Shown: in pieces, positions 1 through 64,000 of the stretch | How positions within the stretch are numbered: the first letter of the stretch is position 1 | Layout: the number at the start of each line of letters is the position of its first letter | Assembly: GCF_026571515.1 (NCBI RefSeq) | Contig: NW_026853829.1 | Coordinates: 248,001-312,000, forward strand | Length of the DNA: 64,000 nt | Source of the DNA: Ruditapes philippinarum | Lineage: Eukaryota | Reading direction: 5' to 3' | Translations under genes and position numbers: made by a program | Notes under the pieces: generated by a model | Databases searched by the model: none | Seen by the model: only the letters and a program-made list of their open reading frames with translations | What the model was told of the DNA's origin: nothing

Positions 1-140
1 AGCAGATTAATGGAAGTTTGTGTTTTTGCAAGCTTTAGATACTAGTATATCAACAAAACAGCAATATTTAAGAATAACGTTGCTTCTTTCACTTTTATTT
101 TAGATTTTTCTTTTACATATGAATTTTTTTCTGTTTATCT

Positions 141-1884
141 TTATCCGAAATGTATTTGGTAGTGAGTTCCTGTTTCATTTCTGTTGCAAAAGTTACCCCT
201 GCATGAACCTGAGCAGGTCACGTGATCCCAGTCTTGAATACATTTGTTACCTTGAGAGGTACCGCAACTTCGGAAGTAACTCGTGACTACCTTTCTATCT
301 GAAGAATACAAAAGCAATACAGAGTTTAGTTGGTTTACTCCCTTGCAGCTTGTATTAATATAAAAGCCGTTATTAGAGTTAATAAGTATATATTTGAATA
401 AAATCGAACATACTTTATGATAAGAAAGTTTATATAATTATCCATTCTTTTCCAATAATGATTAATTTTAAAAGCTAATTTCATCCGCTCTTGAGCAGCA
501 TAGTTCTCGTGTTTGTAAACTTAGAGGAGCTTGAACTATCGACCCCTAGAATGAGAGTTAGTCACAATTCATTAACAAAAATAACTAGATAAGAAATCAA
601 AGATATTGATCGAGAACAGAAACTTTGCTTCAGTTAGTGCAACAACGTTGTATATTAGGCGGACATCTTTCTTAAATAGTATTGTCTATTCAGTTATAAT
701 TACATACAGTGAAAACATCTACATCGACCCCAAGTCTAAAATTATATGGCTAATGGTATTCTGAGTATGAAAATATCTATAAAGCCAAGAAAAAAATCTC
801 TTAAACTGTCAGATTTTTCTTTTTATTAGAACGTTAGTCCATAAAGAAGGAAGATTTGGTCTTGATTAAATGTATTGTATCTGATTTATATACATATATG
901 GTAGACTTCTCCCGTCAACATATATTTTCATTAGCAGATGTTTCCGGACAATTAATGTTATCATTGTATAAATGGAAGGTCCATGATTGCGAATATATTA
1001 ATGCACCTAGTTTATTATTGATCAATGATGTCATAAAGGTTTGCTGAACGCAAACTTCTATAGGCAAACTTTTGTCAGTCAACGATTTATAAAAAAAAAA
1101 TTGATTAAATATACATTGTGCAACAAATACACATTATCTCCTGATAGGGTGTGAAACACTTACTTGTGTCGTACATTTCTTGATATGTACAATAACTTGT
1201 AGAGTTACAGACTACATGGGCACTTGCCCCTAACGATGCAGGATCATCCATACATGCTTTCTGATTCCAGAACTCGTTTACATTGTACAGCTTCTCATAT
1301 GAACATTTATAACACGTAAACGATGCTAAAATAGAAACAACAATAAATCTGCAGAACAAAAAAACATATCTCGAGAATATAAGATTTGTGTTCAATGCCG
1401 CACAACATTGTATTACTAAGTGATTTTGTACAAGTTTAATGATACACGATGTAGGGTATGTAAGAATCACATGGTTTTCTCCCTCACGTGGTCATTTAAT
1501 GAATCTCCTCAGCCATCGTTAAGGAGAGCGTGCCCCACAAAACTCAGCCTCCATACCCGACATTATCCAACCCCATTGGAAAGAGGCACTTAAGCTTCAA
1601 CCAGTAGGGCAGCCACATAATAGCGGAATAGGATGGACTATGTGGACGATGTATGGAGATGTCAAGAAACAAACCTCAATTCAGACTATTTTTTATTGGC
1701 AAATCAGCTATTATACACATTTGATATGAGGTTTACCGTTGCTTAAAAAATTATTTATCAGAAAAAATGCATATTTTTATTGGCATGAATTAGTGGAATA
1801 TAAAGAAATGTATTGTCAAATAAAGAACTTACCTCCCGACGCTCCAAGTATGGGTAATATCAACAATAATAACTGAAACTGCAT
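141..1884 (-). CDS. Secreted Ly6/uPAR (LU, three-finger/quiver-like) protein, 3 exons (1884-1833, 1325-1164, 298-141), 123 aa
   Basis: GT-AG introns join to a 372-nt open frame: MQFQLLLLILPILGASG-ASFTCYKCSYEK...ACMDDP...VCNSTSYC...RSCG...KCIQ...TCSGSCRGNFCNRNETGTHYQIHFG*. It has a signal peptide and 10 Cys with the CxxC start and CxxxxCN end typical of LU domains. Only exon 2 appears in the ORF track. Confidence 0.85.
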
Positions 1885-2226
1885 TTTGAAAATAAACTGT
1901 GTTCTTCTGTATTTGATATTATAAGTTGTTGACGTCAAGTTTTCCTTATTCCTTTCTGATAAGATGCATGTATTATGAAGTCATACGTTCAAATCATTTC
2001 GTTTTATCTTATGAAACTTGCACTTAGAAAAGATAAGAGCAAGTTCAGTATAGTGCAATAAAAATTGTCGCAAAATGTTGGCCATATTAGAATTCGTTGT
2101 TAGTCGGTGGGTGAAAATAAATACGTAAATCCTTCACATAATGAACAGAACATATTTTTATCAACTTAAACATTTTTCAGTAAAATTAGTATAGAATATG
2201 TGTGGTTACAATTGTAATATTAAGAA

Positions 2227-4447
2227 AACAAGATATGTTTGTAAAACATGTATGCCCCCTATCAGCAGCCAATTAGTCATGTGATAAGGTTATTATGCAT
2301 GACTTCTGACCCAGTGATCAAACAATTAATAAGGTTTATAAAGTATCTACTGGTCATGACCTTGACCTTTGACCTCTTGACCCAAAACTCAATAGGGGTC
2401 ATCTGCTGGTCACGACCAATCATCATACAAAGTTTGAAGTTCCTAGGCCTAGGCATTTTTAGTAAATTGATCAGAAACCGTTTTTACCTACAAGGTCAAT
2501 GTGACCTTGACCTTTGACCCCTTGACCCCAAAATCAATAGGGGTCATCTGCTGGTCATGACCAATCACCATGCCTAGGTTTGAAGTTCCTAGGCCTAAGG
2601 TTCTCTTATTATTGATCAGAAAACCGGTTTAACATACAAGGTCAATGTGACCTTGACCTTTGACCCCAAAATCAATAGGGGTCATCTGCTGGTCATGACC
2701 AATCACCATGCTAAGTTTGAAGTTCCTAGGCCGAAGCGTTCTTTAGTTATTGATCAGAAAACCGTTTTTACTTACAAGGTCATTGTGACCTGGACCTTTG
2801 ACCCCTTAATCCCAAAATCAATAGGAGTAATCTGTGGTCATGACAAATCACCATACCAAGTTTGAAGTTCCTAGGCCTAAGTGTTCTTGAGTTATTGATC
2901 AGAAAACCGTTTTTACTTAAAAGGTCAATGTGACCTTGACCTTTGACCCCTTCACCTAAAATTCAATAGGGGTCATCTGCTGGTCATGACCAATCATCAC
3001 ACAAAGGTTGAAGTTCCTAGGCCTAAGCGTTTTTAGTTAATTGATCGGAAACCGTTTTTTACCTACAAGGTCAATGTGACCTTGACCTTTGACCTCTTGA
3101 CCCCAAAATCAATAGGTCATCTGCTGGTCATGACCAATCACCATACCAAGTTTTGAAGTTCCTAGGCATAAGGGTTCTTAAGTTATTGATCGGAAAGCAT
3201 TTTTACCTACAAGGTCAATGTGACCTTGCCCTTTAACCCCTTAACCCCAAAATCAATAGGGGTCATCTGCTGGTCATGACCAATCACCATACCAAGTTTG
3301 AAGTTCCTAGGCCTAAGGGTTCTTTGGGTATTGATCGGAAACCTGTTTTTACCTAAGAGGTCAATGTGACCTTGACCTTTGACCCCTTGACCCCAAAATC
3401 AATAGGGGCATCTACTGATCATGTCCAATCACCATCTCAAGTTTGAAGTCCCTAGGGCCTAAGGTTCTTTCATTATTGATCGGAAAACCGTTTTTACCTA
3501 CAAGGTCAATGTGACCTTGACCTTTGACCCCTTAACCCAAAAATCAATAGGGGTCATCTGATTGGTCATAACCAATCACCATACCAAGTTTGAAGTTCCT
3601 AGGCCTTAAGGTTCTTTAGTTATTGATTGGAAACCGTTTTTACCTACAAGGTCAATGTGACCTTGACCTTTGACCCCTTGACCCAAAATCAATAGGGGTC
3701 ATCTACTGATCTTGACCAATCACCATACCAAGTTTGAAGTTCCTAGGCCTTAAGGTTCTTTAGTTATTGATCGGAAACCGTTTTTGCTTTCAAGGTCAAT
3801 GTGACCTTGACCTTTGACCCCTTGACCCCAAAATCAATAGGGGTCATCTACTGATCATGACCAATCACCATACCAAGTTTGAAGTTCCTAGGCCTTAAGG
3901 TTCTTTAGTTATTGATCGGAAACCGTTTTTGCTTACAAGGTCAATGTGACCTTGACCTTTTACCCCTTGACCCCAAAATCAATAGGGGTCATCTACTGAT
4001 CATGACCAATCTCCATACCAAGTTTGAAGTTCCTAGGCCTTAAGGTTCTTTAGTTATTGATTGGAAACCGTTTTTGCTTTCAAGGTCAATGTGACCTTGA
4101 CCTTTGACCCCTTGACCCAAAAATCAATAGGGGTCATGTACTGGTCATGACCAATCACCATACCAAGTTTGAAGTTCCAAGGCCTTAAGGTTCTTTAGTT
4201 ATTGATCGGAAACCGTTTTTGCTTTCAAGGTCAATGTGACCTTGACCTTTGACCCCTTGACCCCAAAATCAATAGGGGTCATCTACTGGTCATGACCAAT
4301 CACCATACCAAGTGTGAAGTTCCTAGGCCTAAGGGTTCTTTAGTTATCACTCGGAAACCATTTGGTCTACGGACCGACGGACCGACAGACCGACGGACCG
4401 ACAAGTGCAAAGCAATATACCCCCTTTTCTTCGAAATGGGGGCATAA
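2227..4447 (+). mobile_element. Non-autonomous Helentron-type (HINE/pearl-like) element with ~14 x 145-bp tandem core
   Basis: 5' AAACAAG...TATGCCCCC subterminal IR and 3' hairpin CCCCCTTTTCTTCGAAATGGGGGCATAA. GACC/GACG microsatellite at 4370-4402. Monomer anchor CAAGGTCAATGTGACCTTG recurs at 3791, 3936, 4081 and 4226. Confidence 0.85.
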
Positions 4448-5961
4448 TTATCAATGATGACATACTACCAGATAAACTACAGCACACATTCAATATTGCT
4501 ATGTGCAAGAAAAAACATCATTAACAACAACAAAAACAACAACACAAATTACTTTTCTAGTTTGTCTAAGAATGTGTCGCTAAACTCTAGTTGCAAATTA
4601 CTTCTCTCGCGTACTTTTACCTTTCGATGATACTCTAAGATGCATACTAAAATGTATCAGTATAAAGATTAATCTAAGTAATTATCAATAAATTGTGCGT
4701 GAGTTTTCATAGCAATGCCTTGAGTAAATGTGACCAGACCGTCCTGACTGTGTTTTCGATGTATTTTGTAAGTTTTAGTCATTGCCACGCACTTTGAACT
4801 TTATGGTTGGCATACTGTGTTGTCATTGGTTGATAGTTATTTTCTTTTATCACGTGCTAATTCGCGGGGTTTACAGTGCGGCCAACGTTTTTCTGTGTAA
4901 TAGTTGAGCTTGTTGTCTTAGGAAACTTTTGAAAGTTTATCTTATTTTTTATTGGTAATATATCTTGGTATGTATACTTTGTATTAGTTGTATTACATGA
5001 GCTTCTGTTGAAATGAGTATTACATTCGTTTCTTTGTTTTCGGCGACATTTTAGACGTTTATGTAATATTGCATATTTTGTGTACATGAAATTGAAATGG
5101 CATAATCTGGTGAATTAACTATTGCTACTGTCATATATATTTCTTTTGTGCACAATACTTATTTTTAACTCACAGACTAAACAGCACACACTGGAGAGAG
5201 AATGTAATGAATGTTATGTTGCAGAATGTGATTGGTACCATTTACTGGTGAGTTAACATGTTGTGGTTTTGTTTGTACTGTGTTTATGTTGATAACAGGT
5301 TCGACATGTGATTGATATGTATTAGAATTTGTGACATTTATGAATGGTTAAGTATTAATGTATTTTGGCCACTAGCGTGTGATGAATTCATTGTCTTAAT
5401 GATACTCTGATGATCTTGTTAAAATGTTGCTAATGTAATATGTATTTGTAATTCATTATTTTAATTATATAGTAATTGGTTGATGAACTGTATTTTTCAG
5501 GTCACTTGTTGTAACTGCAAGTAGTGTCATCTGTTTAGGTGTCATCAATCATTTGTAATTATTTGTGACAGACGATGTAAATAAAGATGAGAACTTGAGA
5601 AGAGAACCCAACATCTTGGTTTTTTTATTCAGTAGTTGTTTACGTAAAAGCCGAGTAGTAACATAAAGATAAAATCAAATGTTATACAAATGATATCTGA
5701 ATTTAAAATGAAATAGCTCTGCACAAGAAAAACCAATGTCCTCGTTATATCGATTCCAAATGGTGACCACTATACAGAATTGCAAAATCATTTTCATTTG
5801 TCATATACAACTACATTAAAAAACCCTCAGTTCATTCATTTTGATTACTATCTACACATATACAAGCTATTTGTTTTAATTTCTTGATGTTTTTTATTCC
5901 ACATTTCTTTACACATATAGGAAAAACAATATGAATATGGAAAGGCGGCATTTTAATTCAT

Positions 5962-7234
5962 TTAACCAACAACATTACCTGCTTCTGAAAAATCTTGCTG
6001 GAGCAGAAATCCGGTAAAAGTGGAATAAATGGTGGGATCGCCATAAATGGCATCGTCAGCAGCAACATTTTGCACAGCGATATCATCACCTTGCTTAAGC
6101 TGAATAACTAAGGCCTGACTTCCTTGGTCATGTCGGCCATCTGTACCACGTGCATACACTGATGCCTTGATCGCTCCATTTACGATCAACTCGCACCAAA
6201 CTTCACGATCGTTGTCAGCTAGGACAGATGTATAGAACACATAGAGACCAGGCACCGGTGCAGTGAACACGCCATGATGAGGATTGTAACCGTTTCCAAC
6301 ATTTGTTTCCACGTGGTCGAACACTATGTTTTGATGGGCACCTACATGAAGTGCACGTTTTGTAAGACCAGCCGTAAATGCAACAGTCACCTCATTTTCT
6401 GCTCTGCGGATTCTATCTCCTGCAAAATAAAATTATAATTGACAATAAGTCTAAAATCACGATATCAAAAAATGAGAACAACGATTATCATCACAGACCG
6501 AAGCTTTTTAATAGAATTAAAAGATAAATGAGAAATGATAACTGGGTATTCCTTTTTTCGTTTTAATTCTTTTTTTACATGTTATGCTTTCTGAGATAAT
6601 CCCAAGTTGGCTTTATTAACGCACACTTACAATCGAACTCTTATTCTTTAATGTATATGTAAAATGTTTTCGTGGATACAAACATTTGCGGATATGTATC
6701 TACCGCGAAAAGCGCTAACTTACAAAGCGCGAAATAATTTCTAGTAATTCAGAAAGTGTTTTTAAAAGAAAAGCATTTAAAATCTTGGACAGGTGAAGAA
6801 AAGAAAAAATCAAAACAGCTACTTTAGGTACCTGAATTACCCGATGATGCCAGAATCACATTCTTTGCATTTGCATGTTTTTCGTCTTTTTGTGTTTGAG
6901 AACTCGTGTCCCAATTATTTTCTTGAAACTTCATACGTCTCGTCAGTTGAGAAATCAGTCGATCTTGTTGAATGCCTTTCTTCCTTAAATATGAGATCTC
7001 ATCTTTTTGTCCGGAAAGCTGTTTTTGTAGGTCATCTATTTCTTGCCTATGTAATTTATCCTGGGCTCTTGAAATTATCCTCAAGAAACACTTAAGCTTC
7101 AGAAAACCTTTTAAAATTATTTAACTCGTCCGTGGGTTTACTTTATAGTCTGAAAAGGGAAAGGGCCCAAAAAAGTTTAAACCTCCAAAACAGCACAAAT
7201 TACAACAAACAAAAAGGGAATGAAAGAGATACAT
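5962..7234 (-). CDS. C1q-domain-containing protein 1 (signal peptide + coiled coil + gC1q); exon 2 6419-5962, exon 1 ~7234-6841 with disrupted 5' part
   Basis: Intact gC1q exon (VAFTAGL...FDHVETNVGNGYNPHHGVFTAPVPGLYVF...YSTFTGFLL). The coiled-coil segment 7084-6841 is homologous to the paralog at 12849-13257. The reading frame is broken at ~7085-7230. Confidence 0.8.
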
Positions 7235-7899
7235 TTTTGTTTTTCTTTATGTAACAAAATTATCTTATCTTTCCCGAAATGAAAAACCAAACCCGGACGG
7301 ACTTTAGTAAAAATTTAGGTCGTTTTGTGATGGGTGAAAAAGGGGAAACACTTTTTTTAAAATTTAAATTGTCTAAAATTTATTGAGTAAATCGATAAAA
7401 AAAAACCCGGGAAAACCCTTTCCCGACTTCATTTAAATGGATGTATTCTGTATAAGCTTCAAATTAAAAAAATACTATTTAAAACTTTTGTGTTTTACCT
7501 TTTTTCGTGTTGTATGATATGGTATGATTGAAATAATGTCAATTTCATCCATTAAAATCTCTATTTATCGAACTAGCTTGCAGTTTGTGCAAACATAAGT
7601 ATGCTCAATATTCTTACTCTTAATATGTATGTACTATTGTTTGTCTTCAGTTGTTCGATACATATAAGCATTGGGTATGTAATACTTATGTTATATGTTC
7701 TAAGTCAGCTATAGTATTGAATGTATCTTGATAAATGTTTCACGCGTGAACTTTGCTTGTTTTCAATTTGTTTAAGTATGTAATATTTAGAAGTGCTATA
7801 ACAAAAGTTTACAAGAAAAGCATTGATGCAAAGCATCAAAGGGCGACGCCAAAAGAATTTGATCCAGGTTTGCACCTAAATACTTAACAAAAGATGTGT

Positions 7900-8715
7900 A
7901 CTTTATAGCAGTACCATTTCATGTGACCTGGAGGCTTGGCCCAGTTTATGTTGAAACTTAAACCAAAAAGAATAGACTCTGTCTTGCCAAGATGCAAAGA
8001 CAATTTATAGTCAATAAACCAATCTTAAGATTTACTTTACCAGATACAAGGATACCTGAGTCATCATCACAGGCACAAGTATCACACCTGGGAAGAAAAA
8101 ATATGACCAGATTAATAAAAAATCTGTGTTCATCTTTAAAGTGTCAAAAACCAAAAAAAATATGTAAATAATGACCCCCTTTAAAAATATACTATTAACT
8201 TTAAGTATATTTTTAAAGGGGGTCATCATTTACATTTTTTTTTTTTTGGTTTGTGACACTTTTAAGATGAACACAGGTTTTTTTTATCAATCTGGTAATA
8301 TTTTTTCTTCCCAGGTCTGATACTTGTGCCTGTGCATATAATAAAAGCTTATTGCTTAGGGTTGCAGACATGTCATTGACATATATTAGACATAAAAGAG
8401 GACCTAAAATGAACATCAGGGGGACACCATAGATATTCAGAGAGAACGAGTACCAGCCACATTCACCAGCTGCTATCAGAGATAAGACTTGAACCATGCA
8501 AGAATGTCATTACATATGGCAGATGCTTGAAGTTCCATGAAGAAGAAGAAAAAAGAACTTCTTCATGTGCAGTATAGTGTGATCAACTGTACCAAATGCT
8601 TTTTGTAGATTTAAAAGTATCACGCAATACTGCCTTTGTCCATTTCAAATTAAATGCAATCTATTAAATGAATCAAACATGTGTCAGTTGAAAAACCACT
8701 TCTAAACCCTGACTA
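7900..8715 (-). pseudogene. Degenerate LINE (CR1/L2-like) reverse transcriptase fragment
   Basis: Minus strand reads GVP..ILGPLLCLIYVNDMSATLSNKLLLY / DDSGI and then DWFIDYKLSLHLGKTESIL. It is frameshifted and split by a MITE. Confidence 0.8.
8068..8334. mobile_element. 267-bp foldback MITE
   Basis: Almost the whole element is a palindrome (CACAGGCACAAGTATCA...TGATACTTGTGCCTGTG), with CAT on both flanks. Confidence 0.85.
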
Positions 8716-8720
8716 AAACT

Positions 8721-9045
8721 GCCTGACCATGACTCGAACCCATGACTTTCAGAAGACCAACTGAGCTATCCGGCCGGCTACACATTTTCTCTTTATTAAT
8801 GAAACAGTTCTAAACCTAAACCTTTTTCCCCACTATATTGATTCATGTACTTGAATTTCTGATGTTTACAGAGCATAGTAAATTAAACTAATGGTTATTT
8901 GCAGTAACAGGATTAGAAAAACTTTCAGCTTGACCAGAACTCAAACCTGTGACCCACAGAATAATGTACCGCGGCTGTAGCGATTGAGCTATCTGGCCGC
9001 TTACACATTTTCTCCCCTAAATAGTGAACAGTTCTAAACCGTGAC
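8721..9045 (-). repeat. Two tandem degenerate tRNA-like units
   Basis: Minus strand GGCCAGATAGCTCAATCG...GGTTTGAGTTCTGGTCA and GGCCGGATAGCTCAGTTGG...GGTTCGAGTCATGGTCA (A/B-box-like), each preceded by GAGAAAATGTGTA. Confidence 0.6.
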
Positions 9046-10720
9046 AGATATATAGATTTTCAAATTAACAGATAATTAATTCTTAATTAATAAATAAGAA
9101 AAAAAAACCTTACATACTCATAGTCTTTATATAATTAAAATAACAATTTATATAATTATTATTGTATACTTATTTTTACTAAAAAGGGCTAAGACAGTTA
9201 TTGAATGTGCCATTATTTATAACAGGTCAATTTGAAAGTGAATATAACTGTGCTTATACATGTACAATATCTATGATAAGAAATGTTATGAAGGCTGATT
9301 TGTATTTTACATCAAGGACACCGGGCGAAAACATGAAAATGCAACAAACGAACCACTTTGTGGTAGATTTTATTTTCATGTTTTCATCTGGCGCCCGGTT
9401 ACTTTTTGTACTTTGTTGGTTTTATGTGGCACAAATCCACCACTATAAAATTTAGTGTACAAATTTATTCAAGGACTAGTAACAATTATCTACTATCTAA
9501 TGTAAAGTCTGTTGTCGGGTTGACTCAGGAGACCTGGAGGTTGAGACCGGTGTCCCTCCATTACAAATAGATAAGTCAGAAGCTGTCCTTTTCAAACTAT
9601 GCACATGTTAGAAAAAAATTAGAATAACTATTCAGAACATGATTTTTTGAGGCTTTATCAATTATATTGCTTGATCCGAGTTTCAGGACATTTTCAATCA
9701 ATACATGTATTATCATTTATAACTTTAAATGAAAGTCTCATCCCTTTAATAATAATGACATAACTGCAACTCTTTAAATTCAGAAATATTATAAGTCTCA
9801 TCATACCAATATACTAAGATATAAATGTATGCACATAACATTAATAATTCCAAGTTTCTATTAAATAAATATGAAATATATTGGGTATATAAAGCCAGTA
9901 AAAGTATATATATATATCAATATTCACTCATCAGGGCCTCTATGCTTTTGATGACCTTACAACTGGTAAATTTTATAAAACAAAAATTGTAAGTAATACC
10001 TAAGATAGACGGAAAAGAACAAATAATTTAGTAAACATGAGTTACTTCCCCTTGAAATAAAGAAAACATGAAACCCAAAAGAACACCCTAAACATCAAAA
10101 TTAAGAAATGTTGCAGGCTCATTTTAATTATGCCATGCAAATTAATGGTAAAGAATTCATAAAAAAGTAGATGGCCATGTGACAGCAGTAATTGCAGAAA
10201 ATCGGATAGCTGTCAACATCCGGATACTGGTACACTTTGTAAAAACAACCATTCTGATCAACAGATAAACGTAATATGGATAAAATCAATAGGATAATCG
10301 TTTACAACAGTCCATTACCTATCCTAATACTCATTTGCAGGTGAACTTTCTTCTTGTAGGAAAGTTTTAAAAATATATAAATGAATGAGCATCAATGTAG
10401 ACCACAACGATATTCGAAATCCGGGTTTTAGTATTGTCAATAAAACAAAGGGACAAGCTGTTAATCAGAGCCTGCAATTTCGTGAAAATTATATCACAAT
10501 GCACATGCTTTTTATATAAAGTTATTAAATACAAATATAACAACATATTTGTTTACTTGATTTTTACGAATCAAAATAAATATAATTAACACAACATGAA
10601 ATTAACTGCTAATAATAACAGCTCCTTCCATAGGCAAAAATAAAAAGCATTCCATATAAGACGACGCCGCTCACCGGCGTCGCCAATAAACTTCACGAAT
10701 CCCTCTTGTATATACATGTA

Positions 10721-11558
10721 CGAGGGGTTATCCAAAAATTCGTGGACTTTTTAAATATCTTTTGAACGTCGACGTGTATTATAATGAAAATTTATCAGCA
10801 TACATTGTAGAATATTATCAATACATTTTGAAAGGAACAGTTAATTGTGTCAATAAATAATGATTTTATATTGCTTTTAAATAAGCACATACACAGCACC
10901 CGGCGCACGGTAGAAAAGCACAGTAAGTCATCGTATATTTCTTGCTAAAAAAACAAAAAATAACGTAGAAAACCCGCTGAACATCGCACTTTTCTTCTAT
11001 GATGTCATTTAAGTAATTCTTTAAAATAATGGACGTCATTTCCGTTTATTTTTGTTGATATCGCTAGAAACGCCAGACGCCTTTATTGTTTACAACGGGA
11101 AAATGACGGACACGCGGTAATTAGAAAATCGCACGATCATAAACAATCATAAATTTTTGTTGTAATTTGGAAATGACACCTACAAAAACATTTAATAAAA
11201 ATCAGCAGACGAACAGAGAAAAGAAAATTTCACGATCATTAGTGTTAAAGTGGCATAAAAAATTTAGTGATGGACATTACTTTGAGAAGCAGTAACCGTC
11301 ATTGACTGCGTAACGTTGAAGCACAAGTTGTACGTTGATATCATGACGTTGACGTCAATAACTTTTTGGAGTGCGCCGCTGTCGCCGACATGTGTTTATG
11401 TAAAGTTAAATATTGTTGTAATGTAAGAAGCTACTCTCATGAATTTTTCTGTGTTTATTTCTTATTAATTCTTCTAAACAGTGTAAGAATTTCAAATTAA
11501 TATCTCAAATATATTTTACGCAACAAAGAAAGTCCACGAATTTTTGGATAACCCCTCG
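10721..11558 (+). mobile_element. Non-autonomous mariner element (internal deletion derivative)
   Basis: ~30-bp TIR CGAGGGGTTATCCAAAAATTCGTGGACTTT with TA on both sides. The internal remnant IINFCCNLEMTPTKTF...ISRSLVLKWHKKFSDG (~11146-11275) resembles the mariner transposase N-terminal HTH. Confidence 0.9.
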
Positions 11559-12173
11559 TATATGTATGAACAGATATTTTTTTGAAAGTTAATATTTTCC
11601 ATTTAAAAGGCAAATGAAATATTTTGTTTAAAAGGCGTATCTATAGCACTATTAGCACTTTCTATAGTATGTTCCGTTTTTTATCATGAATGGTTATGTT
11701 ATCTTAGGTTAACTGTGTAATTCATTTTTCTTACTTAATATGTATTGCTACTGTAAAATAGTGTATTCTATGATTATTCTTAAATGAACTTCAAACTTCA
11801 ACTTTTTATCTGATATTCAAGATATTTTTATGGACTGCTGTATTATCAGTACTTTAACAGTGTTTTAATTTTTCATTTGACAGGTATTTTTCACACCATT
11901 TAAGACAGGGAATAAAAAACAACCCATCAAAGCTTCGATAATTGATATACAATTATATTCATTTGTTAGTGAACAAATAATATTCTTATATGAAAAGCAA
12001 GCAAAGACAAAGGTGTTAAGAACTGATAACTACTTCTTTCAAAACATTCAAAATAACAATAAGAAGGATAGTATAAATATTGAAAAATAATTAAACATCA
12101 ATATTTTGTAACACTTTAAAATATGACAAATGTGTAATTTTACTATTTCATTGGCATCTACGCGGCAAAACAA

Positions 12174-13257
12174 TTAGCCAACAATGGTATTGACATCATC
12201 GTTCTGAAGAAGGAGAAATCCGCTAAACGTTGAATAAAAAAAGGTGCTACCATATATTGCGTCATCAACTTCATAATTCTGAATGGCAACATCATCTCCT
12301 TGTTGAAGTTGTGTAACAATCATTTGACTTCCTTGGTCATGTCTTCCGTCTGTACCGCGAGCGTACACGGATGTCTTGACTACATTATTAACGACCAGGT
12401 TGCACCAAACTTCTCTATTGTGATCAGCCAGCACGGACGTAAAGAACACATAGAGACCTGACACTGGGGCAGTAAAAACACCATGATGAGGATTGTAGCC
12501 ATTTCCGATATTAGTTTCTACGTGGTCGAATACTACGTTCTGGTGAGCACCAACATGTTGTGCTGTTTTTGAAAGACCAGCAGTAAATGCAACAGCCGCT
12601 TCATTTGCTATGCTGCGGATTCTATCTATTGAAAAAGAATATGATTAATGTCAACGTCCGCTTCATTAGTGACACATTTAAATAACTGGTGAATTTTATA
12701 ATATGAAATAAGTATAAAGACAGTGAAAAAGTAGGAATGTAATAATCAAGCGGTATCGAAAACATTATTAAAACTAAATAAATATATTAATACATGCCGA
12801 ATACAGTCATAGAAGATAAAAAGATATAAATGTATAAAGCCAAAATACCCGACATTTTTGACGATTTTTGAACCCCATTCTCTGCCGATACAGGTTTTCC
12901 ATCTCTATGTTTACGCCTGGAGTTCCAAGTGCACATCTTTATTCGCCTCGTCAGTTGAGAAATCAGGCGACCATTTTGAATACTTTTCTCGCGCCAAGCT
13001 TCATTTTCATCCTTTTGATTTAAAAGCTCTTCCTTCAGGTCTATCATTTCTTGTCTATGATCTCGTTTGAGTTCTTCTAGCAAACCGGCTTGTTTTTTGG
13101 TGTATTCCTCAAGATCAACTATACGTTTTAGGAGATCGTGGACATTGGGCTCATTTAATGTCGAGTCAAAGTCTGCATTAACGGACGAAGATATTGTATT
13201 TTCAGCTTCCAAAAATGCAAATAATGCAGCAAATAATAAGAACCGAAGGAGCGCCAT
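12174..13257 (-). CDS. C1q-domain-containing protein 2, exons 13257-12849 and 12625-12174, 286 aa
   Basis: Signal peptide MALLRFLLFAALFAFLEA, coiled coil, phase-1 GT-AG intron and complete gC1q domain; spliced length 861 nt. Confidence 0.92.
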
Positions 13258-13994
13258 GTTGATACCTATGTCAAAATTAATTTTAGACAGTTATTTCATA
13301 TATAAACCAGCACAAGTTATGATAGTGAAGTTATTGAACAATTTTTATCTACTATGTAAAATGATCTTAATTTAAGAATAGTCATAGTTTTTGATCTATT
13401 TCTATTTCAGATAAGAAGTGAATACATGTAGATTGTATCGTATGTTAATTTACAGAACAAAAGTACATATACATATATAAAGGGACACGATTAATGAAAG
13501 TCAGAAACTGTTTTGTGTAACGGCCCTGTATATTGTTGGATATTATAAAAGCTTAATATAACGTCGAAATAGAAGTGAATATTGAAAGGCTTTAGGCTCA
13601 AATGTTCCCTACCTATGCATTAGATTCAAAACGACACGTCTAAACACCAACAATAAGTTCAAATTCCATGGATGTGGAGCACCAGGTTGTCTTCATTTCG
13701 AAAATGACGAAATGACTTTGACTGGACGAACCATGTATTTTTTAAAATTTATTTCGTCTTCTGCTTATGTTTACATTAGATACATACATGAATATCAACG
13801 TAATGATATAGTAACAAAAGGCCATTATGGTCTTGGATCACCAACCTGAGAGAAGAAAAAATATGTATTGGCAGTATGTCGTCAATTGTCACGAAATCAA
13901 AGGCCTGAAGGGCCATAATGGCTTACGGGTTTGATATGACTATTAAGTTGAAGGAAACAAAGGCAGTCGGTGCGTGGCTTGGATAGTATACATT

Positions 13995-15423
13995 TACATG
14001 ACGCATGGCGATATATTTTAATCTGTCTGTCTGTGCGTCCCATCTTCTTTCGTGTCCGTTTTGTAACTTTGTGATACATTGAGGGATTTTGAAATAGCTT
14101 GGTATGAATATCTACCACATCAAGACGATGTGACGCGTTTACAAAATCACGTCCCTACCTCAAAGGTCAAGGTCACACTAACATTTTGAAGTTTCACATT
14201 ATCACAATTAAAGTTAATAGGTTCACATAATCGTGTTCGGACTGTAACCTTGCCATGCATCGAAATTTTTTTAACTAACTTGGTATAAATGTCTACATCA
14301 TGAAGTCGTTGTGTCGCGCCTAAAACACGTCTCTTCCAAAAATTCAAGGTCATACTAACTTTTTGAAGTTTCACGTTATCACAATAAGAGATTATAGGTA
14401 CAAACATTCGTGTCCGGACTGTCATGCATCGAAATATTTTAAAATAACTTAGCATAAATGTCTACCACATTGAGACGACATGTCGCGTGCAAAACCCATG
14501 TTCCTATCTCCAAGGTCGAGGTCACGCTTATAGTTTGAAGAAACTCATTCTCTCGAAAGAGTTTGATGATACACAGTCATGTCCGGACTGTAACTTCGTC
14601 ATGCATTGAATGGTTTTAAAATAGCTTGGCAAAAATGTTTTCCACATCAAGGCGATGTGTCGCGGCTAAGGCTCGTGTCCGTATATCCGTCCGTGCGTCC
14701 CCACTTACACAACAATCGTTTATTGACGGATTTTTAAATAGCTTGGTACAAGTGTCTACCACATCCAATTTGTCGCGGCTAAGGCCCATATCACTACCTA
14801 AAAGGTCAAGGTCACACTAAGAGGTTGAAAAGGTAATATTTGTTTCCAAACTGTAGCTTTTTCATGCATTGAAGGATTTTAAAATTACTTGGCACAAAAG
14901 TCAAACACATCATGGTGATGTGTTTCATTTAAAATTCATGTCAGTTAGTCAAAGGTCAAGGTCACACTTACATGTTAAAGGTTTTATATTCTCACGTATA
15001 TTTTAAAGGTACACACATTTGTGACTGGACTGTAACTTTTTTATGCATTGAAGAGTTTTAAATAACTTGTTTACCACATCAATATTACGTGTTATGGGTA
15101 AGGCCCAAGGTCCTACCTTCAAGGTCAAGGCCACTATAAAAGTTTGGAGGTTTTAATGCTCATAAGAAGAGTTTGAAGGTACACATTATTTTTCAAACTG
15201 TAGCATTGAAGGATTCTAAAATAACTTGGCATATATGTCTACCACATCAAGATGATGTGTCGCGTCCAAAAATCATGTCCCAAGGTGGTAAGTTTGCTAC
15301 AAATAGCTATTTATTTCACAAGAACATTATTAAACAATTAGTTACTTACATTCTGTTCTCTTCATAATACCTTTCTGTAATGCTTTTTGGGCAATTCGTC
15401 ACTTTTGCGTGACAGCTCTTTTT
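13995..15423 (-). mobile_element. Degenerate HINE-type element(s) with ~170-180-bp tandem core
   Basis: CTGT/CGTC microsatellite near 14024 and recurrent AAGGTCAAGGTCAC...TCCGGACTGTAAC...TCTACCACATCAAG units. Same family as 28229-28841 in the opposite orientation. Confidence 0.7.
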
Positions 15424-15590
15424 TCATCGAGATATTATGTTACTTTTACAGATACAAAATGACAAAAGAACAGAGACGGAACAAATGAGAGAATATTGTA
15501 AACGTCTACAACAAAACCCTGAAAAATATGACCCTTACTTTAAAAAGACAAAAGCAAAGGAAATCAAGAAATTTAAATTCCTTTTAATCA

Positions 15591-18071
15591 CACGGGGGGG
15601 GGGGAATCACGTGACTTTGTATAGTAATACCCACGAGAAAATGGCGACTGCTGAGCCCCGGTAAGTACCTTATTATGTTAAATTAAGGTGGCAAACGTTT
15701 CTTAAATCAAAACAAAACCTAGTATATCATATGCGCGTTAATTTTCTTCAAATGACAATACAAAGTGCATTATCCTACGTTTTGTGGTTTTTGAGAACAT
15801 TGTTTGAATTGTGTGAAAATTGCACATTCAGCGATAGTAATTCGCACGAAGCGATATAATTTGGTACCAAAATAAAAGAAAATAAGCTTACTTTCTGCAC
15901 TTAAGACACAAAATCAATCATTTTATTGACATCTGTTATCGTAGTCCATATAAAATATATTTTCGAAGGTCTGTAGCCTACAAATGTTCTTTGCAAGTGT
16001 ATAGTAAGTCAAACGAACAATTTCTGGATAGTAAGTCGCACGAAAACAAAATAGTAAGTTTCACGCACAGTTTCCATTAGCATACATATGCATTAAAAGA
16101 AAGTTAAAGTCCATATGTAAAGAGATAGAAAATACTTATTTCAATTATTCAAGATCAAATGTTTCACTTTTTGTCTATAGAACGAATGCTTAATTGGTTG
16201 TAATCATACTATATCAAATGAACTTTTGATGAGATTTGATATTACACGGCTCAGTGTTATTTTTCTGTTGCGATAGTAGTTCTTTGACCTCTGCAGTTTC
16301 AGGTGTGACTTGGTCCTCATTTTACTGTAATTAGAAAGAAGAAACAACAAAAAACAACAATGATACAGTGATACAAGTTATGATTAAGGCACATTGTGCC
16401 TCAGAAATCCATATTGTTTTGATTCTTTAGAAATGTCAAACATGTGTTTCATAATGTTTAAATAATGGATAAAACGCATGATAAAATTTTTATTACACCT
16501 GAAAAAGGTAGCGCTGATTATTCAGTGATGTGTCGTTAAGGTAGCAAAATGTAAACAAAGTAGTATTTTGACTTCCATACGAAATACTTATTCACTAAAG
16601 ATATACCATTTTCCAACAGAACCAAAGATGCAAAAGGTAGTTTGAGTATCTAGCAAATGAGTATGTTTTCGGAAACTGTAACAAGATACCAAAAAATAAA
16701 CAGGTTTTTTTTAAAAAATAAAAATGATAGCATTTAAGAGGCATAATTGACCTTTAAAGAAAAACGAATATTTGAAATTAAACGGTCAAAGATATTTACA
16801 CTTTTTAAAGTGAAGGCAAATGGAGTGAAAAATAATATTTACATAAAACAATCTTAGATGCTGGGTTTCAAATCACACCGTCAATGTCGGGACACCCGAG
16901 TTAAAGCACCGACGTTTTGTTAGCTAGTTTGATGAAATAATTCAAGGACTCTGGTCGGACTAGAATCCATAGCGGTGAGAAGCATGTGTATTAAAATCAG
17001 GGACATTAAACACTCGGCCATGGACGCCCTGAATATCTTATTTACTAACTCTATCACAAACAAAAAGTAAGAGTTTACGACGCAACACATTTGCACATGG
17101 TAAGAAAATAAGCGTATGGTTTAACAAAACTTCTTGGGTTTATTTATAAAATCTGCCAGTGTATAAAAGAATAAATTTAATAAAAACTTGGTATACCAGT
17201 TCTATGATGGCATTAAATATCAATGTGATATGGCGGAGTTCTTCTCCTTTGCGTTTTTGGTCAAAAATGCAGATACTGAAAAGCAAATGATGGTGTTGTA
17301 ATATTTCCTTCTGTACAGTTATTTCTTTATATAGCTAGTTCTAAAGATAACGGATGTGGGTTCAGTCAAACGTGAAAAAGGGCCAAGTGTAACGTACATT
17401 GTTGAGTACCAATGTCAATGTCTCATTTAGTTTTTTTTTTAAGTTAAGTGCCATGTTTTATGAAATAATATAAATTATTATTAAATACTCTCTCGATATT
17501 TTGTTTCTCTGTCACCGTAGACGGAACACACTTGCAAATTTGAAACCAAATAATTATAAAATAGTTTCGTCACATTTTAGTAAGCTATTGGAAACTGTGC
17601 GTGAAACTTACTATTTTGTTTTCGTGTAACTTACTATCCAGAAATTGTTCGTTTTACTTACTATACACTTGCAAAGAACATTTGTAGGCTACAGACCTTC
17701 GAACAAAATTTTATATGGAATTCTACAAGAACAGATGTCTATAAAATAATTGATTTTGTGTCTTAAATGCAAAAAGAATGCTTATTTTCCTTTATTTTGG
17801 TACCAAATTATATCGCTTCGTGCGAATTACTATCGCTGAATGTGCAATTTTCACACAATTCAAACAATGTTCCAAAAACCACAAAACGTAAGATAATGCA
17901 CTTTGTATTGTCATTTGAAGAAAATTAACGCGCATATGATATACCAGGTTTTGTTTTGATTTAAGAAACGTTTGTCACCTTAATTTAACATAATAAGGTA
18001 CTTACCGGGGCTCAGCAGTCGCCATTTTCTCGTGGGTATTACTATACAAAGTCACGTGATTCCCCCCCGTG
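15591..18071. mobile_element. Non-autonomous DNA transposon with ~490-bp TIRs, CAC...GTG ends and 5-bp TSD (Transib-like end signature)
   Basis: 15591-16081 is the reverse complement of 17584-18071. AATCA is duplicated at 15586-15590 and 18072-18076. No internal ORF. Confidence 0.88.
16946..17030 (-). repeat. tRNA-derived SINE head fragment (second copy ~25035-25110, + strand)
   Basis: Minus strand GGGCGTCCATGGCCGAGTGTTTAATGTC... carries an A box TGGCCGAGT and a decayed B box; it matches GGGACGTCCGTGGCCGAGTCATTAAGGTC at 25035. Confidence 0.65.
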
Positions 18072-18689
18072 AATCAATTTAGCAGAACAGAAAAAACGAA
18101 AAGACGAGAGAAAACTAAAGAATATGTAAGTAACCATCGTATTAAGGGGCAACGCCAAGCTGAAGTAGGACGGGAAATTCATGATAAAGCAATGGAAACA
18201 AGTTGTTATGAAACATATAGTAGTATACCAACACCTTTATTAGAAAACGTGATATTTCCAAATACATTGTAGGAGAAATTGACCCAGGAAACGCATAGCA
18301 TAAGCAAAGCGTTAGCCAAGAGAACACGAGAATTCAAAGATCTTTAGTTGTAGTGTGTACATTTAGAACAAAACTGAAATGAAACCAAAGAATACTGCAA
18401 CGATATAGAAATATACAAAACAGTAAACCATAATAATGCTCACTAGCGTTGCATGTTCGAAAAATCTTCTGAAAATAAAGTGTCAAGCGCCAGTGAAGGC
18501 GATCATGCGCTCTTAAATTCTGAAACAGTTTCTGCAAGATCTAATAGAAAATATAAAGAAAGCAAAATAATTGAACAACACCAAGAAGCCACTGATAATG
18601 GTACTTGTAGTCACCCAACCGACTCATAATAATAAAAAATCAAAGAAACGCCTTAAATTGACAAGCAAAGACTGAGCTCTCAAACAGTA

Positions 18690-20916
18690 AACAAGAGGGC
18701 CATGATGGCCCTAGATCGCTCACCTGACCCATCAAACTCATCCAAACAATTACCTAGACAAGCATTCTGACCAAGTCTCATGACAGGTGAGTCAAAAATG
18801 TGACCACTACAGTGTTAACAAGGATTAACCATATTTGAGCAGTGTGACCTAGTTTTTTACCCAGGTGACCCATATTCAAACTTGACCTAGAAATCATCAA
18901 AACGAACTTTCAGACCAATTTCCAGGATATTTGGATCAAAACAGTAGCAACTAGAGTGTTAACAAGATTTTTCTATTCTTTGCTCCGGTGACCTAGTTTC
19001 ACATGCGATTTCGAACTCATCCGAGCAATTACATAGACAAGCATCCTGACCAAGTTTGATGATAATTGAGTCGAAAATGTGACCACTAGAATTTTAACAA
19101 GGTTTTTCCATATTTGGGCGGTGTGCCCTAGTTTTCATCCAAGATGACCCATGTTCGAACTTGACTTAGAAATCATCAAAACCAACTTTCAGACCAATTT
19201 ACAGGATATTTGGATCAAAACAGTAGCCACTAGAGTGTTAACAATATTTTTCTATTTTTAGCTCCTGTGACCTAGTTTTTCATCCGAGATGACCAATGTT
19301 CGAACTCATTCAAGCTATCACCTAGACAAACATCCTGACCAAGTTTGATGATGATTGAGGCAAAAATGTGACCGCTGGAGTGTTAACAATGTTTTTCTAT
19401 TTTTAGCTCCGGTGACCTAGTTTTTCATCTGAAATGATCCATGTTCGAACTCATGCAAGCTATCACCTAGACAAGCATCCTGACCAAGTTTGATGATGAT
19501 TGAGGCAAAAATGTGACCGCTAGAGTGTTAACAAAGTTTTTCTATTTTTAGCTCCGGTGACCTACTTTTCATCCGAGATGACCCATGTTCGAACTCATCC
19601 GAGCTATCACCTAGACAAGCATCCTGACCAAGTTTGATGATAATTGAGGCAAAAATGTGACCACAAGAGTGTTAACAAGGTTTTTCTATTTTTAGCTCCG
19701 GTGACCTAGTTTTTCATCCAGGATTACGCATGTTCAAACTCATCCAAGCTATCACCTAGACAAGCATCTTGACCAAGTTTGATGATGATTGATGCAAAAA
19801 TGTGACCGCTAGAGTGTTAACAAGGTTTTTCTATTATTAGCTCCAGTGACCTACTTTTTCATCCGAGATGACCCATGTTCGAACTCATCCGAGCTATCAC
19901 CTAGACAAGCATCCTGACAAAGTTTGATGATGATTGATGCAAAAATGTGACCGCTAGAGTGTTAACAAGGTTTTTCTATTTTTAGCTCTTGTGACCTAGT
20001 TTTTCATCCGAGATGACCCATGTTCGAACTCATCCAAGCTATCACCTAGACAAACATCCTGACTAAGTTTGATGATGATTGAGGCAAAATTGTGACCTCT
20101 AGAGTGTTAACAAGGTTTTTCTATTTTTAGCTCTTGTGACCTACTTTTTCATCCGAGATGACCCATGTTCGAACTCATTCGAGCTATCAACTAGATAAGC
20201 ATCCTGACCAAGTTTGATGATGATTGAGGCAAAAATGTGACCGCTGGAATGTTAACAAGGTTTTTCTATTTTTAGCTCCAGTGACCTAGTTTTTCATCCG
20301 AGATGACCCATGTTCGAACTCATCCGAGCTATCACCTAGACAAGCTTCCTGACAAAGTTTGATGATGATTGATGCAATAATGTGACCGCTAGAGTGTTAA
20401 CAAGGTTTTTCTATTTTTAGCTCTTGTGACCTAGTTTTTCATCCGAGATGACCCATGTTCGAACTCATCCAAGCTATCACCTAGACAAACATCCTGACTA
20501 AGTTTGATGATGATTGAGGCAAAATTGTGACCTCTAGAGTGTTAACAAGGTTTTTCTATTTTTAGCTCTTGTGACCTACTTTTTCATCCGAGATGACCCA
20601 TGTTCGAACCCATCCGAGCTATCACCTAGACAAACATCCTGACCAAGTTTGATGATGATTGAGGCAAAAATGTGACCTCTAGAGTGTTAACAAGGGTTTT
20701 CTATTTTTAGCTCTTGTGACCTAGTTTTTCATCCGAGATGACCCATGTTCGAACTCATCCGAGCTATCAACTAGATAAGCATCCTGACCAAGTTTAATGA
20801 TGATTGAGGCAGAAATGCGACCGCTAGAGTGTTAACAACAAAATGTGAACGGACGACGGACGACGGACACTCATCGATCCTAAAAGCTCACCCTGAGCAT
20901 GCTCAGGTGAGCTAAA
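18690..20916 (+). mobile_element. HINE/pearl-like element with ~14 x 145-bp tandem core
   Basis: 5' AACAAGAGGGCCATGATGGCCCT hairpin + GCTCACCTGA. 3' GGACGAC microsatellite and hairpin AGCTCACCCTGAGCATGCTCAGGTGAGCT. GAACTCATCC anchors at 19591 and 19881 give 2 x 145 bp. Confidence 0.88.
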
Positions 20917-21568
20917 ACAAACAAATGTTGGAAAAAGCAGACTTAAATAAGAAACAGATAAACTTAGAAAACTCCTCTTACTTGGAAACGTACTTACTTA
21001 CTTTGGAAATCCAAATAAAAAATTGTCGTCGCATAATGAAACAGAAAGACTTATGCTTGCTTCGTGAATTGCAAAGATACTTAGTAAATACAGGTTAGGG
21101 TAAGAATTCAACAAAAGTTAAGGCAATGAACACAATTACTATTCAACACCCGTTTACTATATAATTATTTTATATATGTCGGATTGTCCCGTTGTCACAT
21201 TATTTTCCAGATGAAGCCCACCAAACTCGATTAAATGCACATTCTAGAGTCCTACACGACCTCAAGCCGACCCTACACAATTTTTTACAACTTGTACAAT
21301 CCGACCACATCCAGACTTGTCCTCTTCTATCAACCACGCCTATACACGATCTCAACTAGACTCACTGGTCCTCTGCCCGATCGTTTCCAAATTTCCACCC
21401 AACGAGATCGTAATGATCGTAATTGAGTCGTGAATGGTCGTATATCGTATAGTAATATATCTTCAAACATTACTGGTTCAAATTAGTTCATGATTGAGAA
21501 TGAGCAGTTGCAGTTTTGTTCTCGATGGTTAGAGCTTCAGAGGATCAGGGCTATGGCTGTACTACTAA

Positions 21569-22680
21569 AATAGAGAAAACCAGAATCCCTAAAGAATGTT
21601 CAACACAACTAAATTGAAAATGTTGCAGGCTCGGTTTGATTGAGCCTGTTCATGGACGGTACTGGAAAGTGCAAGTTACCGTCCACGCCCCCTACCACCG
21701 GATTAAGCAGAATTCAACATTTAACACGAAAATGGTGAAATTTTGAATTAAGAAACGTCCGCAGATGTTTTCATCTCTTACTTCATGATGTATTTTGCCT
21801 TTTTAGGCATTTTTGTTGCCAGAATTTGTTTGTTATATCTTCAAATTTGTAACAACTATAAAATAGATAAATACAGAATCCCTAAAGAAAGCCCAACACG
21901 GCAAAGTTGAAAATGTTGCAGGCTCGGTTTGATTGAGCCTGTTCATGGACGGTACTGGAAAGTGCAAACTACCGTCCACGCCCCCTAGCACCGGCTTAAG
22001 CAGAATTCAACATTTAAACATGTAATAGTAAAATTTAGAATTTAGAAACATCCGCAGATGTGTTCATACGGCGGTTATCATGGAACCTTCAATGTGACAC
22101 TTCCGTGCCATACCATGAAAAGCGGCGTATGGTCCCCAAGTAATAAAAAGCGTGTGCCCTAAACGAGTAAACAATGGGCGGAACTAAATAAAATGGAATT
22201 TTGAAAGGGGATCAGAGGTTATGAAGCCTGCGTATCACAGATAAAATAGATAAATACAGAATCCCTAAAGAAAGCCCAACACGGCAAAATTGAAAATGTT
22301 GCAGGCTCGGTTTGATTGAGCCTGTTCATGGGCGGTACTGGAAAGTGCAAGTTACCGTCCACGCCCCCTAGCACCGGCTTAAGCAGAATTCAACATTTAA
22401 CATGAACTGGTAAAATTGAGAATTTTGAAACATCCGCAGATGTGTTCATATGGCGGTTATCATGGAACCTTCAATGTGACACGTTAGTGCCATTCCATGA
22501 AAAGCGGCATATGGTCCCCAAGTAAAAAAATGCGTGTGCCCTAAACGAGAAAACAATGGGCGGAACTAAATAAAATGGAATTTTGAAAGGGGATCTGAGG
22601 TTATGAAGCCTGCGTATCACAGATACGACGTCAAAAGACAAATTTAAAAAGCAGGCAACATATCCTAAGGGTGATTCAAT
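21569..22680 (-). repeat. Family A structured repeat: three head-to-tail 5'-truncated copies (21569-21770, 21862-22243, 22245-22680)
   Basis: Each copy begins on + with AATAGA(T/G)AAA..CAGAATCCCTAAAGAA (the common 3' end of the minus-strand unit) and extends for a different length. Confidence 0.85.
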
Positions 22681-23361
22681 AAGACATCAACAATAATTTT
22701 ATTTTGATTTATTGTTTTGGTCTTGTAAACTCTTGTATGTGCGCATGATCAAATTCAATTAGACCAATCTTATTTTATTTTATGCTTTTGAGTGGATTAC
22801 TGATTTATCCGTAAAATAATATCTGATAATTTCACAGTGAAAATTATCATAATATAATCTCATACTTTTCAATGACGAGACTATTTTTAAAGATTTTCCC
22901 CATGTGGTACCTCATATTTATTTTTTGCTGACAATTCCGACATTGTCAGTGCTGTGTAGAGAAAAGCAAAGCTGAAATTGATACATAACTTAAATTTCAA
23001 AAGAAGTAAAAAACAAAACTTACTTCAATTCATTCAAATTTCCTATCACCAAATAATTATCATCTTTTTGTTTCATTTTTACGGTATGAAAATACACTTC
23101 CTTCTACATGCGCATTCTGGTGGCATTTCGCTGCATCATTTATGAACATCAATAAAAAGAACTAGAATTCTACAGCTTACCTAAGTCAAACGAATATCAA
23201 TATTATATCGATGTTTTTCTGTTTCACGGTAGTTTTTGACTTGTAGTAATTTTGGAGTCTGATACCTGCGTTGTACACGCGATCTGATTGGATGTCCAAT
23301 ACATACAGGATACTAGAATAAATTTAATACACCAGCTAAGCAGACGCATATGTATACACAA

Positions 23362-24328
23362 AATAGATAAATACAGAGTCCCTAAAGAAAGCTCAACACG
23401 GCAAAATTGAAAATGTTGCAGGCTCGGTTTGATTGAGCCTGTTCATGGACGGTACTGGAAAGTGCAAGTTACCGTCCACGCCCCCTAGCACCGGCTTAAG
23501 CAGAATTAAACATTTAAACGTGAAATAGTAAAATTTTGAATTTAGAAACATCCGCAGATGTGTTCATACGGCGGTTATCATGGAACCTTCAATGTGACAC
23601 GTCCGTGCCATTCCATGAAAAGCGGCGTATGGTCCCCAAGTAATAAAAAGCGTGTGCCCTAAACGAGAAAACAATGGGCGGAACTAAATAAAATGGAATT
23701 TTGAAAGGGGATCAGAGGTTACAAGGTTTGTTTGTGCCGTGTGGAGGCTGTAAAAAGTCGCCCCGTACATTCAATCAGAGATGTTATATTTCCGATCCTT
23801 AAAGATCGTTCAGCACGACATTATTGTTGTGCTTGTGGTATTTTTAGTTTTAACTTTTCGGCATTTTCTAGTTTGGTGGTTCCAATATTCTTACTTGAAT
23901 AATGTTCAATCACCCTTAGGATATGTTGCCTGCTTTTTAACTTTGTCTTTTGACATCTTATCTGATATGCAGGCTTCATAACCTTTCAAAATTCCATTTT
24001 ATTTAGTTCCGCCCATTGTTTTCTCGTTTAGGGCACACGCTTTCTATTACATGGGGACCATACGCCGCTTTTCATGGAATGGCACGGAAGTGTCACGTTG
24101 AAGGTTCCATGATAACCGCCGTATGAACACATCTGCGGATGTTTCTAAATTCAAAATTTTACCATCTCATGTTTAAATGTTGAATTCTGCTTAAGCCGGT
24201 GCTAGGGGGCGTGGACGGTAGTTTGCACTTTACAGTACCGTCCATGAACAGGCTCAATCAAACCGAGCCTGCAACATTTTCAATTATGTTGTGTTGGACT
24301 TTCTTTAGGGATTCTTATTTTCTCTATT
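23362..24328. repeat. Family A inverted pair: antisense copy 23362-23720 fused to longest sense copy 23721-24328
   Basis: The outer ends are reverse complements (AATAGATAAA... / ...TTTCTCTATT) and 23980-24328 mirrors 23362-23720. Confidence 0.88.
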
Positions 24329-24474
24329 CTACAGTGGCTTCAACAAAAAAATGCGCTTTTCTTCTGCAAATGTGAATAAAATATAGCACTAATTTTTCTC
24401 TCCAACAAAAGGGGTCCTTCGTGTACTCTACTTTCAGTCGACAAAATGTCATACATTTTCTAAAATCCTGTTAA

Positions 24475-24955
24475 AATATGATAAACAAGATCAACAAGGA
24501 AAGGCGGCGTTCAATGAACGCAACCCCCACATGACCCAGCAACATTGGAAATTATTTTCTATAATGATGAGCCACAACTTTAAGAAAAATTGGGTCATGT
24601 TTACACCGCTAATCAAGTAAAGGAAAAATTATCTGATTGTATACTAGACATATGATTGTTGTGCAAGTCAAAACTCTCAAAAGCTTAACTAGGAATAAAA
24701 CTTTAAGTGTATCAGTCCATCTGCGCGTGTTTCTAAATATTTCATGTAAAATGTTGAATTTTGCTTAAGCTAGTGATAGGGGGCGTCGACTTTAGCTTAC
24801 ACTGCGTTCATTGAATGCCGCCTTTCCTTGTCGATCTTGTTTATCATATTTTACACTTCCGAGTACCGTTTATGAACAGGCTCAATCAAACCAAACCTGC
24901 GACATTTTAAATTTTGCCGTTTTGGGCGTTCTTTAGGGATTCTTTATTGCTCGAT
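24475..24955. repeat. Family C copies (24475-24543 minus; 24804-24850 plus) and a decayed family A copy (24715-24955) interrupted by family C
   Basis: Motif GTTGCGTTCATTGAACGCCGCCTTTCCTTGTTGATCTTGTTTATCATATT; TTACACT is duplicated at 24797-24803 and 24851-24857. Confidence 0.8.
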
Positions 24956-25938
24956 ATTTGTTTTTTTTAAATTTATCTGATAAAATGACGGGTTCATTAT
25001 CCATGGAGGTTAGACCTCATCCAATTAAAATTGTGGGACGTCCGTGGCCGAGTCATTAAGGTCGTTAACTTTTAACCGCTTGACACTGACTGCTGTCGTT
25101 TGGATTTCTTCAAATTCCTTCGAGCTAAAAAATGTGAACATTTTTTATCAATAAGATGGGGATGTATTATATTTCACTTAAATAAACACTGAATTTTTTA
25201 AACATAAACATGGTGATTCAGTATTTTTTTATCAGATAGGGTCATAAAATTTCGTCAAGTTTACACTTGCCGAATTTGTATAAAGTAGATATTACTAGGG
25301 GTGACCTGACCCTGATTTGATTCATCGATCTCCATTAAAACAAACAATAAAGAAAAAAGGTAAATTAAAAATAAAGAAACACACGCACACACACAAATTG
25401 AAGGGTCACGTCCAAATAATGGACGGCAACCCATTCTGTCCGTGGTTTCGTTGATCAATGACGGTTGCGTTCGAGATGGTATCCGGATGTACTTTTCTGT
25501 TAAAGGGTTGTTTCAGTTTCTACAAAACAGGTACGCTGCAACATGAAAGAAATCAATTTGGTGTCGCCTAAAACATCATTGTAATTTCTTAGCACCATAC
25601 ATGTTTTTTTTAATAAAGGCTCAATATTAAATTCATGTCTGAGAAAAAAAATGTTTGACTGAGAAACAGTGCAGACTCGGTCTAGTTGAGCCTATTTTTG
25701 AGAAACAATGAATGATCAATGTGTATTAATCCCCTAATCCCCAGCTGAAGTTTTACCCAATCCTCTGCATTATAACAATAGAATCAATGATCCCAAATAA
25801 TCAATATTAAAATATATTTAAAAAAACAGTGAAATAAAGAACACGACAACTGCTTGTTGATTATACTTATATAGAAACTTTCGCAAAGTATGTGCCAGTT
25901 GTTCAAGGGTACCACTTAGATGTACACACTTATATATA

Positions 25939-26220
25939 CTGAAACAAAAAAGAAACTTTCTCCAAGTTTGAATGTATATAAGTGTGTACATCTAAGTGGT
26001 ACCCATGAACATCTGGCACATACTTTGCGAAAGTTTCTTTTTTGGTTAAGTATACATGTAGTAGCTTGTAAAACTAGTTTTGTTTGCAAAATCGGTCAGC
26101 TAATCCCCGTATAAAAGCCCGATATGTTTATTCAACGTAAAAATCGAGTTTCAAAAGGATTGAAAAACTGTACTAACATATCTACATTCAAACTTGGAGA
26201 ATGTTTTTTTTTTGTTTCAG
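25939..26220. mobile_element. 282-bp Tc1/mariner-type MITE
   Basis: TIR CTGAAACAAAAAAGAAACTTTCTCCAAGTTTGAATGTA and its reverse complement ending ...TTTGTTTCAG; TA on both flanks. Confidence 0.8.
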
Positions 26221-28228
26221 TATACGTAATCATAAAATTCTAGTAAAAAAAGATCATTTGAGAGAAAGGGCAAAAAAAAAATAAAACGCTATCAACTGCA
26301 GATTCGATTTGAGAGCAGTTTAGTACATTGTATATGCAATAACAAATGCCATTCAAGCATTCATTAATATCTGAACAAATATGCACTTCTTCAGTCAGAA
26401 AAATAATATAAAAATAATAATATACTTTATAATTACCCTTAAATGAGATTTGCAAAGTGACACTAATCACCTTAATTCAGGACTTAGAAAGTAAAGTGTT
26501 AACGAATGCTCGTATGTTTACACAATATTTTTAATGCCGACAATCAAACAAGGTTCTTTTCTTGGATGAAAATAAAACTTCCTATATCTAAAATATATAA
26601 AGTGACAACTTAGTTCTCTTTTGTCATTCCCTAACAACACCATATTTAAACATTAAACTTTTGTCTGATCAATAAACAAACACGAGGATAATCTATTGTA
26701 GTGTAATTATATATATAAAACATATATGGTAGCCTAAAATAGATGAAATGATAGTTTAAACAGTATTTGTGTCACTTTTCACGGGAAAATAAAATCTTTA
26801 TTCGTCTATATTTGATTATAAATATATAATAACTATTATTTGTGTAAGACAGTTTTGACGAGATGCAATTTCTGCGAATGCCTTTTCTGTACTGGTGTTT
26901 AGAGATAGGAATTTTTCTAATGGAAGCAATACCAATATATCAACGCAAAAAAGTAAAGTTGCAAAAATAAATAATTTAAGTTGCGAAATTTACCGAAACA
27001 TACAATTTTAGTAAGGATTTTAAAAAGCGCTTCCATTAATCAGTATATCAAGCATATCACATGACAGTTTGAGCACGTGAGACGGTTCGACAAAATGGCA
27101 AACGTACAGTTGTAAACAAAAATGTACAAATGTAGTGCGAATTATTTATTTATTAAGCTCGTTTCACCCAAGAAAACTGATTACTGTGCGACCAAAAATA
27201 TTTTAAAACATGGTTGGAAAAATTCGCGTGCTTTTGTTACAATATTGTCTTTGGTTTGTAATTACTCATTGGAATCTATTCTTCTTGATTCTTGGTTTGC
27301 AGGCACTGTCTCGATAATATTAATCCAATCTTTCATTATGTTAAATTTTTAAATACAAAAATCTGAAATAACAAAAGAAGAACCTACACATCGTTCATTA
27401 CAAAAGCATATCATTTAGTACTTCGACAATAATAACTCAAGACTACCACAAATAACTATAAGTAAAAAATCAAAGAAAACAAGGACACTACTTATATCAA
27501 ATGTCTGTAGATGAAGTAGATCGCCTGTCAGATTAATAAAGGGGAGATCACTGCGTAGAGATTGACACGCGTACTAGTGGCAGCATTACACTATAGGGGC
27601 GCAAAAGGAAAACCGTTCCTATTTTGGATGATGTGATCAATTAAATATTTTATATGTGTAGATTATAACTATTTTTTGAACACGATGAATAAAAGAATAT
27701 AATTCTCGCCAGAGACTCGCATAATATGCTCATTCAATATCCTCTATGTATAATCCGTAAATATATAAGTGACAATAAGTAAATTGGAAACATATGTACA
27801 CATATGTTCACCAATAATATTTATGAACGACAACCACGGATATTCATGGCGACATAGTAAAAACATTTGGCAAGAATCCTCCTAATATATTGTAATAAAG
27901 TTGATTGTTTAAACGGGGGAAGGATTACACGTTGAATCACAGACGTTTACTTCAGGAATAATTCAGCTAAAGAATTTTAAAATGATTTAAAATAGACGTG
28001 TTGGTATCGGCAGACATGCATTCATACTGATTTTACTAACATTCTTTGAATGAGATATGGGTTCCGAAAATGAACAAAAATCCTTTCAAAGCTGACGCAC
28101 GTCTTTACCCATTTTTCCTTTTTTGAAAGTGAACAAACATTGTGCTTTTTTAAATAGACTATGACAAAAGTAAGGCCGAGTATACAACTTATTAATAAAT
28201 AAATAAAAAATAATAATAAATAAATATG

Positions 28229-28841
28229 AAACAAGCATTGCTTAGTAAGTTAACGATGTCCAAGATAAATTGATGACTGATGACATCTCCTTAGTGTTCA
28301 ACTAGCAGGGCAATGATTTTTTTATGTGTTTTAGTGTCGGGATATTGGCCATCATCGTTTTATGCCAAGTAATTCTAAATGCTTCGATGCATGACATAGT
28401 TACAGCCCGGACACGATTGTGTGTACTATTGTGATAATGTGAAACTTCAAAATGTTAGTGTGACCTTGACCTTTGAGGTAGGGACGTAATTCTAAGACGC
28501 GACACATTGTCTTGGTTCGGTAGACATTTATGCCTAATTATTTTAAAATCATTTAATGCATGACAAAGTAACAGTCCGGAAACGAATGTGTGTACCTATT
28601 TACTCTAATTGCAATAACGTAAAACTTCATAATGACAGTGTGACCTTGACCTTTGAGGAAGGGACGTGGTTCTTGGACGCGACACATCGTCTTGATGTGC
28701 TAGACATTTGTGCCAAGTTATTTTAAAATCCCTCAATGTATGACAAAGTTACAGTCCGGACACGATGAAGTGGGGACGCACAGGCGGACAGACGAACGGT
28801 GCAATTTTAATATGCAATATGCCTCCCTTTGGAGGCATAAA
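28229..28841 (+). mobile_element. HINE-type element with ~180-bp tandem units
   Basis: AAACAAG start, GTGACCTTGACCTTTGAGG at 28460 and 28640, GGAC/AGAC tract and terminal hairpin ATGCCTCCCTTTGGAGGCAT. Confidence 0.75.
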
Positions 28842-31296
28842 GATGGATGGCACAGTTATAAAACTGGCAATATCATGTACTTTGTATTGATAAGTTAGTG
28901 TGAAAATTATGAATCCATTAGTCTAGATAGAACTTAAGGTATATCCAACATGCCGGTTTAGTTTAAACCATATTTATATTCAAAGTGCTGAATAGGGCAA
29001 TGACTTAGAAAAAATGGAAGCAATAGTTATGTTACTTGTCCAGATCATGGGTTAGTGTGTAAACTATGAAGCCATTGGCACAGGTGGAACTTAAGAAAAG
29101 TCTAACCTGATTTTTAGGTTAACCTCCTATGGGCCGACGGTTCAATTACAATGCGCCCGGTGGAATAAAAAAGGTTTTATACCATGTTAATAAGCATAAG
29201 AAAATAACCAGAGAAACAAATGTTCACATATTTTTCTCAATGTCTAAAATTTAGACCACTCTAGCCAAGCACTATTTATGTTTGTTTCCTTTTATGCTAT
29301 GTTTGACTGTTGATTATTATCATAAACTATATACATAAAACAATAAAATGTAAATATTTGAAAATGAATGTCCAAATTGTGTGAAAGAGATTTCGACAAG
29401 AGCATTATTTGTATCGGCTCAGGATAAATCAATACCTTCACATTTGAAATAAATTTAATGAGAAGATAATAAGCACTTTTACATATCATGTATGTCTGAA
29501 CTTCCTACAAGGAAACCATTTATCACGCTCAGCTTTAAATTGATAAAATAACAGCTAAACATTTTAAAGGATTTTTGAATGAGGGAACCGAATACAACAT
29601 AGTCATTTTACGTTGTAACCAAACATCTTTATAAAAATCAAACCATGTCTTAAAATGAAAAGCTCCCATAATCGATGAAAGTGTCTTCACTTGTATGAAT
29701 CTTTTATATATATATATTTTGGAATTTGATCAATTGTAACAGTGTTTTGCGTGAGAAGAATGAAAACTTTCTATTAACATTATTCTGCTTTCAAATTCAT
29801 AATGCTGTAATGGACAAACTTTCGATGAATTCGTTATATATATAAATCTAATTATCAAGTTCTATTATTGTTATACAGATATATTGTATGTATGTTTTGA
29901 ACTGCAATATTAAAATAATGGTGACTAAGACATTTAGATGTTTACTTCTGATACAAAGTTCTCACTTGAAACACTTGGGAATAAATAGTCTTAATTTTAC
30001 AAAGGAGTGTTGGAACAACTAAATGTACTACAAGCTATGCAGAACATCACACATGGTAACTCGCGGGTGTAGAAAATCTAAGTAAATTCTAACAACAGAG
30101 ACGCAATGTTAACGCAAATGAATAATTAAACACAGTCTTGTTTTAATCAATCACGTACAACACGAGGACGATCATAAAACACAATGTTCCTTATGTAATG
30201 CATTTCTCACTAATTAGACAGCACATTTAGTTAACTTTTCGGGAATGTAAATAGGAGAAAGTATCTATTCAAGACACAATTGTCATTTCAGTAACAGCAA
30301 TATTAATAAAAACGTGACCCTATGGCAAGAGACAAGGTCAAATATGGAGGTCAAAATTGCCTTTTGAGACATTCCAACGCGTGTGGAAAAATATTTTAAG
30401 TTAATATAATATAAATAAACAAAATCTGAAATAAAATCTCAAAATGAATAAATAAATAATTACATGAACTGGAACGGAATGTACTGCTTACCATTTAACA
30501 TTAACAAAGCAGGCTTCAGTATAGATTATTGCACCAGACTATGGGAACCATCTCATTATTAAAGATTAATTTAAGAACGATGAGAAGTGTTCTTTTTGCA
30601 ATGTCGACTATATGACATTTATTTTGGGAATTTGGGAATGTGACATAGTTCAATCATTTATAAGGAGCGTGCATATTTGGTTAATATTCTGAATTCCAAC
30701 TCTTACGTTATGTAAACAAAAATGTCCTTTTCGGCCGCCCTCAACACCCAGTCCCAGTTAATTATATCTTATGTTTACTTACACATAATATTTATACTTT
30801 GTACATGCAAAGTTGTTCTAGTCTGCCAAACATAGACGCGTGTAAAAATAAAACAAAAAAATGTTTTAAAAACAGAATCAATAAATGCCTCAAAGATGTT
30901 TCAGTTTGAGACCTTCCAACGCGTACAGGCGTATGGAAAGATTGTTGTTCGATATTAATGAAATACTCTCCTGCGCATCGGCCGAATGTTTCACTATCGT
31001 TTTCTTTCTTACGTAACGTTAGTGTATTCACTAAGCTGCTAAGGGAGTTTATTAATGAAAGTGCCGAGCATCTTGGATAACTTTGTAAACACTTAATATC
31101 CTAATATCTTAATTAATCTTTAAGTAGTTTTAACGTTTTTGAAGAGACACACTTCCCTTTTTAACAGCAATATGAAAAAGAGTGAGGTGCCTTTTATATT
31201 ACATTGTGTATAGTATTGCTACGTTTAACTTCTCTGTTACTCTCTTTTATCACTGTATACATAAATATTGAAATGTTAATTATTGCTGCAGTGTAC

Positions 31297-32163
31297 ACAA
31301 GAGCGATCAGTATTCACATGTGTCGCCTCATGATGGCCAATTTCATGTTGGGACAAATTTTGTGACAGACGGACAGACAGACGGACAGTGCACAACTAAA
31401 CTTGGTACTGATAATTCCTGTAAAGTTTGGATAAAATTGCACCTGTAGTTTATGAGGAGTAGTCCGGACAAGCTTTTGCGTATCTGGCAACACAAAGAAA
31501 AAAACACCTTTTTATCAAAGGGCCATAACTCGGCCAAAAATCATTCAACCGGAAAACCCGTGCAATATGCGCAAGGACTTGAGCTACAGATCAATCCTGT
31601 AAAGTTACATTGAAATTGCATTAGTGGTATAAGAGAAGTAGTCCGGACAAACTTTAAAATTAAAAATTATTAAAGGGCCATAACTCTGACAAAAATCATT
31701 GAACCGGAAAATGCTGACAATATGCACAACTAGACCTGGTACTGATCATTCCTGTAAAGTTTGGATGAAATTGCACCAGTAGTTTATGAGCAGTAGTCCC
31801 GACAAGCTTTTGTGTATCTGGCAACACACAGAAAAAAACACCTTTTTGTCAAAGGGCCATAACTCGGCCAAAAATCATTCAACCGGAAAACCCATGCAAT
31901 ATGCACAAGGACTTGAGCTACAGATCAATCCTGTAAAGTTTCATTGAAATTGCATTAGTGGTATAAGAGAAGTAGTCCGGACAAACTTTAAAATTAAATT
32001 TAATTAAAGGGCCATAACTCTGACAAAAATCATTGAACCGGAAAATGCTGACAATATGCACAACTAGACTTGGTACTGATAATTCCTGTAAAGTTTGGAT
32101 GAAATTGCACCAGTAGTTTATGAGCAGTAGTCCGGACAAGTTTTGTGACGGACGGACGGACAG

Positions 32164-32195
<32 letters not shown>

Positions 32196-32202
32196 GAAGT
32201 GA
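31297..32202 (+). mobile_element. HINE-type element with alternating 155/179-bp core units
   Basis: Subterminal TGTGTCGCCT vs AGGCGACACA, GACG/GACA microsatellite at 32147-32194, and AAAGGGCCATAACTC anchors at 31517, 31672, 31851 and 32006. Confidence 0.85.
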
Positions 32203-33175
32203 TCCCTATATGTCGCCACTACTCCGTAGAGGCGACACAAAAATGAAATAAACAGAGGTCATTCATTTCTCCACAATTGTATAACTAAAATGCTATGGCT
32301 CTTCAGAATGTCGCCCGGGATCTAACCGGTAGGGAAGTTTGGTTTGCTGGGTCGTGTGGGAGTTGCGTTCATTGAACGCCGTCGTTCCTTGTTGATCTTG
32401 TTTATCATATTGTATTGCTTGCAATACTTTGTTATATGGGCATATATTTAAATAAAACAAAAAATACCTGTTTGCTTACCAAAATTTATTTTATGTCTAT
32501 TTGAATAACATTTAATGCTAAATAACATGAAATATTGAATATTGTATTTGATATACTAATATCTAGATATCAAAACTTCCACTATATATTACTAAAATTT
32601 GAAGCAAATAAGGTAAGAAATCAAGTTACAGAAGCTCGCAAAATCTCTGTATTAAATTGTAAAAAGTAATACTTAGCAAATCTATATTTGCACGCAAATA
32701 TAACAGAAATTTGTTGGATAACAGTGTTTTTAACGATCAAAACAATGGATTAGAGACTGTTAGGTACTTTCTGCCTTTTTAAAGTAGGCTGATTGTGAAA
32801 TAACTACCCATACATGTGGAATATAAAAAATAGCAGTTTGAATTCCATACAAAATACTATATCTGTACTAATACATATGTTATTTAGCCAATAAAACTAT
32901 AAAGAACACCAAAACTAACAAGCTTTTGAGAAATAAACATAAAAAGTATTTCTGGGACATAACGCCATCTTAGTACAGTAACGGTCTTACTAAAAAAGAT
33001 AATAGAGTTAACCCGCTACTGTTCCGAGGTGATGATTTGGTCTTTAAACATTTTAATCGATTAAATGAATACGCTTGTTTTATATTTATTCAAACAGCTA
33101 CACCCCGTGTAAGATGACAAATATTACATTTTTGTTTTATTTTTAATTCCCATTTAAATCTACATCATATTTTAT

Positions 33176-34469
33176 TTAGACAGTAATGACACTAGTGCCT
33201 AGTCCTTGCTGAAGAAGAAATCCGCTGAAAGTTGAATAAATATAAGGATCACCAAATAACTCGCTTTTGACTATAAGATTTTGGACAGCCACAACATCCC
33301 CTTGTTGAATCTGAATGACTAATGTTTGACTTCCTTGATCATACCTACCATCCGTACTACGTGCATAAGCAGATGCCTTGATCAGTCCATTTACTACCAA
33401 TTCACCAAACACTTCCTGATTTCGATCAACAAAGATTGAAGTGTGAAAAACATAGAGACCTGATACCGGTGCAGTAAAAACGCCTTCATGAGGATTATAG
33501 CCATTTCCAATATTTGTTTCTACGTGGTCAAATGGTATGTTCTGGTGAGCTCCTAAATTGTCCACACTCTTACTAAGACCAGCGGTAAACGCAACAGTTA
33601 ATTCATTATCCTTCGTCTGCTGAATTCTGTTGACTGAAAACATAAATAAATGTAGATTTCTTATCATATTGAAACAAAAACCGTATTTCTTAAGTTGAGT
33701 TCGCAGTCTTTCGGTCAATTGGAGATTAAACATTTACATTTTCAAAATTGCCGATTTGTGCGTTCTATAGGGTTGTGCTAGCGGGAGTGGAGGGTAACTT
33801 GCACATTCCTGTACAGTCTATGTCTAGGCTCAATGAAACCGAGCCTGCAACATTATCAATTTTGCCATTTTGGACTTTCTTTAGGAAGTCCTTTCCTCTC
33901 TATTTTTTAATTCTGCTCATAATGATAAAAATGTTGATCATAATTAACTGAACCAGCAGGTATAATACTATGTTTATTATTTAGATAACATTTGTATAAT
34001 TAGGATAACAAAAGTCAAAGTCTATTCATACACCCAAAAGCATGACAAAAGGTGTCATGTCTCTTCAAATAATTAAATCGAATATCATACCTGGTGTTTC
34101 TTCAGTCATCTGTTTTGTTTTATCAAGGACACTTTTCTGTGACATTTCCATATGTTTTACACGTCGAATCAGTTGTAGGATAAAACGATCTTGATGATTT
34201 CTTTTCTTGCGCAAGGCAGCTATCTCATCCTTTTGATTCAGCAGTTGTTCATTGAGGAGACCTATTTGTTTTTTGTGATATCGCTGAAATTCGTTAAGCA
34301 TTTGCATTTGTTGTTTACTGAAATCCTCAAGGTCATCAACGCGTTTAAGAAGTTCCCGAACGTTAAAATCATCCGGAGTTAGTTTTGTGTTGACCGATGA
34401 AAGGTTAATAAAGTCTGCCACCAATGAAGCAAAATTCAAGATTAAACAAAAGTACTGTAAAGGAGACAT
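33176..34469 (-). CDS. C1q-domain-containing protein 3, exons 34469-34091 and 33633-33176, 278 aa
   Basis: N-terminal hydrophobic segment, coiled coil homologous to the paralogs (LLKRVDDLE...QKDE...RFILQLIRR), phase-1 GT-AG intron and full gC1q; spliced length 837 nt. Confidence 0.92.
33768..33904 (+). repeat. Decayed family A 3' fragment inside the C1qDC-3 intron
   Basis: GTGCTAGCGGGAGTGG...AGGCTCAATGAAACCGAGCCTGCAAC...CTCTCTATT. Confidence 0.75.
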
Positions 34470-35089
34470 ATCAAAGTTCTAATTGCAAATACTGTAATAT
34501 TTCTTATCTTAAGACGTGACGTCACGTTTTATTTAAAATAGTGCATACATGTTATAGGCATAAAGCAGTGTATTCATATAATTGCACACATGTAGCTATA
34601 AAAGGAACGCGTGATAAAAAGGCCAACATATAGTCAAATAAACTAAATACTGAATTAACACGGCAATATCATAACTAACATGAACTTCTGTTTATACAAA
34701 AATGACTTTCATATGCATTTTGCAAATTATTGTTTTAATAGATCCATCTTTTCTAACGTATACAGCTTTATCATGTGTGGTGTGCGCTATGAATTGGCTT
34801 TAATTACACAAAAGGTGAGTAATATCCCCAGCCGCCACTTTGACTTTTCGAAAAGAAAGGCTAAGGCAAATATTGAACTCGTCATATCTTTTATGATGTT
34901 TCATAAATGTACCAAATAATAATTACAATTAATTGCCTTGTTAAGAGCATTATCTTCTTTTATCGCATTATCTTTGTAAAAAACAGATTTCGAGGTAAAA
35001 AAAGTGAGATAAATTTGTAGAAAAAAGTTAGCCAAATTTGAGTCAAATCTGTAACTGATTGGGTAAAATATTTGATATTGTTTAATCCT

Positions 35090-35470
35090 CTTTTAAAGCT
35101 GAAATTCACGGGATTGTACAAGAGGCAGTCAAATCGTCTTTTTCATTAATCTTAGATGGTGTTCTTAACGGTCTGGAAACTAGAATAATGTCATTAAAAA
35201 ACGAAAATAGTTGTCTCAAAAGTGAAAACGATAATTGTAAAAAAGCTGTTAAGTAACTTGAGTTATCTGCTGATTCAGCCGAACGTACAGCAGAAGAAAT
35301 AATGTCCGATTTTCCGGATGTCCAGAAACAACCGATGAGAAAACAGCTCAGATTGTCCTGGATATATGTAAAAGTATTGGTGTCGACATAATATCAATGA
35401 TATTGACATTACCCACAGAACGGGAAAGCGTAGCAGTTCAGTAAAAACACACACCTATTATTGTAAAATT
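35090..35470 (+). pseudogene. LINE ORF1 remnant (coiled coil + RRM-type)
   Basis: Frameshifted LETRIMSLKNEN...YSRRNNVRFSGCPE...IVLDICKSIGVDI..DIDITHRTG...PIIVK, the usual non-LTR ORF1 motif order. Confidence 0.75.
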
Positions 35471-37428
35471 AAACTAAATCAAATTAATTAAAATTACATC
35501 TTCTCGGGAAAAACATTTCCCATCCTTATCGACTTATTGATGTACATTGATTTTATCCAGATCTTTAGTAAAACGCATTTTAGTAGATATGATTAACATC
35601 AAGTTTCCTGAATATTTACATCAGTTACATTAATCATGGTCCTATGGTAAAAACGTTTGACTCCAATTGAGTCATAGACATACTTATGTATTTTATACCA
35701 TTAGCAATGGATCCTGTTAGAACAATGTAAGCCAACATGGCTCTTTTTGTTGAAAGTTGCCATCTATTTATAAGGTTTGACAAGTATGTACATACAAGTT
35801 GTCTGATATGGCGGGTCTATGATATTGGTAGCTCATAAAATCTTTATTGTTTATCCATTGACATGTTGAATTACTTAAATGGTTTCTCCTAAAATCACTC
35901 TTGTGTCCTGTACCATTTCATTGTCTTCTGTGTGACCTGCTGGTATGGCTGGATTATGTCAGGGGGTTGCGTTATTTAACCTTTGCTTTTTTGATCATTG
36001 TTTTCATTTCTTTCTTTTTAAGAACTGCCCATTATCAGTTGAAGATGTATAGACGAAAATTGAAGGTTAGTCAGACAACAGTAATTTAAAAATATAACCT
36101 GGTCAGATTGCACAGGTGGTAAAGTCTAATCATTTTGGTTCGGACGGTTTAAGGGTTATAAGGCTTGCATTATTTCCAAACTTGTCATTTTGGGCTATGC
36201 TTTAGGGATTCTAATTTTCTCTTATTGGAGAGGTCATCAGACCTGTCCACAATGTTCAGACTGATTGCTGGCGGCATCCATTTTTGCGTATCTGATTGTA
36301 GTGAATGAATCTCATTTAAAGCGTAAAATCATTAGGAGCGGTCTACAAAAATGGTTTTGCGCATGCTTCGTTTCCAAATACGACTTAACTTGAACGAAAA
36401 ATTAACATCGAAGTGAACAAATTGGTACATAGAAAACTCGGAAAATGTCATTTACGTTACTTAGCGCTACGTCGATGTTTCGTTCCGTTTTAATGTTTTA
36501 AACCGTAAAAGTCGATTACCGTTACGGTATTGTTTTCTGAATGGCGTTTTAATAGTTCATGTTCCGATAAATAGTGACAGTGAACATTATAGCAACAATA
36601 ACACCATGCTCTAATATATGACCGAGTAAACTGTGGACCGAAAGTTTACTGCTCCTAAATCTTTTGAACCGGTATGACTAAATAACGCAACAGTGATCTT
36701 TTGGCGCAAATGGCACAAATTTTACTAAAGTTTGATTTTCGTCAAATATTGTGGTTGGAGGCATGCAGCTTTATATACTGTTTATTCTAATCAAATGCTA
36801 TAAACATTTTTTTTATGTAAATCCTGGTCTTAAAATTGTTTGATTAACATACTTTATGCTCGTTTTGGAAAATGTAGAGGAAATGTTTCCATATACTTAC
36901 CAAAACATAAACCGAAAATTTGCTTATTGAATTTTACAAGAAACTTTTTGATAATACTTTTAATATATTTAATTTATTTTAAATCTAGTTCCCTTTGTAG
37001 AAAAACTATCCCTTATGCGCCAAGAAAAAGCCAATTTCTCTGGCATATTATCTTTCAAAACAGTTTAAAACAAACTTTCATTATGATACTATATTCAATA
37101 TATGTACTGTGCCTCTCTTAGTTCACGGTATTTAACGCTTTGAAATTGGAAAGAAAACAACAAATGAAACTTATGGTACAAAATTGTCATAATCTATAAC
37201 ATAAAGGTATTTTCTGCAGTATGGCGCAAGGAAACAAGAATATATTCAGTCAAAGTCAATTCTAATGCATATGTCGGCCATTTTGAAAACAGTATGTCAT
37301 CATTTAAATCGCAGCAATGGTGTTAATTTCAGTTTTTTCATGTTTCAGTTAAAATTTCTACATTTGTTCTGCTTGATTTTAAATATTAAAATTATCCTTA
37401 CTTTGTAACTCAAAATTTATATTTTTAT

Positions 37429-39523
37429 ATACGAGAACTCTCAACTGAACTCAGCGGCCCTCTTTACTCTCTTTTCAACTACTCTCTCCAAATGTGTCAA
37501 GTTCCTGATGCTTGGAAAGAAGCAAACGTCTCTCCACTTTTCAAATCCGGTGATCCATCTCTAGTAAATAACTACCGTCCCTCTTATTAGCACTATCAAT
37601 AAAGTTTTTGAAAGAATCATATTTAAACATACATACAATTTCCTTCATTCTAATAATATTCTTACCCCATTACAATCAGGTTTTGTTCCTGGTGACTCTA
37701 CAATAAATCAATTGACTTACATATACAATTTATTTGCTCAAGCCATTGATTTTGGAAACGAGGTAAGAACAGTTTTCTGTGACATCAGGAAAGCGTTTGA
37801 TCGTGTATGGCATAAGGGCCTTATCTATAAACTTAATAACATTGGAATTTCCGGTCGTCTTTTACTCTGGTTTACTTCCTATCTTGATAACATAAAACAA
37901 AGAGTTGTTCTTAAAGGTTGTACATCTTCTGATAATTATATAAAGGCTGGTGTCCCTCAAGGATCTATACTTGGGCCACTTCTTTTTCTAATATATATAA
38001 ATGACATTGTTCTTGATATCAAAGCAAACATCAGACTTTTCGCTGATGATACTAGTCTATTCATTATTGTTGAAGATCCGCTATCAGCTTCCAATATTCT
38101 AAATACAGACTTGCAAACAATAGACAGATGGTCAAAAAAATGGTTAGTCAAATTTAATCCTTCAAAATCTGAATCAATGTTAATATCCCGTAAAACAAGA
38201 CAAGTAATTCATCCGTCCATTATTATGCAGGGTCAACCAATAAATAAAATAAATAATCATAAACACCTAGGTATAATTCTTTCAAATGATCTTCGCTTGT
38301 CGGCACATCTTGATTACACTAAAACTAAAGCCCGGAAAAGAATAAATATAATGAAAAAACTTAAATTTACACTTGACCGGAAGTCTCTTGAGACCATTTA
38401 CCTTTCATTTATTAGACCTATCCTTGAATACGCTGATGTCTTATTTGATAACTGTACCAAATTAGAAAAAAACGGAACTAGAACAAATTCAACATGAAGC
38501 TGCAAGGATAGTGACAGGAACAACCAAACTCGTCTCTATTGACTACTTATGTCTGAAATTGGCTGGGAAACTTTAGAAAAAAAAGAGATACAATCATAAA
38601 CTTATCTTATTTTACAAAATGAAAAATAATCTCATTCCAGACTATCTCTCTGATCTTGTCCTTTCTTCTGTTGGCTCCGAACATCGATATCCCTTAAGGA
38701 ATGCCCAAGATATACAGACCATCCGATCACGCACAGATTTTTACTATAAATCCTTTCTACCATCTGTAATAAGAGACTACGCTTGCCGCTTTTAAGCGCA
38801 GTCTTAAAAGTGAAGTATCAAATATACCGAACTTCTTTTACTATGGTGAGCGAAGAGACCAAATAATGCATACCAGACTTAGAACCAATTGTAGCTCTCT
38901 TGCATCTGATTTATTTGATAAGAATATTGCCGAGTCTCCATTGTGTGATTGTGGGGTGGTTGAAAATTCCTATCATTTTTTCTTTATTTGTCCAAAATAT
39001 GTACATCTACGTCCCAATCTACTAAACGCTCTTTCCAACTTTTGCACTCCAACTTTGCATGTTATTCTTTATGGAGACCCTGCTTTACCTGCGGACTCCA
39101 ACACTGCTATCTTCGCCGCTGTTCATAAATTTATAAGAGATACTAAAAGATTCTAACATGTAATATACTAGTTGTCATATAACATAGTGTTCACACAAGT
39201 TGTTTTCCATACATGATGTTCGTACCAAAACGACAAATGATTTAGAAACATCCGCAAACTCCTCTTTTCTCCATCTTTCTCTTTATTATTTTCTATCAAT
39301 TGCATACATGTATTTGTATTTTTTTTATTTTTTCTTCATTTTCTTTCTTTATAGGGTTTAATTAAAATTATAATAAGCCATGTATTATATGAACATATTG
39401 CTTTTGTTAAAGGAGAGGACTACCATGAGCTATTGTAGCTCTCGGTCCAATTCCTTTCTGCTTAAATTGTAAATTATTAACATGTATATATTACCTTGAA
39501 TAAAAATATGTTTAAACCAAAAA
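37429..39523 (+). mobile_element. 5'-truncated CR1-group LINE (RT, C-terminal CCHC region, 3' UTR)
   Basis: ORF 37712-38497 has DIRKAFDRVWH, GVPQGSILGPLLFLIYIND and LFADD. ORF 38866-39156 has CDCG..ENSYHFFFICP. Several frameshifts. The 3' end is a stem-loop followed by AATAAAAATATGTTTAAACCAAAAA. Confidence 0.92.
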
Positions 39524-40547
39524 TTATATTTTCAACAAACAAGAACATTTAGAAAATGATGTTTGTTTCAGACATACGCACAAATTTAATGGACTATTAT
39601 TGCGTTTTGCAGAAAGTTGTAAAATGTTGTTCTGTTTTACGTAAAAATCTAGAGATTTAAAATATTTTGCACAAAAACTTTGTTGTATAGGTGTAAAAAA
39701 ATATATGTTAATTCTGACTAATTTTAACACTGGTCACATGAAAATATGCCATTACCGTGTTATAAGTGATAACGCGGAATTAGTGATGTTCAGTATATAA
39801 TAAATTCTATTTTGTTAATTAATTGTAATTTTTAACCACTCATTGTGTCTTTTATGCAAGAGTATCCCCAAATATTTTCGAATTAAACAAATCTTTCATA
39901 GCAGCAAAAAGACCTCTCGCATGCTTCTTTTTTATAGAAGCAAACTTGTTTTATAACTTACAAGTTCATTAAATTTTGTATGCTCAAATCGAAATCCCTT
40001 ATGTTTAAAGACTAGACTTTTCTCTGTTTTGAATTGCCACAGATTGAATTACAGAACATTGAATTATATCTGGACGAAAAACATAGCAAGCATAAGTTAT
40101 AACTTTGGTATATTTTAATTGAAACAATGAAGACAATGCATGTACTAGGTGACAAAATAATTTAATGTGTATAAAGACATTTACGAACCTTGCTGGTGGT
40201 CATGTTTAAGGGGATGCGTTCATTTAATTCCGCCCTTCCTTGTTGATTTTGTTTTTAATATTTCAAAGATGCAGTAAATATGATAATTTATATCACAGGC
40301 CGTTGATAACGAGCGATACAGGAGCAAGCCAAAAAACATAAATGATTCATCAGGTCCCACGGTTATAAACATTTAAAAAATCTAAACTCAGTACTTAGTT
40401 CCATGCCCCGAGTCCGACCTCAGTGGAGATTTAGCTCAAAGTGAGATTATAAAACGCCTGAGACCGATCTCAGTTGAGCACAAAATGAGTAGAGTTTGTT
40501 ATTTATATAAGTGGCCCGCAGTACCGGAAGTCTACAGTTTGTCTGAT

Positions 40548-40750
40548 AAATATGGAGCCGGCAGAAGTATAATGTGTTCTTCCAAAAACGGATATCAAGG
40601 TGGACAGTAGCAGAGGAGGCCACCGTGATAAGTCTCGTCCATGGGAACGAGAATTTATTGTTTGGTGCCAATGTAGGCCCAAACATGGAGAGCATAAGAT
40701 GATCCCCGCAGAAATGCTGGGATGACATTTGCCAGCAACTGTACAGGTGA
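40548..40750 (+). pseudogene. Myb/SANT-like DNA-binding domain remnant (Harbinger ORF2-like)
   Basis: + frame reads KRISRWTVAEEATVISLVHGNENLLFG...*...CWDDICQQL, fitting the W...EE...LV...LFG...W..I pattern of MSANTD/Harbinger accessory proteins; in-frame stops. Confidence 0.6.
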
Positions 40751-41182
40751 AACAATTGGCATTTGTTTATTAATTTTAAAATGAATGGTTTATTCATGTA
40801 AAATAAATAATTTGACATAATTAAAAGCGTTTCCGCCGAAGTCAGAAAATTATAAATGCATCTAATAAATCCCCCGTATGAGACCCGACAAATTCCCTTG
40901 AAAAAAAAAAAACAGTTATAGTTAATTTCCTTTGCAACCTTGACCTAACTCATGATTTTACGACACAGCGAGAGAGATGTTTTCAAGTTTTTCCTGCTTA
41001 TGATGGACAAATCACTTTCTTTTAAAAAGGAGATGGGTGGTAAATATTTTGAAAGATGTGTCAGAATGCAACATGTTAATTATACACACACCTTTTAATT
41101 GGTTGAAAGTACACCCGTTGGTTGCGGGTATAACAAATGCGTTTTAAGTAATTATTATAAGCCCAAAACAAATTCGGACAGA

Positions 41183-41940
41183 TTATGCCCCCTTGCGTCC
41201 GTCCGTCCGTTAACAGTTTGATTTCCGGAGCATAACTTAAGTTTCGATTGGCCCACGATATTCAGACTTCATAGGATGATTGTCCATATTGATAAACCTA
41301 AAGCTATAAATTTTTTATAGGATGAACAACCATATCCAAATACATGACCCCTATTGATTTTAGGGTCATAAGGTCAAAGGTCAGGGTCACAATGATCTTT
41401 ACACTGAAAACCATAATTTAAGTTTTATTTGGCCCACAGTGTTTAAACTTCATAGGATGATTGTCAATATTGAGTAGAAGACCTTATTAATTCTTTGGGT
41501 CACAATGTCAAAGGTCACTATTGCCTTAAAACTGAAAACGGTTTTCGCTCAATAACTTCAGTATTAATCAGCCTACAGATGTAAATTGTTCAAGGTTACA
41601 ATGACCTTAACATTGAAAATTGTGGTTTCTGGAGCATAACACAAGTTCCATGATTGCCTATATTAATAAAAATATCCATATCTATATTGGGGTCACAAGG
41701 GCAAAGGTCAATATCAAATGTCCTAAATATTGTAAACAGTTTTTACAACTGTCAAACTTCATAGGATGATCACTTATATTGAGTACATTAATTATACGCC
41801 CCAAAAAAGTGCTTATATTATGTTATACCACTGGCGTCCATCCGTCGTAAATGGCTGTTTTACAGAAGTCACAATTTTTATTTGTATATTCATTCAAGAC
41901 TAACACTTTTCGGGCATATAATATGCTCCGCCTAGCGTTG
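41183..41940 (-). repeat. Decayed HINE-type repeats
   Basis: TTATGCCCCC + (CGTC)n at 41183-41210, repeated AAACTTCATAGGATGAT...AAGGTCA units, and a second end at ~41791. Confidence 0.65.
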
Positions 41941-44900
41941 ATGCAATAGATTGCAGCACAATATATCACAGAAATATACCTCTATAAAAAGAGACAAACA
42001 AAGAAGATAATATATCGGTTATCAGGCTTAAAACTGACTTTTATGTAGTAAGCCCAGGAGGATCCCAAAGTATTCTTAAGGTGCATATGCATTGCATATA
42101 TAAATACTGACTTTAACGTTTTTATATATTACAAGAAAAGCCCGGTTATTCCGTTAATTTATTTCTGTTTCAGACAATCAGGCTGAGAGAAACAGAATAA
42201 TACATCCCTTACAAAAAAGATTCGATGACTCGTGCATAAGAAACAATTATACATTCAATACCATTAGCGTTTGCAAGATGGAATGTTATTTCTTAACATC
42301 GTGTTATATCAAGTAATCGTTTTGTCATTTGACCCTTTTGTAAATTGTGTTTTGTTAAATAGGAAATGACTGTCGGTTAAAGTTGAATTATTCTGATTGA
42401 TTTGCCATGGGACCAATGCATAATTCTTAACGAAAAAGTACGAAAAGATTATCGCAGTGCATTGAATTAACACTAAGGGCAATTCGTCTTAAGAATAGCT
42501 GTATCAACGAAATGTGAAATTGTGTTCGTTTACCATCACAATGTAATTTTGTATTTTCATTCCAATTCAAAGTTAAGATTACATTTTATTGGAAAAAGAA
42601 ATTTTGCTAACCATTTTACTTTCCTTTAATAAATCCATATAAAATATATCCATGTAAACTACAAAGTTAAAAATATTAGTGTCATATTGAGATGTTTGAA
42701 AGCAAGATTCAATACTAAACTTCTAGCATCCACCAGTGCATATAGAACTATCGATAATAATTTTATGTTGTGTAGGTTTAACAGGTTTATGCCCTGTCCT
42801 GTTTGTGTTTGGGGTTCTCTTCGGCTCCTGGCCGCTGGTCATAAATTATGACAATCAACAAATCAAGAATCAATATATGATTTTTTACCTATATAAACTT
42901 AAAAGAACACTGATAACCAGTAAACAGGTATATTAGTTGGGTGCGTGGATTTTGAGGTTAACTACTGTCAAGTATTGCGTCGAATGATCAATACATACGT
43001 GTATATAACGCAGGCTTACTTATACAGTCAGTGTCTTGGTCACTGATCATAACCATATGAGGTAAATATTGGAAAACATACGATTATCTACGAACAAAAA
43101 TAATTACATTTATTGGGTATAATGGGCCTCATAATCGGACTATAACTGTTTAATAATAAATCATACTTTTAAGATATAGAAAGAACGACGCCTATCTACT
43201 ACTTTAGACACCAAATAGCAAATAAGAGTATTTTTATTATAACATCCCTGTATTGTGGCGACTTTCATTTGGTATCGTACAAGTTGCAACACTGATTGGG
43301 GTTTAAACAATCTTTAAATAAATGGATAGATCTACACATAGGAAAAGTCTTTGTTTAAATTTTTAAAATGTTAGAATATTTATTGAACAGTAAGAAGAAA
43401 TATATAAAAAATAATTATACCTTTTACATCTAGTATATTCATTGATCAACTATAAATCTAGTTTAAACAATTTCAATTATTCTCAATTAATTTCTCTGTT
43501 AAATTATCTTATTCTATTTTATACTCTAATTTTCTTTATTTATATTCTGAACTTTCAATATTTTATTCTGATTTTCCATCCCGAAAATCAACTCATTCTC
43601 ATTCTGAATTCTCAGAACAAACTTACTAAATTCAAAAATAAGTTCTATTTATACTGAATGAATTCTGTCAGAATTGGCAGTATTTGGCAGAAAGTGTGAA
43701 GTCAAAAATAGCAGTGGCAGAATTGAGATTAAGCATAGTTCTGCAGAAAAACATACAAATATATTCAGTGGTTATCTTTTATTTATGCAAAGTTCAATTC
43801 AACTGGATATATAAAATGTTATATAAGCATGACATACCCTGAAAACATCATCTGTCAAAACCCAACGTTTATAAGCAAGGAAAAAGCCCACGAGAAATCA
43901 ATGACGTAGAACGCATAATTCAATGACGTAGTACACATAAATGTTTTAAACATGCCGGTAACTCACAATCAGACAAATCATACCAAAATGCAGACAAGAT
44001 CTACCGCTAGAAGGTAATTTAATCGTGAACTTTATATTGAACGGTAAGAGCTTCATCACTGAGAGTAAAAATATTGTAAACAATACCCCACCCACTTTTT
44101 AATCATTATGTAGTAATAAGAAGTTTACACTGAAAAATACTCAATTAAAGAATAATGTAAGCAGAATAACTATTAAATCACCTGATCCTTGCATTATATT
44201 TAAAAACTTATTTCATAACATGCATATAATAACAAACATTCTTACATTACCTTCTAAGTATTGACCCTTTGCCCTTGAATTCCTTGCTCAAGTTATTGTT
44301 CCTAATTTATTATTTATAATTTCTTTGACTGATATATCGTTGTCAAGAGATTCTTAAAACAAAGGTGTATATCATAACATTCTTCAAAAGGGGGCATTGC
44401 AGTACGTCAACAACAATGCTAAATTTGATTATTTTTAAGGTGTGTACTAAGGTGTAGAAAGTATCTGTCAGACTAATTATCTCCATCACAATAAAGCAGC
44501 AAACAAATAAAAGCAACCACTAATGTTAAGGTTTTCATTCGTTTGGTTTTCCAATTATTATCTTAGAACGGATAATTGTCTAAATTATGGTAGCAGTGTG
44601 TTAGTTGGCATACAGAAATGCTAATTAACAGTCTTCACTTCTTCTGTAAAAGGATAACTAATCTTTCTACGGTATTGGTATTTCCTATTTACGTCGCTGC
44701 AAGTGGAAGTTACAAATTTTTTTCACGTTTCGTGTTTTTTTAATGCAGAGGGCTTACATTTTAAATTAATTTCCAGCAGTGGTAGTCCATGTATGAATGG
44801 TGGATGACCTAACTAAACAAGCAAAATAACAAAATTTAAAATATTTATGAGAAAATAATTAAAATGTTATATCAAAATTTATCAATTGAGGTTTCCAATT

Positions 44901-46209
44901 ATCTTTTGAATCCGAAGCTTATCGATGCAATAGATAACATTTTCACAAATAACCCAACATTTCCTAATTGTTTAAAATAACTTACATTTCTTCTGAGTTT
45001 GATACTTTTGATTGCAATGCTGGTTTTGATAGACAAAGTCCATCTTTCTTACATAATAATAACGAATGATGGTATTACAATTTTGGTATTTATATATATT
45101 AGATTATGTAATATAACTCTAATTAAGAAATCACCTGTGCGTGCTTCATTCCGAATTACAGGCTATTAGCCAGTCTGGCAAATCCCAACTGACTTGTTTT
45201 CGGAAATTGCCTTCTCGCAAAGAAAAGAATATGCATTTGTTAATTTTCTAAATGACTTTAGAGAATAACCACTTCTTTTAAGTTCAGGCGCGTGAAAAAT
45301 AGAATCTTCTTCAAGTATATATTTGAAAGTGTGCTATATTTAAAAACATACATTACAAAATAAACGGGAATACATTATATTAATATTATGTATCATATTT
45401 TTATTATTGAAACACAAAACAGATAAACCACGTCGAGATGATACATTTTAAAGGTATGCATATTAAAACAGTACAAAATATTGCATGTATTTATTGGCAT
45501 CATTTCTTCAGTGAAGCCGCCGTTGTTTGTTGTTTTTTTCTGCTGATTTACCAATAATCCTTGATAAATTTTATGTTTTGTGCAGCATGTATACTTTTAC
45601 TGATAGGCGATAGGAAAATACAAGTATATGCCATTACTCAGATTAAATCTTTATTTAATACAGTTAGAATTTAGAATCCTCACTTCAGAAAGTTGAATAT
45701 GTGTTCATTAGTTCATTCTTATGTGCATCTGGATAGTACTTTTGTTATTGAAAAATTTCGGTATTTGTATATCAAAAAAGTTTTACATAAATCCAGAAAA
45801 GTTTTCAATTGACATGTAATAAATTCAATTCATTACTTTTTATAATGAGAGTACCTGTCTTGGGTCGTAAAGGGTTGCGTTCATTGAACGCCGCATTTCC
45901 TTGTTGATCTTGTTTATCATATATTGGTCTGTAGGTCTGTACGTACATGTAGGTAGCCTGTACTATTTACCCTCTTTATCATAAGTATGTTGAACTTTAA
46001 CTTAAGAAACTGATTAGTTATGATTAAAAAAACTGTAAGAAAGGTTTTATTTTAATTCAATATACAGCTATTCAACAAATACGTTTATTTGATATCCTTT
46101 ACATGCTTTTTTCTGTTAGACTTGTATTCAATGCATCAGTTTTCTAGGTACCCGTATACCAAATTATTTTTCACGATTATAGTTGATCCTTATATCATTT
46201 TACTTTTAT

Positions 46210-46560
46210 TTCATAGAGCCAGCATGGTAATTGAGTAGAAGCTTATGTAGATGTAATAAATGTTGCCTGTTTTGGCGAAGCTTGTATCTTCACATTTTTG
46301 CCATCGATGCTGCCATAGCAGAGATAAAGTTTCGCTTCTCGGAGAAACTTCCCACTCATCTTCTGTTTTGGAAATTTAAATGATTCTGTATGTCCTCAAA
46401 CGCACAACAAATAACGGGCAATACGAAACTTGTATAACAGTGACATACACAAGCCCCCGATGGCAATATGAGCGTGATGGCTAGCTTTAATCCAGTAAAA
46501 ACCCCAAGCGCGATTTGCATGTGTCTTAAATTTTAGCCAGGTATCGCAGTTCATTGTGAC
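46210..46560 (-). pseudogene. PIF/Harbinger DDE transposase remnant
   Basis: Minus strand gives MSLLYKFRIAR, FKFPKTEDEW, CYGSIDGK and FYSITMLAL across frameshifts, matching the HARBI1-type motif order. Confidence 0.7.
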
Positions 46561-48261
46561 ACTCACTACCTTTACCGTTGTATTGTAATACAATTAAGGA
46601 TAGTCTAATTGATGTATATAGTTTTTTAATCATTATAAATTATTCAAATACCTATCAAACAACATAGAAGATTAAAATATGATTAAAATATAGGAAACAA
46701 GACCAACAAGGAAAGTGTGACAGTATTAAAGCGTGATAGTGCAGTCCGTGCGTAGTGGTTTCATGAACTCTCATCGCTTTTAGCAATACTTTTTCCAATT
46801 CGTTTATTTATAAGTTCATGAACAGATTTACCACCCATTCTAGTGATTATATTTTTTTATCATGCAACTTACGTGTGTTTGAGTTTGTGACGTTTAATAA
46901 AGGCTTTGTCCAGTATTGTTCACTCCTATTTAGTCTTTGAGGTCTTTTCCCCTTAAGATATAAATGTTTAGACATTAAAAAATTTAAGTTTGGCTGAAGG
47001 AAGTGAAAGAAATCATAAAAGCTTTTATTTTTATTTCTTTAAGTTTTTTTTATATTTGGTGTACTTTAATGGTTTCGAAAACATTTACGCATCGGCCAAT
47101 TACCTGAACAATCGTTTGCTTCGTTTACTTGTTTGCAATCAATACAATTACAATCACAATGTATAGTGATTTAGTATTTTGTATGGATATACAAATACTA
47201 CTTTGTTGACATTTTGCTACTTTTATTACAAACGATTTCACATTTTCATTTTGCAGGTCTTTCTTCAGGTAACAAGCATGTAACAGCTTTAAAACTTTTA
47301 CTTAAACGTTATTAATTTCATATATGCCTTTTCTAAAGAGGTAAACATTTATTCTTTTCAGAAACATAATGTGCCTTTAAAATGAACTTTTATGTTACGA
47401 TGTTATCACGCTACTCCAATTGTCCAATGTGGGAGCGTCATCAGAGATTTGATCAAATAGTTAATACGACGAAAAATAATGTATCCGTCAGAAATAAAGA
47501 TGATATTTTAAGCAGGGGTTGTGTTAAAAGAAACTGTCAATCATAATTTGGAACAATGTCACATGGGGTTAAAAACTGAAGATTACTAAAAAAAAATTCA
47601 ACTTTAACCCATTACTTCAGGAGCATTTTGTGAAAAATGGCTGTTTTCATTGAAAAGTCTCCCGTTACAAGTTCAAATTGCTATAATACTATAAAAACTG
47701 CCTCAATACTAATCAAACTTTGCACAAATGTTGACTGGGCCATTGCCTTTGCAACAACATGCTCAGGCTTAAATTTTCTGTTACCATGGCAACGAGGGGA
47801 CATCTCAAAATTGCCAAAAAACACTATTTCGCGTTGATTTTGTCCATCAAAATTGAATTCAAAGTGCTGCAACTTCTAAATGGATTGAGATAGAGTCAAA
47901 TGCTTTTCAGCTTTTGTTACATGTTACCTTATGATTAATCTGGGGTCATATTTAGCCTCTCACAAGTCCAAAATTTTCTTGGCGATGAGGGGGACTGCCG
48001 CCCCCTTCAAACCCTCTGAACAGAAGGGGGCACATCCCCCTTCTGGCAACCCCCTGATGTATCTTTTGGTTGGGGGCCGCACCGAAAAAGTGGTCACTTT
48101 TTTAACATTTCTTAAAATAAACAAAAAAAACAAACAAGTGTTAATGGCCTAAATAAGGCATTTTTTACCATTTTAGACAACAAAAGGGGAGTGGGGGCTT
48201 GAAAAAGGCGTTTATATCGCGTAATGGATGAAGATAAATTTTATTATTTCTTTTACCGTTT

Positions 48262-48622
48262 TCAACAACCAGTGACTTCTATAGAAATAGTCATAGACTT
48301 CCATAGCAACCAGTTACTCCCCATAGCAACCAGTGAGTCGCATTTAATTTCTATTGCAACCATAGATTTTTTAACACAAAATGAGTTGCCATAGCAACCA
48401 GTGACTTTCCATAGCAACTGGTAAGCATAATTGCAACTATAAACTTTCCATAGCAACCATTGACTTCCATACCAACCACTAACGTTCCATATCAACTAGT
48501 AACTTTCTTTAGCAACTATTGACTTCCATAGCAACAAGTGATTTTCCATAGCAACCAGTATTTTTTATAGCAATCATAGACTTCCATAGCAACAAGAGAC
48601 TTTCCATAGTAACCAGTGGCTT
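48262..48622 (+). repeat. ~20-bp minisatellite (TTCCATAGCAACCAGTGAC); resumes at 54835-55010
   Basis: Repeated CCATAGCAAC core in the same orientation on both sides of the nested insertions. Confidence 0.85.
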
Positions 48623-48799
48623 CTGGATATTTTCTGGTCCTTTGGGATCATGGACCGTTCCGCGACGGATATTTTTAACCAATGAAAGTGATCCGTTTAC
48701 TTCAGTGCGGTATTGCTTGTTGCTACCCGCCATCTTGTGCTCACAAGCTTTCACTTGGCAACTGCTACATCAAAAGTAAATACCGCGGTTTTATTCAAA

Positions 48800-51700
48800 A
48801 TGGTGCGTAGATGTGCCTGGGGAACATGCAATGCAGATTGCAGGTATCCTGATAAGATGATTGGGGTCAGATTCATAACATTTCCTAACCCTAAAACTCA
48901 ATTTGAGAAGTGTTTACGGTGGATAAAGGCATGCGCCCGACCGCATGAACAGTTAAATGTCAGCAGGATTAACAAAAATAAAGTCGTGTGTTCAACGGTA
49001 AGTGAATCTGTAAGAAATGCTGATTTATACATGAAATGATTTACCAAGCCAGGCTGGCTTTTGATCTGTTTGATGTGTGCCACTTTGTGGATACATGTTG
49101 TTGTCAGTTTATTTTGACAGTTCAATTTTAGTCTTCAAAGCAACTTATGAACTAGCCTAATGAACAAGTCTATGCCTGAATAATGTTGAGCCTAAAACTG
49201 GCCAGCCTTAAAAATAATTAACTTCAAAGCAACTTATGAACTAGCCTAATGAACAAGTCTATGCCTGAATAATGTTGAGCCTAAAACTGGCCAGCCTTAA
49301 AAATAATTATAAACTGCTCCAAACTTTTTTATATTTTCATAATACATTTTCTCTTTGACTTTTGTCAGAACATTCATTATCAATTCAGTAAAAAAGCATA
49401 TGTTGATGCATCATGCATTAAAATGGCTAACTTCATGGTGGTAGGCTATAAGTTACAAAAAAATAGTGACCATGAAAATAATATAATTTGTTAGAGGACT
49501 GATCTTTTAACCAATAAGTAAAATAAATATTGGTTATTTTGTTAAGCATACAAAAAATACTGAAAAGCCATTTTATAAATTATGACATTACCCTTTTCAG
49601 CTGGATAAATGGTTACTGTATACAGATCTTTTGTTTCATTTATATGTCATATAGAGCTCTACCTCCAGTATTGTTACTTTTATTTTATTTTTTTTCAAAC
49701 ACAAGTAATCACTATTCAAATAATTACAGCACTTCATGGGAGAAAATGGGCCAACTGATAAATATCCAGATCCCCTGCCAGCTGATGGATCATTGCATCT
49801 CCTACCAGACCACCACCAAGTGCAGGCGGTTGGACTTGGAAGCACCTATATCATTTGACATTTTGGTTGAACAAGAAAAAAACAAAGAGTAAGGTTAAAA
49901 TTTCAAATTTTGTATTTATTCATTAATGATAAGCCTTTGAACAATGGCACTTTTTATTTAAATCATCTGAATTTGTTTACATATCTGTAAAATCAAAAAG
50001 TGAAATAAAATTCAACAAATTTATTACATCAGTATATTTAATAGATAAATAAAAACTTGTTAAACTGACTGTACACAACTGTAACTTCAGTAGAATTTTG
50101 TCACATTGACATGAAAATTTTGAAAGAGAGTCCATGCATGTTTGTCTTAGCCTACACAGAAAGCCTTTTTACTCAATAGTATGCTAATTAACACAGTACT
50201 AAATATTACATGTGTGTTTGTAACAAATAAGGGTATGTTATAATAAACAAATTGATATTTGTTTCTAATAGGAATGAACTTCACTCCATGCTCAAATATA
50301 AATTTTGTAAATTATGAAACAGTCATAATTACTGATACTTATGCATCTTCTTTAATTATTTCAGAAATGTACAAACAACTACAGATGATGGAAATCAAAG
50401 AAATTATGAACTAAGTGGACAATGTGAAGTTGGCTGCCAAACAGACAAAGGTATTGGTCATGACACATTAATCAAATGTCAATATGTAACTTGCACATGT
50501 ATATCATATTTATATGGCCAAGTATAATTTAGTGTAAACTTATATAACCCAAACTTCTATGTAAAGGTTATATTGCAAACAGTTATTTATGCATGGCCAT
50601 ATAAGCTGCAATATGTCATTCACACATTAAATATAGTTTGAAACTATACATTTCCATGACTGCAATGTAAGAAAGGATGAGCATACTGTTCAAAAAAACT
50701 GGCTAACACATTTAGCATATTTGTCATAAATTCAACATCTGGTTCAACACGCTGAACAAACAAGTCGGACTCATTTGGACAATATACAATGAAATCACAG
50801 AATGAACTACCTGTAATCATGAGCTGTCCTTGAACCTGGGCATAGTATGCATGATTTGATTTCAGTACAACCTGGCCATTCTGATCAGTGTGTAAAAAGA
50901 AATTATTTAATTGGCAGCAAGCATCAGCAACAGTCAAGTCTCTGGCACTATAGGGACATTTTATTTCTATAATCCCTACTTTTCCATTATCACAGAGTTT
51001 TCCATCTGGGGTTGCACCTACAAATGGAAACTCATTATTTACAACAAAACCACATTCATGAATGTGTCTTCCAGGAAACTGAGCTAGATATTTAGACTTG
51101 GCTTTGCTCTCATTTCTTTTCCCATAAGATATAGATGGGGCATGAATATCTTTACTGGTAGAAAATAAACGTGACAGTAATTTTTCATTAGGGGGAGATT
51201 TCCTTAACATGATATCACCAAAGTTTGATGCTGTTAGCCTATTTTGTCTAGCTTGATGCCATGTTTCAGACATTGCCTGGTTTCTTGTACATTGCTCTAA
51301 TGTCTGTGGGTCTGTTACTGTATAATGACTTATTAAGTGCTGAAACTTTTCAGGCAGTCTAATTTGTGATGAGTTTGTGACACAGAGGTTACCACAGCCA
51401 TTTGTTGTTACAGGAATCATTGACTTCAAATTTCTTGTCTGAAATCAAAATGCATATATATTATTTCAGAGAATCAAGATGTTCATCTACATGAGGAAAA
51501 CTTGCAGCTAAAAATTCAATTATTGGAGAAAGACAAAGAAATTAATAGACTGAAATCAAAATTACAACATCTGGAAAGAGATATGAAAAAGAAACAACCA
51601 TTTTCTGCAGAAGGAATTAGAAATAGGGAAAAGGATATGAAAAACTTGTTTAAATATTACACTGGAATAACTTATGTCAACTTTTTATTTTTGTTTTCTT

Positions 51701-52529
51701 TTTTGTTTCCAAATTCACAAGAAACTGTTAAATATGGTAGGACTGACACTAAGCTACTATCAAATGAAGATGCACTTCTTCTAGTACTATGCAGATTGAG
51801 ACATGATTTTGGACTGAAAGATTTGGCAATGAGATTTAGTTTATCTTTGCAGTCAACAGGCATTGTATTTAACAAACTCTTAGATATTTTATATTTTAAA
51901 TTTGGTCAGATTTCACTGTGGCCCCCAAGGGATGATATTATATCTAGAATGCCAGCAGAATTTAGAAAAGATTTTCCTACAACCTTAATTATGATAGATG
52001 GAACAGAATTCAAAACTCAAGTACCAAATGCATTAGCTCTTCAAAGTCAAATGTACAGTGATTACAAATCATCTACTACTCTTAAAGCTTTAATTGGGTG
52101 TGACCCAAGTGGATCTGTAATTTTTATTTCTGAGCTTTTTACTGGTTCAATATCAGACAAAATGATCTGTGAAGAAAGTGGATTTTATGCCATATTGAAA
52201 GATTTGTTAAACCATGGTTACATTAATCCAGGTGATGGTATAATGGCTGATAAAGGATTTACAATACAAGAGGAACTTAATAAACTTGGCCTTGTGTTAA
52301 ACATTCCCCATTTTCTTCTTGTTCATCACAAATGTCTTCATCTGATACTTATTTAACTCAAAAAATTGCCAAACACAGAGTTCATGTTGAAAGAGTAATA
52401 GCTAAAGTGAAGACATATAAATTGTTGTCTCATAAAATTCCTACATCATTATTTAAACAAGCTAATAAGATCTGGTCTGTTTGTGCAATACTTACATTAC
52501 ATCAGAGAATATTTGTAAAAGACAAATGA
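48800..52529 (+). CDS. ISL2EU transposase (THAP + HTH + DDE); exons 48800-48997, 49730-49888, 50365-50450, 51470-52529; frameshifted in this sequence
   Basis: THAP C-x4-C...FP...W...CS|HF spans exons 1-2; catalytic motifs IDGTEF, MADKGF and HVER; all introns GT-AG. Frame breaks occur in exon 2 (~49790-49815) and at ~52310. Confidence 0.88.
49133..49309 (+). repeat. Perfect 89-bp-period tandem duplication in transposase intron 1
   Basis: CTTCAAAGCAACTTATG...AAAAATAATTA at 49133 and 49222. Confidence 0.9.
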
Positions 52530-54331
52530 CTGTCTGAGTTGCAATAACTTTGTTTAACAAATGTTAACATACTACTGCCAAATTAGTAGTTATATTATTA
52601 CTTGATTGATTTTGGCTGAATTTGTATTAAAGATATACTATGCTCAAATTTGATATTAGAAAATATTGATAATTAGTACACAGTAAATATAAAATAAACA
52701 TGTATTGACTTCACACAAAATAGATATGTTATGTTTAAAATTCTACATACTATAGGTGGTAACATTATGAATATACATGTATAGTGTCATTACAAAAGCC
52801 GTCAGTTTTTTTTAAAGAAAAGACCAACTTTACTTGACCTGTTAAAGGGAATGCAGCTTCCTATACATAGTTTATTTAATATTTTATCCAAATTCAACAT
52901 ATTCAGTAAGAATATCATAGATTTCAATAAATTTCTGTGATAAAAACATTTTACCCAAGAATGAGCATAGAGTATCTTCAATTAAATCTTATCTATATCA
53001 CATAGATGTTAAAATATTGTATGTAAAAATATATTACCTGATATGACAGAAATGAACCAAGCTGAACTTGACCAAGATCTGTTGTAACTAATGGCCTCTT
53101 TGATGAGAGAAGGTATTCAAGAGGTGTGCCTTTGGCCCCTTTTAACTGCTCTATATCATAGCTGGTAACCTCTGGAAGCCTGTAAATTTATGTGAAAGAT
53201 TTCATAAATTAAAACATTCTTTACAAATTTTATACATGTAAAATGTACAAGTATCTGACATTGTTGTTAAAATGTATATAAGTAAAACGCCTATATGGAT
53301 TTTGTTATAGTTATATAATATAAATAAAGAATGAAATTTTAAAAACATATGTGTAGTTACTTTTGTACTTTGTTTAAAATCTTACTTGTACTGAGTGTCA
53401 ACTTGGCATAAAACTGGTTTTCTCTTCCTTGTCTCACAAGCTTTGGCCACCACAACATGGTTAAGTGGGACAGGCTCAATCTTCTCTCCTCTTGGAACAT
53501 GCCATTGCTGGGGCACACTTGTACAACTCAACTGGTCAGGTACATTACTGATGTTGTGTAGTTTCAGCCCTTGAAGGGTTTTCACTAGACCAATAATGTG
53601 GGAACAGTGGCCTGTTAATCTGAAATATACAAGACTGCACATTATTATTGTATCAAACAGTGATTCAACAATGATGGTGATAAATCATGATGATGATGAT
53701 GATGATCATTTTTGTTATCATTAGATCTGTTTTGATTAAGTTGACAGAAAAAATACACCATGACTCTTCTGTCTATGATATCTTTTTTCTTTACTGAAGA
53801 GAATTAATTTTAAAAAAAAATCCGACATAGTTATACATGTATAATAAATAGATCTACATAATGGTGTATAGTATATACATTTTTTTATATTTTTTATTTA
53901 TTTATTTTATTTTATTATTTTATTTTTTTTGGAAAGTGGGAGGGGTGCAATTCATTTTTTTTATTCTAAAATAGAGAAATACAGAATCCCCAAAGAAAGC
54001 CTACTTAAGTTGTTGACAATTTTACGTACTTGATTACTTACCCAACCTTACAAGAGCAGTACGACTCTGTTATAGTATCTTTAAGAATCTCAATATGTAG
54101 AGTGTGCGGCTTTTCGTTTTTCCTCATTGATCTCCAACACCGAGCAACAACCTTTACCTTGGGTTTATCGTCAATATGAACCTTAATTTGATGGACATAG
54201 CCTTGAAGGTAGTAATTTAAACCTCTTTTTATAATCCTTTCCATAAGACTTCTGTGATTAGGTAGAAAACTAATAGATATATTATCGGGCACATCTTCTA
54301 GCGAGTCGGTTGTTGTTGATACGGCCGCCAT
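50644..54331 (-). CDS. SWIM zinc finger + YqaJ/lambda-exonuclease-like protein; exons 54331-54042, 53619-53386, 53179-53038, 51438-50644; 486 aa, open
   Basis: CSCKVG|LTGHCSH (SWIM), SCTSVPQQWHVPR, GSFLSYQ, WHQARQNRLTAS, GATPDG, IEIKCPY and YYAQVQGQL. Exon phases are compatible and the 1461 nt have no internal stop. Confidence 0.92.
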
Positions 54332-54406
54332 TTTGGATGCTGGCTTGTGAGGCATAGCAACAATCACTAGGGATTGCGCAATAGGCGGAAATAATCGGAA
54401 CGGTCC

Positions 54407-54830
54407 ATTGATGCAAGCACTATTAAGTGTGGGTATGGAGTACCGCTCAAGCCGGTGCTAGAGGGCGTGAGGGATGTTGCACATTTTTATTTTCCCTCAT
54501 CAAACCGAATCTGCAACTCATTTGTAATTGTGTTGTAATTAATGCTTTCGAGGGATCACTTTGTTTTCAGATTTTTATACTTCACAACAGCAGGTGTCAA
54601 GTGATGTGTGGCAGCTGTCAAACGTTGCCCGTACTTCACTTCAGTGTTGTTATATTTTTCTGGTCCTTCGGGATCATTGATGCCAGCGAGAATTGAGAAC
54701 CCGGTGCTAGGGTGCGTGAAGGATGTTGCACATTTTCATTATCCCTAATGTACAGACTCAAGCAAACCCGATTCTGCAATTCTCTTGTAATTTTGGTGTG
54801 ATAACTGTTTCCGAGGGATAACTTTTATAT
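54407..54830 (+). repeat. Family B structured repeat (about 1.5-2 tandem units; left piece at 48626-48651)
   Basis: Reverse complement of the 60245-60692 array; split by the ISL2EU insertion. Confidence 0.85.
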
Positions 54831-55719
54831 CAAGCTATGACTTTCAATGGCAACCATTGACTTCCTTCAATTGCAACCACTGAATTTCCATAGCAACCAT
54901 AGACTTCCATAGCAACCGGGGACTTCAAATAGCAATTGTTGACTCTCATAGAAACCTCTGACTTTCCAATGCAAAAATTTACTTTCCATAAGAACCATTG
55001 ACTAAAGTTAGCATCAGTGCGTCTTTACGCAACGTTTACATTGCGCAAATGGCGTTTCGTTGAATGGTTAATACACTAGTGTATTTTTTTTTTAATCTGA
55101 TAAGTTGTGTATGAAGCTCATGATAATGTGATATTATACCAATGTCCATTTAAATTTGAATTATTGTAGTGACAATGAATTATTTATATAAATTTCAAAT
55201 TTCGTTTGCTTCGCTCTGAAGAATAATTTATGTATTTCTTTTCATTATATGCATGTTTTTGCAAAGACATTCACCATAAAACAAGTGATACTTTATTGAT
55301 ACGGTTGACATAAATTTGATCAGCCTACGCTTTATTTAGAATGTTCATCTCCTATCTAATTCATTTTTGATCAGCAGATGTTTTACGACGTATGCTTATT
55401 ATAAACAATGGCACTAATAAATCTGACTGGTTAATGATGAAATAAGATTCTCTAGATAATATCATTACAATACCCAATACAAAATGTATATTGAAAATTG
55501 ATTTATTTTTTCAGAAATTATTAACAGATGTAAGACGAAGCTAGTAATTGATGGACGGTTGATAAAGATATAATATGACGGGACATATTGTAACTGTCAA
55601 AGATTATAGATATTAAGGTGGCATCATTAGATTGTAAATCAAGTTACTGTTTATTTATTGATATACATTAATCTTGTGACAGGGGTTTGTCGGTTGGTTA
55701 ATTGCCAAATTATGGTAGA

Positions 55720-55835
55720 TTTGGTTTAAACAATATTTTATTTCAGCAAATATATATATATACGCAATATATTACAATAAAATGCAAAAAGGATTGAGTA
55801 GAAAGCTAGAAGCTTTTTTAGAAACTCTCTCCTTG
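55720..55835 (-). repeat. 3' end of another CR1-group LINE
   Basis: Minus strand GGAGAGAG...AAGCTTCTAGCTT...TCAATCCTTTT...AAATAAAATATTGTTTAAACCAA parallels the tail at 39412-39523. Confidence 0.6.
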
Positions 55836-58029
55836 AAATGAAACAGTAGTTATTAATGATAACATTCATATATAAACAAAATATTGTATGCTTGGTAGAT
55901 TTGCCAATGAATACAAAACATCACAAAACATGTATAGATATTTTCAAATTACAATAAAGTAAAAACATTGATTAATAAAATCACGTGTTGCATTGGAATA
56001 ACATTATGTTAGTGCCCTCGTTCTTTTTAATAAAACCATTTATTTTAGTTTTAATTATTAAATCGAACTGAAATAATATGATTTTTTTTCATTTAAATTT
56101 TGTAATAACAAGAGGTTTCTTTAAAACGCCTTTGAATGTGAAGAAATCTTGAAAAGATAAATAAAAATGGTTTTATAATTATACTTAAATGTATGTTCAC
56201 TGATTGATTTTTTTAAATCGTGTTTTTAATGCATTTGTATCTAGGTAGATAATTGATAAATGGCTACTTTGAAATAAATAGCTTATTTGCATTTTGAATA
56301 TATCAGAATATAATTATAATTGTACGATGTCTACAATTGTTGAATGAACATACACGGTACATTCAGATTTAACAGATCTGAATTACATTGGAAGATGATA
56401 TATAATTGACTAGACATTGATAAAATTTAAATCACAAAATATAAATATAAAAAGAGTAAAATAGCAACTTTTATTTCACAAATGTAAAATTGAGTTACAA
56501 ATACTTGTGTTTTCTATATTCATTTGTTTGCAATATAAATGTGTTTAACATGTTAAAAAGCATTTTTGTCACAGCCGTTCTATCGAAAGCTATGCTTATT
56601 ACATTAAAGTTTTTCATATTTAATCTTGAAACATAAAAAGTTCAATTACTCATTACGTGATGTTAGAAGTATATGATTTCAAAGCTTGAGGAATCTAAAT
56701 CTATCAATTCGTGTCGGAAAATATATATACGCCAATAACCTCTAAAGTACAAGGTTTTTTGTTTGAGCATCTAATCTTATATCTACTTTCAACCTTATTA
56801 CGCGAAGTTTTACCTCCTCTATATTATCTTATAAAATGGAGTGGTTTTATTTGTAGGGAAAATAAGGTTTCATTGACATCAAAGAATAAGTAATTGTTAG
56901 CTAGCCTTTTCTGTTTGAAAGATCAGTTAATGTTATACGACATTGTACATAACTGGCAATGAACATACATTTGGTGTTGACGAATTCACAGAATGTTCTG
57001 TTAAAACGCACACGGTTTTCTCTGATAAAAGATCAGTGTTGACAATTAAAGCCGTGAATCAAATACATTGCATGCATCAAAACAATCAAACTAATTGATG
57101 GATAAGATAATAATGACCAAAATTTTGAAAGCAGAAAGTATATAGACATTCGTGTAAAAGTTGATTGATTACAACAGAACCAATATTAATTAATTAGACA
57201 AAGATATGTACAGCCATGGGATCTATGAACAAACTCAATCACAATTTTGTGTCATAAGATACATAGTAAATAATTTTGAACAAGTATTTTATATGGTTGC
57301 CCATTGAAAATGTTATTTAAAATAAATTTTAGATACATAAGTTATAACAGTGTTCGCTTTACAAATACATTTTGTAAATAGTTAAATGATACGTATAACA
57401 GTCTTCTGATAACAGTCCAAGGTCAACTGATCAGGCATCAAATTTTCTTGCCTTTCTATTGTAGTGCGGCGTCTCTACCATACTACATGTGTAGTTTTCG
57501 TTGTTTTTGAAGTTATTCATGCTATGATTTTTGCATGTTCTCATCATTGATTCATTAAACATAAAAATTTTCAAAGTTTATTTCAATCAGAACCAGAGGC
57601 ATACATATACAAAACTTTATGACGGACAGATTATACATTTAACAATAATTGCATTATAACAGTATACCTTGCAAACATAATTTACTTTGGAGAAGGTTTT
57701 GTCAACCTTATTCACCCTTACCAATTGTGACATATTTCAAACTAAATTTCAGGTTACCTCATTCCAATTTTAAAGTCAACCTTTTAACGAAACGAAACAT
57801 AAAGATGACTGACTGGAGTGAACAAAACACATGACCAATGTACTTTTTCTGTGTGAGACTATTGTGCTACATATGAACGACGCCTTAAAATAGTACACAT
57901 AAATATCCATTATATAAATACAGCACGATAAAGTGAGAATGCATTCTTTAAATTAAAACTTCACATGATTAACAATCTAGATAATTATTTGTAAAACATC
58001 ATTAAACAATTACCATATAATATTTCGTT

Positions 58030-58680
58030 ATGTTTTTTTAAAAGCAGTGTGTATAAAAGTTCCAAGCATTCTTACTATCATGGTTTTCGTTATTCATCAA
58101 GTCTGTAAATTTGTACATATTTGGCCTTCGCCAATATTTTGATAATATATATTTATGTCTTAAGTTCATCGTACAACTTGCATTCTATAATAAAATGATA
58201 CTCGTCTTTTAAGACGTTAAAAAGTTACATAATCTTTCATTTACTGGTATAGTCGCCGGTCTTTGACCAACGATCTGCTTCTATTTGCAGTCTTTTGACA
58301 AAACGCTTAATCTAACAAAAGATTGACAAAATTTACTATTTGTGAAGTGTTCCAAGGTATGTTTGAAATCTAAAATTTGAAATAGTTCGATAAAACAATG
58401 CTCTACTAGAATTCTTTAATCTTTCATGCCAATTCTGCTTGAACATATTGTGTAATCCTTGTTTAGCTAAAGACAAAAATAAATTACTATCACCAACATT
58501 TTGTTGCAACCATACATCATAATACCAAGTGTACAAAATAAGTCTTTTACTAAAGAGCACCAATTTACTTTATTCGGTGCATTTTCTAAATCATTTTTGA
58601 GCATATTATATACCAAAGACATATATTATCTATTATTTTTTAATATCCAGCCTTTAGTTGAATTATATCAGAGTACATTT
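58030..58680 (-). pseudogene. LINE ORF2 C-terminal remnant
   Basis: Minus strand NWHERLKNSSRALFYRTISNFRFQTYL...LQIEADRW...ERLC...DEYHFIIECKLY across frameshifts. Confidence 0.75.
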
Positions 58681-60244
58681 TGAACACGAATACAAAAATA
58701 AAAATGTGCATAAAATATTGATAAATTTATTGATACTTATAAAAAAAAGAGAGCAGATAGCCAAACTTTCCAAGCAGACATAGGTTTGATTTGCCATTGT
58801 GACCACAATGTTTTATAACCTTTACAATTGCTAAAATAGCTACTGTTTCATTACAATTGTTTTGACTAAAATAACTAATTTTTAATACTCCTTAAACCCC
58901 GGTCAAAAGCTGCACAAATGCCTAGAATTGTCAGCAGCTTATTTGAATACACTATGAATATTAAACGTTACCCTCAGGATTCCAAATGCCAAGTGACATT
59001 CAAGATACCATATTGATTTAACTTTGGCATTTGTCTGAGGAAATCACATTTAAGCAATTTGAAATTTTACCAAAAGTCTAGACTAGCGTTAATGAATTAG
59101 CTTCTTTGATGTTGCAAAAAGTGATATGTAGTGGAATACACTTGACTAACAATTTGAGCAAATAACCATCTTATCAGGAGAAATTCTGACTTGATAGAAA
59201 GTGTTCATTAACATGGAGCGTCTGACAGAAAAAAAATCAATATATGATAAACAAGATCAACAAGGAAAGGCGGCGTTCAATGATTAACAATAATTAATTT
59301 AATTATTTAAACTAATAATACAACAAAACGAATTGGGTTTTTATCAATCAGATATTTTGACTTTAATACTGCAACAGAAACTATTCAAGTAAAAATAATA
59401 ATATCAAACAACATAAATATAGAAAACGGTTTTTTAAACTAACCAAGTTGCAGAAGCACTAAATAAATCTCAATGTTTAGAAAGTAAACATCAATTCACT
59501 TTGCCATTCTCGTCAATGCTGGTTATGTTTAACAAATAGTAAAGACCAAAGCTTTCAAATTATTTAAATATTATCTATTGAGTTAAACAACGAATAAAAG
59601 CCGAGAATTTACTTGTAGATAAGCAAAACACTTAATGTTTAGGAATAATATTAGCCCTTTATATAAAGCACTAAATATGGTTTTTTATTATCGCCCAAAA
59701 TATAAAAGTGTTCAAGTAAAATAAATTTCCTGCATTATGTAAGTTTGTTAATAACATTTCTATTAAGAGTTGTAACTTCTTCAGTAAACAATTTCTTAAT
59801 TTTCATGGATTTGGCATTTAATAAACAAACAAACAAGTTATTTAATTTTAGTCTTTGTCTCAGGAAACCAAAGGTTCTCTCTAGCAAATTATAGATTAAT
59901 CAGGTAATATTTTTTTCTTCCTATCCTGTCGCACATAGTTAAGTAAACATTTGATAGAAAATTAAAAAGCAGAAAGAAAATTAAAAAGCAGAATAATATC
60001 AACATTTCACAGAAGAGTAAGCGAAGTTAGATTTCCAGTTCCCGATTCATTAACATTACCCTTGTAAACGGTGTACTGCTTGATTAGAAATTTTTACCAA
60101 GTATCAAATATGACAATTACAGGGACGTCTGAATCTTCTGTAAAACAAACAACATAACCATAAAGAACAGTAATATAATTTTTTATGTTCATGAAAAAAA
60201 AATGACATACATTTTTTTATTCATTTTATCGCATGAACTACACA

Positions 60245-60692
60245 AATAAAAAAATCTGGAAACAAAGTGATCCCTCGGAAGCATTAATCACAACAAAATT
60301 ACATAAGAATTGCAGACTCGGTTTGATTGAGTCTGTACATGAGGGATAATGAATGAGTGCAACATCCTTAACGCCCCCTAGCACCGGCTTGAGCGGTACT
60401 CAATTCTCAACACTTAATAGCGCTGGCATCAATGATCCCGAAGGACCAGAAAAATATAACAACACTGAAGTGAAGTACGGGGCAACTTTTTACAGCTGCC
60501 ATACAGCACTTGACACCTGCTGTTGTGAAGTATAAAAATCTGGAAACAAAGTGATCCCTCGGAAGCATTAATCACAACAAAATTACATAAGAATTGCAGA
60601 CTCGGTTTGATTGAGTCTGTCCATGAGGGATAATGAAGGAGTGCAGCAGCCCTCACGCCCCCTAGCACCGGCTTGAGCGGTACTCAATTCTC
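60245..60692 (-). repeat. Family B tandem array, 284-bp period, ~1.6 units
   Basis: AGAATTGCAGACTCGG at 60306 and 60590; the units are nearly identical. Confidence 0.9.
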
Positions 60693-61685
60693 AAACCATC
60701 CATAGTTCTGTATTAGAGTAAATTCCAATGTAATTAATATCGGATATGGTATATCTGAGATGATATAAATTTGAAAATTTAACAACTATTTCAGGAAAGA
60801 CATTATTTATGTTGTAGACATAAAGTAGGAAATGTTTCGTGGTGTACATGATAACAGACTTATACAAAATAAATGAGTAAATCAAGTAGTTTAGGTAAAC
60901 TTTAACTGAAAAGAATTATTTAAATTTCAATATGAGTTATAACAAAACAAATTCATCTTACTATCATTACCATTTACAGAAGCATTTACAACGTAAAAAC
61001 AAATTTACTGCTATGGAAATGACCACTAAAACGAAGGTACATTTGACATTGTTGATATCCTTTATCTTTCTAACTTGTTGCGTTCATTGAACGCCGCCTT
61101 TCCTTGTTGATCTTGTTTATCATATTTTGTGTAAATCATTACAAAAAAATGATTTTTATCAAAGTTATCTAATTAACAATATTCAATTTTTTTAAGGTAT
61201 AGGAGTAACAGTTTTTTCGCGGGTATGTTTGAAAGACAAATCATCACCCTAAACGTCATACGGTGACTTTCAAGCTCTACTGGTCGAGGTCATTTGAGAA
61301 TAATATTCCTTACAGTCTGAAAGTTGGTACCAAAAGGCTAATGTAATATTTCATAATAATGATGTCAATAGTTTTGCATTTTCAATTCCACGCTTGATAT
61401 TGTATCACGAGTTGTTATGTTATTAATTCTAAAATATATAGAACTGCCAAGTCATTTTTACAAAGAATATTTTATATATTGACAATCATATATAACATAG
61501 CTATCAAAATAAATGTGATAATATCGGCATTTCACCATTTAAGTTTAATTTAACAATTTGGAAAACACCGAATTTGCCATAACAATGCCGATAATTTCTT
61601 AATAAATAGAACAGGATTATGTTTTAAACTGAAGAAAAAAATTAAGTTTTGAAAGTGAAACATTTACATACAAATACTGTAAACA

Positions 61686-62866
61686 AATAGAGAAAAACAA
61701 AAGCCCTAAAGAAAGCACAACACGGCAAAATGTAAAATGTTGCAGGCTCGGTTTGATAGAGCCTGTTCATGGACGGTACTGGCAAGTGCAAGCTAGCGTC
61801 CACGCCCCCTAGCAAGCAGAATTCAACATTTAAACACAGAAATGGTGAAATTTTGAATTTAGAAACATCCGCAGATGTTTCTAACTAAATAAAATGGAAT
61901 TTTGAAAGAGGACCTGAGGTTATGAAGCCTGCATATCACAGATAAGTCGTCAAAAGACAAATTTAAAAAGCAGGCAACATTTCCTAATGGTGATAATACA
62001 GTATTCAAGTAGGAATATTGGAACCAAACAATTACTAGAAATATAAAGTATTCACAATTCTGTGTTTTGAGAGTAAAATATAAAGGAACGCTTATAATAT
62101 AGATAAATACAGAATCCCTAAAGAAAGCCCAACACGGCAAAATTGAAAATGTTGAAGGCTCGGTTTGATTGAGCCTGTTCATGGACGGTACTGGACAAGA
62201 ATAAAGATAAGGTCAAAAATTAAACTAACGATTCATCCAGTATGCAATCGACGATCTGTCTAGCCGATAGCGCGACACAATCTTACAATCCCTAACGTCC
62301 TCTAGCCGTACCCTTTTTAAAAACGCTATTTCTTTTTTTCAATGATCTCTGATCTCAGAAACGTAAATTTATTCCATTTTGGAGTACATGTGACGTCACG
62401 CAAACGTCGTTCGACAGCACATTCGTAACTGCCGCGGCTATTATCTACAATAACCTCGGAAACAATACGGATCGCAAGTAGTTATACCACGTGGTTTCAG
62501 ATGTTAACAAAAACTGAGTTTGCAATGTAAAACGAATGTATATATTTGACATCAAAAGGTAAAATAAGGTAGGTTTCGGGCTTGTACCGCTCAAGCCGGT
62601 GCTTGGGGACGTGAGGGATGTTGCACGTATTCATTATCCCTCATGTACAGACTCAATCAAATAGAGAGAAATAAGAATGCCTAAAGAAAGCCCAACACGG
62701 CAAAATTGAAAATGATGCAGGCTCGGTTTGATTGAGCCTGTTCATGGACGGTACTGTAAAGTGCAAGTTACCGTCCACGCACCCTAGCACCGGCTTAAGC
62801 AGAATTCAACATTTAACACGAAACTTTTGAATTTAGAATCACCCACAGATGTGTTCATACGGCGGT
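61686..62866. repeat. Cluster of family A copies (61686-62042, 62097-62195, 62660-62866; minus) and a family B fragment (62583-62660; plus)
   Basis: Same AATAGA.AAA...CCTAAAGAAAGC start and GCAGGCTCGGTTTGATTGAGCCTG core as the 21.5-24.3 kb cluster. Confidence 0.85.
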
Positions 62867-64000
62867 TGTGTATACATGTAGTGACGTCGGACATGTCCGC
62901 AATTTTTAAATCCCCTTCTGACTCAATGCAAATACAAGCGCTAGTAAAACAAGTATATTTATTCTAAATAATGTATTTCAATCATCTAAACAGAATGGAT
63001 AGATAGAAGGATGTTTGTTTTATTACGTAAGTAGTGATTTTTTATGTATACTTACCGCATCGATTAAATATCGATAAACAAACACAGGCATTTCCGGGTT
63101 TTATCATGGGCGCGACCATCTTGAAAATCATGTGATAGGTGCTTTCTTTAAATGGGTATAACGTGACACTAATTTGGCCAATCGTGGAACTTTAGTACCG
63201 TGTGCAAAGGAGAAAACTCCGAAGAAACATCTGAGTGAGTAAAAGTTTGTTCACAAGGAAAGGAGGCGATTCGTCTTTGAAAATTGTAAAAATTACATCT
63301 CCACAATATAGCATAAATATTACGCAAGCTGCGAAAGAGAGCCAAAAGTTTGTTTTTCCAGGAAAGGAGAGCGATTTCGTCTTTTGAAAATTAGTAAAAA
63401 ATTACAATGTCCACAATATAGCATAATATATTTACGAAAGCTTGCGAAAGTCAGAGCAGTCTAAACAGTCCCTAAACTACATGTAAATGGTTTTAAACTG
63501 CCCTTAAAACGAAGGGCACGCCCGGGCAAGCTTTTGAAAGTGGGTCATGTCAAACCGGAAGCCATCCATTGATTGTCCCGTAATGTATTTTCGCGATGTT
63601 ATAAAAATGCCAGGAATCGTTATTGGTATCTCTATTTGGCAATAGATATCACTGTATGTGTGTTGTTTTCTTATTTTTAGTATTTGATAGTTCATGTAGA
63701 TCTATGATTACTGTAGATGTCCATCTTTTTTAGGCGTCTTAAGACTAAGTCTTAGACTTTTATTGAATGTTGTTGCAGTTAAGTCATACGGCATGCAATG
63801 AGTGACATTCCGAGCCAAGATCAGTTGAACACCCAACAAGATTTGTTTGATAGTGAGCAGGATTTGTTTGACAGCCAGCAACCTGAACAGGACTTGTTTG
63901 ACAGCCAACAGCTTGAAGAGTCGTTTGACAGCCAACACTCTCTGTTTGACACTGACAGCTCGCCGAACAGAACATTTACTGATCCGGTAATTATAAATTA

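Follow-up and report, generated by a model that had tools for sequence, protein, structure and literature searches.

The window, a 64,000-nucleotide stretch of Ruditapes philippinarum DNA, was AT-rich animal DNA (GC 0.28-0.40) and contained C1q-domain genes, HINE-type repeats, a LINE-type reverse transcriptase (RT), a DDE/YqaJ transposon, and two families of short repeats, here called A and B (Table 1). Three C1q-domain genes in tandem, with a coiled-coil-like exon upstream, were located at 5962-7120, 12174-13290, and 33176-34478, and a weak ArfGap match at 40506-40766 on the minus strand was probably an exon. A remnant of the LINE-type RT (RVT_1), which we take to be CR1/L2-like, extended over 37568-39156. 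Elements of ordinary HINE type, carrying core arrays (145-180 bp) and microsatellites (4-8 nt), occupied 2226-4448, 18690-20916, 14044-15281, 28420-28840, and 31350-32240. The transposon-like block at 48250-55003 carried THAP (weak), YqaJ, and DDE_Tnp_4 frames, with same-orientation 20-bp tandem arrays on both flanks and a family B tandem at its right end; positions 48630-48654 matched the 5' arm of B at 23/25 letters. An element at 15598-18068 with inverted arms of about 490 bp (93-98%) and a G-run start was unrelated to family A. Nine copies of a 50-70-bp repeat were also present (24473-24524, 24803-24852, 32362, 40215, 45874, 46685, 59238, 61077, and 5908), one of which sat inside the A copy at 24718-24955.

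Table 1. Features of families A and B in the window (positions counted from the first letter of the window)
Feature	Position	Strand	Remark
Family A, decayed stub, 13th copy	10056..10129	-	
Family A, 5'-truncated	21569..21774	-	BLAST
Family A, 5'-truncated, downstream unit of direct tandem	21862..22243	-	
Family A, 5'-truncated, upstream unit of direct tandem	22245..22679	-	
Family A, 5'-truncated, left arm of inverted fusion	23362..23721	-	
Family A, nearly full unit, right arm of inverted fusion	23728..24328	+	Natural 5' start incomplete, about 15-18 nt missing
Naiad-like 5' motif of family A	23731..23770	+	32/40 identical to Naiad_Scon 5' end, ungapped, by eye
5' arm of family A long-range stem	23794..23826	+	30 pairs, 5 G.U
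Conserved structured core of family A	24175..24279	+	Closing helix 24175-24182/24272-24279; hairpins 24211-24245, 24249-24271
3' arm of family A long-range stem	24281..24313	+	
Pyrimidine-rich fixed 3' terminus of family A, ends CTATT	24312..24328	+	Resembles last 16 nt of Naiad_Scon
Family A, old copy with 54-nt insert	24718..24955	+	
Old fragment of core, B-like	25670..25715	-	BLAST
Family A, old 5'-truncated copy	33775..33904	+	BLAST
Family A stub	36163..36226	+	
Family A stub, about 35 nt	53970..54001	-	
Family B, 5'-truncated, directly upstream of full unit	54406..54574	+	
Family B, full unit, 3' end decayed	54575..54825	+	
Family B, full 284-nt unit	60252..60535	-	
Family B, 5'-truncated, directly upstream of full unit (pseudo-LTR layout)	60536..60694	-	
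Family A, 5'-truncated, internal deletion	61686..62041	-	
Family A stub	62098..62193	-	BLAST
Family B fragment, interrupted by family A copy at 62661	62584..62661	+	
Family A, 5'-truncated, 3' end abuts cut family B copy	62661..62867	-	

The long copy of family A served as the query of a window-wide BLAST search, and the strand carrying the fixed end at 3' was taken as sense. All 12 copies and stubs to which the initial annotation had assigned a common 3' end were recovered, together with a decayed thirteenth at 10056-10129. Its description of a fixed 3' end with ragged 5' ends held for all 13 copies, which stopped between query positions 604 and 614. The starts of the 12 partial copies were spread over query positions 144, 184, 234, 261, 393, 402, 409, 478, 512, 535, 546, and 578, and all of them kept the same end (p = 5e-4 if either end is equally likely). 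The tandem stacking that had been proposed stood in part: the copies at 21862 and 22245 abutted directly, whereas the one at 21569 sat about 85 nt off. Copies of the two families were clustered, with seven A copies in 21569-24955 and three in 61686-62867. Decayed ends were seen at 24955, 36226, and 10056, an internal deletion of about 120 nt in the copy at 61686, and a 54-nt insert of another repeat in the copy at 24955. The fixed end carried a T-run and no poly(A) or microsatellite tail. No flank repeats (TSD) longer than 4 nt were found at the 13 family A insertions, the best being 2-4 nt in 13/13, like the random flank-pair null.

Two contig sets (X2 and X13) and two raw-read runs (X22 and X24) were mapped to window positions 23700-24400; RNA runs with 0.2-0.36 of the query words were left out of this read analysis. 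Run X22 was labelled RNA-Seq, and its loose ends carried GATCGATC at GATC sites; because of these junctions it is likely a Hi-C DNA library, and it was treated as DNA, with depth biased toward GATC sites. About one in 100 reads of this run touched the repeat. Sharp depth borders appeared at 23724-31 and at 24328 in 4/4 read sets, and the depth near the 3' side was 4.4, 5.7, 1.8, and 11.7 times higher than that near the 5' side, so that the 3' bias of the copies was repeated in all four. Joints from the 3' end to the 5' start made up five rows among the joints listed (18 contigs in X2, 17 in X13, 2313 reads in X22, and 4 in X24) and connected the family A 3' end to the 5' start across some 17-20 additional letters, which supported a tandem form of family A in 4/4 read sets. 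The hard 5' border and the head-to-tail joints together showed that family A is closed, with a unit length of about 620 nt and a defined 5' end, which the initial annotation had not foreseen. Among the joint and loose-end rows listed, no joint or depth led into a longer element or a coding extension. The unit held no ORF, and its frames of 55 aa or more gave no Pfam match. The 5' part of the long copy was also considered as the end of an ORF, which was rejected since the depth stopped there and A and B had no common frame.

The segment 23362-24328 was confirmed as a head-to-head fusion with both 3' ends facing outward. A 360-nt copy on the minus strand (23362-23721) was joined to a nearly full unit on the plus strand (about 23728-24328) through a spacer of at most 6 nt, and the arms were 94% complementary. 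A nested insertion was discarded as its source because neither arm's missing part was found beyond the other arm, and a TIR transposon was discarded because the spacer is element sequence and no TSD was present. The arms differed at 21 sites within the element and by a 10-nt indel. At 12 of the 21 sites both letters occurred in other copies, several of them as frequent read variants, which indicates two different templates; CpG decay can mimic such shared letters. The fusion would fit two RNAs having been primed at a single break, one from each side, and it may alternatively have arisen by a later deletion between two nearby inverted copies. A second head-to-head fusion was found in the metagenome loci L002/L003, in a more distant relative of family A.

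Family B had a unit of 284 nt and shared its 5' region, core, and end layout with family A, the interiors differing by about 330 nt. At both loci with a full B unit (54575 and 60252), a truncated unit was followed by a full one (the pseudo-LTR form) with the same junction. Four informative sites of the B tandems grouped the units by locus and one did not, so one event per tandem was weakly favoured. At 62584-62867, the 3' end of an A copy abutted a B copy cut in the loop of B's last hairpin. Relatives in five host-like metagenome contigs were 72-87% identical to A, with the same terminal letters in 4/5, and no RT-like frame was found in the inspected frames of L001-L003. A decayed frame with CxxC motifs lay upstream of the family copy at 800-1130 of L001 and presumably resembles a Crypton-type zinc-finger region. 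Pattern scans for the family gave 0 and 2 chance matches in viral contigs, and two such scans of prokaryote genomes gave 0 matches each.

In both families, a segment located about 84 nt downstream of the 5' start could pair with a segment 15-50 nt from the 3' end in a long-range stem (30 pairs with 5 G.U in A, 25 pairs with 6 G.U in B), and the letters of the stem differed between A and B. The duplex energy was -39.1 kcal/mol for the sense strand versus -22.0 for the other strand in A, and -33.2 versus -13.7 kcal/mol in B. The B unit folded as RNA with z -6.0 on the sense strand versus -1.0 on the other strand, and with z -1.3 when DNA energies were used; across the natural junction, the same arms closed a rod (z -5.1 versus -0.8). 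This stem between the 5' and 3' arms is predicted to hold the RNA ends together. The core had a closing helix plus two or three hairpins, and RNAalifold recovered 3/4 of its helices. Among 12 sequences, 93% of the core cells were paired, compared with 33-41% when slid, and 10 of the 32 core pairs changed on both sides, a count that overstates independence because the structure was derived from the same sequences and only about three lineages are represented. The core of A showed no strand preference, and the middle of A showed weak covariation among just two sequence types. No Rfam family reached its gathering score in the window, where matches at E 5-10 were at chance level, and no hammerhead, twister, pistol, or SECIS pattern, searched for as consensus cores, was found on the sense strand of A or B.

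The ends of 11 bivalve Naiad consensi (File S5, PMC8557442) were compared with A by eye. One of the 11, Naiad_Scon from the razor clam Sinonovacula constricta, began like the 5' start of A. The ungapped match by eye was 32/40 when only the window letters 23731-23770 were used, and 48/58 once two majority letters and an 18-nt stretch taken from read joints were included. The chance expectation over the whole supplement was 3e-3 to 7e-2 for 32/40 and 9e-10 to 9e-8 for 48/58, figures that do not count that both matches lie at the very 5' end. Two 9-mers common to A and Naiad_Scon each occurred once in the 584,131 characters of the supplement, in the first line of Naiad_Scon. At the 3' end, 15 of the last 16 nt matched by eye with one gap, in a match that is short and T-rich. 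A stem of 13 pairs (2 G.U) was also present in Naiad_Scon, with its 5' arm at the same offset of +84 as in A; its 3' arm stopped 20 nt short of the end, versus 17 nt in A. Naiad_Scon agreed with A in the first 58 nt or so and the last 16 nt or so, and A, B, and Naiad_Scon all had a terminal stem at the same offsets. In the same supplement, 11/13 matches of one 9-mer fell no more than about 200 nt from the 5' end of a Naiad, in bivalves, hemichordates, and a fish, with a C-run and GAG after them; A, B, and Naiad_Scon carried a variant of the 9-mer. From its distribution in these sequences, the 9-mer is a putative conserved 5' motif of Naiads, of which the available portion of the PMC8557442 text makes no mention.

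Several observations counted against a Naiad origin or set A and B apart from the published Naiads. A and B are 620 or 284 nt long, compared with 4.2 kb in Naiad_Scon, and have no ORF and no SECIS. Their interior words had no exact match in the published Naiad, Chlamys, or Hydra consensi, where line breaks can hide matches, their core was by eye unlike the 3' UTRs of Naiad_Scon and the other published clam Naiads, and core words in the full texts of papers gave nothing beyond chance. A motif of twister appearance was visible in Naiad_Scon and had no counterpart in A or B, which makes the A/B core a different structure at a comparable location. The 30-40-bp tail, which like a variable TSD is common in PLEs but not universal, was not seen behind the family A 3' end, where the run-on was at most about 4 nt. 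No (TA)n targets were found at the family A insertions, and the whole long A copy folded without strand preference (z -4.6 versus -7.7, 20 shuffles). No site at which many RNA molecules start or stop and no discrete transcript were seen in the four read sets.

From the anatomy, the closed unit, the one-strand pairing, and the shared ends, we consider it likely that A (about 620 nt) and B (284 nt) are non-autonomous Penelope-like elements (PLEs) that depend on a Naiad and are copied, likely through RNA, in trans. The initial annotation had proposed mobilisation in trans by a PLE-type enzyme, which was supported and narrowed to the Naiad clade because both ends of A matched those of Naiad_Scon by eye; this autonomous PLE is a consensus from a clam species other than the host. 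Its further statement that the enzyme is not in the window agreed with the 219 stop-to-stop frames of at least 55 aa, in which no PLE RT, GIY-YIG, or helicase family was matched and the sole RT match was at 37568-38497. Naiads are described as 5'-truncated, arranged in partial tandems with inverted upstream copies, and free of a hammerhead (PMC8557442), all of which A shared, including an inverted 5'-truncated copy adjoining the 5' end at 23362-24328 and in L002/L003. The tandems, the fusion, and the 5' truncation that had been put forward as a PLE hallmark were found. Helitron2 can show the same end asymmetry (PMC3627910), so the anatomy alone was not decisive.

A Naiad RT/GIY-YIG enzyme supplied in trans would copy the RNA of A and B. 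It would nick the DNA, prime at the U-rich 3' end in every case, and usually fall off early, which would leave ragged 5' ends. On reaching the 5' start, the enzyme would run on into another 3' end to give the tandems. The inverted fusion would result from two RNAs that were primed from the two sides of one break and became connected through their truncated ends. The stem between the two arms, with the terminal motifs, is predicted to be what the enzyme recognises. How PLEs build tandem and inverted insertions is stated as an open matter in PMC8557442. In a bolder, rather doubtful proposal, A and B are minimal Naiad substrates that would reveal how PLEs without a hammerhead form pseudo-LTRs. 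A panhandle conserved between A, B, and Naiad_Scon would clamp the RNA 3' end by the 5' start and let the telomerase-related RT pass from the 5' end onto the 3' end as though the template were circular, without requiring a tandem transcript. The covarying multi-way junction, located 50-150 nt from the 3' end, would be a novel RNA that cleaves itself or binds the RT, at the place where other PLEs have a hammerhead or twister.

With the same enzyme at work, A and B may, instead of being a separate RNA with borrowed Naiad ends, be left-over ends of an undescribed autonomous Naiad in the host, as internal deletion derivatives whose interior is the 3' UTR of that element. This would explain why both ends are Naiad-like and why A and B have common ends and core with an interior difference of about 330 nt, and non-autonomous Chlamys likewise resemble their autonomous partners at the 3' end (PMC8557442). 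The rows listed for joints and depth did not lead into a longer element, and the 3' UTRs of published clam Naiads bore no likeness to the core by eye; such an origin is possible, as the smaller part of the Naiad explanation. A Helentron was first suspected because Helitron2 copies can lose 5' sequence and still have intact 3' ends (PMC3627910). A non-autonomous Helentron/Helitron2 (HINE) would be copied by rolling circle from the 3' end, with one-ended termination producing ragged 5' ends and concatemers. The T-run at the fixed end, the lack of a TSD, and the precise head-to-tail joints of A are HINE-like, fungal Helitron2 end in ATTTT (PMC5148889), and B had an 8-nt subterminal inverted match as in a HINE (p about 0.02). 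However, the HINE prediction that was set before the read mapping failed, the longest inverted match between the start of A and its 3' subterminal motif being 3-4 nt, whereas the two HINE controls of the window (2226-4448 and 18690-20916) had subterminal matches of 9 and 10 nt and kept both ends. In addition, A had no microsatellite or core array, its ends matched a Naiad, and B folded as RNA, not as DNA, which makes a rolling-circle origin very unlikely. As far as they are described in the available parts of PMC4067079, PMC7492417, PMC3627910, and PMC5148889, HINE/DINE-1 and Helitron2 elements resemble A in the T-run end, the lack of a TSD, the joined ends, and possible 5' truncation, and differ from it in having subterminal inverted repeats, a 3' palindrome, and a microsatellite.

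The fixed 3' end with 5' truncation and the LINE-type RT at 37568-38497 would also suit a SINE-like passenger of an ordinary LINE (CR1/L2, RTE) whose copies cluster by chance. Against this, A had no poly(A) or microsatellite tail and no TSD, the window-wide BLAST gave no match between A and the stretch behind the RT, and the ends of A were Naiad-like. To our knowledge, neither natural 3'-to-5' joints nor head-to-head fusions characterise SINEs. The search for a tRNA/5S/7SL head gave no Rfam match, and a relaxed ARAGORN run produced an uninformative 207 calls across the window. We regard a SINE-like passenger as highly improbable. The size, the tandem units, and the high self-pairing of A and B are what a retrozyme, a self-cleaving tandem element with circular RNA, would display, and retrozymes are present in mussels (PMC7229834) and linked to PLE ends (bioRxiv 10.64898/2026.07.22.740005). 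This explanation is nonetheless quite unlikely, since no hammerhead or other searched-for pattern and no Rfam family at gathering score was found, and since the depth per million letters read was 0.38 in the RNA run X24 versus 15 in X22, a comparison in which the library type may exclude circular RNA.

Non-autonomous PLEs are already known, namely MRC1 (PMC8557442) and the non-LTR retrozymes (PMC7229834; bioRxiv 10.64898/2026.07.22.740005). According to the available portion of PMC8557442, the MRC1-type Chlamys of Chlamydomonas resemble A and B in being non-coding, in their pseudo-LTRs and head-to-tail insertions, and in the likeness of one end to the autonomous partner. They belong to an algal clade for which 3'-end likeness is reported, whereas A was alike at both ends, with the longer match at the 5' end; terminal pairing, predicted in A and B, is not mentioned there for non-autonomous Chlamys. 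Non-LTR retrozymes are, like A and B, short, tandem, self-paired, PLE-linked, and found in bivalves; in the portions of PMC7229834 and bioRxiv 10.64898/2026.07.22.740005 used here their defining features are plentiful circular RNA and a hammerhead of type I. Neither was seen in A or B, although the library type may exclude circular RNA. Unlike retrozymes, most A copies were truncated singles. No description of a short Naiad partner or of its terminal pairing was found in the literature searched, and the repeat may stand unclassified in Repbase/Dfam.

Assignment to the Naiads would classify a high-copy mollusc repeat of the "unknown" class. Naiads have no hammerhead, the motif presumed to process the RNA. 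The 284-nt B keeps little beyond Naiad-like ends and a structured core, which points to the signals needed in cis, and it could serve directly as the template when a Naiad RT is assayed in vitro or in cells, the Naiad RT being the closest mobile kin of telomerase.

What the first reader, a model, noticed from the sequence alone, without database searches (positions are those of the whole stretch)
24175..24279. Covarying multi-helix RNA-like domain shared by two otherwise different repeat families: candidate new ribozyme or mobile-RNA motif
Seen: family A (sense copy here) and family B (minus strand 60691-60590) keep the same fold with swapped pairs. The closing helix is AAAUGUUG/CAACAUUU vs AGAAUUG/CAAUUCU. 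The middle helix is UGGACGGUA/UACCGUCCA vs UGAGGG(AU)/(AU)CCCUCA around a loop retaining UGCAC. The last helix is CAGGCUC/GAGCCUG vs CAGACUC/GAGUCUG around an invariant AAUCAAACC loop. The segment GCUYAAGCCGGUGCUAGGGGGCG is nearly invariant, and B adds AGUACCG/CGGUGCU with a G-U pair. Known: metazoan retrozymes and many Penelope-like elements are tandem, truncated units carrying self-cleaving ribozymes. Inference: variable stems with fixed loops and junctions indicate a functional RNA. I find no hammerhead CUGANGA/GAAA, twister, HDV or pistol core, so this may be an undescribed catalytic or RT-recognition motif.
Basis: partly seen in the sequence, partly recalled or inferred. Interest (0 to 1): 0.9.

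Follow-up and report, generated by a model that had tools for sequence, protein, structure and literature searches.

The report
Conserved four-way-junction RNA in retroposon tails
The flagged 105 bases are a real, evolutionarily maintained four-helix RNA fold near the 3' end of a very abundant non-coding "jumping" element, found in this bivalve-like genome and at least two other species; it most likely helps the element get copied and shows no sign of being a new ribozyme.

Summary
The genome has about 12,400 exact matches to its two invariant anchors, against 0 for a reversed control. All carry one of two stem versions (A, B). Metagenome contigs from other organisms supplied two more lineages (M1, M2) that are absent from this genome. 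Across the four lineages, 91-92% of pair cells are paired (34-52% when partners are slid), 15 of 24 pairs change on both sides, and one pair shows all four Watson-Crick types. No Rfam family matches.

A and B are not "otherwise different": they also share a head module and the terminal tail. They are non-autonomous retroposons with a fixed 3' end, scattered 5' truncations, variable target-site duplications and [truncated][full] partial tandems. The junction sits about 55 nt from the 3' end. Copied templates run intact through it, with no truncation hot spot and no RNA-end pile-up, so self-cleavage is unsupported. It is most likely a cis-acting platform for binding the reverse transcriptase or its RNA-protein complex. 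The partner RT was not found. Identity with a named SINE domain could not be tested. Other first-reader notes from this scan cover the same repeats in this window.

The parts
24175..24279 (+). Flagged copy of the domain (family A): four-way junction. H1 24175-24182/24272-24279; H2' 24187-24191/24204-24208; H3 24210-24220/24236-24246; H4 24249-24255/24265-24271 with loop AAUCAAACC 24256-24264.
   Evidence: covariance-model hit of 135 bits
23905..24331 (+). The 5'-truncated family-A retroposon copy that contains the flagged domain. The terminal tail is 24280-24331, with a sharp 3' end at ...TCTCTATT.
21566..23708 (-). Four more family-A copies arranged head to tail or truncated. Domains at 21605-21730, 21898-22023, 22281-22406 and 23398-23523.
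60244..60696 (-). Family B: one full 284-bp unit (60244-60527) preceded by a 5'-truncated unit. Domains at 60292-60416 and 60576-60700. Head module around 60452-60509.
54423..54825 (+). Two decayed family-B copies, with domains at 54423-54525 (internal deletion) and 54680-54797.
61686..62867 (.). Cluster of truncated or decayed copies: A at 61722-61839(-), 62134-62229(-) and 62697-62822(-); B fragment at 62574-62683(+).
24741..24920 (+). Family-A domain interrupted in the H3 loop by about 50 nt of another short repeat (24803-24853).
33745..33868 (+). Old, decayed A-like copy (variant C), 49.9 bits to the model.
10056..10129 (-). Terminal tail only (homologous from the H4 loop onward, 77% identity), on a different, very young and abundant non-autonomous family with no significant fold.

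Best explanation
The segment is the conserved structured 3' module of a superfamily of non-autonomous retroposons. Each element has three modules: a ~60-nt head with its own hairpins, this ~105-nt four-way junction, and an unstructured ~55-nt terminal tail. The family-A unit is 629 bp and the family-B unit is 284 bp.

Shown:
- The elements spread by target-primed reverse transcription of a linear RNA with a fixed 3' end.
- Frequent template jumps leave [5'-truncated copy][1 nt][full copy] partial tandems.
- The junction is maintained by selection on RNA base pairing in at least three species.

Inferred: the junction acts in cis as a protein-binding platform that recruits the partner reverse transcriptase, or assembles the RNA-protein complex, just upstream of the tail where cDNA synthesis starts. 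This would be analogous to the structured 3' UTRs of 'stringent' LINEs and R2. The invariant single-stranded segments (GCUAGGGGGCG, AAUCAAACC, AUGNACAG) would be the contacts, and the stems the scaffold.
For: Element biology:
- Sharp 3' boundary with decaying 5' conservation.
- Of 116 A copies, 87% end at the canonical 3' end, 28% are full length and the rest have scattered 5' ends.
- Variable target-site duplications, e.g. 15 bp in L021.
- [truncated][1 nt][full] tandems.
- No long ORF in the units.

RNA-level selection:
- 91-92% of cells paired versus 34-52% slid; 15 of 24 pairs changed on both sides; pair 97-113 is CG, GC, UA and AU.
- A blind RNAalifold run gives the same fold.
- About 10% of cells are G-U pairs, which would be A-C mismatches on the other strand, so the element's sense strand is the structured one.

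Cross-species conservation: the M1 and M2 stem versions are absent from this genome, yet those lineages keep the same head, junction and tail order and sharp 3' ends.

Modularity: A and B share only head, junction and tail. The short B unit is little more than these three modules, while A carries about 350 nt of extra unshared sequence. That is the pattern expected of cis-required parts.

The tail has no conserved structure, so the junction is the only fold near the priming site.

Precedent: compensatory changes in SINE/LINE 3'-tail stem-loops are described for bivalves (PMC4824008).
Against: - No partner RT with this 3' end was found. None turned up in 30 PLE loci, nor upstream of any copy in 483 kb of held sequence.
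- A very successful young family (10.1k) carries only the terminal ~74 nt and no fold. The junction is therefore not strictly needed for mobilisation if that family uses the same RT.
- The binding role is an inference; no protein contact was tested.
- There are only about four independent lineages.
- B alone is not thermodynamically exceptional in a wider context (z = -0.43).
Confidence: 0.55

Rival explanations
1. It is an undescribed self-cleaving (or ligating) ribozyme that processes multimeric transcripts of the tandem units, as hammerheads do in retrozymes and Penelope-like elements.
For: - Multi-helix junction with invariant unpaired nucleotides and covarying stems.
- Units occur head to tail.
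- No known family matches, so it would be new.
- The hairpin loop CUYAAGC followed by AGGGGGCG loosely recalls twister motifs (from memory only).
Against: - Copies have one fixed 3' end about 55 nt downstream of the junction and run intact through it. The 23 truncation points that fall at unit positions 475-572 are scattered, with no hot spot.
- The partial tandems are [truncated][full] with a 1-nt spacer, which fits template jumping and not permuted circle-derived units.
- The RNA-seq runs X23 and X24 show no pile-up of molecule ends in the domain.
- Rfam twister, hammerhead, HDV, pistol, hatchet and hairpin models are silent at E <= 10, even on dimers.
Confidence: 0.07
2. The junction mimics or binds a host factor instead of the RT. 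Like the Alu domain binding SRP9/14, a cloverleaf-like fold could give RNA stability, export or ribosome docking, and so raise the element's chance of meeting a LINE protein.
For: - The topology is cloverleaf-like: an 8-bp closing stem and three arms with short junctions.
- The tail alone suffices for another family, so the junction may serve a step other than priming.
- The invariant loops suggest a conserved, slowly evolving (host) ligand across species.
Against: - ARAGORN finds no tRNA-like gene.
- Rfam tRNA, 5S, 7SL and snRNA models do not match.
- No host factor is identified.
- Invariance of the two anchors across species is partly an ascertainment effect of the search pattern.
Confidence: 0.2
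3. It is an already named SINE highly conserved domain (for example Meta, MESC, Snail, Nin-DC or Ceph), or a catalogued Repbase/Dfam mollusc element, so it is not new.
For: - Bivalve SINE superfamilies with deeply conserved central domains, shared LINE-type tails and tandem-like or palindromic arrangements are well documented (PMC4824008, PMC4758252, PMC11481361).
- 'LP-SINEs' without a tRNA head and with a conserved ~70-bp 5' module are described in molluscs.
Against: - Full-text searches for the invariant strings on both strands found only unrelated primers.
- No supplements of the three key papers are held.
- Our elements have no tRNA head.
- Nothing positive links the sequence to any named domain.
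Confidence: 0.25
4. The conserved strings act at the DNA level, for example as an internal Pol III promoter with A/B-like boxes, and the helices are incidental.
For: Two invariant blocks lie about 45 nt apart. The units end in T-runs in A and B.
Against: - Compensatory double changes and G-U pairs show selection on RNA pairing.
- The blocks lie near the 3' end, not the 5' end.
- They match the A/B-box consensus poorly (own reading of the sequence).
- M1 and M2 end in only TTT.
Confidence: 0.04

Closest known systems
3'-tail stem-loops of 'stringent' LINE/SINE pairs (e.g. UnaL2/UnaSINE1; CR1/L2-type tails shared by bivalve V- and CORE-SINEs, PMC4824008) and the structured R2 3' UTR
   Same: A conserved RNA structure close to the 3' end of a TPRT retroelement, kept by compensatory changes, shared between otherwise different non-autonomous families and followed by a short terminal tail.
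   Different: Here it is a ~105-nt four-way junction with long invariant single-stranded segments, not a single hairpin. There is no terminal microsatellite or poly(A). No LINE carrying it has been found. A tail-only family shows that the junction is dispensable for at least some mobilisation.
SINE highly conserved domains (V/Vhc stem-loop, CORE, Deu, Meta, MESC, Snail, Nin-DC) and mollusc LP-SINEs (PMC4758252, PMC4824008, PMC11481361)
   Same: A body module conserved across species and shared between element families with different remaining sequence. Bivalve-like host. Tandem-like and inverted arrangements. In LP-SINEs, a non-tRNA conserved ~70-bp head.
   Different: Sequence identity with any named domain could not be tested. 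These domains are usually defined by sequence conservation, whereas this one shows strong multi-helix covariation. Our elements have no tRNA head.
Hammerhead retrozymes and Penelope-like element pLTRs (PMC7229834; bioRxiv 10.64898/2026.07.22.740005)
   Same: Short non-autonomous units in head-to-tail or partial-tandem and inverted arrangements, in a genome rich in PLEs (139 GIY-YIG matches).
   Different: No hammerhead or other known ribozyme. A fixed 3' end and 5' truncations instead of circularly permuted copies. None of the 30 sampled PLE loci shares the tail.
Twister / twister-sister ribozymes (Rfam)
   Same: A multi-stem junction with a G-rich strand and an AAGC-containing hairpin loop (a resemblance recalled from memory).
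   Different: No Rfam hit at E <= 10 on monomers or dimers. The pseudoknot the resemblance would require is sterically implausible here, with a 1-nt linker across a 7-bp stem.

Membership tests
Any Rfam family (incl. hammerhead, twister, twister-sister, HDV-like, pistol, hatchet, hairpin, tRNA, 5S, 7SL) | Covariance-model score at or near the family's gathering threshold | tested here: not met
   0 hits at gathering score in the whole window. Only noise at E <= 10 on the A domain, the B dimer and the A dimer.
Self-cleaving ribozyme (functional class) | Site-specific cleavage leaving discrete RNA ends, or element copies that begin or end at the cleavage site | tested here: not met
   No truncation hot spot among 116 copies. 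No begin/end pile-up in the domain in RNA runs X23 and X24. In vitro activity is not testable here.
Non-autonomous TPRT retroposon (SINE-like) | Fixed 3' end, 5' truncation, variable target-site duplications, no coding capacity, high copy number | tested here: met
Canonical SINE | 5' head derived from tRNA, 5S or 7SL RNA with Pol III A/B boxes | tested here: not met
   ARAGORN finds none and Rfam finds none. The head is a different conserved hairpin module.
LINE-derived 3' tail (SINE-LINE partnership) | The same 3' sequence at the end of an RT-encoding element in the same genome | tested here: inconclusive
   Not found in 30 PLE loci or upstream of any copy in 483 kb.
Named SINE HCD superfamilies (Meta, MESC, Snail, Nin-DC, V, CORE, Deu, Ceph) | Sequence identity of the central domain to the published consensus | not testable with these tools
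   The consensus sequences are in figures or supplements that are not held. String searches of the paper library were blank.
Metazoan retrozyme / PLE derivative | Type I hammerhead in each unit; pLTR homology to a PLE | tested here: not met
   No hammerhead. No shared tail with the sampled PLEs.

The most novel reading that the evidence does not exclude
The junction is a new catalytic or priming RNA. It could be an undescribed self-cleaving or ligating ribozyme class, or a cloverleaf-like 3' 'genomic tag' that a reverse transcriptase uses to position initiation, in an animal retroposon with more than 12,000 copies.
Probability: 0.08. Interest if true: 0.85.

Novelty: new variant of a known kind. 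Interest (0 to 1): 0.5.

Why it matters
What the deeply conserved body domains of SINE-like elements do is a long-standing open question, because they are usually defined by sequence conservation alone. Here a domain shows clear multi-helix covariation across species, with invariant loops. That points to an RNA-level, probably protein-binding, role and gives concrete compensatory-mutation experiments. It is also a well-supported candidate for a new RNA family entry, and a marker for an abundant, recently active retroposon superfamily with no tRNA head in bivalve-like genomes.

Tried and rejected
- Rfam at gathering score and at E <= 10, on monomers and dimers of both strands: nothing relevant.
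- Twister-like reading of CUYAAGC + AGGGGGCG: rejected. There is no model hit and the pseudoknot geometry is implausible.
- tRNA-like gene: ARAGORN negative.
- More in-genome lineages: pattern searches returned only A, B and uncompensated mutants. The side lineages L051/L052 break H4 without compensation.
Replaced by CYGCU/AGGGG.
- PLE partner: the A copy next to a GIY-YIG ORF in L126 is an ordinary truncated insertion.
- ORFs upstream of copies: these were an LTR gag, a Harbinger DDE transposase and unknowns, not an RT.
- Tail-only copies in metagenome contigs: no ORFs upstream.
- Hammerhead-like string in L126, intended as a positive control: Rfam does not call it, so it is not used as evidence.
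- Runs X21 and X22: discarded as RNA evidence because they behave like GATC proximity-ligation DNA.
- Conserved hairpin in the terminal tail: none predicted.
- HDV-like P1 pairing at unit starts: none seen by inspection.
- Literature string searches and supplements: blank or not held.
- Domain scan of ORFs on M1 and M2 contigs to name the host: uninformative.

Full report
OBSERVATION. The segment at window 24175-24279 reads exactly as described, and so does the family-B copy on the minus strand around 60691-60590. The invariant core AAGCCGGTGCTAGGGGGCG occurs 12 times in the window (up to 3 mismatches) against 0 expected. The loop string CTCAATCAAACCGAG occurs 13 times against 0.08 expected. 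In the whole 1.4-Gb assembly, the anchored pattern GGTGCTAGGGGGCG-N25-55-AATCAAACC matches 6184 + 6227 times, and its reversed control matches 0 times. At least 40 copies are 100% identical to the flagged 105 nt. In a wider context A gives z = -2.39 and B only -0.43, so thermodynamics alone would be weak evidence.

COVARIATION. Inside this genome only two stem versions exist. A has GGACGGTA/TACCGTCC and CAGGCTC/GAGCCTG. B has GAGGGAT/ATCCCTC and CAGACTC/GAGTCTG. Point mutants are not compensated, and small side lineages such as L051/L052 break the last hairpin. The decisive material came from one scan of metagenome contigs with the two anchors. Of 36 stretches, 9 were GC-rich chance hits, which the covariance model later rejected. 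The rest are AT-rich, ORF-poor, eukaryote-like contigs carrying true homologues in two further lineages. M1 has TCAGTGGT/ACCACTGA, a variant TCAGCGGT/ACCGCTGA, and CAGCTTC/GAGGCTG. M2 has TTGACAGT/ACTGTCAA and CAGTCTG/CAGACTG, with a sub-lineage CAGTCTC/GAGACTG. The M1 and M2 stem versions are absent from the window's genome: the single hit is a mutated A copy. They therefore come from other organisms.

Fifteen of 24 pairs change on both sides. The covariation score is 0.492, against at most 0.166 slid. Pair 97-113 shows CG, GC, UA and AU. RNAalifold, run blind on this alignment and on a second one that includes the tail, returns the same helices. It extends the middle helix by two pairs and adds a short helix of invariant bases, CYGCU/AGGGG. 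About a tenth of pair cells are G-U, which would be A-C on the opposite strand, so the element's sense strand is the structured one.

Two caveats apply. There are only about four independent lineages. Invariance of the two anchors in M1 and M2 follows from how those copies were found.

WHAT IT SITS IN. Anchoring 30 genomic copies on the core shows a sharp boundary about 140 nt downstream (...AGGGATTCTRTATTTATCTATTT, no poly(A), no microsatellite) and gradually fading conservation upstream. The full family-A unit is 629 bp. Many loci have the form [5'-truncated copy ending at position 629][1 nt][full copy 1-629], sometimes with further units. Flanks show variable target-site duplications, for example TGAAACTTTGCACAC in L021. 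Of 116 A copies, 87% end at the canonical 3' end, 28% start at the full-length 5' end, and the other starts are scattered. This is the signature of target-primed reverse transcription of a linear RNA with template jumping. The units have no coding capacity.

Families A and B are not otherwise unrelated. Besides the domain they share a ~60-nt head (GGCRGCTGTAAAAAGT...CCCCGTAC...) and the terminal tail. B (284 bp) is little more than head + junction + tail, while A carries about 350 nt of extra sequence. M1 and M2 have the same order of modules and their own sharp 3' ends, and where units are tandem the next unit's head follows directly. The head hairpin also shows compensated changes: GGCAGC/GUUGCC, GGCGGC/GUCGCC and GGCGAC/GUCGUC. 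The C1q-domain genes in the window fit a bivalve-like host; this is an inference, and the organism is coded in the tools.

KNOWN FAMILIES. Rfam gives nothing at gathering score in the window, and only noise at E <= 10 on the domain and on dimers of A and B, on both strands. ARAGORN finds no tRNA-like gene. Full-text searches for the invariant strings returned nothing or unrelated primers. The papers that define mollusc SINE domains (MetaSINEs, PMC4824008; MESC, Snail, Vhc and LP-SINEs, PMC4758252; bivalve HCD-SINEs, PMC11481361) show their sequences in figures or in supplements that are not held. Identity with a named domain is therefore untested. Those papers do document the general phenomena seen here: conserved body domains, tails shared between families with compensatory changes in stem-loops, heads that are not tRNA-derived, and tandem-like and palindromic arrangements.

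RIBOZYME TEST. Three lines of evidence argue against efficient self-cleavage in the domain.

First, the copied templates run intact through it to a fixed end about 55 nt downstream. The 23 truncation points at unit positions 475-572 are all scattered.

Second, the tandems are [truncated][full] with a fixed junction, not circularly permuted units.

Third, reads were laid on a locus holding B and A tandems. Two runs labelled RNA (X21, X22) behave like GATC proximity-ligation DNA and were set aside. The two genuine RNA-seq runs (X23, X24; unstranded) cover the elements at about 10-290x, more over the junction and tail than over the 5' parts. Their loose ends run into specific host transcripts, and no pile-up of molecule ends lies in the domain.

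This does not exclude catalysis, because standard RNA-seq is a blunt tool for mapping ends, but there is no positive evidence for it.

PARTNER. The partial-tandem and inverted arrangements suggested Penelope-like elements, and the genome has at least 139 GIY-YIG matches. None of the 30 loci fetched shares the tail. The one A copy downstream of a PLE ORF (L126) is an ordinary truncated insertion. No RT ORF lies upstream of any domain or tail copy in the 483 kb held.

One relevant fact did emerge. A different, very young and abundant non-autonomous family (window 10.1k, minus strand; at least 1272 candidates at 98-100% identity) shares only the terminal ~74 nt, starting inside the H4 loop, and has no significant fold. 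The tail alone can therefore be mobilised. The tail itself has no conserved structure.

MECHANISM.
- Shown: a retroposon superfamily that uses TPRT, and a four-way-junction RNA near its 3' end maintained by compensatory evolution in at least three species.
- Inferred (confidence about 0.55): the junction is a cis-acting protein-binding platform that recruits the partner RT, or assembles the RNA-protein complex, next to the tail where priming occurs. The invariant single strands would be the contacts.
- Rivals: binding or mimicry of a host factor (about 0.2); a new ribozyme (about 0.07); a DNA-level promoter (about 0.04).
- Independently of mechanism, there is roughly a one-in-four chance that the domain already has a name in TE libraries.

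VERDICT. The "new ribozyme" reading is unsupported, and the "mobile-RNA / RT-recognition motif" reading is the best fit. I rate it a new variant of a known kind, with interest 0.5.

Noticed in passing
L038:380-2330 (runs X21, X22): Two public runs labelled 'TRANSCRIPTOMIC RNA-Seq cDNA' give about 8000x depth equally on both strands, with chimeric joints and loose ends exactly at GATC sites. They look like proximity-ligation (Hi-C-type) DNA, not RNA.
   Followed up: partly
window 60452-60509 (-), 23734-23791 (+); L082, L085, L092, L086: Head module shared by A, B, M1 and M2. It has a hairpin GGCRRC-loop-GUYGYC with compensated changes between lineages, and a UUCG-type hairpin (GGUCCUUCGGGAUC). 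It may be a 5' processing or promoter element. No HDV-like P1 pairing was seen by eye.
   Followed up: partly
window 10040-10420 (-): A separate, very young and abundant non-autonomous element (at least 1272 candidates, 98-100% identical over 381 nt). It shares only the terminal ~74 nt of the A tail, starting inside the H4 loop, and looks like a template-switch chimera.
   Followed up: partly
window 24471-24542, 32344-32414, 40190-40266, 45872-45925, 59239-59283, 61077-61128; insertion at 24803-24853: A short repeat (...AACAAGATCAACAAGGAAAGGCGGCGTTCAATGAACGC...) recurs at these places. One copy interrupts the H3 loop of the A domain at 24.8k. It may be the terminus of another mobile element.
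   Followed up: no
L126, about 764-804 (-): A CUGAUGA-stem-GAAA hammerhead-like string lies about 700 nt downstream of a PLE GIY-YIG ORF. Rfam does not call it at gathering score or at E <= 10, so it is unconfirmed.
   Followed up: yes
L126:2735-2857 (+): A single divergent copy of the domain with a further compensated middle helix (UCAGAG/CUCUGA) and loop AAUCCAACC. It may represent a fifth lineage within this genome.
   Followed up: partly
window 12174-12464 (-), 33176-33733 (-): C1q-domain coding exons (Pfam E = 1.6e-14 and 5.6e-24), consistent with a bivalve-like genome.
   Followed up: no
window 37712-38497 (+); 50644-51429 (-); 51502-52356 (+): An RT (RVT_1) fragment, and a YqaJ-like exonuclease ORF lying back to back with a DDE_Tnp_4/HTH_Tnp_4 (Harbinger-type) transposase ORF.
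   Followed up: no
window 2357-4363 and 18735-20838: Two different satellite arrays with a 145-bp period (about 13 copies each, 89% matches).
   Followed up: no

What the first reader, a model, noticed from the sequence alone, without database searches (positions are those of the whole stretch)
23734..23816. Second shared structured domain with a possible long-range pairing to the first
Seen: A reads GUGCCGUGUGGAGGCUGUAAAAAGUCGCCCCGUAC...GUUAUAUUU..GAUCCUUAAAGAUC..CAGCAC. B (minus strand ~60510-60420; plus strand 54600-54690) reads GUGCUGUAUGGCAGCUGUAAAAAGUUGCCCCGUAC...GUUAUAUUUUUCUGGUCC-UUCG-GGAUC...CAGCGC. B has a cUUCGg tetraloop and several G-U pairs that only form on this strand. The conserved YGCCCC is complementary to the conserved, otherwise unpaired GGGGCG of the downstream domain. 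The two domains are ~360 nt apart in A but nearly adjacent in B. Inference: the two domains form one tertiary unit and B is a minimal version of A.
Basis: partly seen in the sequence, partly recalled or inferred. Interest (0 to 1): 0.8.

Follow-up and report, generated by a model that had tools for sequence, protein, structure and literature searches.

The report
Retroposon 5' RNA module pairing with tail

Summary
23734-23816 (D2) recurs at 60510-60420 (-) and, in an older copy, at 54600-54690 (+). It is the best-conserved block of a non-coding retroposon seen as a 630-bp family A and a 285-bp family B in this genome, and as a 276-bp family C in a second species from a metagenome.

The proposed YGCCCC:GGGGCG pairing is not supported. 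Both motifs are invariant. The only variable base (Y) covaries with its partner in the local hairpin. Six-base complements occur by chance 8-44 times per unit.

D2 splits into two parts:
- An extended 5' hairpin, with 6 of 20 pairs showing compensatory change.
- The 5' strand (23794-23821) of a 22-29 bp long-range helix. Its partner (24286-24313) lies just 3' of the first domain, 18-22 nt from the fixed 3' end.

The long-range helix is kept in all three families by compensatory changes. Cognate duplexes fold at -29 to -36 kcal/mol against -11 to -23 for non-cognate ones, and the helix forms on the sense strand only.

The element behaves like a hammerhead-less, Penelope/retrozyme-like non-autonomous retroposon. 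Earlier follow-ups of this scan reached that family-level reading on other DNA of this genome. Family B is indeed a minimal version of A. Function is inferred, not shown.

The parts
23728..24331 (+). Near full-length family A copy (unit positions ~15-630) that holds the finding
   Evidence: Unit boundaries come from 28 genomic copies. This copy is placed by blastn to the unit.
23733..23784 (+). D2 part 1, an extended 5' hairpin. UGUGC:GUACA forms the stem and GGAGGCU/AGUCGCC (23743-23762) the apical hairpin Pa, with two bulged C. GAUGU (23780-23784) pairs with leader ACAUC, which this 5'-truncated copy lacks.
   Evidence: RNAalifold on 13 sequences from A, A', B and C gave 20 pairs, 6 with compensatory change.
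23759..23764 (+). Four of its bases (CGCC) belong to the local hairpin Pa and the last two C are bulged.
   Evidence: Column 235 (Y) covaries with column 222 (GC:10, AU:6) in Pa. In the long-range model it gives only GC:11/GU:6.
23785..23793 (+). Conserved unpaired stretch UAUAUUUCC (UAUAUUUUUC in B and C), which resembles a TATA box
   Evidence: It is invariant across families and unpaired in every fold.
23794..23821 (+). D2 part 2, the 5' strand of the long-range helix: box GAUCCUUAAAGA, a 2-nt internal loop, then GUUCAGCACGACAU
   Evidence: Present in the MFE and centroid folds of window:23709-24335. The duplex is 26 bp with 5 G-U pairs, -36.0 kcal/mol on the sense strand and -19.3 on the antisense.
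24175..24279 (+). D1, the 'first domain': a multi-helix junction whose helices covary strongly
   Evidence: Compensatory change occurs in 5 of 8 and 3 of 7 pairs of its two hairpins. The closing helix covaries.
24206..24211 (+). GGGGCG motif of D1, the proposed partner of YGCCCC
   Evidence: Invariant at family level. Mostly unpaired in the B fold.
24286..24313 (+). 3' strand of the long-range helix in the tail: AUGUUGUGUUGGAC, UU, then box UCUUUAGGGAUU
   Evidence: It is the reverse complement of the D2 box, differing only by wobble-compatible changes.
24314..24331 (+). U-rich single-stranded 3' terminal tail ending at the family's fixed 3' end
   Evidence: The fixed 3' end ...CUCUAUUUUA is shared by the copies.
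23360..23721 (-). Inverted 5'-truncated family A copy that abuts the 5' end of the + copy
   Evidence: 347-nt inverted repeat, 94% complementary. The copy is placed.
60250..60694 (-). Family B insertion of 1.56 units. D2 lies at 60510-60420, the 5' strand of the long-range helix at 60448-60415, and its 3' strand at 60301-60268.
   Evidence: The terminal unit folds at -96.7 kcal/mol, z -5.3, with the helix in both MFE and centroid. The antisense strand folds at -65.6, z -1.1.
54429..54800 (+). Older, diverged family B copy. D2 lies at 54600-54690.

Best explanation
D2 is the conserved 5' cis-acting RNA module of a non-coding, hammerhead-less retroposon that behaves like a Penelope-like or retrozyme-type element. 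Its marks are a fixed 3' end, ragged 5' ends, head-to-tail concatemers and an inverted 5' neighbour.

D2 has two parts:
- An extended hairpin near the 5' end of the unit.
- The 5' strand of a 22-29 bp long-range helix. The other strand lies in the tail, immediately 3' of D1 and 18-22 nt before the 3' end.

The helix closes the body of the RNA, meaning D1 and, in family A, a 355-nt insert. It also places the 5' hairpin and the single-stranded 3' end side by side.

Shown here: the helices, their conservation in two species, their compensatory changes and their strand specificity.

Inferred: this composite 5'/3' platform is what the mobilising reverse transcriptase (probably of a Penelope-like element) recognises. 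Holding the two ends together may favour end-to-end template switching, which would give the concatemers with a uniform junction.
For: Family behaviour:
- Copies have a fixed 3' end and ragged 5' ends that run through a uniform unit junction.
- Exact 22-mer counts are 358 for the junction, 447 for the leader, 407 for D2 and 1268 for D1.
- B insertions inside A copies show 5-6 bp target duplications.
- A third family (C) in another species has the same layout.

Conservation: D2 is the most conserved block of the unit.

5' hairpin:
- 6 of 20 pairs carry compensatory change.
- The Pa hairpin shows G-C <-> A-U.

Long-range helix:
- It is the longest gap-free complement in each unit, at the same alignment columns.
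- The Pc box centre (the D2 box, nominally a hairpin loop) UUAAA/UUCG/UCAG is matched in the tail box by UUUA/CGAG/CUGA.
- Cognate duplexes fold at -35.5/-33.9/-29.2 kcal/mol against -11 to -23 for non-cognate pairs, with z of -9.1/-7.1/-4.8.
- The sense strand is 15-19 kcal/mol stronger than the antisense, with 5 G-U pairs in each family.
- The helix appears in the MFE and centroid folds of A, B and C.
- A distal segment covaries in RNAalifold.

Context:
- No tRNA head was found and no Rfam family matched.
- GIY-YIG (Penelope-type endonuclease) matches are abundant in the genome.
- Naiad-type PLEs of clams lack hammerheads and form partial tandems with an inverted 5'-truncated neighbour (PMC8557442).
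Against: - Only three deep lineages (A, B, C) from two species carry the covariation.
- The box is nearly palindromic, so it can also form a local hairpin (Pc), which has one compensatory pair of its own.
- A one-base register slip in family C stopped a column-wise count of the box with the standard tool.
- No RNA evidence was obtained. The one true RNA-seq run showed very low, two-stranded coverage running on into unique flanks. The two deep 'RNA' runs look like Hi-C DNA libraries.
- The mobilising element was not found.
- The functional role is inference only.
Confidence: 0.55

Rival explanations
1. One reading: YGCCCC of D2 pairs with GGGGCG of D1 as a pseudoknot-like tertiary contact that makes the two domains one unit.
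For: - The two motifs are complementary (6 bp, or 8 of 9 when extended) and invariant in A, B and C.
- The G-run is mostly unpaired in the B fold.
- Two C of the CCCC run are bulged and free.
Against: - There is no covariation. The only variable column is explained by the local hairpin.
- Subfamily A' breaks the pair and is not compensated.
- The pairing excludes hairpin Pa, which has a probability of ~1, and itself has a pair probability of ~0.
- Six-base complements are expected by chance.
Confidence: 0.07
2. D2 is conserved mainly at the DNA level as an internal Pol II promoter (the TATA-like UAUAUUU plus a downstream initiator-like GAUCA) rather than as an RNA fold. Penelope keeps its start site and promoter in the upstream partial copy in a comparable way.
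For: - The TATA-like block is invariant and unpaired.
- Four of 46 independent B copies start 27-31 nt downstream of it.
- The PLE precedent is in PMC8557442.
Against: - Compensatory changes and sense-only G-U pairs need an RNA-level constraint.
- No such 5'-end cluster is seen in family A.
- The same B cluster sits at the 3' edge of the long-range helix and fits a reverse-transcriptase pause equally well.
- This reading could hold alongside the RNA model.
Confidence: 0.15
3. The junction-enclosing structure (long-range helix, 5' hairpin and conserved loops) is a new self-cleaving or ligating RNA that replaces the hammerhead of retrozymes and yields unit-length or circular RNA.
For: - The architecture is retrozyme-like without a hammerhead.
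- The junction is uniform.
- About 20% of D2-bearing A copies start at unit positions 1-19.
- The ends are held together by the helix.
Against: - No known ribozyme core is present.
- No RNA ends were seen at the junction in the reads laid.
- About 80% of copies read through the junction.
- A fixed 3' end is expected from any 3'-end-specific reverse transcriptase.
Confidence: 0.08
4. No function: A, B and C simply share recent ancestry, and D2 looks conserved by chance or by mutational coldness.
For: The whole units are alignable.
Against: - Conservation is strongly block-wise, 65-68% against 9-38%.
- Differences inside helices are compensatory or wobble-compatible.
- The distal helix segments differ in sequence yet still pair.
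Confidence: 0.08

Closest known systems
Metazoan non-LTR retrozymes (Cervera & de la Pena 2020, PMC7229834)
   Same: Short non-coding units (150-450 bp) in head-to-tail arrays, dispersed and highly self-paired. They are found in molluscs alongside Penelope-like elements.
   Different: No hammerhead ribozyme: there is no Rfam hit even at E<=10 and no conserved CUGAUGA...GAAA core. No circular RNA has been shown. Family A is 630 bp.
Penelope-like elements, especially hammerhead-less Naiad PLEs and their non-autonomous derivatives (Craig et al. 2021, PMC8557442)
   Same: [quoted passage not shown] Naiads lack canonical hammerheads and are abundant in clams. GIY-YIG matches are abundant in this genome.
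   Different: The unit has no ORF. No sequence link to an autonomous PLE was obtained here. The conserved 5'-3' long-range helix did not come up in the two PLE/retrozyme papers consulted here by term search (PMC8557442, PMC7229834).
SINEs with highly conserved central domains in bivalves (PMC11481361, PMC4758252)
   Same: Abundant non-coding retroposons with domains conserved across species.
   Different: No tRNA, 5S or 7SL head. T5 runs lie inside the unit. Insertion is as concatemers. The conserved blocks are terminal, not central.
5'-3' cyclisation or panhandle helices of RNA replicons, and the two-site (5' and 3') RNA recognition of R2 elements (from general knowledge)
   Same: Long-range pairing or dual recognition brings the template's 5' and 3' regions together for the polymerase.
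   Different: This is an analogy only, with no homology and no experimental support here.

Membership tests
Metazoan non-LTR retrozyme | Short non-coding units in head-to-tail tandem arrays, dispersed in the genome | tested here: met
   Insertions are 1.2-5.4 units long in B, up to 4 units in A, and tandem in C.
Metazoan non-LTR retrozyme | Type I hammerhead ribozyme in each unit | tested here: not met
   Rfam found nothing at gathering score on the window and nothing relevant at E<=10 on an A trimer or on B. A CUGAUGA occurs only in family C, without a following GAAA.
Metazoan non-LTR retrozyme | Expression as unit-length circular RNA | tested here: inconclusive
   Only one true RNA-seq run could be laid. 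Depth was very low, on both strands, and there were no ends at the junction.
Non-autonomous Penelope-like element | 5' truncation, partial tandem (pseudo-LTR) and an adjacent inverted 5'-truncated copy | tested here: met
   About 80% of leader-bearing A copies continue into an upstream tail.
Non-autonomous Penelope-like element | Sequence similarity of the 3' end to an autonomous PLE in the same genome | not tested
SINE | Pol III head derived from tRNA, 5S or 7SL | tested here: not met
   ARAGORN found no tRNA-like gene in A, B or C loci. Rfam gave no 5S or 7SL hit. A T5 run lies inside D2 of B and C.
Known self-cleaving ribozyme classes (hammerhead, HDV-like, twister, twister-sister, pistol, hatchet, hairpin) | Match to the class covariance model | tested here: not met

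The most novel reading that the evidence does not exclude
The helix-closed junction module is the hammerhead-free functional counterpart of the retrozyme ribozyme. It consists of the tail box paired with the D2 box, enclosing the 3' end, the 5' end, the 5' hairpin and the invariant UAUAUUU loop. In this reading it is either a new self-cleaving or self-ligating RNA, or a scaffold that lets a host ligase or the reverse transcriptase join ends. It would give circular or rolling templates in bivalves.
Probability: 0.08. Interest if true: 0.85.

Novelty: new variant of a known kind. Interest (0 to 1): 0.5.

Why it matters
Retrozymes and Penelope-like elements are usually explained through their hammerhead ribozymes. 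Here a very abundant, young family spreads as concatemers without one: at least 1268 exact D1 cores and 407 exact D2 cores for one subfamily. It is conserved between two bivalve species. A long-range helix that ties the 5' module to the 3' tail, kept by compensatory change, gives a concrete and mutable handle for two open questions. One is how such elements are recognised by their reverse transcriptase. The other is how the head-to-tail arrays with an exact junction arise.

Tried and rejected
- **Rfam:** nothing on the whole window or, in sensitive mode, on an A trimer and on B.
- **Known ribozymes:** hammerhead, hairpin-ribozyme and twister resemblances recalled from memory were not borne out by the covariance models or by conservation across families.
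- **tRNA-like head:** none.
- **Viral contigs:** no match.
- **RNA evidence:** runs X22 and X23, labelled RNA-seq, show GATC ligation junctions and equal strands. I read them as Hi-C-like DNA, so they were not used as RNA evidence. X24 was too shallow.
- **ORFs next to family C units:** one has no Pfam family and the other is a host IIGP GTPase.
- **Column-wise counting of the box helix:** this failed because family C is shifted by one base. RNAalifold on a MAFFT alignment therefore drew the local Pc hairpin instead of the box helix. Per-family duplex analysis was used instead.
- **Promoter idea:** the 5'-end clusters (n=46) are only suggestive.
- **Literature:** motif strings gave only chance primer matches.
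- **L110:** a D2-like fragment without D1 in this metagenome contig is a single copy embedded in another repeat, not a D2-only family.

Full report
**1. Observation**

The A copy (23734-23816, +) and the B copy (60510-60420, -) are identical in 67 of 92 aligned columns. The stretch at 54600-54690 (+) is a separate, older B copy, 92% identical to the minus-strand one and lacking one C of the CCCC run. The D2 core matches only these places in the window, with 0 expected by chance. The cUUCGg loop in B is there.

**2. What the repeat is**

The genome is a 1.4-Gb eukaryote assembly. Earlier notes of this scan call it a clam, and the sequencing runs that hold the element are labelled with one coded organism and 'mollusc metagenome'.

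- *Family A.* D2 lies about 20 nt from the start of a 630-bp unit, and D1 about 60 nt from its end.
- *Copy structure.* Copies share a fixed 3' end (...CUCUAUUUUA). Their 5' ends are ragged and usually run through an exact unit junction into a partial upstream unit.
- *Copy numbers.* Genome-wide exact 22-mer counts are 358 for the junction, 447 for the leader, 407 for the D2 core and 1268 for the D1 core. About a third of copies therefore reach D2. About 80% of those continue upstream across the junction.
- *Family B.* This 285-bp unit behaves the same way, with insertions of 1.2-5.4 units. B insertions inside A copies show 5-6 bp target duplications.
- *Window arrangement.* The window's A copy abuts an inverted 5'-truncated copy.
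- *Family C.* A metagenome scan found about 55 contigs from another species. They carry a 276-bp family C with the same order (leader, D2, linker, D1, tail) and the same behaviour.
- *Core size.* The A core (D1, tail, leader and D2 across the junction) is about 275 nt, the size of a B or C unit. A is therefore a B-like core plus a ~355-nt insert between D2 and D1.
- *Negative searches.* No Rfam family matches, there is no tRNA-like head, and T5 runs lie inside the unit.

This combination is what is described for Penelope-like elements and their non-autonomous derivatives, including the hammerhead-less Naiads of clams (PMC8557442). It also fits retrozymes, except for the missing hammerhead (PMC7229834). 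GIY-YIG matches are abundant in the genome. Earlier follow-ups of this scan reached the same family-level reading on other pieces of this genome. My searches agree with them.

**3. Is D2 special?**

In a three-way comparison of A, B and C:

| Block | Three-way identity |
|---|---|
| D2 5' hairpin | 68% |
| D2 single strand plus box | 65% |
| D1 | 62% |
| Linkers, leader and 3' end | 9-38% |

**4. The proposed YGCCCC:GGGGCG pairing**

I tested it on a 19-row alignment of A, A', B and C.

- Five of the six pairs never vary. The sixth (the Y) gives GC:11, GU:6 and AU:1, that is, change on one side only at the family level.
- The same Y column covaries properly (G-C in A and C, A-U in B) with its partner in the local hairpin GGNRGCU/AGUYGCC. 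A B subfamily has reverted both sides.
- Subfamily A' changes the G of YGCCCC with no change in D1.
- The pairing shares four bases (CGCC) with the local hairpin. That hairpin has a probability near 1 in A, B and C, in linear or circular form, while the long-range pairs have about 0.
- Perfect 6-mer complements occur 8-44 times per shuffled unit.

The pairing is not supported. A minor contact through the two bulged C cannot be excluded.

**5. What D2 is made of**

*(a) The 5' hairpin.* RNAalifold on 13 sequences gives an extended hairpin of 20 pairs, 6 of them with compensatory change. The pairs are:

- leader ACAKC with GNUGU of the conserved UGUUAUAU block;
- a short variable helix;
- the apical hairpin Pa.

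*(b) The long-range helix.* The rest of D2 is the 'Pc' box plus about 16 nt downstream (window 23794-23821). This is the 5' strand of a long-range helix. Its partner lies in the tail at 24286-24313, immediately 3' of D1 and 18 nt before the 3' end.

- In each family this is the longest gap-free complementary run of the unit: A 12 bp, B 13 bp, C 12 bp, at the same alignment columns.
- The tail box equals the reverse complement of the D2 box apart from transitions that give G-U pairs on the sense strand.
- The centre of the box, nominally the Pc hairpin loop, differs between families (UUAAA, UUCG, UCAG). It is matched in the tail by UUUA, CGAG and CUGA.
- The distal segments differ in sequence and length between families yet still pair.
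- The helices measure 26, 25 and 22 bp in the duplex windows used for A, B and C, with 5 G-U pairs in each family; the full fold of the B unit extends it to 29 bp.
- Energies are in the table below.

| Family | Sense duplex (kcal/mol) | Antisense (kcal/mol) | z against shuffles |
|---|---|---|---|
| A | -36.0 | -19.3 | -9.1 |
| B | -33.9 | -14.4 | -7.1 |
| C | -34.2 | -17.0 | -4.8 |

In the cross-family test, cognate tail and D2 segments give -35.5 (A), -33.9 (B) and -29.2 (a mutated C copy) kcal/mol. Non-cognate pairs give -11 to -23.

- The tool folds put the helix in both MFE and centroid for the B unit (-96.7, z -5.3), the window's A copy (-185.5, z -6.7) and a C unit (-89.4, z -3.2).
- The antisense B unit is unremarkable (-65.6, z -1.1).
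- RNAalifold on B plus C recovers a distal segment with compensatory change in 3 of 5 pairs, and also the closing helix of D1.
- It draws the local Pc hairpin for the box only because MAFFT shifts the family C tail box by one base. The same shift spoiled the column-wise count.

**6. Architecture**

Read from the 5' end, the RNA has:

- a short leader;
- the 5' hairpin;
- an invariant unpaired UAUAUUU(UU)C;
- the long-range helix, which encloses the variable insert and the D1 junction;
- 18-22 U-rich unpaired bases at the 3' end.

In a multimer, the same helix can form across the junction and enclose the 3'|5' joint. So the two 'domains' do belong to one fold, and B is a minimal A. The link, however, is the tail box, not the G-run. 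The 355-nt insert of A sits where it breaks no helix.

**7. Function (inferred)**

The likeliest role is a composite 5'/3' recognition platform for the mobilising reverse transcriptase. A possible second role is holding the ends together, so that the enzyme can switch from the 5' end to a 3' end and make concatemers with an exact junction.

The 5' ends of 46 independent B insertions show small clusters at the 3' edges of the predicted helices: unit positions 56-62, 102-110 and 228-232. Another cluster falls at the G-run (156-162). This fits reverse-transcriptase pausing, but the sample is small and the windows were chosen after the fact.

A DNA-level promoter role for the TATA-like block could hold as well. 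A ribozyme role has no support so far.

**8. RNA evidence**

- Runs X22 and X23, labelled RNA-seq, have GATC ligation junctions and equal strands. I read them as Hi-C-like DNA.
- The true RNA-seq run X24 gave very low, two-stranded coverage that runs on into unique flanks. These reads come from A fragments inside host transcripts.
- One RNA-seq contig of X15 spans tail, junction and D2.
- No ends were seen at the junction.

**9. Limits**

- Only three deep lineages from two species carry the covariation.
- The box is nearly palindromic.
- No partner element and no experimental probing are available.
- The metagenome hits were selected with a pattern containing GCCCC. The invariance of that motif among them is therefore partly by construction. 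The unselected neighbouring units show the same invariance.

Noticed in passing
L007:900-2950 (runs X22, X23): Two runs labelled TRANSCRIPTOMIC RNA-Seq show thousands of chimeric reads joined at GATC sites (GATCGATC) and equal coverage of both strands. They look like Hi-C/DpnII DNA libraries, not RNA.
   Followed up: partly
L060:1236-3284; L046; L040: Family B insertions sit inside family A copies with 5-6 bp duplications of the A target. In L060, two neighbouring A copies both carry a B insertion at A position ~265. This is either a composite unit that was duplicated or a preferred target.
   Followed up: partly
L110:2176-2350: A diverged D2-like piece without D1, in a metagenome contig, lies between two 21-nt direct repeats (ACATCTCTTYAATTTATATTA). 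That motif recurs in about ten other contigs of the same species as part of another repeat.
   Followed up: partly
L121:5500-5900; L107:2700-3100: In a variant of family C, the second hairpin of D1 is replaced by a different perfect hairpin (GAAGCCAAUNNAUUGGCUUC), and the sequence then runs into unrelated DNA.
   Followed up: no
window 54836-54990: Directly after the older B copy there is a run of about seven imperfect ~22-nt repeats (GACTTYCMWWRGCAACCAYW-like), a minisatellite.
   Followed up: no
window 24472-24522 and 24803-24853: A 51-nt inverted repeat, 96% complementary with 280 nt between the arms, lies just downstream of the A copy. It encloses a diverged A-like tail piece and may be another small element.
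   Followed up: no
B unit positions 156-162 (for example L041, L033, L050): Four of 46 independent B insertions have their 5' end inside the GGGGGCG run of D1, where about 1 is expected. This is unexplained. Possible causes are a block to the reverse transcriptase or microhomology joining.
   Followed up: partly
G000 genome-wide: At least 139 GIY-YIG (Penelope-type endonuclease) matches pass the Pfam cut-off, many of them in open frames of 400-800 aa. Autonomous PLEs are therefore plentiful and probably recent in this genome.
   Followed up: no

Follow-up and report, generated by a model that had tools for sequence, protein, structure and literature searches.

We analyzed a 64,000-nt window of contig NW_026853829.1 from Ruditapes philippinarum and found that positions 48652–54406 constitute a complete ISL2EU transposon of 5,755 bp. 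Sequence comparison identified 11-bp terminal inverted repeats (TIRs) at 48652–48662 (+ strand, beginning with GG) and 54396–54406 (− strand). The TIRs are flanked by an AT target-site duplication, of which the left copy (48650–48651) was read from the sequence and the right copy (54407–54408) from the sequence and reads. Reads that run from 48651 straight into the right flank, with AT present once, also reveal empty paralogous sites. L001, a complete relative, shares the first 10 bp of the left TIR and carries an AT duplication too.

The element resembles the ISL2EU group (Repbase ISL2EU/IS4EU) of the PHIS superfamily, as characterized in the available text of Han et al. (2014; PMC4122938) and Han et al. 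(2015; PMC4482050), in its animal host, its size of about 5 kb, its AT duplication, its transposase with THAP, HTH, and DDE_Tnp_4 domains, and its second open reading frame with a YqaJ exonuclease domain (PF09588, E 2.7e-14). The TIRs fall within the 6–259 bp of the group and start with GG, as is usual there. Lambda exonuclease chains were among the PDB search matches of the YqaJ domain. Han et al. (2015; PMC4482050) also proposed A|AT|T as an extended target, a preference distinct from the duplication itself. This was not observed: the context is C-AT-T at the window element and T-AT-A at L001. Two other assignments do not fit. PIF/Harbinger elements have a Myb/SANT second gene and a 3-bp TWA duplication, whereas the second gene here encodes a YqaJ protein and the duplication is 2 bp; Spy elements have a single ORF, no duplication, and an AAATTT target, whereas this element has two genes and an AT duplication.

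The transposase gene, of the THAP-DDE type, lies on the + strand and has four exons. Exon 1 (48800–48997) encodes the THAP zinc finger (PF05485, E 2.7e-06 in the full-length protein P0163). Exon 2 (49730–49888), placed by RefSeq P0163, is frameshifted in the window, and the reads carry two more bases. Exon 3 (50365–50450) is 86 nt long. It is followed by intron 3 (50451–51469), a phase-1, GT..AG intron of 1,019 nt, and by exon 4 (51470–52529), which encodes a coiled coil, HTH_Tnp_4, DDE_Tnp_4 (E 9.5e-25), and the stop. Exon 4 contains one frameshift near 52305 in the window; at the frameshift places of exons 2 and 4, the covering reads of all three runs carry extra bases. The junction 50450>51470, which the first-pass annotation had predicted from the letters alone, is present in a contig of run X13, a run that we took to be RNA by guess: the contig is 615 nt long, exactly the sum of exon 2, exon 3, and part of exon 4 (163+86+366). 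The DNA run, X2, is unbroken across 51470. The transposase mRNA is thus spliced across an intron that holds, on the opposite strand, the whole YqaJ exon.

The nuclease gene, of the SWIM-YqaJ type, lies on the − strand and also has four exons. Exon 1 (54042–54331), upstream of which the RefSeq models begin by a further 8 codons, is followed by exon 2 (53386–53619), with the second half of a SWIM-like C-x-C...C-x-H motif, exon 3 (53038–53179), and a phase-0, GT..AG intron 3 (51439–53037) that holds the entire HTH-DDE exon on the opposite strand. Exon 4 (50644–51438) encodes the YqaJ/lambda-exonuclease-like catalytic domain (PF09588) and the stop. A putative 3′ UTR, presumably on the − strand, would occupy 50304–50643; the first canonical poly(A) hexamer is at 50356 and X13 coverage ends at 50304, so this UTR is probably antisense to transposase exon 3 as well. 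By likeness to lambda exonuclease, the protein is predicted to be a 5′-to-3′ exonuclease that would process DNA ends during transposition; the available text of Han et al. (2015; PMC4482050) lists the role of the YqaJ nuclease as unknown.

The joined nuclease exons form an open frame of 486 aa, identical to residues 9–494 of RefSeq XP_060581521.1. The junction 53038>51438 was absent among the 15 joints listed of 195, and the main X13 contig across nuclease exons 1–3 is unspliced. However, one X13 contig stops exactly at 53038 and the unspliced path stops at 53067, so the read graph forks at the donor, and by depth arithmetic about 6x remains on the 30 nt in between; this evidence is indirect. 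The phase-0 donor GT occurs at the same codon in the window and 13 related loci (14/15 rows), which argues against chance. Furthermore, a continuous 485-aa nuclease of the interleaved clade is encoded on two Logan contigs (1,743 and 1,550 nt), as would be expected of a spliced mRNA. From the open frame, the RefSeq models, the conserved splice sites, and the read graph, we infer that the nuclease mRNA is likewise spliced across the DDE exon.

Each gene therefore has its last exon inside intron 3 of the other, while no coding exons of the two genes overlap. This mutual nesting had been proposed in the first-pass annotation, and every coordinate of it holds, as does the proposed antisense overlap of the pre-mRNAs by at least 1.9 kb (1,886 nt from stop to stop). 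Between the two catalytic exons, the splice acceptors stand back to back across a 31-nt spacer (51439–51469), the sole DNA that is intronic on both strands. The acceptor-to-acceptor distance is 31–138 nt, and the obligatory shared span 1.7–2.2 kb, in 7/7 interleaved elements measured. The further suggestion that the arrangement stops either gene from being lost alone fails, because deleting a catalytic exon from the partner's intron leaves that partner intact. The layout locks two introns, not two genes.

To our 80 related loci, an interleaved layout was assigned in 16 cases (11 direct, 5 implied) and a plain tail-to-tail layout in 43, with 21 unscorable. With 43 of 59 scorable relatives tail-to-tail, interleaving is not the general ISL2EU layout. 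As the scan patterns were built from window-like proteins, the sample does not extend to more distant ISL2EU groups. The interleaved loci represent 12 families at 80% identity, with a minimum pairwise identity of 41%, and the tail-to-tail loci 24 families. Among the calls, L008 and L013 are weak, and in L012 no upstream transposase exons could be detected. In the DDE tree, which has no outgroup, the layout changes state once (SH-aLRT 100; shuffled mean 14.3), and a careful 41-row version supports the interleaved clade at 100/99. One change was also found in the YqaJ tree (97/89), in which viral and other YqaJ outgroups fall outside the clade and the deep part is a polytomy with long-branch warnings. 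All trees were built solely from fetched loci and database proteins. Of the viral scans, one found no transposase relative encoded in any of 65 candidate stretches, and the 80 distant YqaJ loci were used only to supply 10 outgroup rows; the prokaryote scan gave 3 loci that were ISL2EU-like and so provided no outgroup. This subgroup of ISL2EU can now be diagnosed by structure.

The two nesting introns were sought in the tail-to-tail loci. At the position of the nuclease junction (31 loci examined), the frame runs on in 13/13 loci where the motif was found, continuing into the YqaJ core in 9 of those. THAP and DDE share one ORF in 12/22 loci, and the SWIM motif is uninterrupted in 25/43 tail-to-tail loci vs 0/16 interleaved ones. 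Judged by sequence, readable tail-to-tail loci lack both introns, which appear specific to the clade. Within it, a phase-0 nuclease join ranked first in 5/10 rows and second in 2/10 (the window and L003 rows not included), and for the transposase a strong phase-1 acceptor took first rank in 6/12 rows.

We hold, with moderate confidence, that this is a two-gene ISL2EU element whose nested layout arose once in one clade, likely by internal rearrangement, and has likely been kept since neither intron can be lost. The ancestor would have been tail-to-tail and intron-poor and would then have gained introns, among them one ahead of each catalytic block. A tandem duplication may then have copied the central block (acceptor, DDE exon, spacer, YqaJ exon, acceptor), after which the two proximal exon copies would have decayed. 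Such a path would retain both proteins at every step and leave the acceptors back to back, as seen. No tail-to-tail locus with both introns was found, so intron gain first and duplication followed by loss are deduced rather than observed steps. In the nested state, removing either intron 3 precisely would take the catalytic exon of the other gene with it, which makes nesting a ratchet that needs no benefit. It is a plain example of introns that have to stay, since an essential exon of a partner gene lies within them. Conservation in the interleaved loci is as high for the unlocked introns 1 and 2 as for intron 3, so the ratchet has no differential support; selection fits the conservation down to 41% identity equally well.

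Selection is the core of the leading alternative, a possible but doubtful one, according to which nesting is a self-limiting switch: obligatory head-on transcription, possibly with antisense RNA, would keep a single copy from producing both proteins together and so damp activity or stagger the two. Promoters near each end presumably fire inwards, and each polymerase would have to traverse at least 1.7–2.2 kb of the partner gene, so one copy probably cannot efficiently transcribe both genes at once. From this geometry, coupling of the two genes by transcriptional interference is plausible. The shared span contrasts with the stop-to-stop gaps of tail-to-tail loci (117–1,482 nt, median 379, 16 loci). 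No reversal was seen among the 12 families, and low copy number, with 4 nuclease models in RefSeq, also fits self-limitation. Moreover, a canonical poly(A) hexamer is missing ahead of nuclease exon 3 in 9/14 rows, where mature RNAs may therefore overlap. However, hexamers precede the partner's exon 3 in 5/14 rows on the transposase side and, on the nuclease side, in 2 of the 4 rows whose donor was located, and by these counts overlap between mature mRNAs appears not to be conserved across related loci; the 24 tail-to-tail families also do without nesting. As to self-regulation by nuclear dsRNA, which the first-pass annotation suggested and which would be hypothetical, run X22 (depth about 1–10) showed equal first-mate directions and no strand bias, and run X24 covered little of the element. 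In the change counts, A>G and T>C showed no evident excess relative to the unmatched DNA run.

If the switch exists, the interlocked cassette of this animal ISL2EU clade might be a built-in regulator: with acceptors 31 nt apart and obligatory head-on transcription, each copy would make either transposase or nuclease but not both, an architecture-based transposition brake undescribed for eukaryotic DNA transposons, in molluscs and probably brachiopods, echinoderms, hemichordates, and fish. We regard this only as a tentative proposal. Nested and tail-to-tail relatives encoding the same two proteins offer a natural paired comparison between regulation by transcription overlap and a frozen accident.

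A one-step origin is unlikely. Here, two copies would have recombined, or the central block would have been circularly permuted, and one or both nesting introns would have been born simultaneously from cryptic splice sites. This would also give back-to-back ends, and as neither intron occurs in readable tail-to-tail loci, simultaneous birth requires no missing intermediate. However, two functional GT-AG pairs, each in the correct phase, would have had to appear at once, and the clade acquired other introns too, which points to a general phase of intron gain. It is very improbable, and largely refuted, that the layout is an annotation artefact, with internal ORFs that are independent genes, or a pair of nested elements, and long introns that stay unspliced. 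The unlisted nuclease junction, the unspliced main contig, and the exon-4-only products of gene callers (258 aa) would suit it, but a single TIR pair with its AT duplication encloses both genes, the spliced transposase contig fits exactly at 615 nt, the nuclease frame is open over 486 aa, the same splice sites occur in 13 other loci, and the same protein is continuous in tail-to-tail relatives and in the short Logan contigs. Exon swapping by inversion or trans-splicing, yielding THAP-YqaJ or SWIM-DDE hybrids, is hardly conceivable: both introns separate a zinc-finger part from a catalytic part and the acceptors are adjacent, but the phases are 1 and 0 in every element resolved, which would put hybrids out of frame, and an inverted central block occurs in 0/80 loci.

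A literature search, Repbase aside, found no published description of the interleaved layout in the text available. The main text seen of PMC4122938 and PMC4482050, as distinct from figures and Repbase entries, does not mention introns, overlap, orientation, or nesting. Mutual nesting via the last introns sets this element apart from most sampled ISL2EU relatives, which are tail-to-tail and intron-poor. According to the accessible parts of the sources, maize MuDR likewise has a convergent gene pair (mudrA/mudrB) in one DNA transposon, with antisense RNA between the genes, but that RNA comes from failed termination between separate genes, whereas pre-mRNA overlap is obligatory here; added antisense RNA did not suppress sense transcripts in maize (PMC3440606). 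PIF/Harbinger elements combine a related DDE_Tnp_4 transposase with a second gene, and both are required for transposition in vitro; however, that gene is Myb-like and no nuclease, the target duplication has 3 bp, and nesting is not mentioned in the portion seen (PMC9179366). Drosophila Dync2h1 and CG5674 also lie within each other's introns, but they are unrelated host genes at one locus and not a mobile-element pair conserved as a clade trait (PMC10556659). KolobokE is another DNA transposon bearing a lambda-exonuclease-like nuclease (PMC9587614).

The layout accounts for the behaviour of gene callers, which break these elements up into exon-4-only products or merge them with host genes. The near-intact copies RefSeq LOC132744662 and LOC132744663 provide a route to testing the role of the YqaJ nuclease. 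TIR candidate pairs were found in 10/25 loci, three of them only 9 bp and doubtful. Compaction was rejected as a benefit of nesting because, among elements with TIRs found, nested ones (4.7–5.8 kb) are not smaller than tail-to-tail ones (4.1–5.3 kb). Targeting of the flanking repeat by the element was unsupported, as the flanks of L001 are unrelated and an X2 contig diverges at the TIR, although X13 contigs match 8 and 4 flank bases. Rfam gave no matches in 47500–56000. High-copy repeats flank the element.

We identified a complete DNA transposon of 5,755 bp at window positions 48652-54406, with 11-bp inverted repeats starting GG and an AT on each flank. The element occupies one copy of a very abundant repeat (48627-48651 and 54407-54825, with more copies near 60244-60700 and 61694-62819) that had no Rfam match. 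This host repeat is transcribed; its summed depth in the DNA read run X2 was thousands of times the element's, and many reads of run X22 derived from it. Reads from unoccupied repeat copies carried a single AT between both flanks, confirming a 2-bp duplication. Contigs of X13, a run taken as RNA by guess, agreed with 8 and 4 flank bases past the element's terminal inverted repeats (TIRs), then diverged, so a local target preference is possible; the A|AT|T preference proposed for ISL2EU in the available text of PMC4482050 is not seen at this site. A 19-20-nt minisatellite lies on either side (48290-48620 and 54830-55000), outside both element and target repeat.

The transposase (plus strand, four exons) carries THAP, HTH_Tnp_4 and DDE_Tnp_4 domains, and the nuclease (minus strand, four exons) carries YqaJ and a SWIM-like domain, the latter label being our reading of a C-x-C...C-x-H motif without a Pfam SWIM match. 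The element belongs to ISL2EU as defined in the available text of Han et al. (PMC4482050 and its supplement 1 table; PMC4122938), and this gene pair is already known. The nuclease resembles lambda exonuclease, and a role in DNA-end processing is predicted. The closest database proteins (97-99%) were Ruditapes philippinarum RefSeq entries, and neighbouring RefSeq models on one contig comprise a 501-aa transposase and a 494-aa nuclease (LOC132744662, LOC132744663). The window transposase has frameshifts in exons 2 and 4; extra bases at both places were present in X22, X13 and X2 reads, so the frameshifts are either unique to this copy or the product of misassembly.

The last exon of each gene lies within intron 3 of its partner, a layout described in the first-pass annotation, which made it depend on two splice junctions. 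For the transposase junction, 50450>51470, contig 6 of X13 (615 nt) aligned to 51468-51835 from its position 248, and its length equals the total of exon 2, exon 3 and the aligned stretch of exon 4 to the nucleotide; exon 2 was covered by an X13 contig of equal depth (18.2). The DNA run X2 was contiguous across 51470. These data support the junction, although the joining row itself was absent among the 15 of 195 joint rows listed. For the nuclease junction, 53038>51438, the four exons joined into one open frame of 486 aa, which matches XP_060581521.1 exactly over residues 9-494. The same junction occurs in all four RefSeq nuclease models of the cluster, which are automated predictions and no proof. 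One X13 contig stopped precisely at 53038, whereas the unspliced path stopped 30 nt further on, as expected where the graph branches at the donor; ~6x depth was left for a second path. Because its partner was absent among the 15 of 195 joint rows listed and the main X13 contig across nuclease exons 1-3 was unspliced, support for this junction in the clam is indirect. Two Logan contigs belonging to the same clade (1,743 and 1,550 nt) contain the coding sequence of a 485-aa nuclease without interruption, as expected of spliced mRNA.

A transposase alignment served to scan metagenomes for relatives, and both genes were mapped in the best 80 of 495. In 11 loci the YqaJ exon lay on the strand opposite to the DDE exon and upstream of it, and in 5 more the upstream nuclease exons directly followed the DDE exon with no YqaJ in between; 43 were plain tail-to-tail and 21 unscorable. 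The first-pass annotation had tied novelty to whether nesting is standard; with 16 nested versus 43 tail-to-tail loci among these 80, it is not the general ISL2EU layout. At 80% identity the nested loci form 12 families (pairwise identity as low as 41%) and the tail-to-tail loci 24. The nested locus L001 spans an entire element of 4,720 bp, whose TIR is nearly identical to that in the window and which has an AT duplication, the same eight exons and unrelated flanks. L002, L025 and probably L045 likewise have upstream transposase exons ahead of the YqaJ exon; none were found there in L012. A P-element-like transposase (TNP-like Pfam domains) at L025 1-1950, just upstream of exon 2, is probably an insertion in intron 1.

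In a quick DDE tree of 98 rows, nested loci occupied one side of a single branch (SH-aLRT 100), requiring 1 layout change versus 14.3 when shuffled. A careful tree of 41 rows, picked to thin near-copies, gave the same division (100/99), and a YqaJ tree (52 rows, including 7 nested and 22 tail-to-tail loci) supported the nested branch at 97/89, with viral and other YqaJ outgroups outside it, a deep polytomy and long-branch warnings. The DDE clade also contains NCBI transposases (protein only) of bivalves, gastropods, a chiton, Lingula, a crinoid, a hemichordate and Fundulus. These trees suggest that nesting arose once and is probably derived.

The nesting introns are specific to this clade. The nuclease junction motif was located in 13 of 31 tail-to-tail loci, with a continuous frame in all 13 (to the YqaJ core in 9), and one ORF held THAP and DDE in 12 of 22. 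Within the nested clade, 14 of 15 rows shared a GT nuclease donor at one and the same codon, and a strong phase-1 transposase acceptor ranked top in 6 of 12, the others being degraded, short or unanchored. The layout is real, conserved and the defining trait of one ISL2EU clade; a regulatory role is putative. Acceptors lie 31-138 nt apart, the shortest spacers being window 51439-51469 (31 nt), L014 1185-1217 (33 nt) and L001 2122-2158 (37 nt). Spacers of 31-37 nt approximate one branch-point distance, and one acceptor, read as its reverse complement, might act as branch site for the other strand. Elsewhere, nuclease intron 3 contains pieces of a high-copy repeat immediately beyond the transposase stop (~52627-52978), and transposase intron 1 holds an exact 88-nt tandem duplication (49133-49309), with a shorter allele in X2 and one X22 read.

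As to origin, our best guess, held with slight preference, is that introns were gained first, that the central block was then duplicated in tandem, and that both proximal exon copies were lost; both proteins would be retained throughout, and the acceptors would end up back to back. Once nested, exact loss of either intron 3 would remove the partner's catalytic exon, so persistence would need no benefit. The genes themselves are unprotected, each catalytic exon being deletable from within the partner's intron, contrary to the earlier suggestion that neither could be lost alone. Since no intermediate between the two layouts was found among the mapped relatives (best 80 of 495) and unlocked introns are as well conserved as the locked intron 3, the duplication-loss route stays a best guess. 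It is rather unlikely that nesting was selected because it makes the two genes interfere with each other's transcription or places them under antisense control: two convergent spliced genes with at least 1.7-2.2 kb in common have a fitting geometry, as does the absence of reversals, but the overlap of mature RNAs is variable, and MuDR transcripts were not suppressed by extra antisense RNA in the available text of PMC3440606. Simple inversion would not yield the nested layout, and in-frame hybrid proteins are excluded by differing intron phases.

No statement of the layout was found in the open-licence literature searched. Term searches were negative in the available text of PMC4482050, PMC4122938, PMC9179366, PMC9587614 and PMC12730594, and likewise in two supplements (1 and 2) of PMC4482050 and in the PMC9179366 file. 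Repbase may contain it implicitly; its ISL2EU-11_CGi encodes a 477-aa YqaJ protein, and full-length nested-clade proteins have 477-497 aa. Mutually nested host genes already exist, according to the available text of PMC10556659.

Two further observations concern relatives. Two contigs labelled bacterial MAG (L161 and L162, 1995-5129) carry a 3.1-kb ISL2EU-like element whose TIRs measure 42 bp and in which a THAP-DDE gene lacking introns converges with a 317-aa SWIM-like gene that has no YqaJ domain; contamination from a host may explain it, or it may be a variant devoid of the nuclease. The C-terminal end of a Syngnathoides biaculeatus RefSeq 'syntaxin-binding protein 1b' isoform (P0005) is most of an ISL2EU nuclease, reflecting either annotation fusion or real exonisation.

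Follow-up and report, generated by a model that had tools for sequence, protein, structure and literature searches.

A stretch of 64,000 nt from Ruditapes philippinarum (NCBI RefSeq assembly GCF_026571515.1, contig NW_026853829.1, positions 248,001–312,000 of the forward strand; hereafter the window, with positions counted from its first letter) contains a short sequence, family B, that is repeated head to tail, which raises the question of whether this unit is a replicon copied from a circular RNA or an element that is copied from a linear template by the machinery of a larger relative. An earlier note on this DNA regarded the layout as the one expected from a circular or rolling RNA template and proposed that B is a retrozyme-like replicon with a non-hammerhead core. 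The repeat on which that proposal was based is real. The family B copy spans 60245–60694, has the minus strand as its sense strand, and consists of 1.58 copies with a period of 284 bp; when the copy is compared with itself, 152 of 158 positions are identical at an offset of 284, versus 40–49 at offsets of 280–283 and 285–288. The tail abuts the head directly and with no spacer at 60529/60528 and, in a second insertion, at about 54580, and beyond 60694 the flank is unrelated to family B. B is also free of poly(A), a tRNA head and a real ORF, as had been stated: no poly(A) was found in the family B copy, a tRNA gene scan of the window and 12 of 49 metagenome loci was negative, and the five ATG ORFs that overlap the copy are all 31–60 aa long. 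A terminal inverted repeat is missing as well, as had been stated, but the interior of the unit has long imperfect inverted complementarity (60436–60447 with 60269–60280) as part of the predicted fold.

The second insertion had been described as extending from 54407 to 54830. It does contain a tail-to-head junction, but position 54407 is not an end of B; it is the site at which a 5.75-kb DNA transposon (48652–54406) with 11-bp inverted termini, an AT duplication and DDE_Tnp_4, HTH_Tnp_4, and YqaJ domains, which we take to be ISL2EU-like, is inserted. Because this transposon lies within a B copy, B is its host and not an internal part of it. The second B copy, with the transposon inside, itself splits a 20-bp minisatellite (48389–48623 and 54838–55003). 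Copies of B in the window and those of its sister family, A, that inform the analysis are listed in table 1.

Table 1. Features of Families B and A in the Window
Feature	Position	Strand	Basis
Full 284-nt monomer of B (head, long-range arm, core, tail)	60245–60528	−	Repeat comparison; minus-strand fold with z of −4.2 (linear) to −6.9 (circular), plus strand near −1
Upstream 5'-truncated B copy (core and tail), pseudo-LTR-like, beginning at the 5' strand of the core-closing helix	60529–60694	−	158 of 166 positions identical to 60245–60410
Head domain: nested stem-loop with asymmetric internal loop	60459–60528	−	Covarying helices 1–3; by-eye match to the Naiad_Scon 5' start and to a motif near the 5' end of many Naiads
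Long-range helix (60436–60447 with 60269–60280) closing the core-bearing rod	60269–60447	−	Helix 4, with pairing in 92% of cells and two-sided changes at 3 pairs
Core of ~100 nt, common to family A: closing helix, small hairpin, G-rich conserved strand, two covarying hairpins, possible 5-bp pseudoknot	60305–60408	−	Sequence and covariation
AU-rich tail, the fixed 3' end of insertions	60245–60262	−	29 of 33 visible 3' ends; differing flanks
3' portion of the second B insertion, about 82% alike to the first copy, with deletions	54407–54830	+	Sequence comparison
Second B insertion, 5' part, split off by DNA transposon 48652–54406	about 48623–48651	+	Sequence comparison
B core fragment, 3' side cut by the tail of an opposite-strand A copy	62584–62661	+	Sequence comparison
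Old diverged B-like copy	25663–25839	−	Profile match, E 5.5e-11
Family A long form: B-like head, ~350 nt extra including a Naiad_Scon-leader-like stretch (about 23905–23956), shared core, tail	23722–24331	+	Sequence comparison
Inverted 5'-truncated A copy, head to head with the long A element; typical Penelope-like inversion	23360–23721	−	Sequence; layout in PMC8557442
Partially tandem A copy with a repeat of 382 bp and 55 nt of leader, same core	21858–22680	−	Sequence comparison

Family A occurs at about 11 places within 21561–62867, and nearly all of its copies have one 3' end and a variable 5' end. The period of 382 bp at 21858–22625 is probably the result of a truncated re-copy, the true A unit being about 610 nt. 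An adjacent inverted copy was found once, in family A (23360–24331), and none is directly adjacent among the B units mapped by a profile in the metagenome loci described below.

A search with a 20-nt core pattern retrieved 49 metagenome loci. After removal of the duplicates L016, L027, L037, L038, and L048, 44 loci remained, including L007 and L041, which are possibly one locus and were both retained. A profile from 15 monomers, some of which come from these same loci, mapped 48 units in the 44 loci. Because all loci were selected by the core pattern, its invariance among them holds by construction; in the window, the pattern is present independently in families A and B. The metagenome relatives fall into three sequence lineages that are roughly 65–80% alike to B. 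Their 3' ends are fixed, with 29 of the 33 visible ones at profile positions 282–287 of 289 and unrelated flanks thereafter, and their 39 visible 5' ends are scattered from profile position 2 to 224. Eleven of these 39 lie in a 13-nt window at positions 61–73, just 3' of the inner hairpin of the head (P = 0.003 versus a uniform spread, for the 36 ends at or below position 170); a second apparent cluster at the core (7 of 39) equals the expectation from a uniform spread. Tail-to-head chaining was observed in 14 of the 48 units by profile, or in 17 if short tail remnants seen by eye are counted, and the longest tandem among the 44 loci has about two units. Measured between two anchors, the junction is 40–42 nt long in 11 of 12 cases and 45 nt in the other, these cases being 10 locus rows (one a duplicate) and both window copies. 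No target duplication was detected, as the longest word shared by the two flanks had a mean of 4.5 in 23 insertions versus 4.4 in mismatched pairs.

The abundance of B was estimated from unassembled reads. Run X21 is labelled RNA-Seq; its reads have loose ends and strand switches at GATC together with doubled GATC joints, and we therefore read it as a Hi-C-type DNA library and drew nothing about expression from it. Run X22, from the same study, may likewise be Hi-C-type DNA. B makes up 0.41% of the letters in X21, with a depth of about 43,000 at the tail, 28,000 at the core and 17,000 at the junction versus about 2 in unique flanks, which gives ~20,000 tails, some 40% of them continuing into a head, a rough figure because Hi-C depth is uneven. 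Long arrays would produce a flat depth; the 2.5-fold gradient from tail to junction therefore suggests dispersed short copies and not the long satellite arrays that the earlier note had set against its own proposal.

The sense strand of the monomer is predicted to fold better than its complement (table 1), and this is also the strand with the fixed 3' end, as an RNA template predicts. In the circular prediction the whole monomer forms a branched rod, and hardly any pairing spans the junction or needs a circle. A hand-drawn structure of 61 pairs is paired in 90% of 860 cells across 15 monomers, with 23 of the 61 pairs changed on both sides, none of 500 shuffles scoring as high and slid controls giving 38–47%; the relatedness of the lineages and the drawing by hand inflate these measures of pairing and covariation. 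Called at the level of lineages, the pairs comprise 162 Watson–Crick, 29 G-U, 2 A-C, and 2 other combinations, and the large excess of G-U over A-C points to a sense strand that folds as a single strand, with the reservation that the helices were drawn on that strand, which favors G-U at helix ends. Taken one at a time, old copies have weak predicted folds (sense z between −5.0 and +0.7 for 10 monomers), and the other strand folds better in two of them and about equally in one. Within the core, the three main helices covary also with family A, and invariant unpaired bases are found together with a multi-helix junction. A 5-bp pseudoknot (60381–60385 with a loop near 60357–60361) is possible in the B core, since these bases are paired in 98% of cells, the changes being one-sided only. 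A full lower stem for the small core hairpin was rejected, as 13 of 17 are unpaired at one position. From these comparisons, it appears that structure, and not only sequence, is conserved across lineages of 65–80% identity. The G-rich strand of the core (60378–60385) could also pair, through a bulged complementarity of ~10 nt, with the 3' strand of the head (60478–60486), so that an alternative fold between core and head is possible; as both complementary sides are invariant, covariation provides no test of it.

Searches for a known ribozyme were negative throughout. Rfam scans at E values up to 5–10 identified none in the window, the B copy, or 8 of the 49 loci (Rfam 15 at E up to 10 for the copy and the loci), and a conserved CUGANGA was not found on either strand of 25 copies, the few matches not being common to the lineages; the CUGAUGA present in L027 and L030 derives from the stem sequence of one lineage and is not conserved. 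Given that neither strand of these copies has a conserved hammerhead core, permuted hammerheads are also unlikely. When we mapped B by eye onto consensus structures for twister, twister sister, pistol, hatchet, hairpin, and HDV-like ribozymes, none fitted, and a SECIS-like reading made in the same way failed as well. Compared with the twister consensus (types P3 and P5), B has a similar short hairpin with a loop ending in CAAGC or UAAGC and a 4-bp GUGC/GCAC pairing, but it departs from twister in helix order and in its active-site bases, and Rfam reports no match. The 3' core of B is a candidate for either a ribozyme or an element bound by reverse transcriptase (RT); in one study, cleavage was seen for none of 10 candidate motifs that had been chosen in a similar way.

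The head of B links it to the Naiads, a group of Penelope-like elements. When the monomer is compared by eye with the consensus sequences in the supplement of Craig et al. (2021, PMC8557442), its opening 70 nt correspond to the 5' start of Naiad_Scon, where the first 75 nt resemble the head. Over nt 24–54 of Naiad_Scon, again by eye, identity is 27/31 for locus L024, 25/31 for the window at 23735, and 23/31 for the window at 60508; the outer helix of the head is found at the same spacing in Naiad_Scon with differences that, judged by eye, keep the pairing, and the starts of the B monomer and of Naiad_Scon lie a few bases apart at most. A 9-mer from the B head and an 11-mer from the A leader, which were picked as search words after the match had been seen, each occur once in the 584,131 characters of supplement, in either case inside the opening 125 nt of Naiad_Scon. 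Furthermore, a related stem-loop motif with a variable inner stem is located near the 5' start in 14 of the 16 matches of one 9-mer in this material, and the Naiads bearing it come from corals, bivalves, hemichordates, and a fish, that is, from four phyla; the B head is a form of this motif. Exact motifs from the B core had no match in the published set of Naiad consensus sequences, a file in which line breaks can hide matches. Judged by eye, family A and Naiad_Scon end in similar AT-rich stretches of 16–17 nt. The 5' end of the Naiad_Scon consensus could include a neighboring element. ORFs of the 49 loci, read by eye, contained no recognizable Penelope-like RT beside the element. In L016 (740–845; the same locus as L002 and L048), a stretch similar to the 3' domain of Naiad_Scon and Naiad_Mmer immediately precedes a truncated copy of B type that has the same orientation, an arrangement that may be due to an insertion or a template switch. 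This Naiad-like 3' domain resembles a P5-type twister by eye, and Rfam has no match on the degraded copy.

We consider it very probable that B derives from Naiads, whether or not a circle is involved. The reading that we favor, with a probability of about 0.6, is that B is a non-autonomous Naiad-type Penelope-like element whose 284-nt unit, with a Naiad-like 5' head and a conserved 3' fold, is copied in trans from a linear template. According to the describing paper, Naiads are dominant in bivalves, are 5'-truncated, form partial tandems, often have an adjacent inverted copy, and lack canonical hammerheads (Craig et al. 2021, PMC8557442). B is similar to Naiad_Scon in the sequence of the 5' head and its position at the very start, and to Naiads generally in its 5' truncation, its partial tandem of pseudo-LTR and full copy, the missing canonical hammerhead, a very high copy number in a bivalve and, as seen in sister family A, an adjacent inverted copy. 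Unlike these Naiads, B has no ORF, is 284 nt long instead of 3.3–4.4 kb, and has a 3' core that differs from the 3' domain of Naiad_Scon and Naiad_Mmer. A comparable reduction is described in the same source for non-autonomous Chlamys such as MRC1, which are protein-less derivatives of the clade with an N-terminal endonuclease and have pseudo-LTRs and multicopy head-to-tail insertions. In contrast to B, these elements reside in green algae and have microsatellite targets, and they are similar to their partners at the 3' end, whereas the recognized similarity of B is mainly at the 5' end.

Because the monomer starts at the Naiad start and a truncated copy followed by a full one is the standard Penelope-like layout, the circular template to which the earlier note traced the architecture is not needed. 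Penelope-like elements are transcribed from an upstream partial copy, as described for one Chlamys (PMC8557442); RNA transcribed in this way would be terminally redundant and would already contain the junction. In the mechanism that we propose for B, a Naiad would supply RT and endonuclease in trans, and the enzyme would bind the folded 3' domain, prime in the AU-rich loop at a nicked AT-rich site, and copy from the tail toward the 5' end. Frequent read-through of the junction could be explained by a template that is terminally redundant or is a multimeric transcript of a partial-plus-full locus; alternatively, the enzyme could jump from tail to head. Multimer loci or jumps would give rise to longer copies, and stalls would give rise to 5' truncations, many of them just 3' of the head hairpin. 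Self-cleavage and circularization are not required by the data, and a circle would generate the same DNA pattern. B therefore keeps much of the character first ascribed to it, in that it appears to be RNA-mediated and is protein-less, dispersed, arranged in short head-to-tail tandems and equipped with a structured non-hammerhead core; it is retrozyme-like at the DNA level and, as the hammerhead is absent, lies outside the retrozymes proper.

Transcript data are in line with old copies inside host transcripts. In RNA runs X23 and X24, B amounts to 0.007% and 0.012% of letters, respectively, versus 0.41% in DNA. The B reads in these runs are unstranded and mostly 90–95% alike to B, and their clipped ends agree at 0.7–1.0, which suggests that they come from a few host transcripts carrying old B copies; neither a pile-up of read starts or ends nor transcription of young B copies was seen in X23 or X24. 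An abundant RNA of monomer size or circular form, which the earlier note had put forward as a check, thus has no support in these two runs, in which, depending on the library selection, a non-polyadenylated circle could be lost. Two patterns searched against viral contigs returned no matches to B, and the single pattern match in prokaryote genomes was judged to be due to chance (profile E 0.11).

The alternative that deserves most weight shares the Naiad origin and differs in the template: B would be a true retrozyme analogue in which non-hammerhead self-cleavage of multimeric transcripts at the core or head, followed by ligation of the monomer, yields a 284-nt circle that the RT copies for more than one round. 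A type I hammerhead together with abundant circular RNA defines the animal non-LTR retrozymes (PMC7229834), and retrozymes have been proposed to be non-autonomous Penelope-like derivatives, a 2026 preprint deriving them from Penelope-like terminal repeats with a pipeline that required hammerheads (Li et al., bioRxiv 10.64898/2026.07.22.740005). Size and layout of B are like those of animal retrozymes, which are described as self-paired monomers of ~300 nt in short tandems, with thousands of copies, low GC and a proposed Penelope-like mobilization (Cervera and de la Pena 2020, PMC7229834; Li et al. 2026); B likewise forms short dispersed tandems of a repeat within 150–450 bp and has low GC. The junction is precise in every lineage, which a circle would explain no less well than a linear template, and the branched-rod monomer with its circular z of −6.9 and a core in which a multi-helix junction and possibly a pseudoknot accompany unpaired bases that do not vary are what such an RNA might show. 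The 5'-end cluster at positions 61–73 could mark a cut site, but a stall at the GC-rich hairpin accounts for it too. Against these points stand the negative Rfam and CUGANGA searches, a twister mapping that lacks the active-site bases, the near absence of pairing across the junction, the uniform failure of similarly chosen motifs to cleave, and, in contrast to the abundant circles of animal retrozymes, the traces of B in X23 and X24 (library selection again to be borne in mind). On balance, we think this analogue unlikely, though it is a serious competitor. A sharper version, by which B would be a retrozyme that belongs to the Naiad lineage, lacks a hammerhead, and cleaves itself through its core or head, either of which would represent an undescribed or rearranged class of self-cleaving RNA, giving rise to 284-nt circles that Naiad RT has copied to ~20,000 sites, seems to us slightly less likely still.

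Rolling-circle transposons, too, can have head-to-tail joints, one end that is fixed and one that varies, and insertions that lack a target duplication. B could accordingly be a non-autonomous DNA element of the Helitron/Helentron or Replitron type, with the fixed end as nick site and tandems derived from DNA circles, and the window does contain 145-bp arrays with ACGG microsatellite tails that are presumably Helentron-like. However, copies read from their ends have no TC or CTRR ends, subterminal inverted repeats or terminal hairpin, which are the defining features, a displaced strand with a fixed 5' end would be the poorly folding one, and the match to the Naiad 5' end and the adjacent inverted copy speak against it; moreover, Replitrons are reported from plants, algae, and protists. 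We regard a rolling-circle origin as improbable. Slightly more so is a LINE-mobilized SINE of the core-domain type, its central domain being common to family A: the fixed 3' end, the 5' truncation, and the core found in two families would agree with it, but the missing tRNA head, the missing simple-repeat or A tail, the lack of target duplications, the frequent precise read-through from tail to head, and the Naiad-type head would not, and we judge it very improbable. If B were an ordinary satellite whose monomers recombination had spread, the head-to-tail repeats would be explained, given that short-contig assemblies would collapse long arrays; this possibility has almost no weight in view of the depth gradient, which was obtained from unassembled genomic reads, the polar ends, and a structure that appears to be conserved across the diverged lineages.

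Penelope-like elements must recognize their RNA and form partial tandems, and Naiads do so without a hammerhead. B reduces a Naiad-type element to 284 nt, and covariation across four lineages reveals which RNA parts have survived, namely the 5' head common to Naiads of several phyla and the 3' multi-helix core. It therefore represents a minimal substrate for RT binding, priming, and junction read-through, and it provides two defined candidates for cleavage assays; an in vitro system is named as the next task in the paper describing Naiads (PMC8557442). Candidate functions for the Naiad 5' stem-loop are those of a promoter, an RT-binding site, or a cleavage element. A search of the open-access literature turned up neither a description of non-autonomous Naiads nor one of these folds, and the B core motif was not found there as text; family B may be present in Repbase or Dfam as "unknown" or as Penelope.

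The window contains several other repeats and genes. Arrays of 145–180-bp units, presumably of the kind typical of Helentron-type non-autonomous elements, are located at 2357–4363, 18735–20838, 14022–15281, 28359–28792, and 31389–32147, and two of them end in 4-bp microsatellites. A long near-perfect inverted repeat at 25884–26027 matches miRNA models below threshold and is probably MITE-like. A dispersed repeat of 50 bp, with copies that are 90–100% alike at 24472–24526, 24803–24853, 32364–32414, 45872–45926, and 61077–61129, has one copy inserted in an A copy and is possibly the short 3' tip of another truncated element. Three paralogous C1q-domain genes with signal-peptide and coiled-coil exons, which like the repeat content are in keeping with a bivalve, are found at 5962–6432, 12174–13290, and 33176–34478, and a LINE-type RT fragment at 37568–38497.
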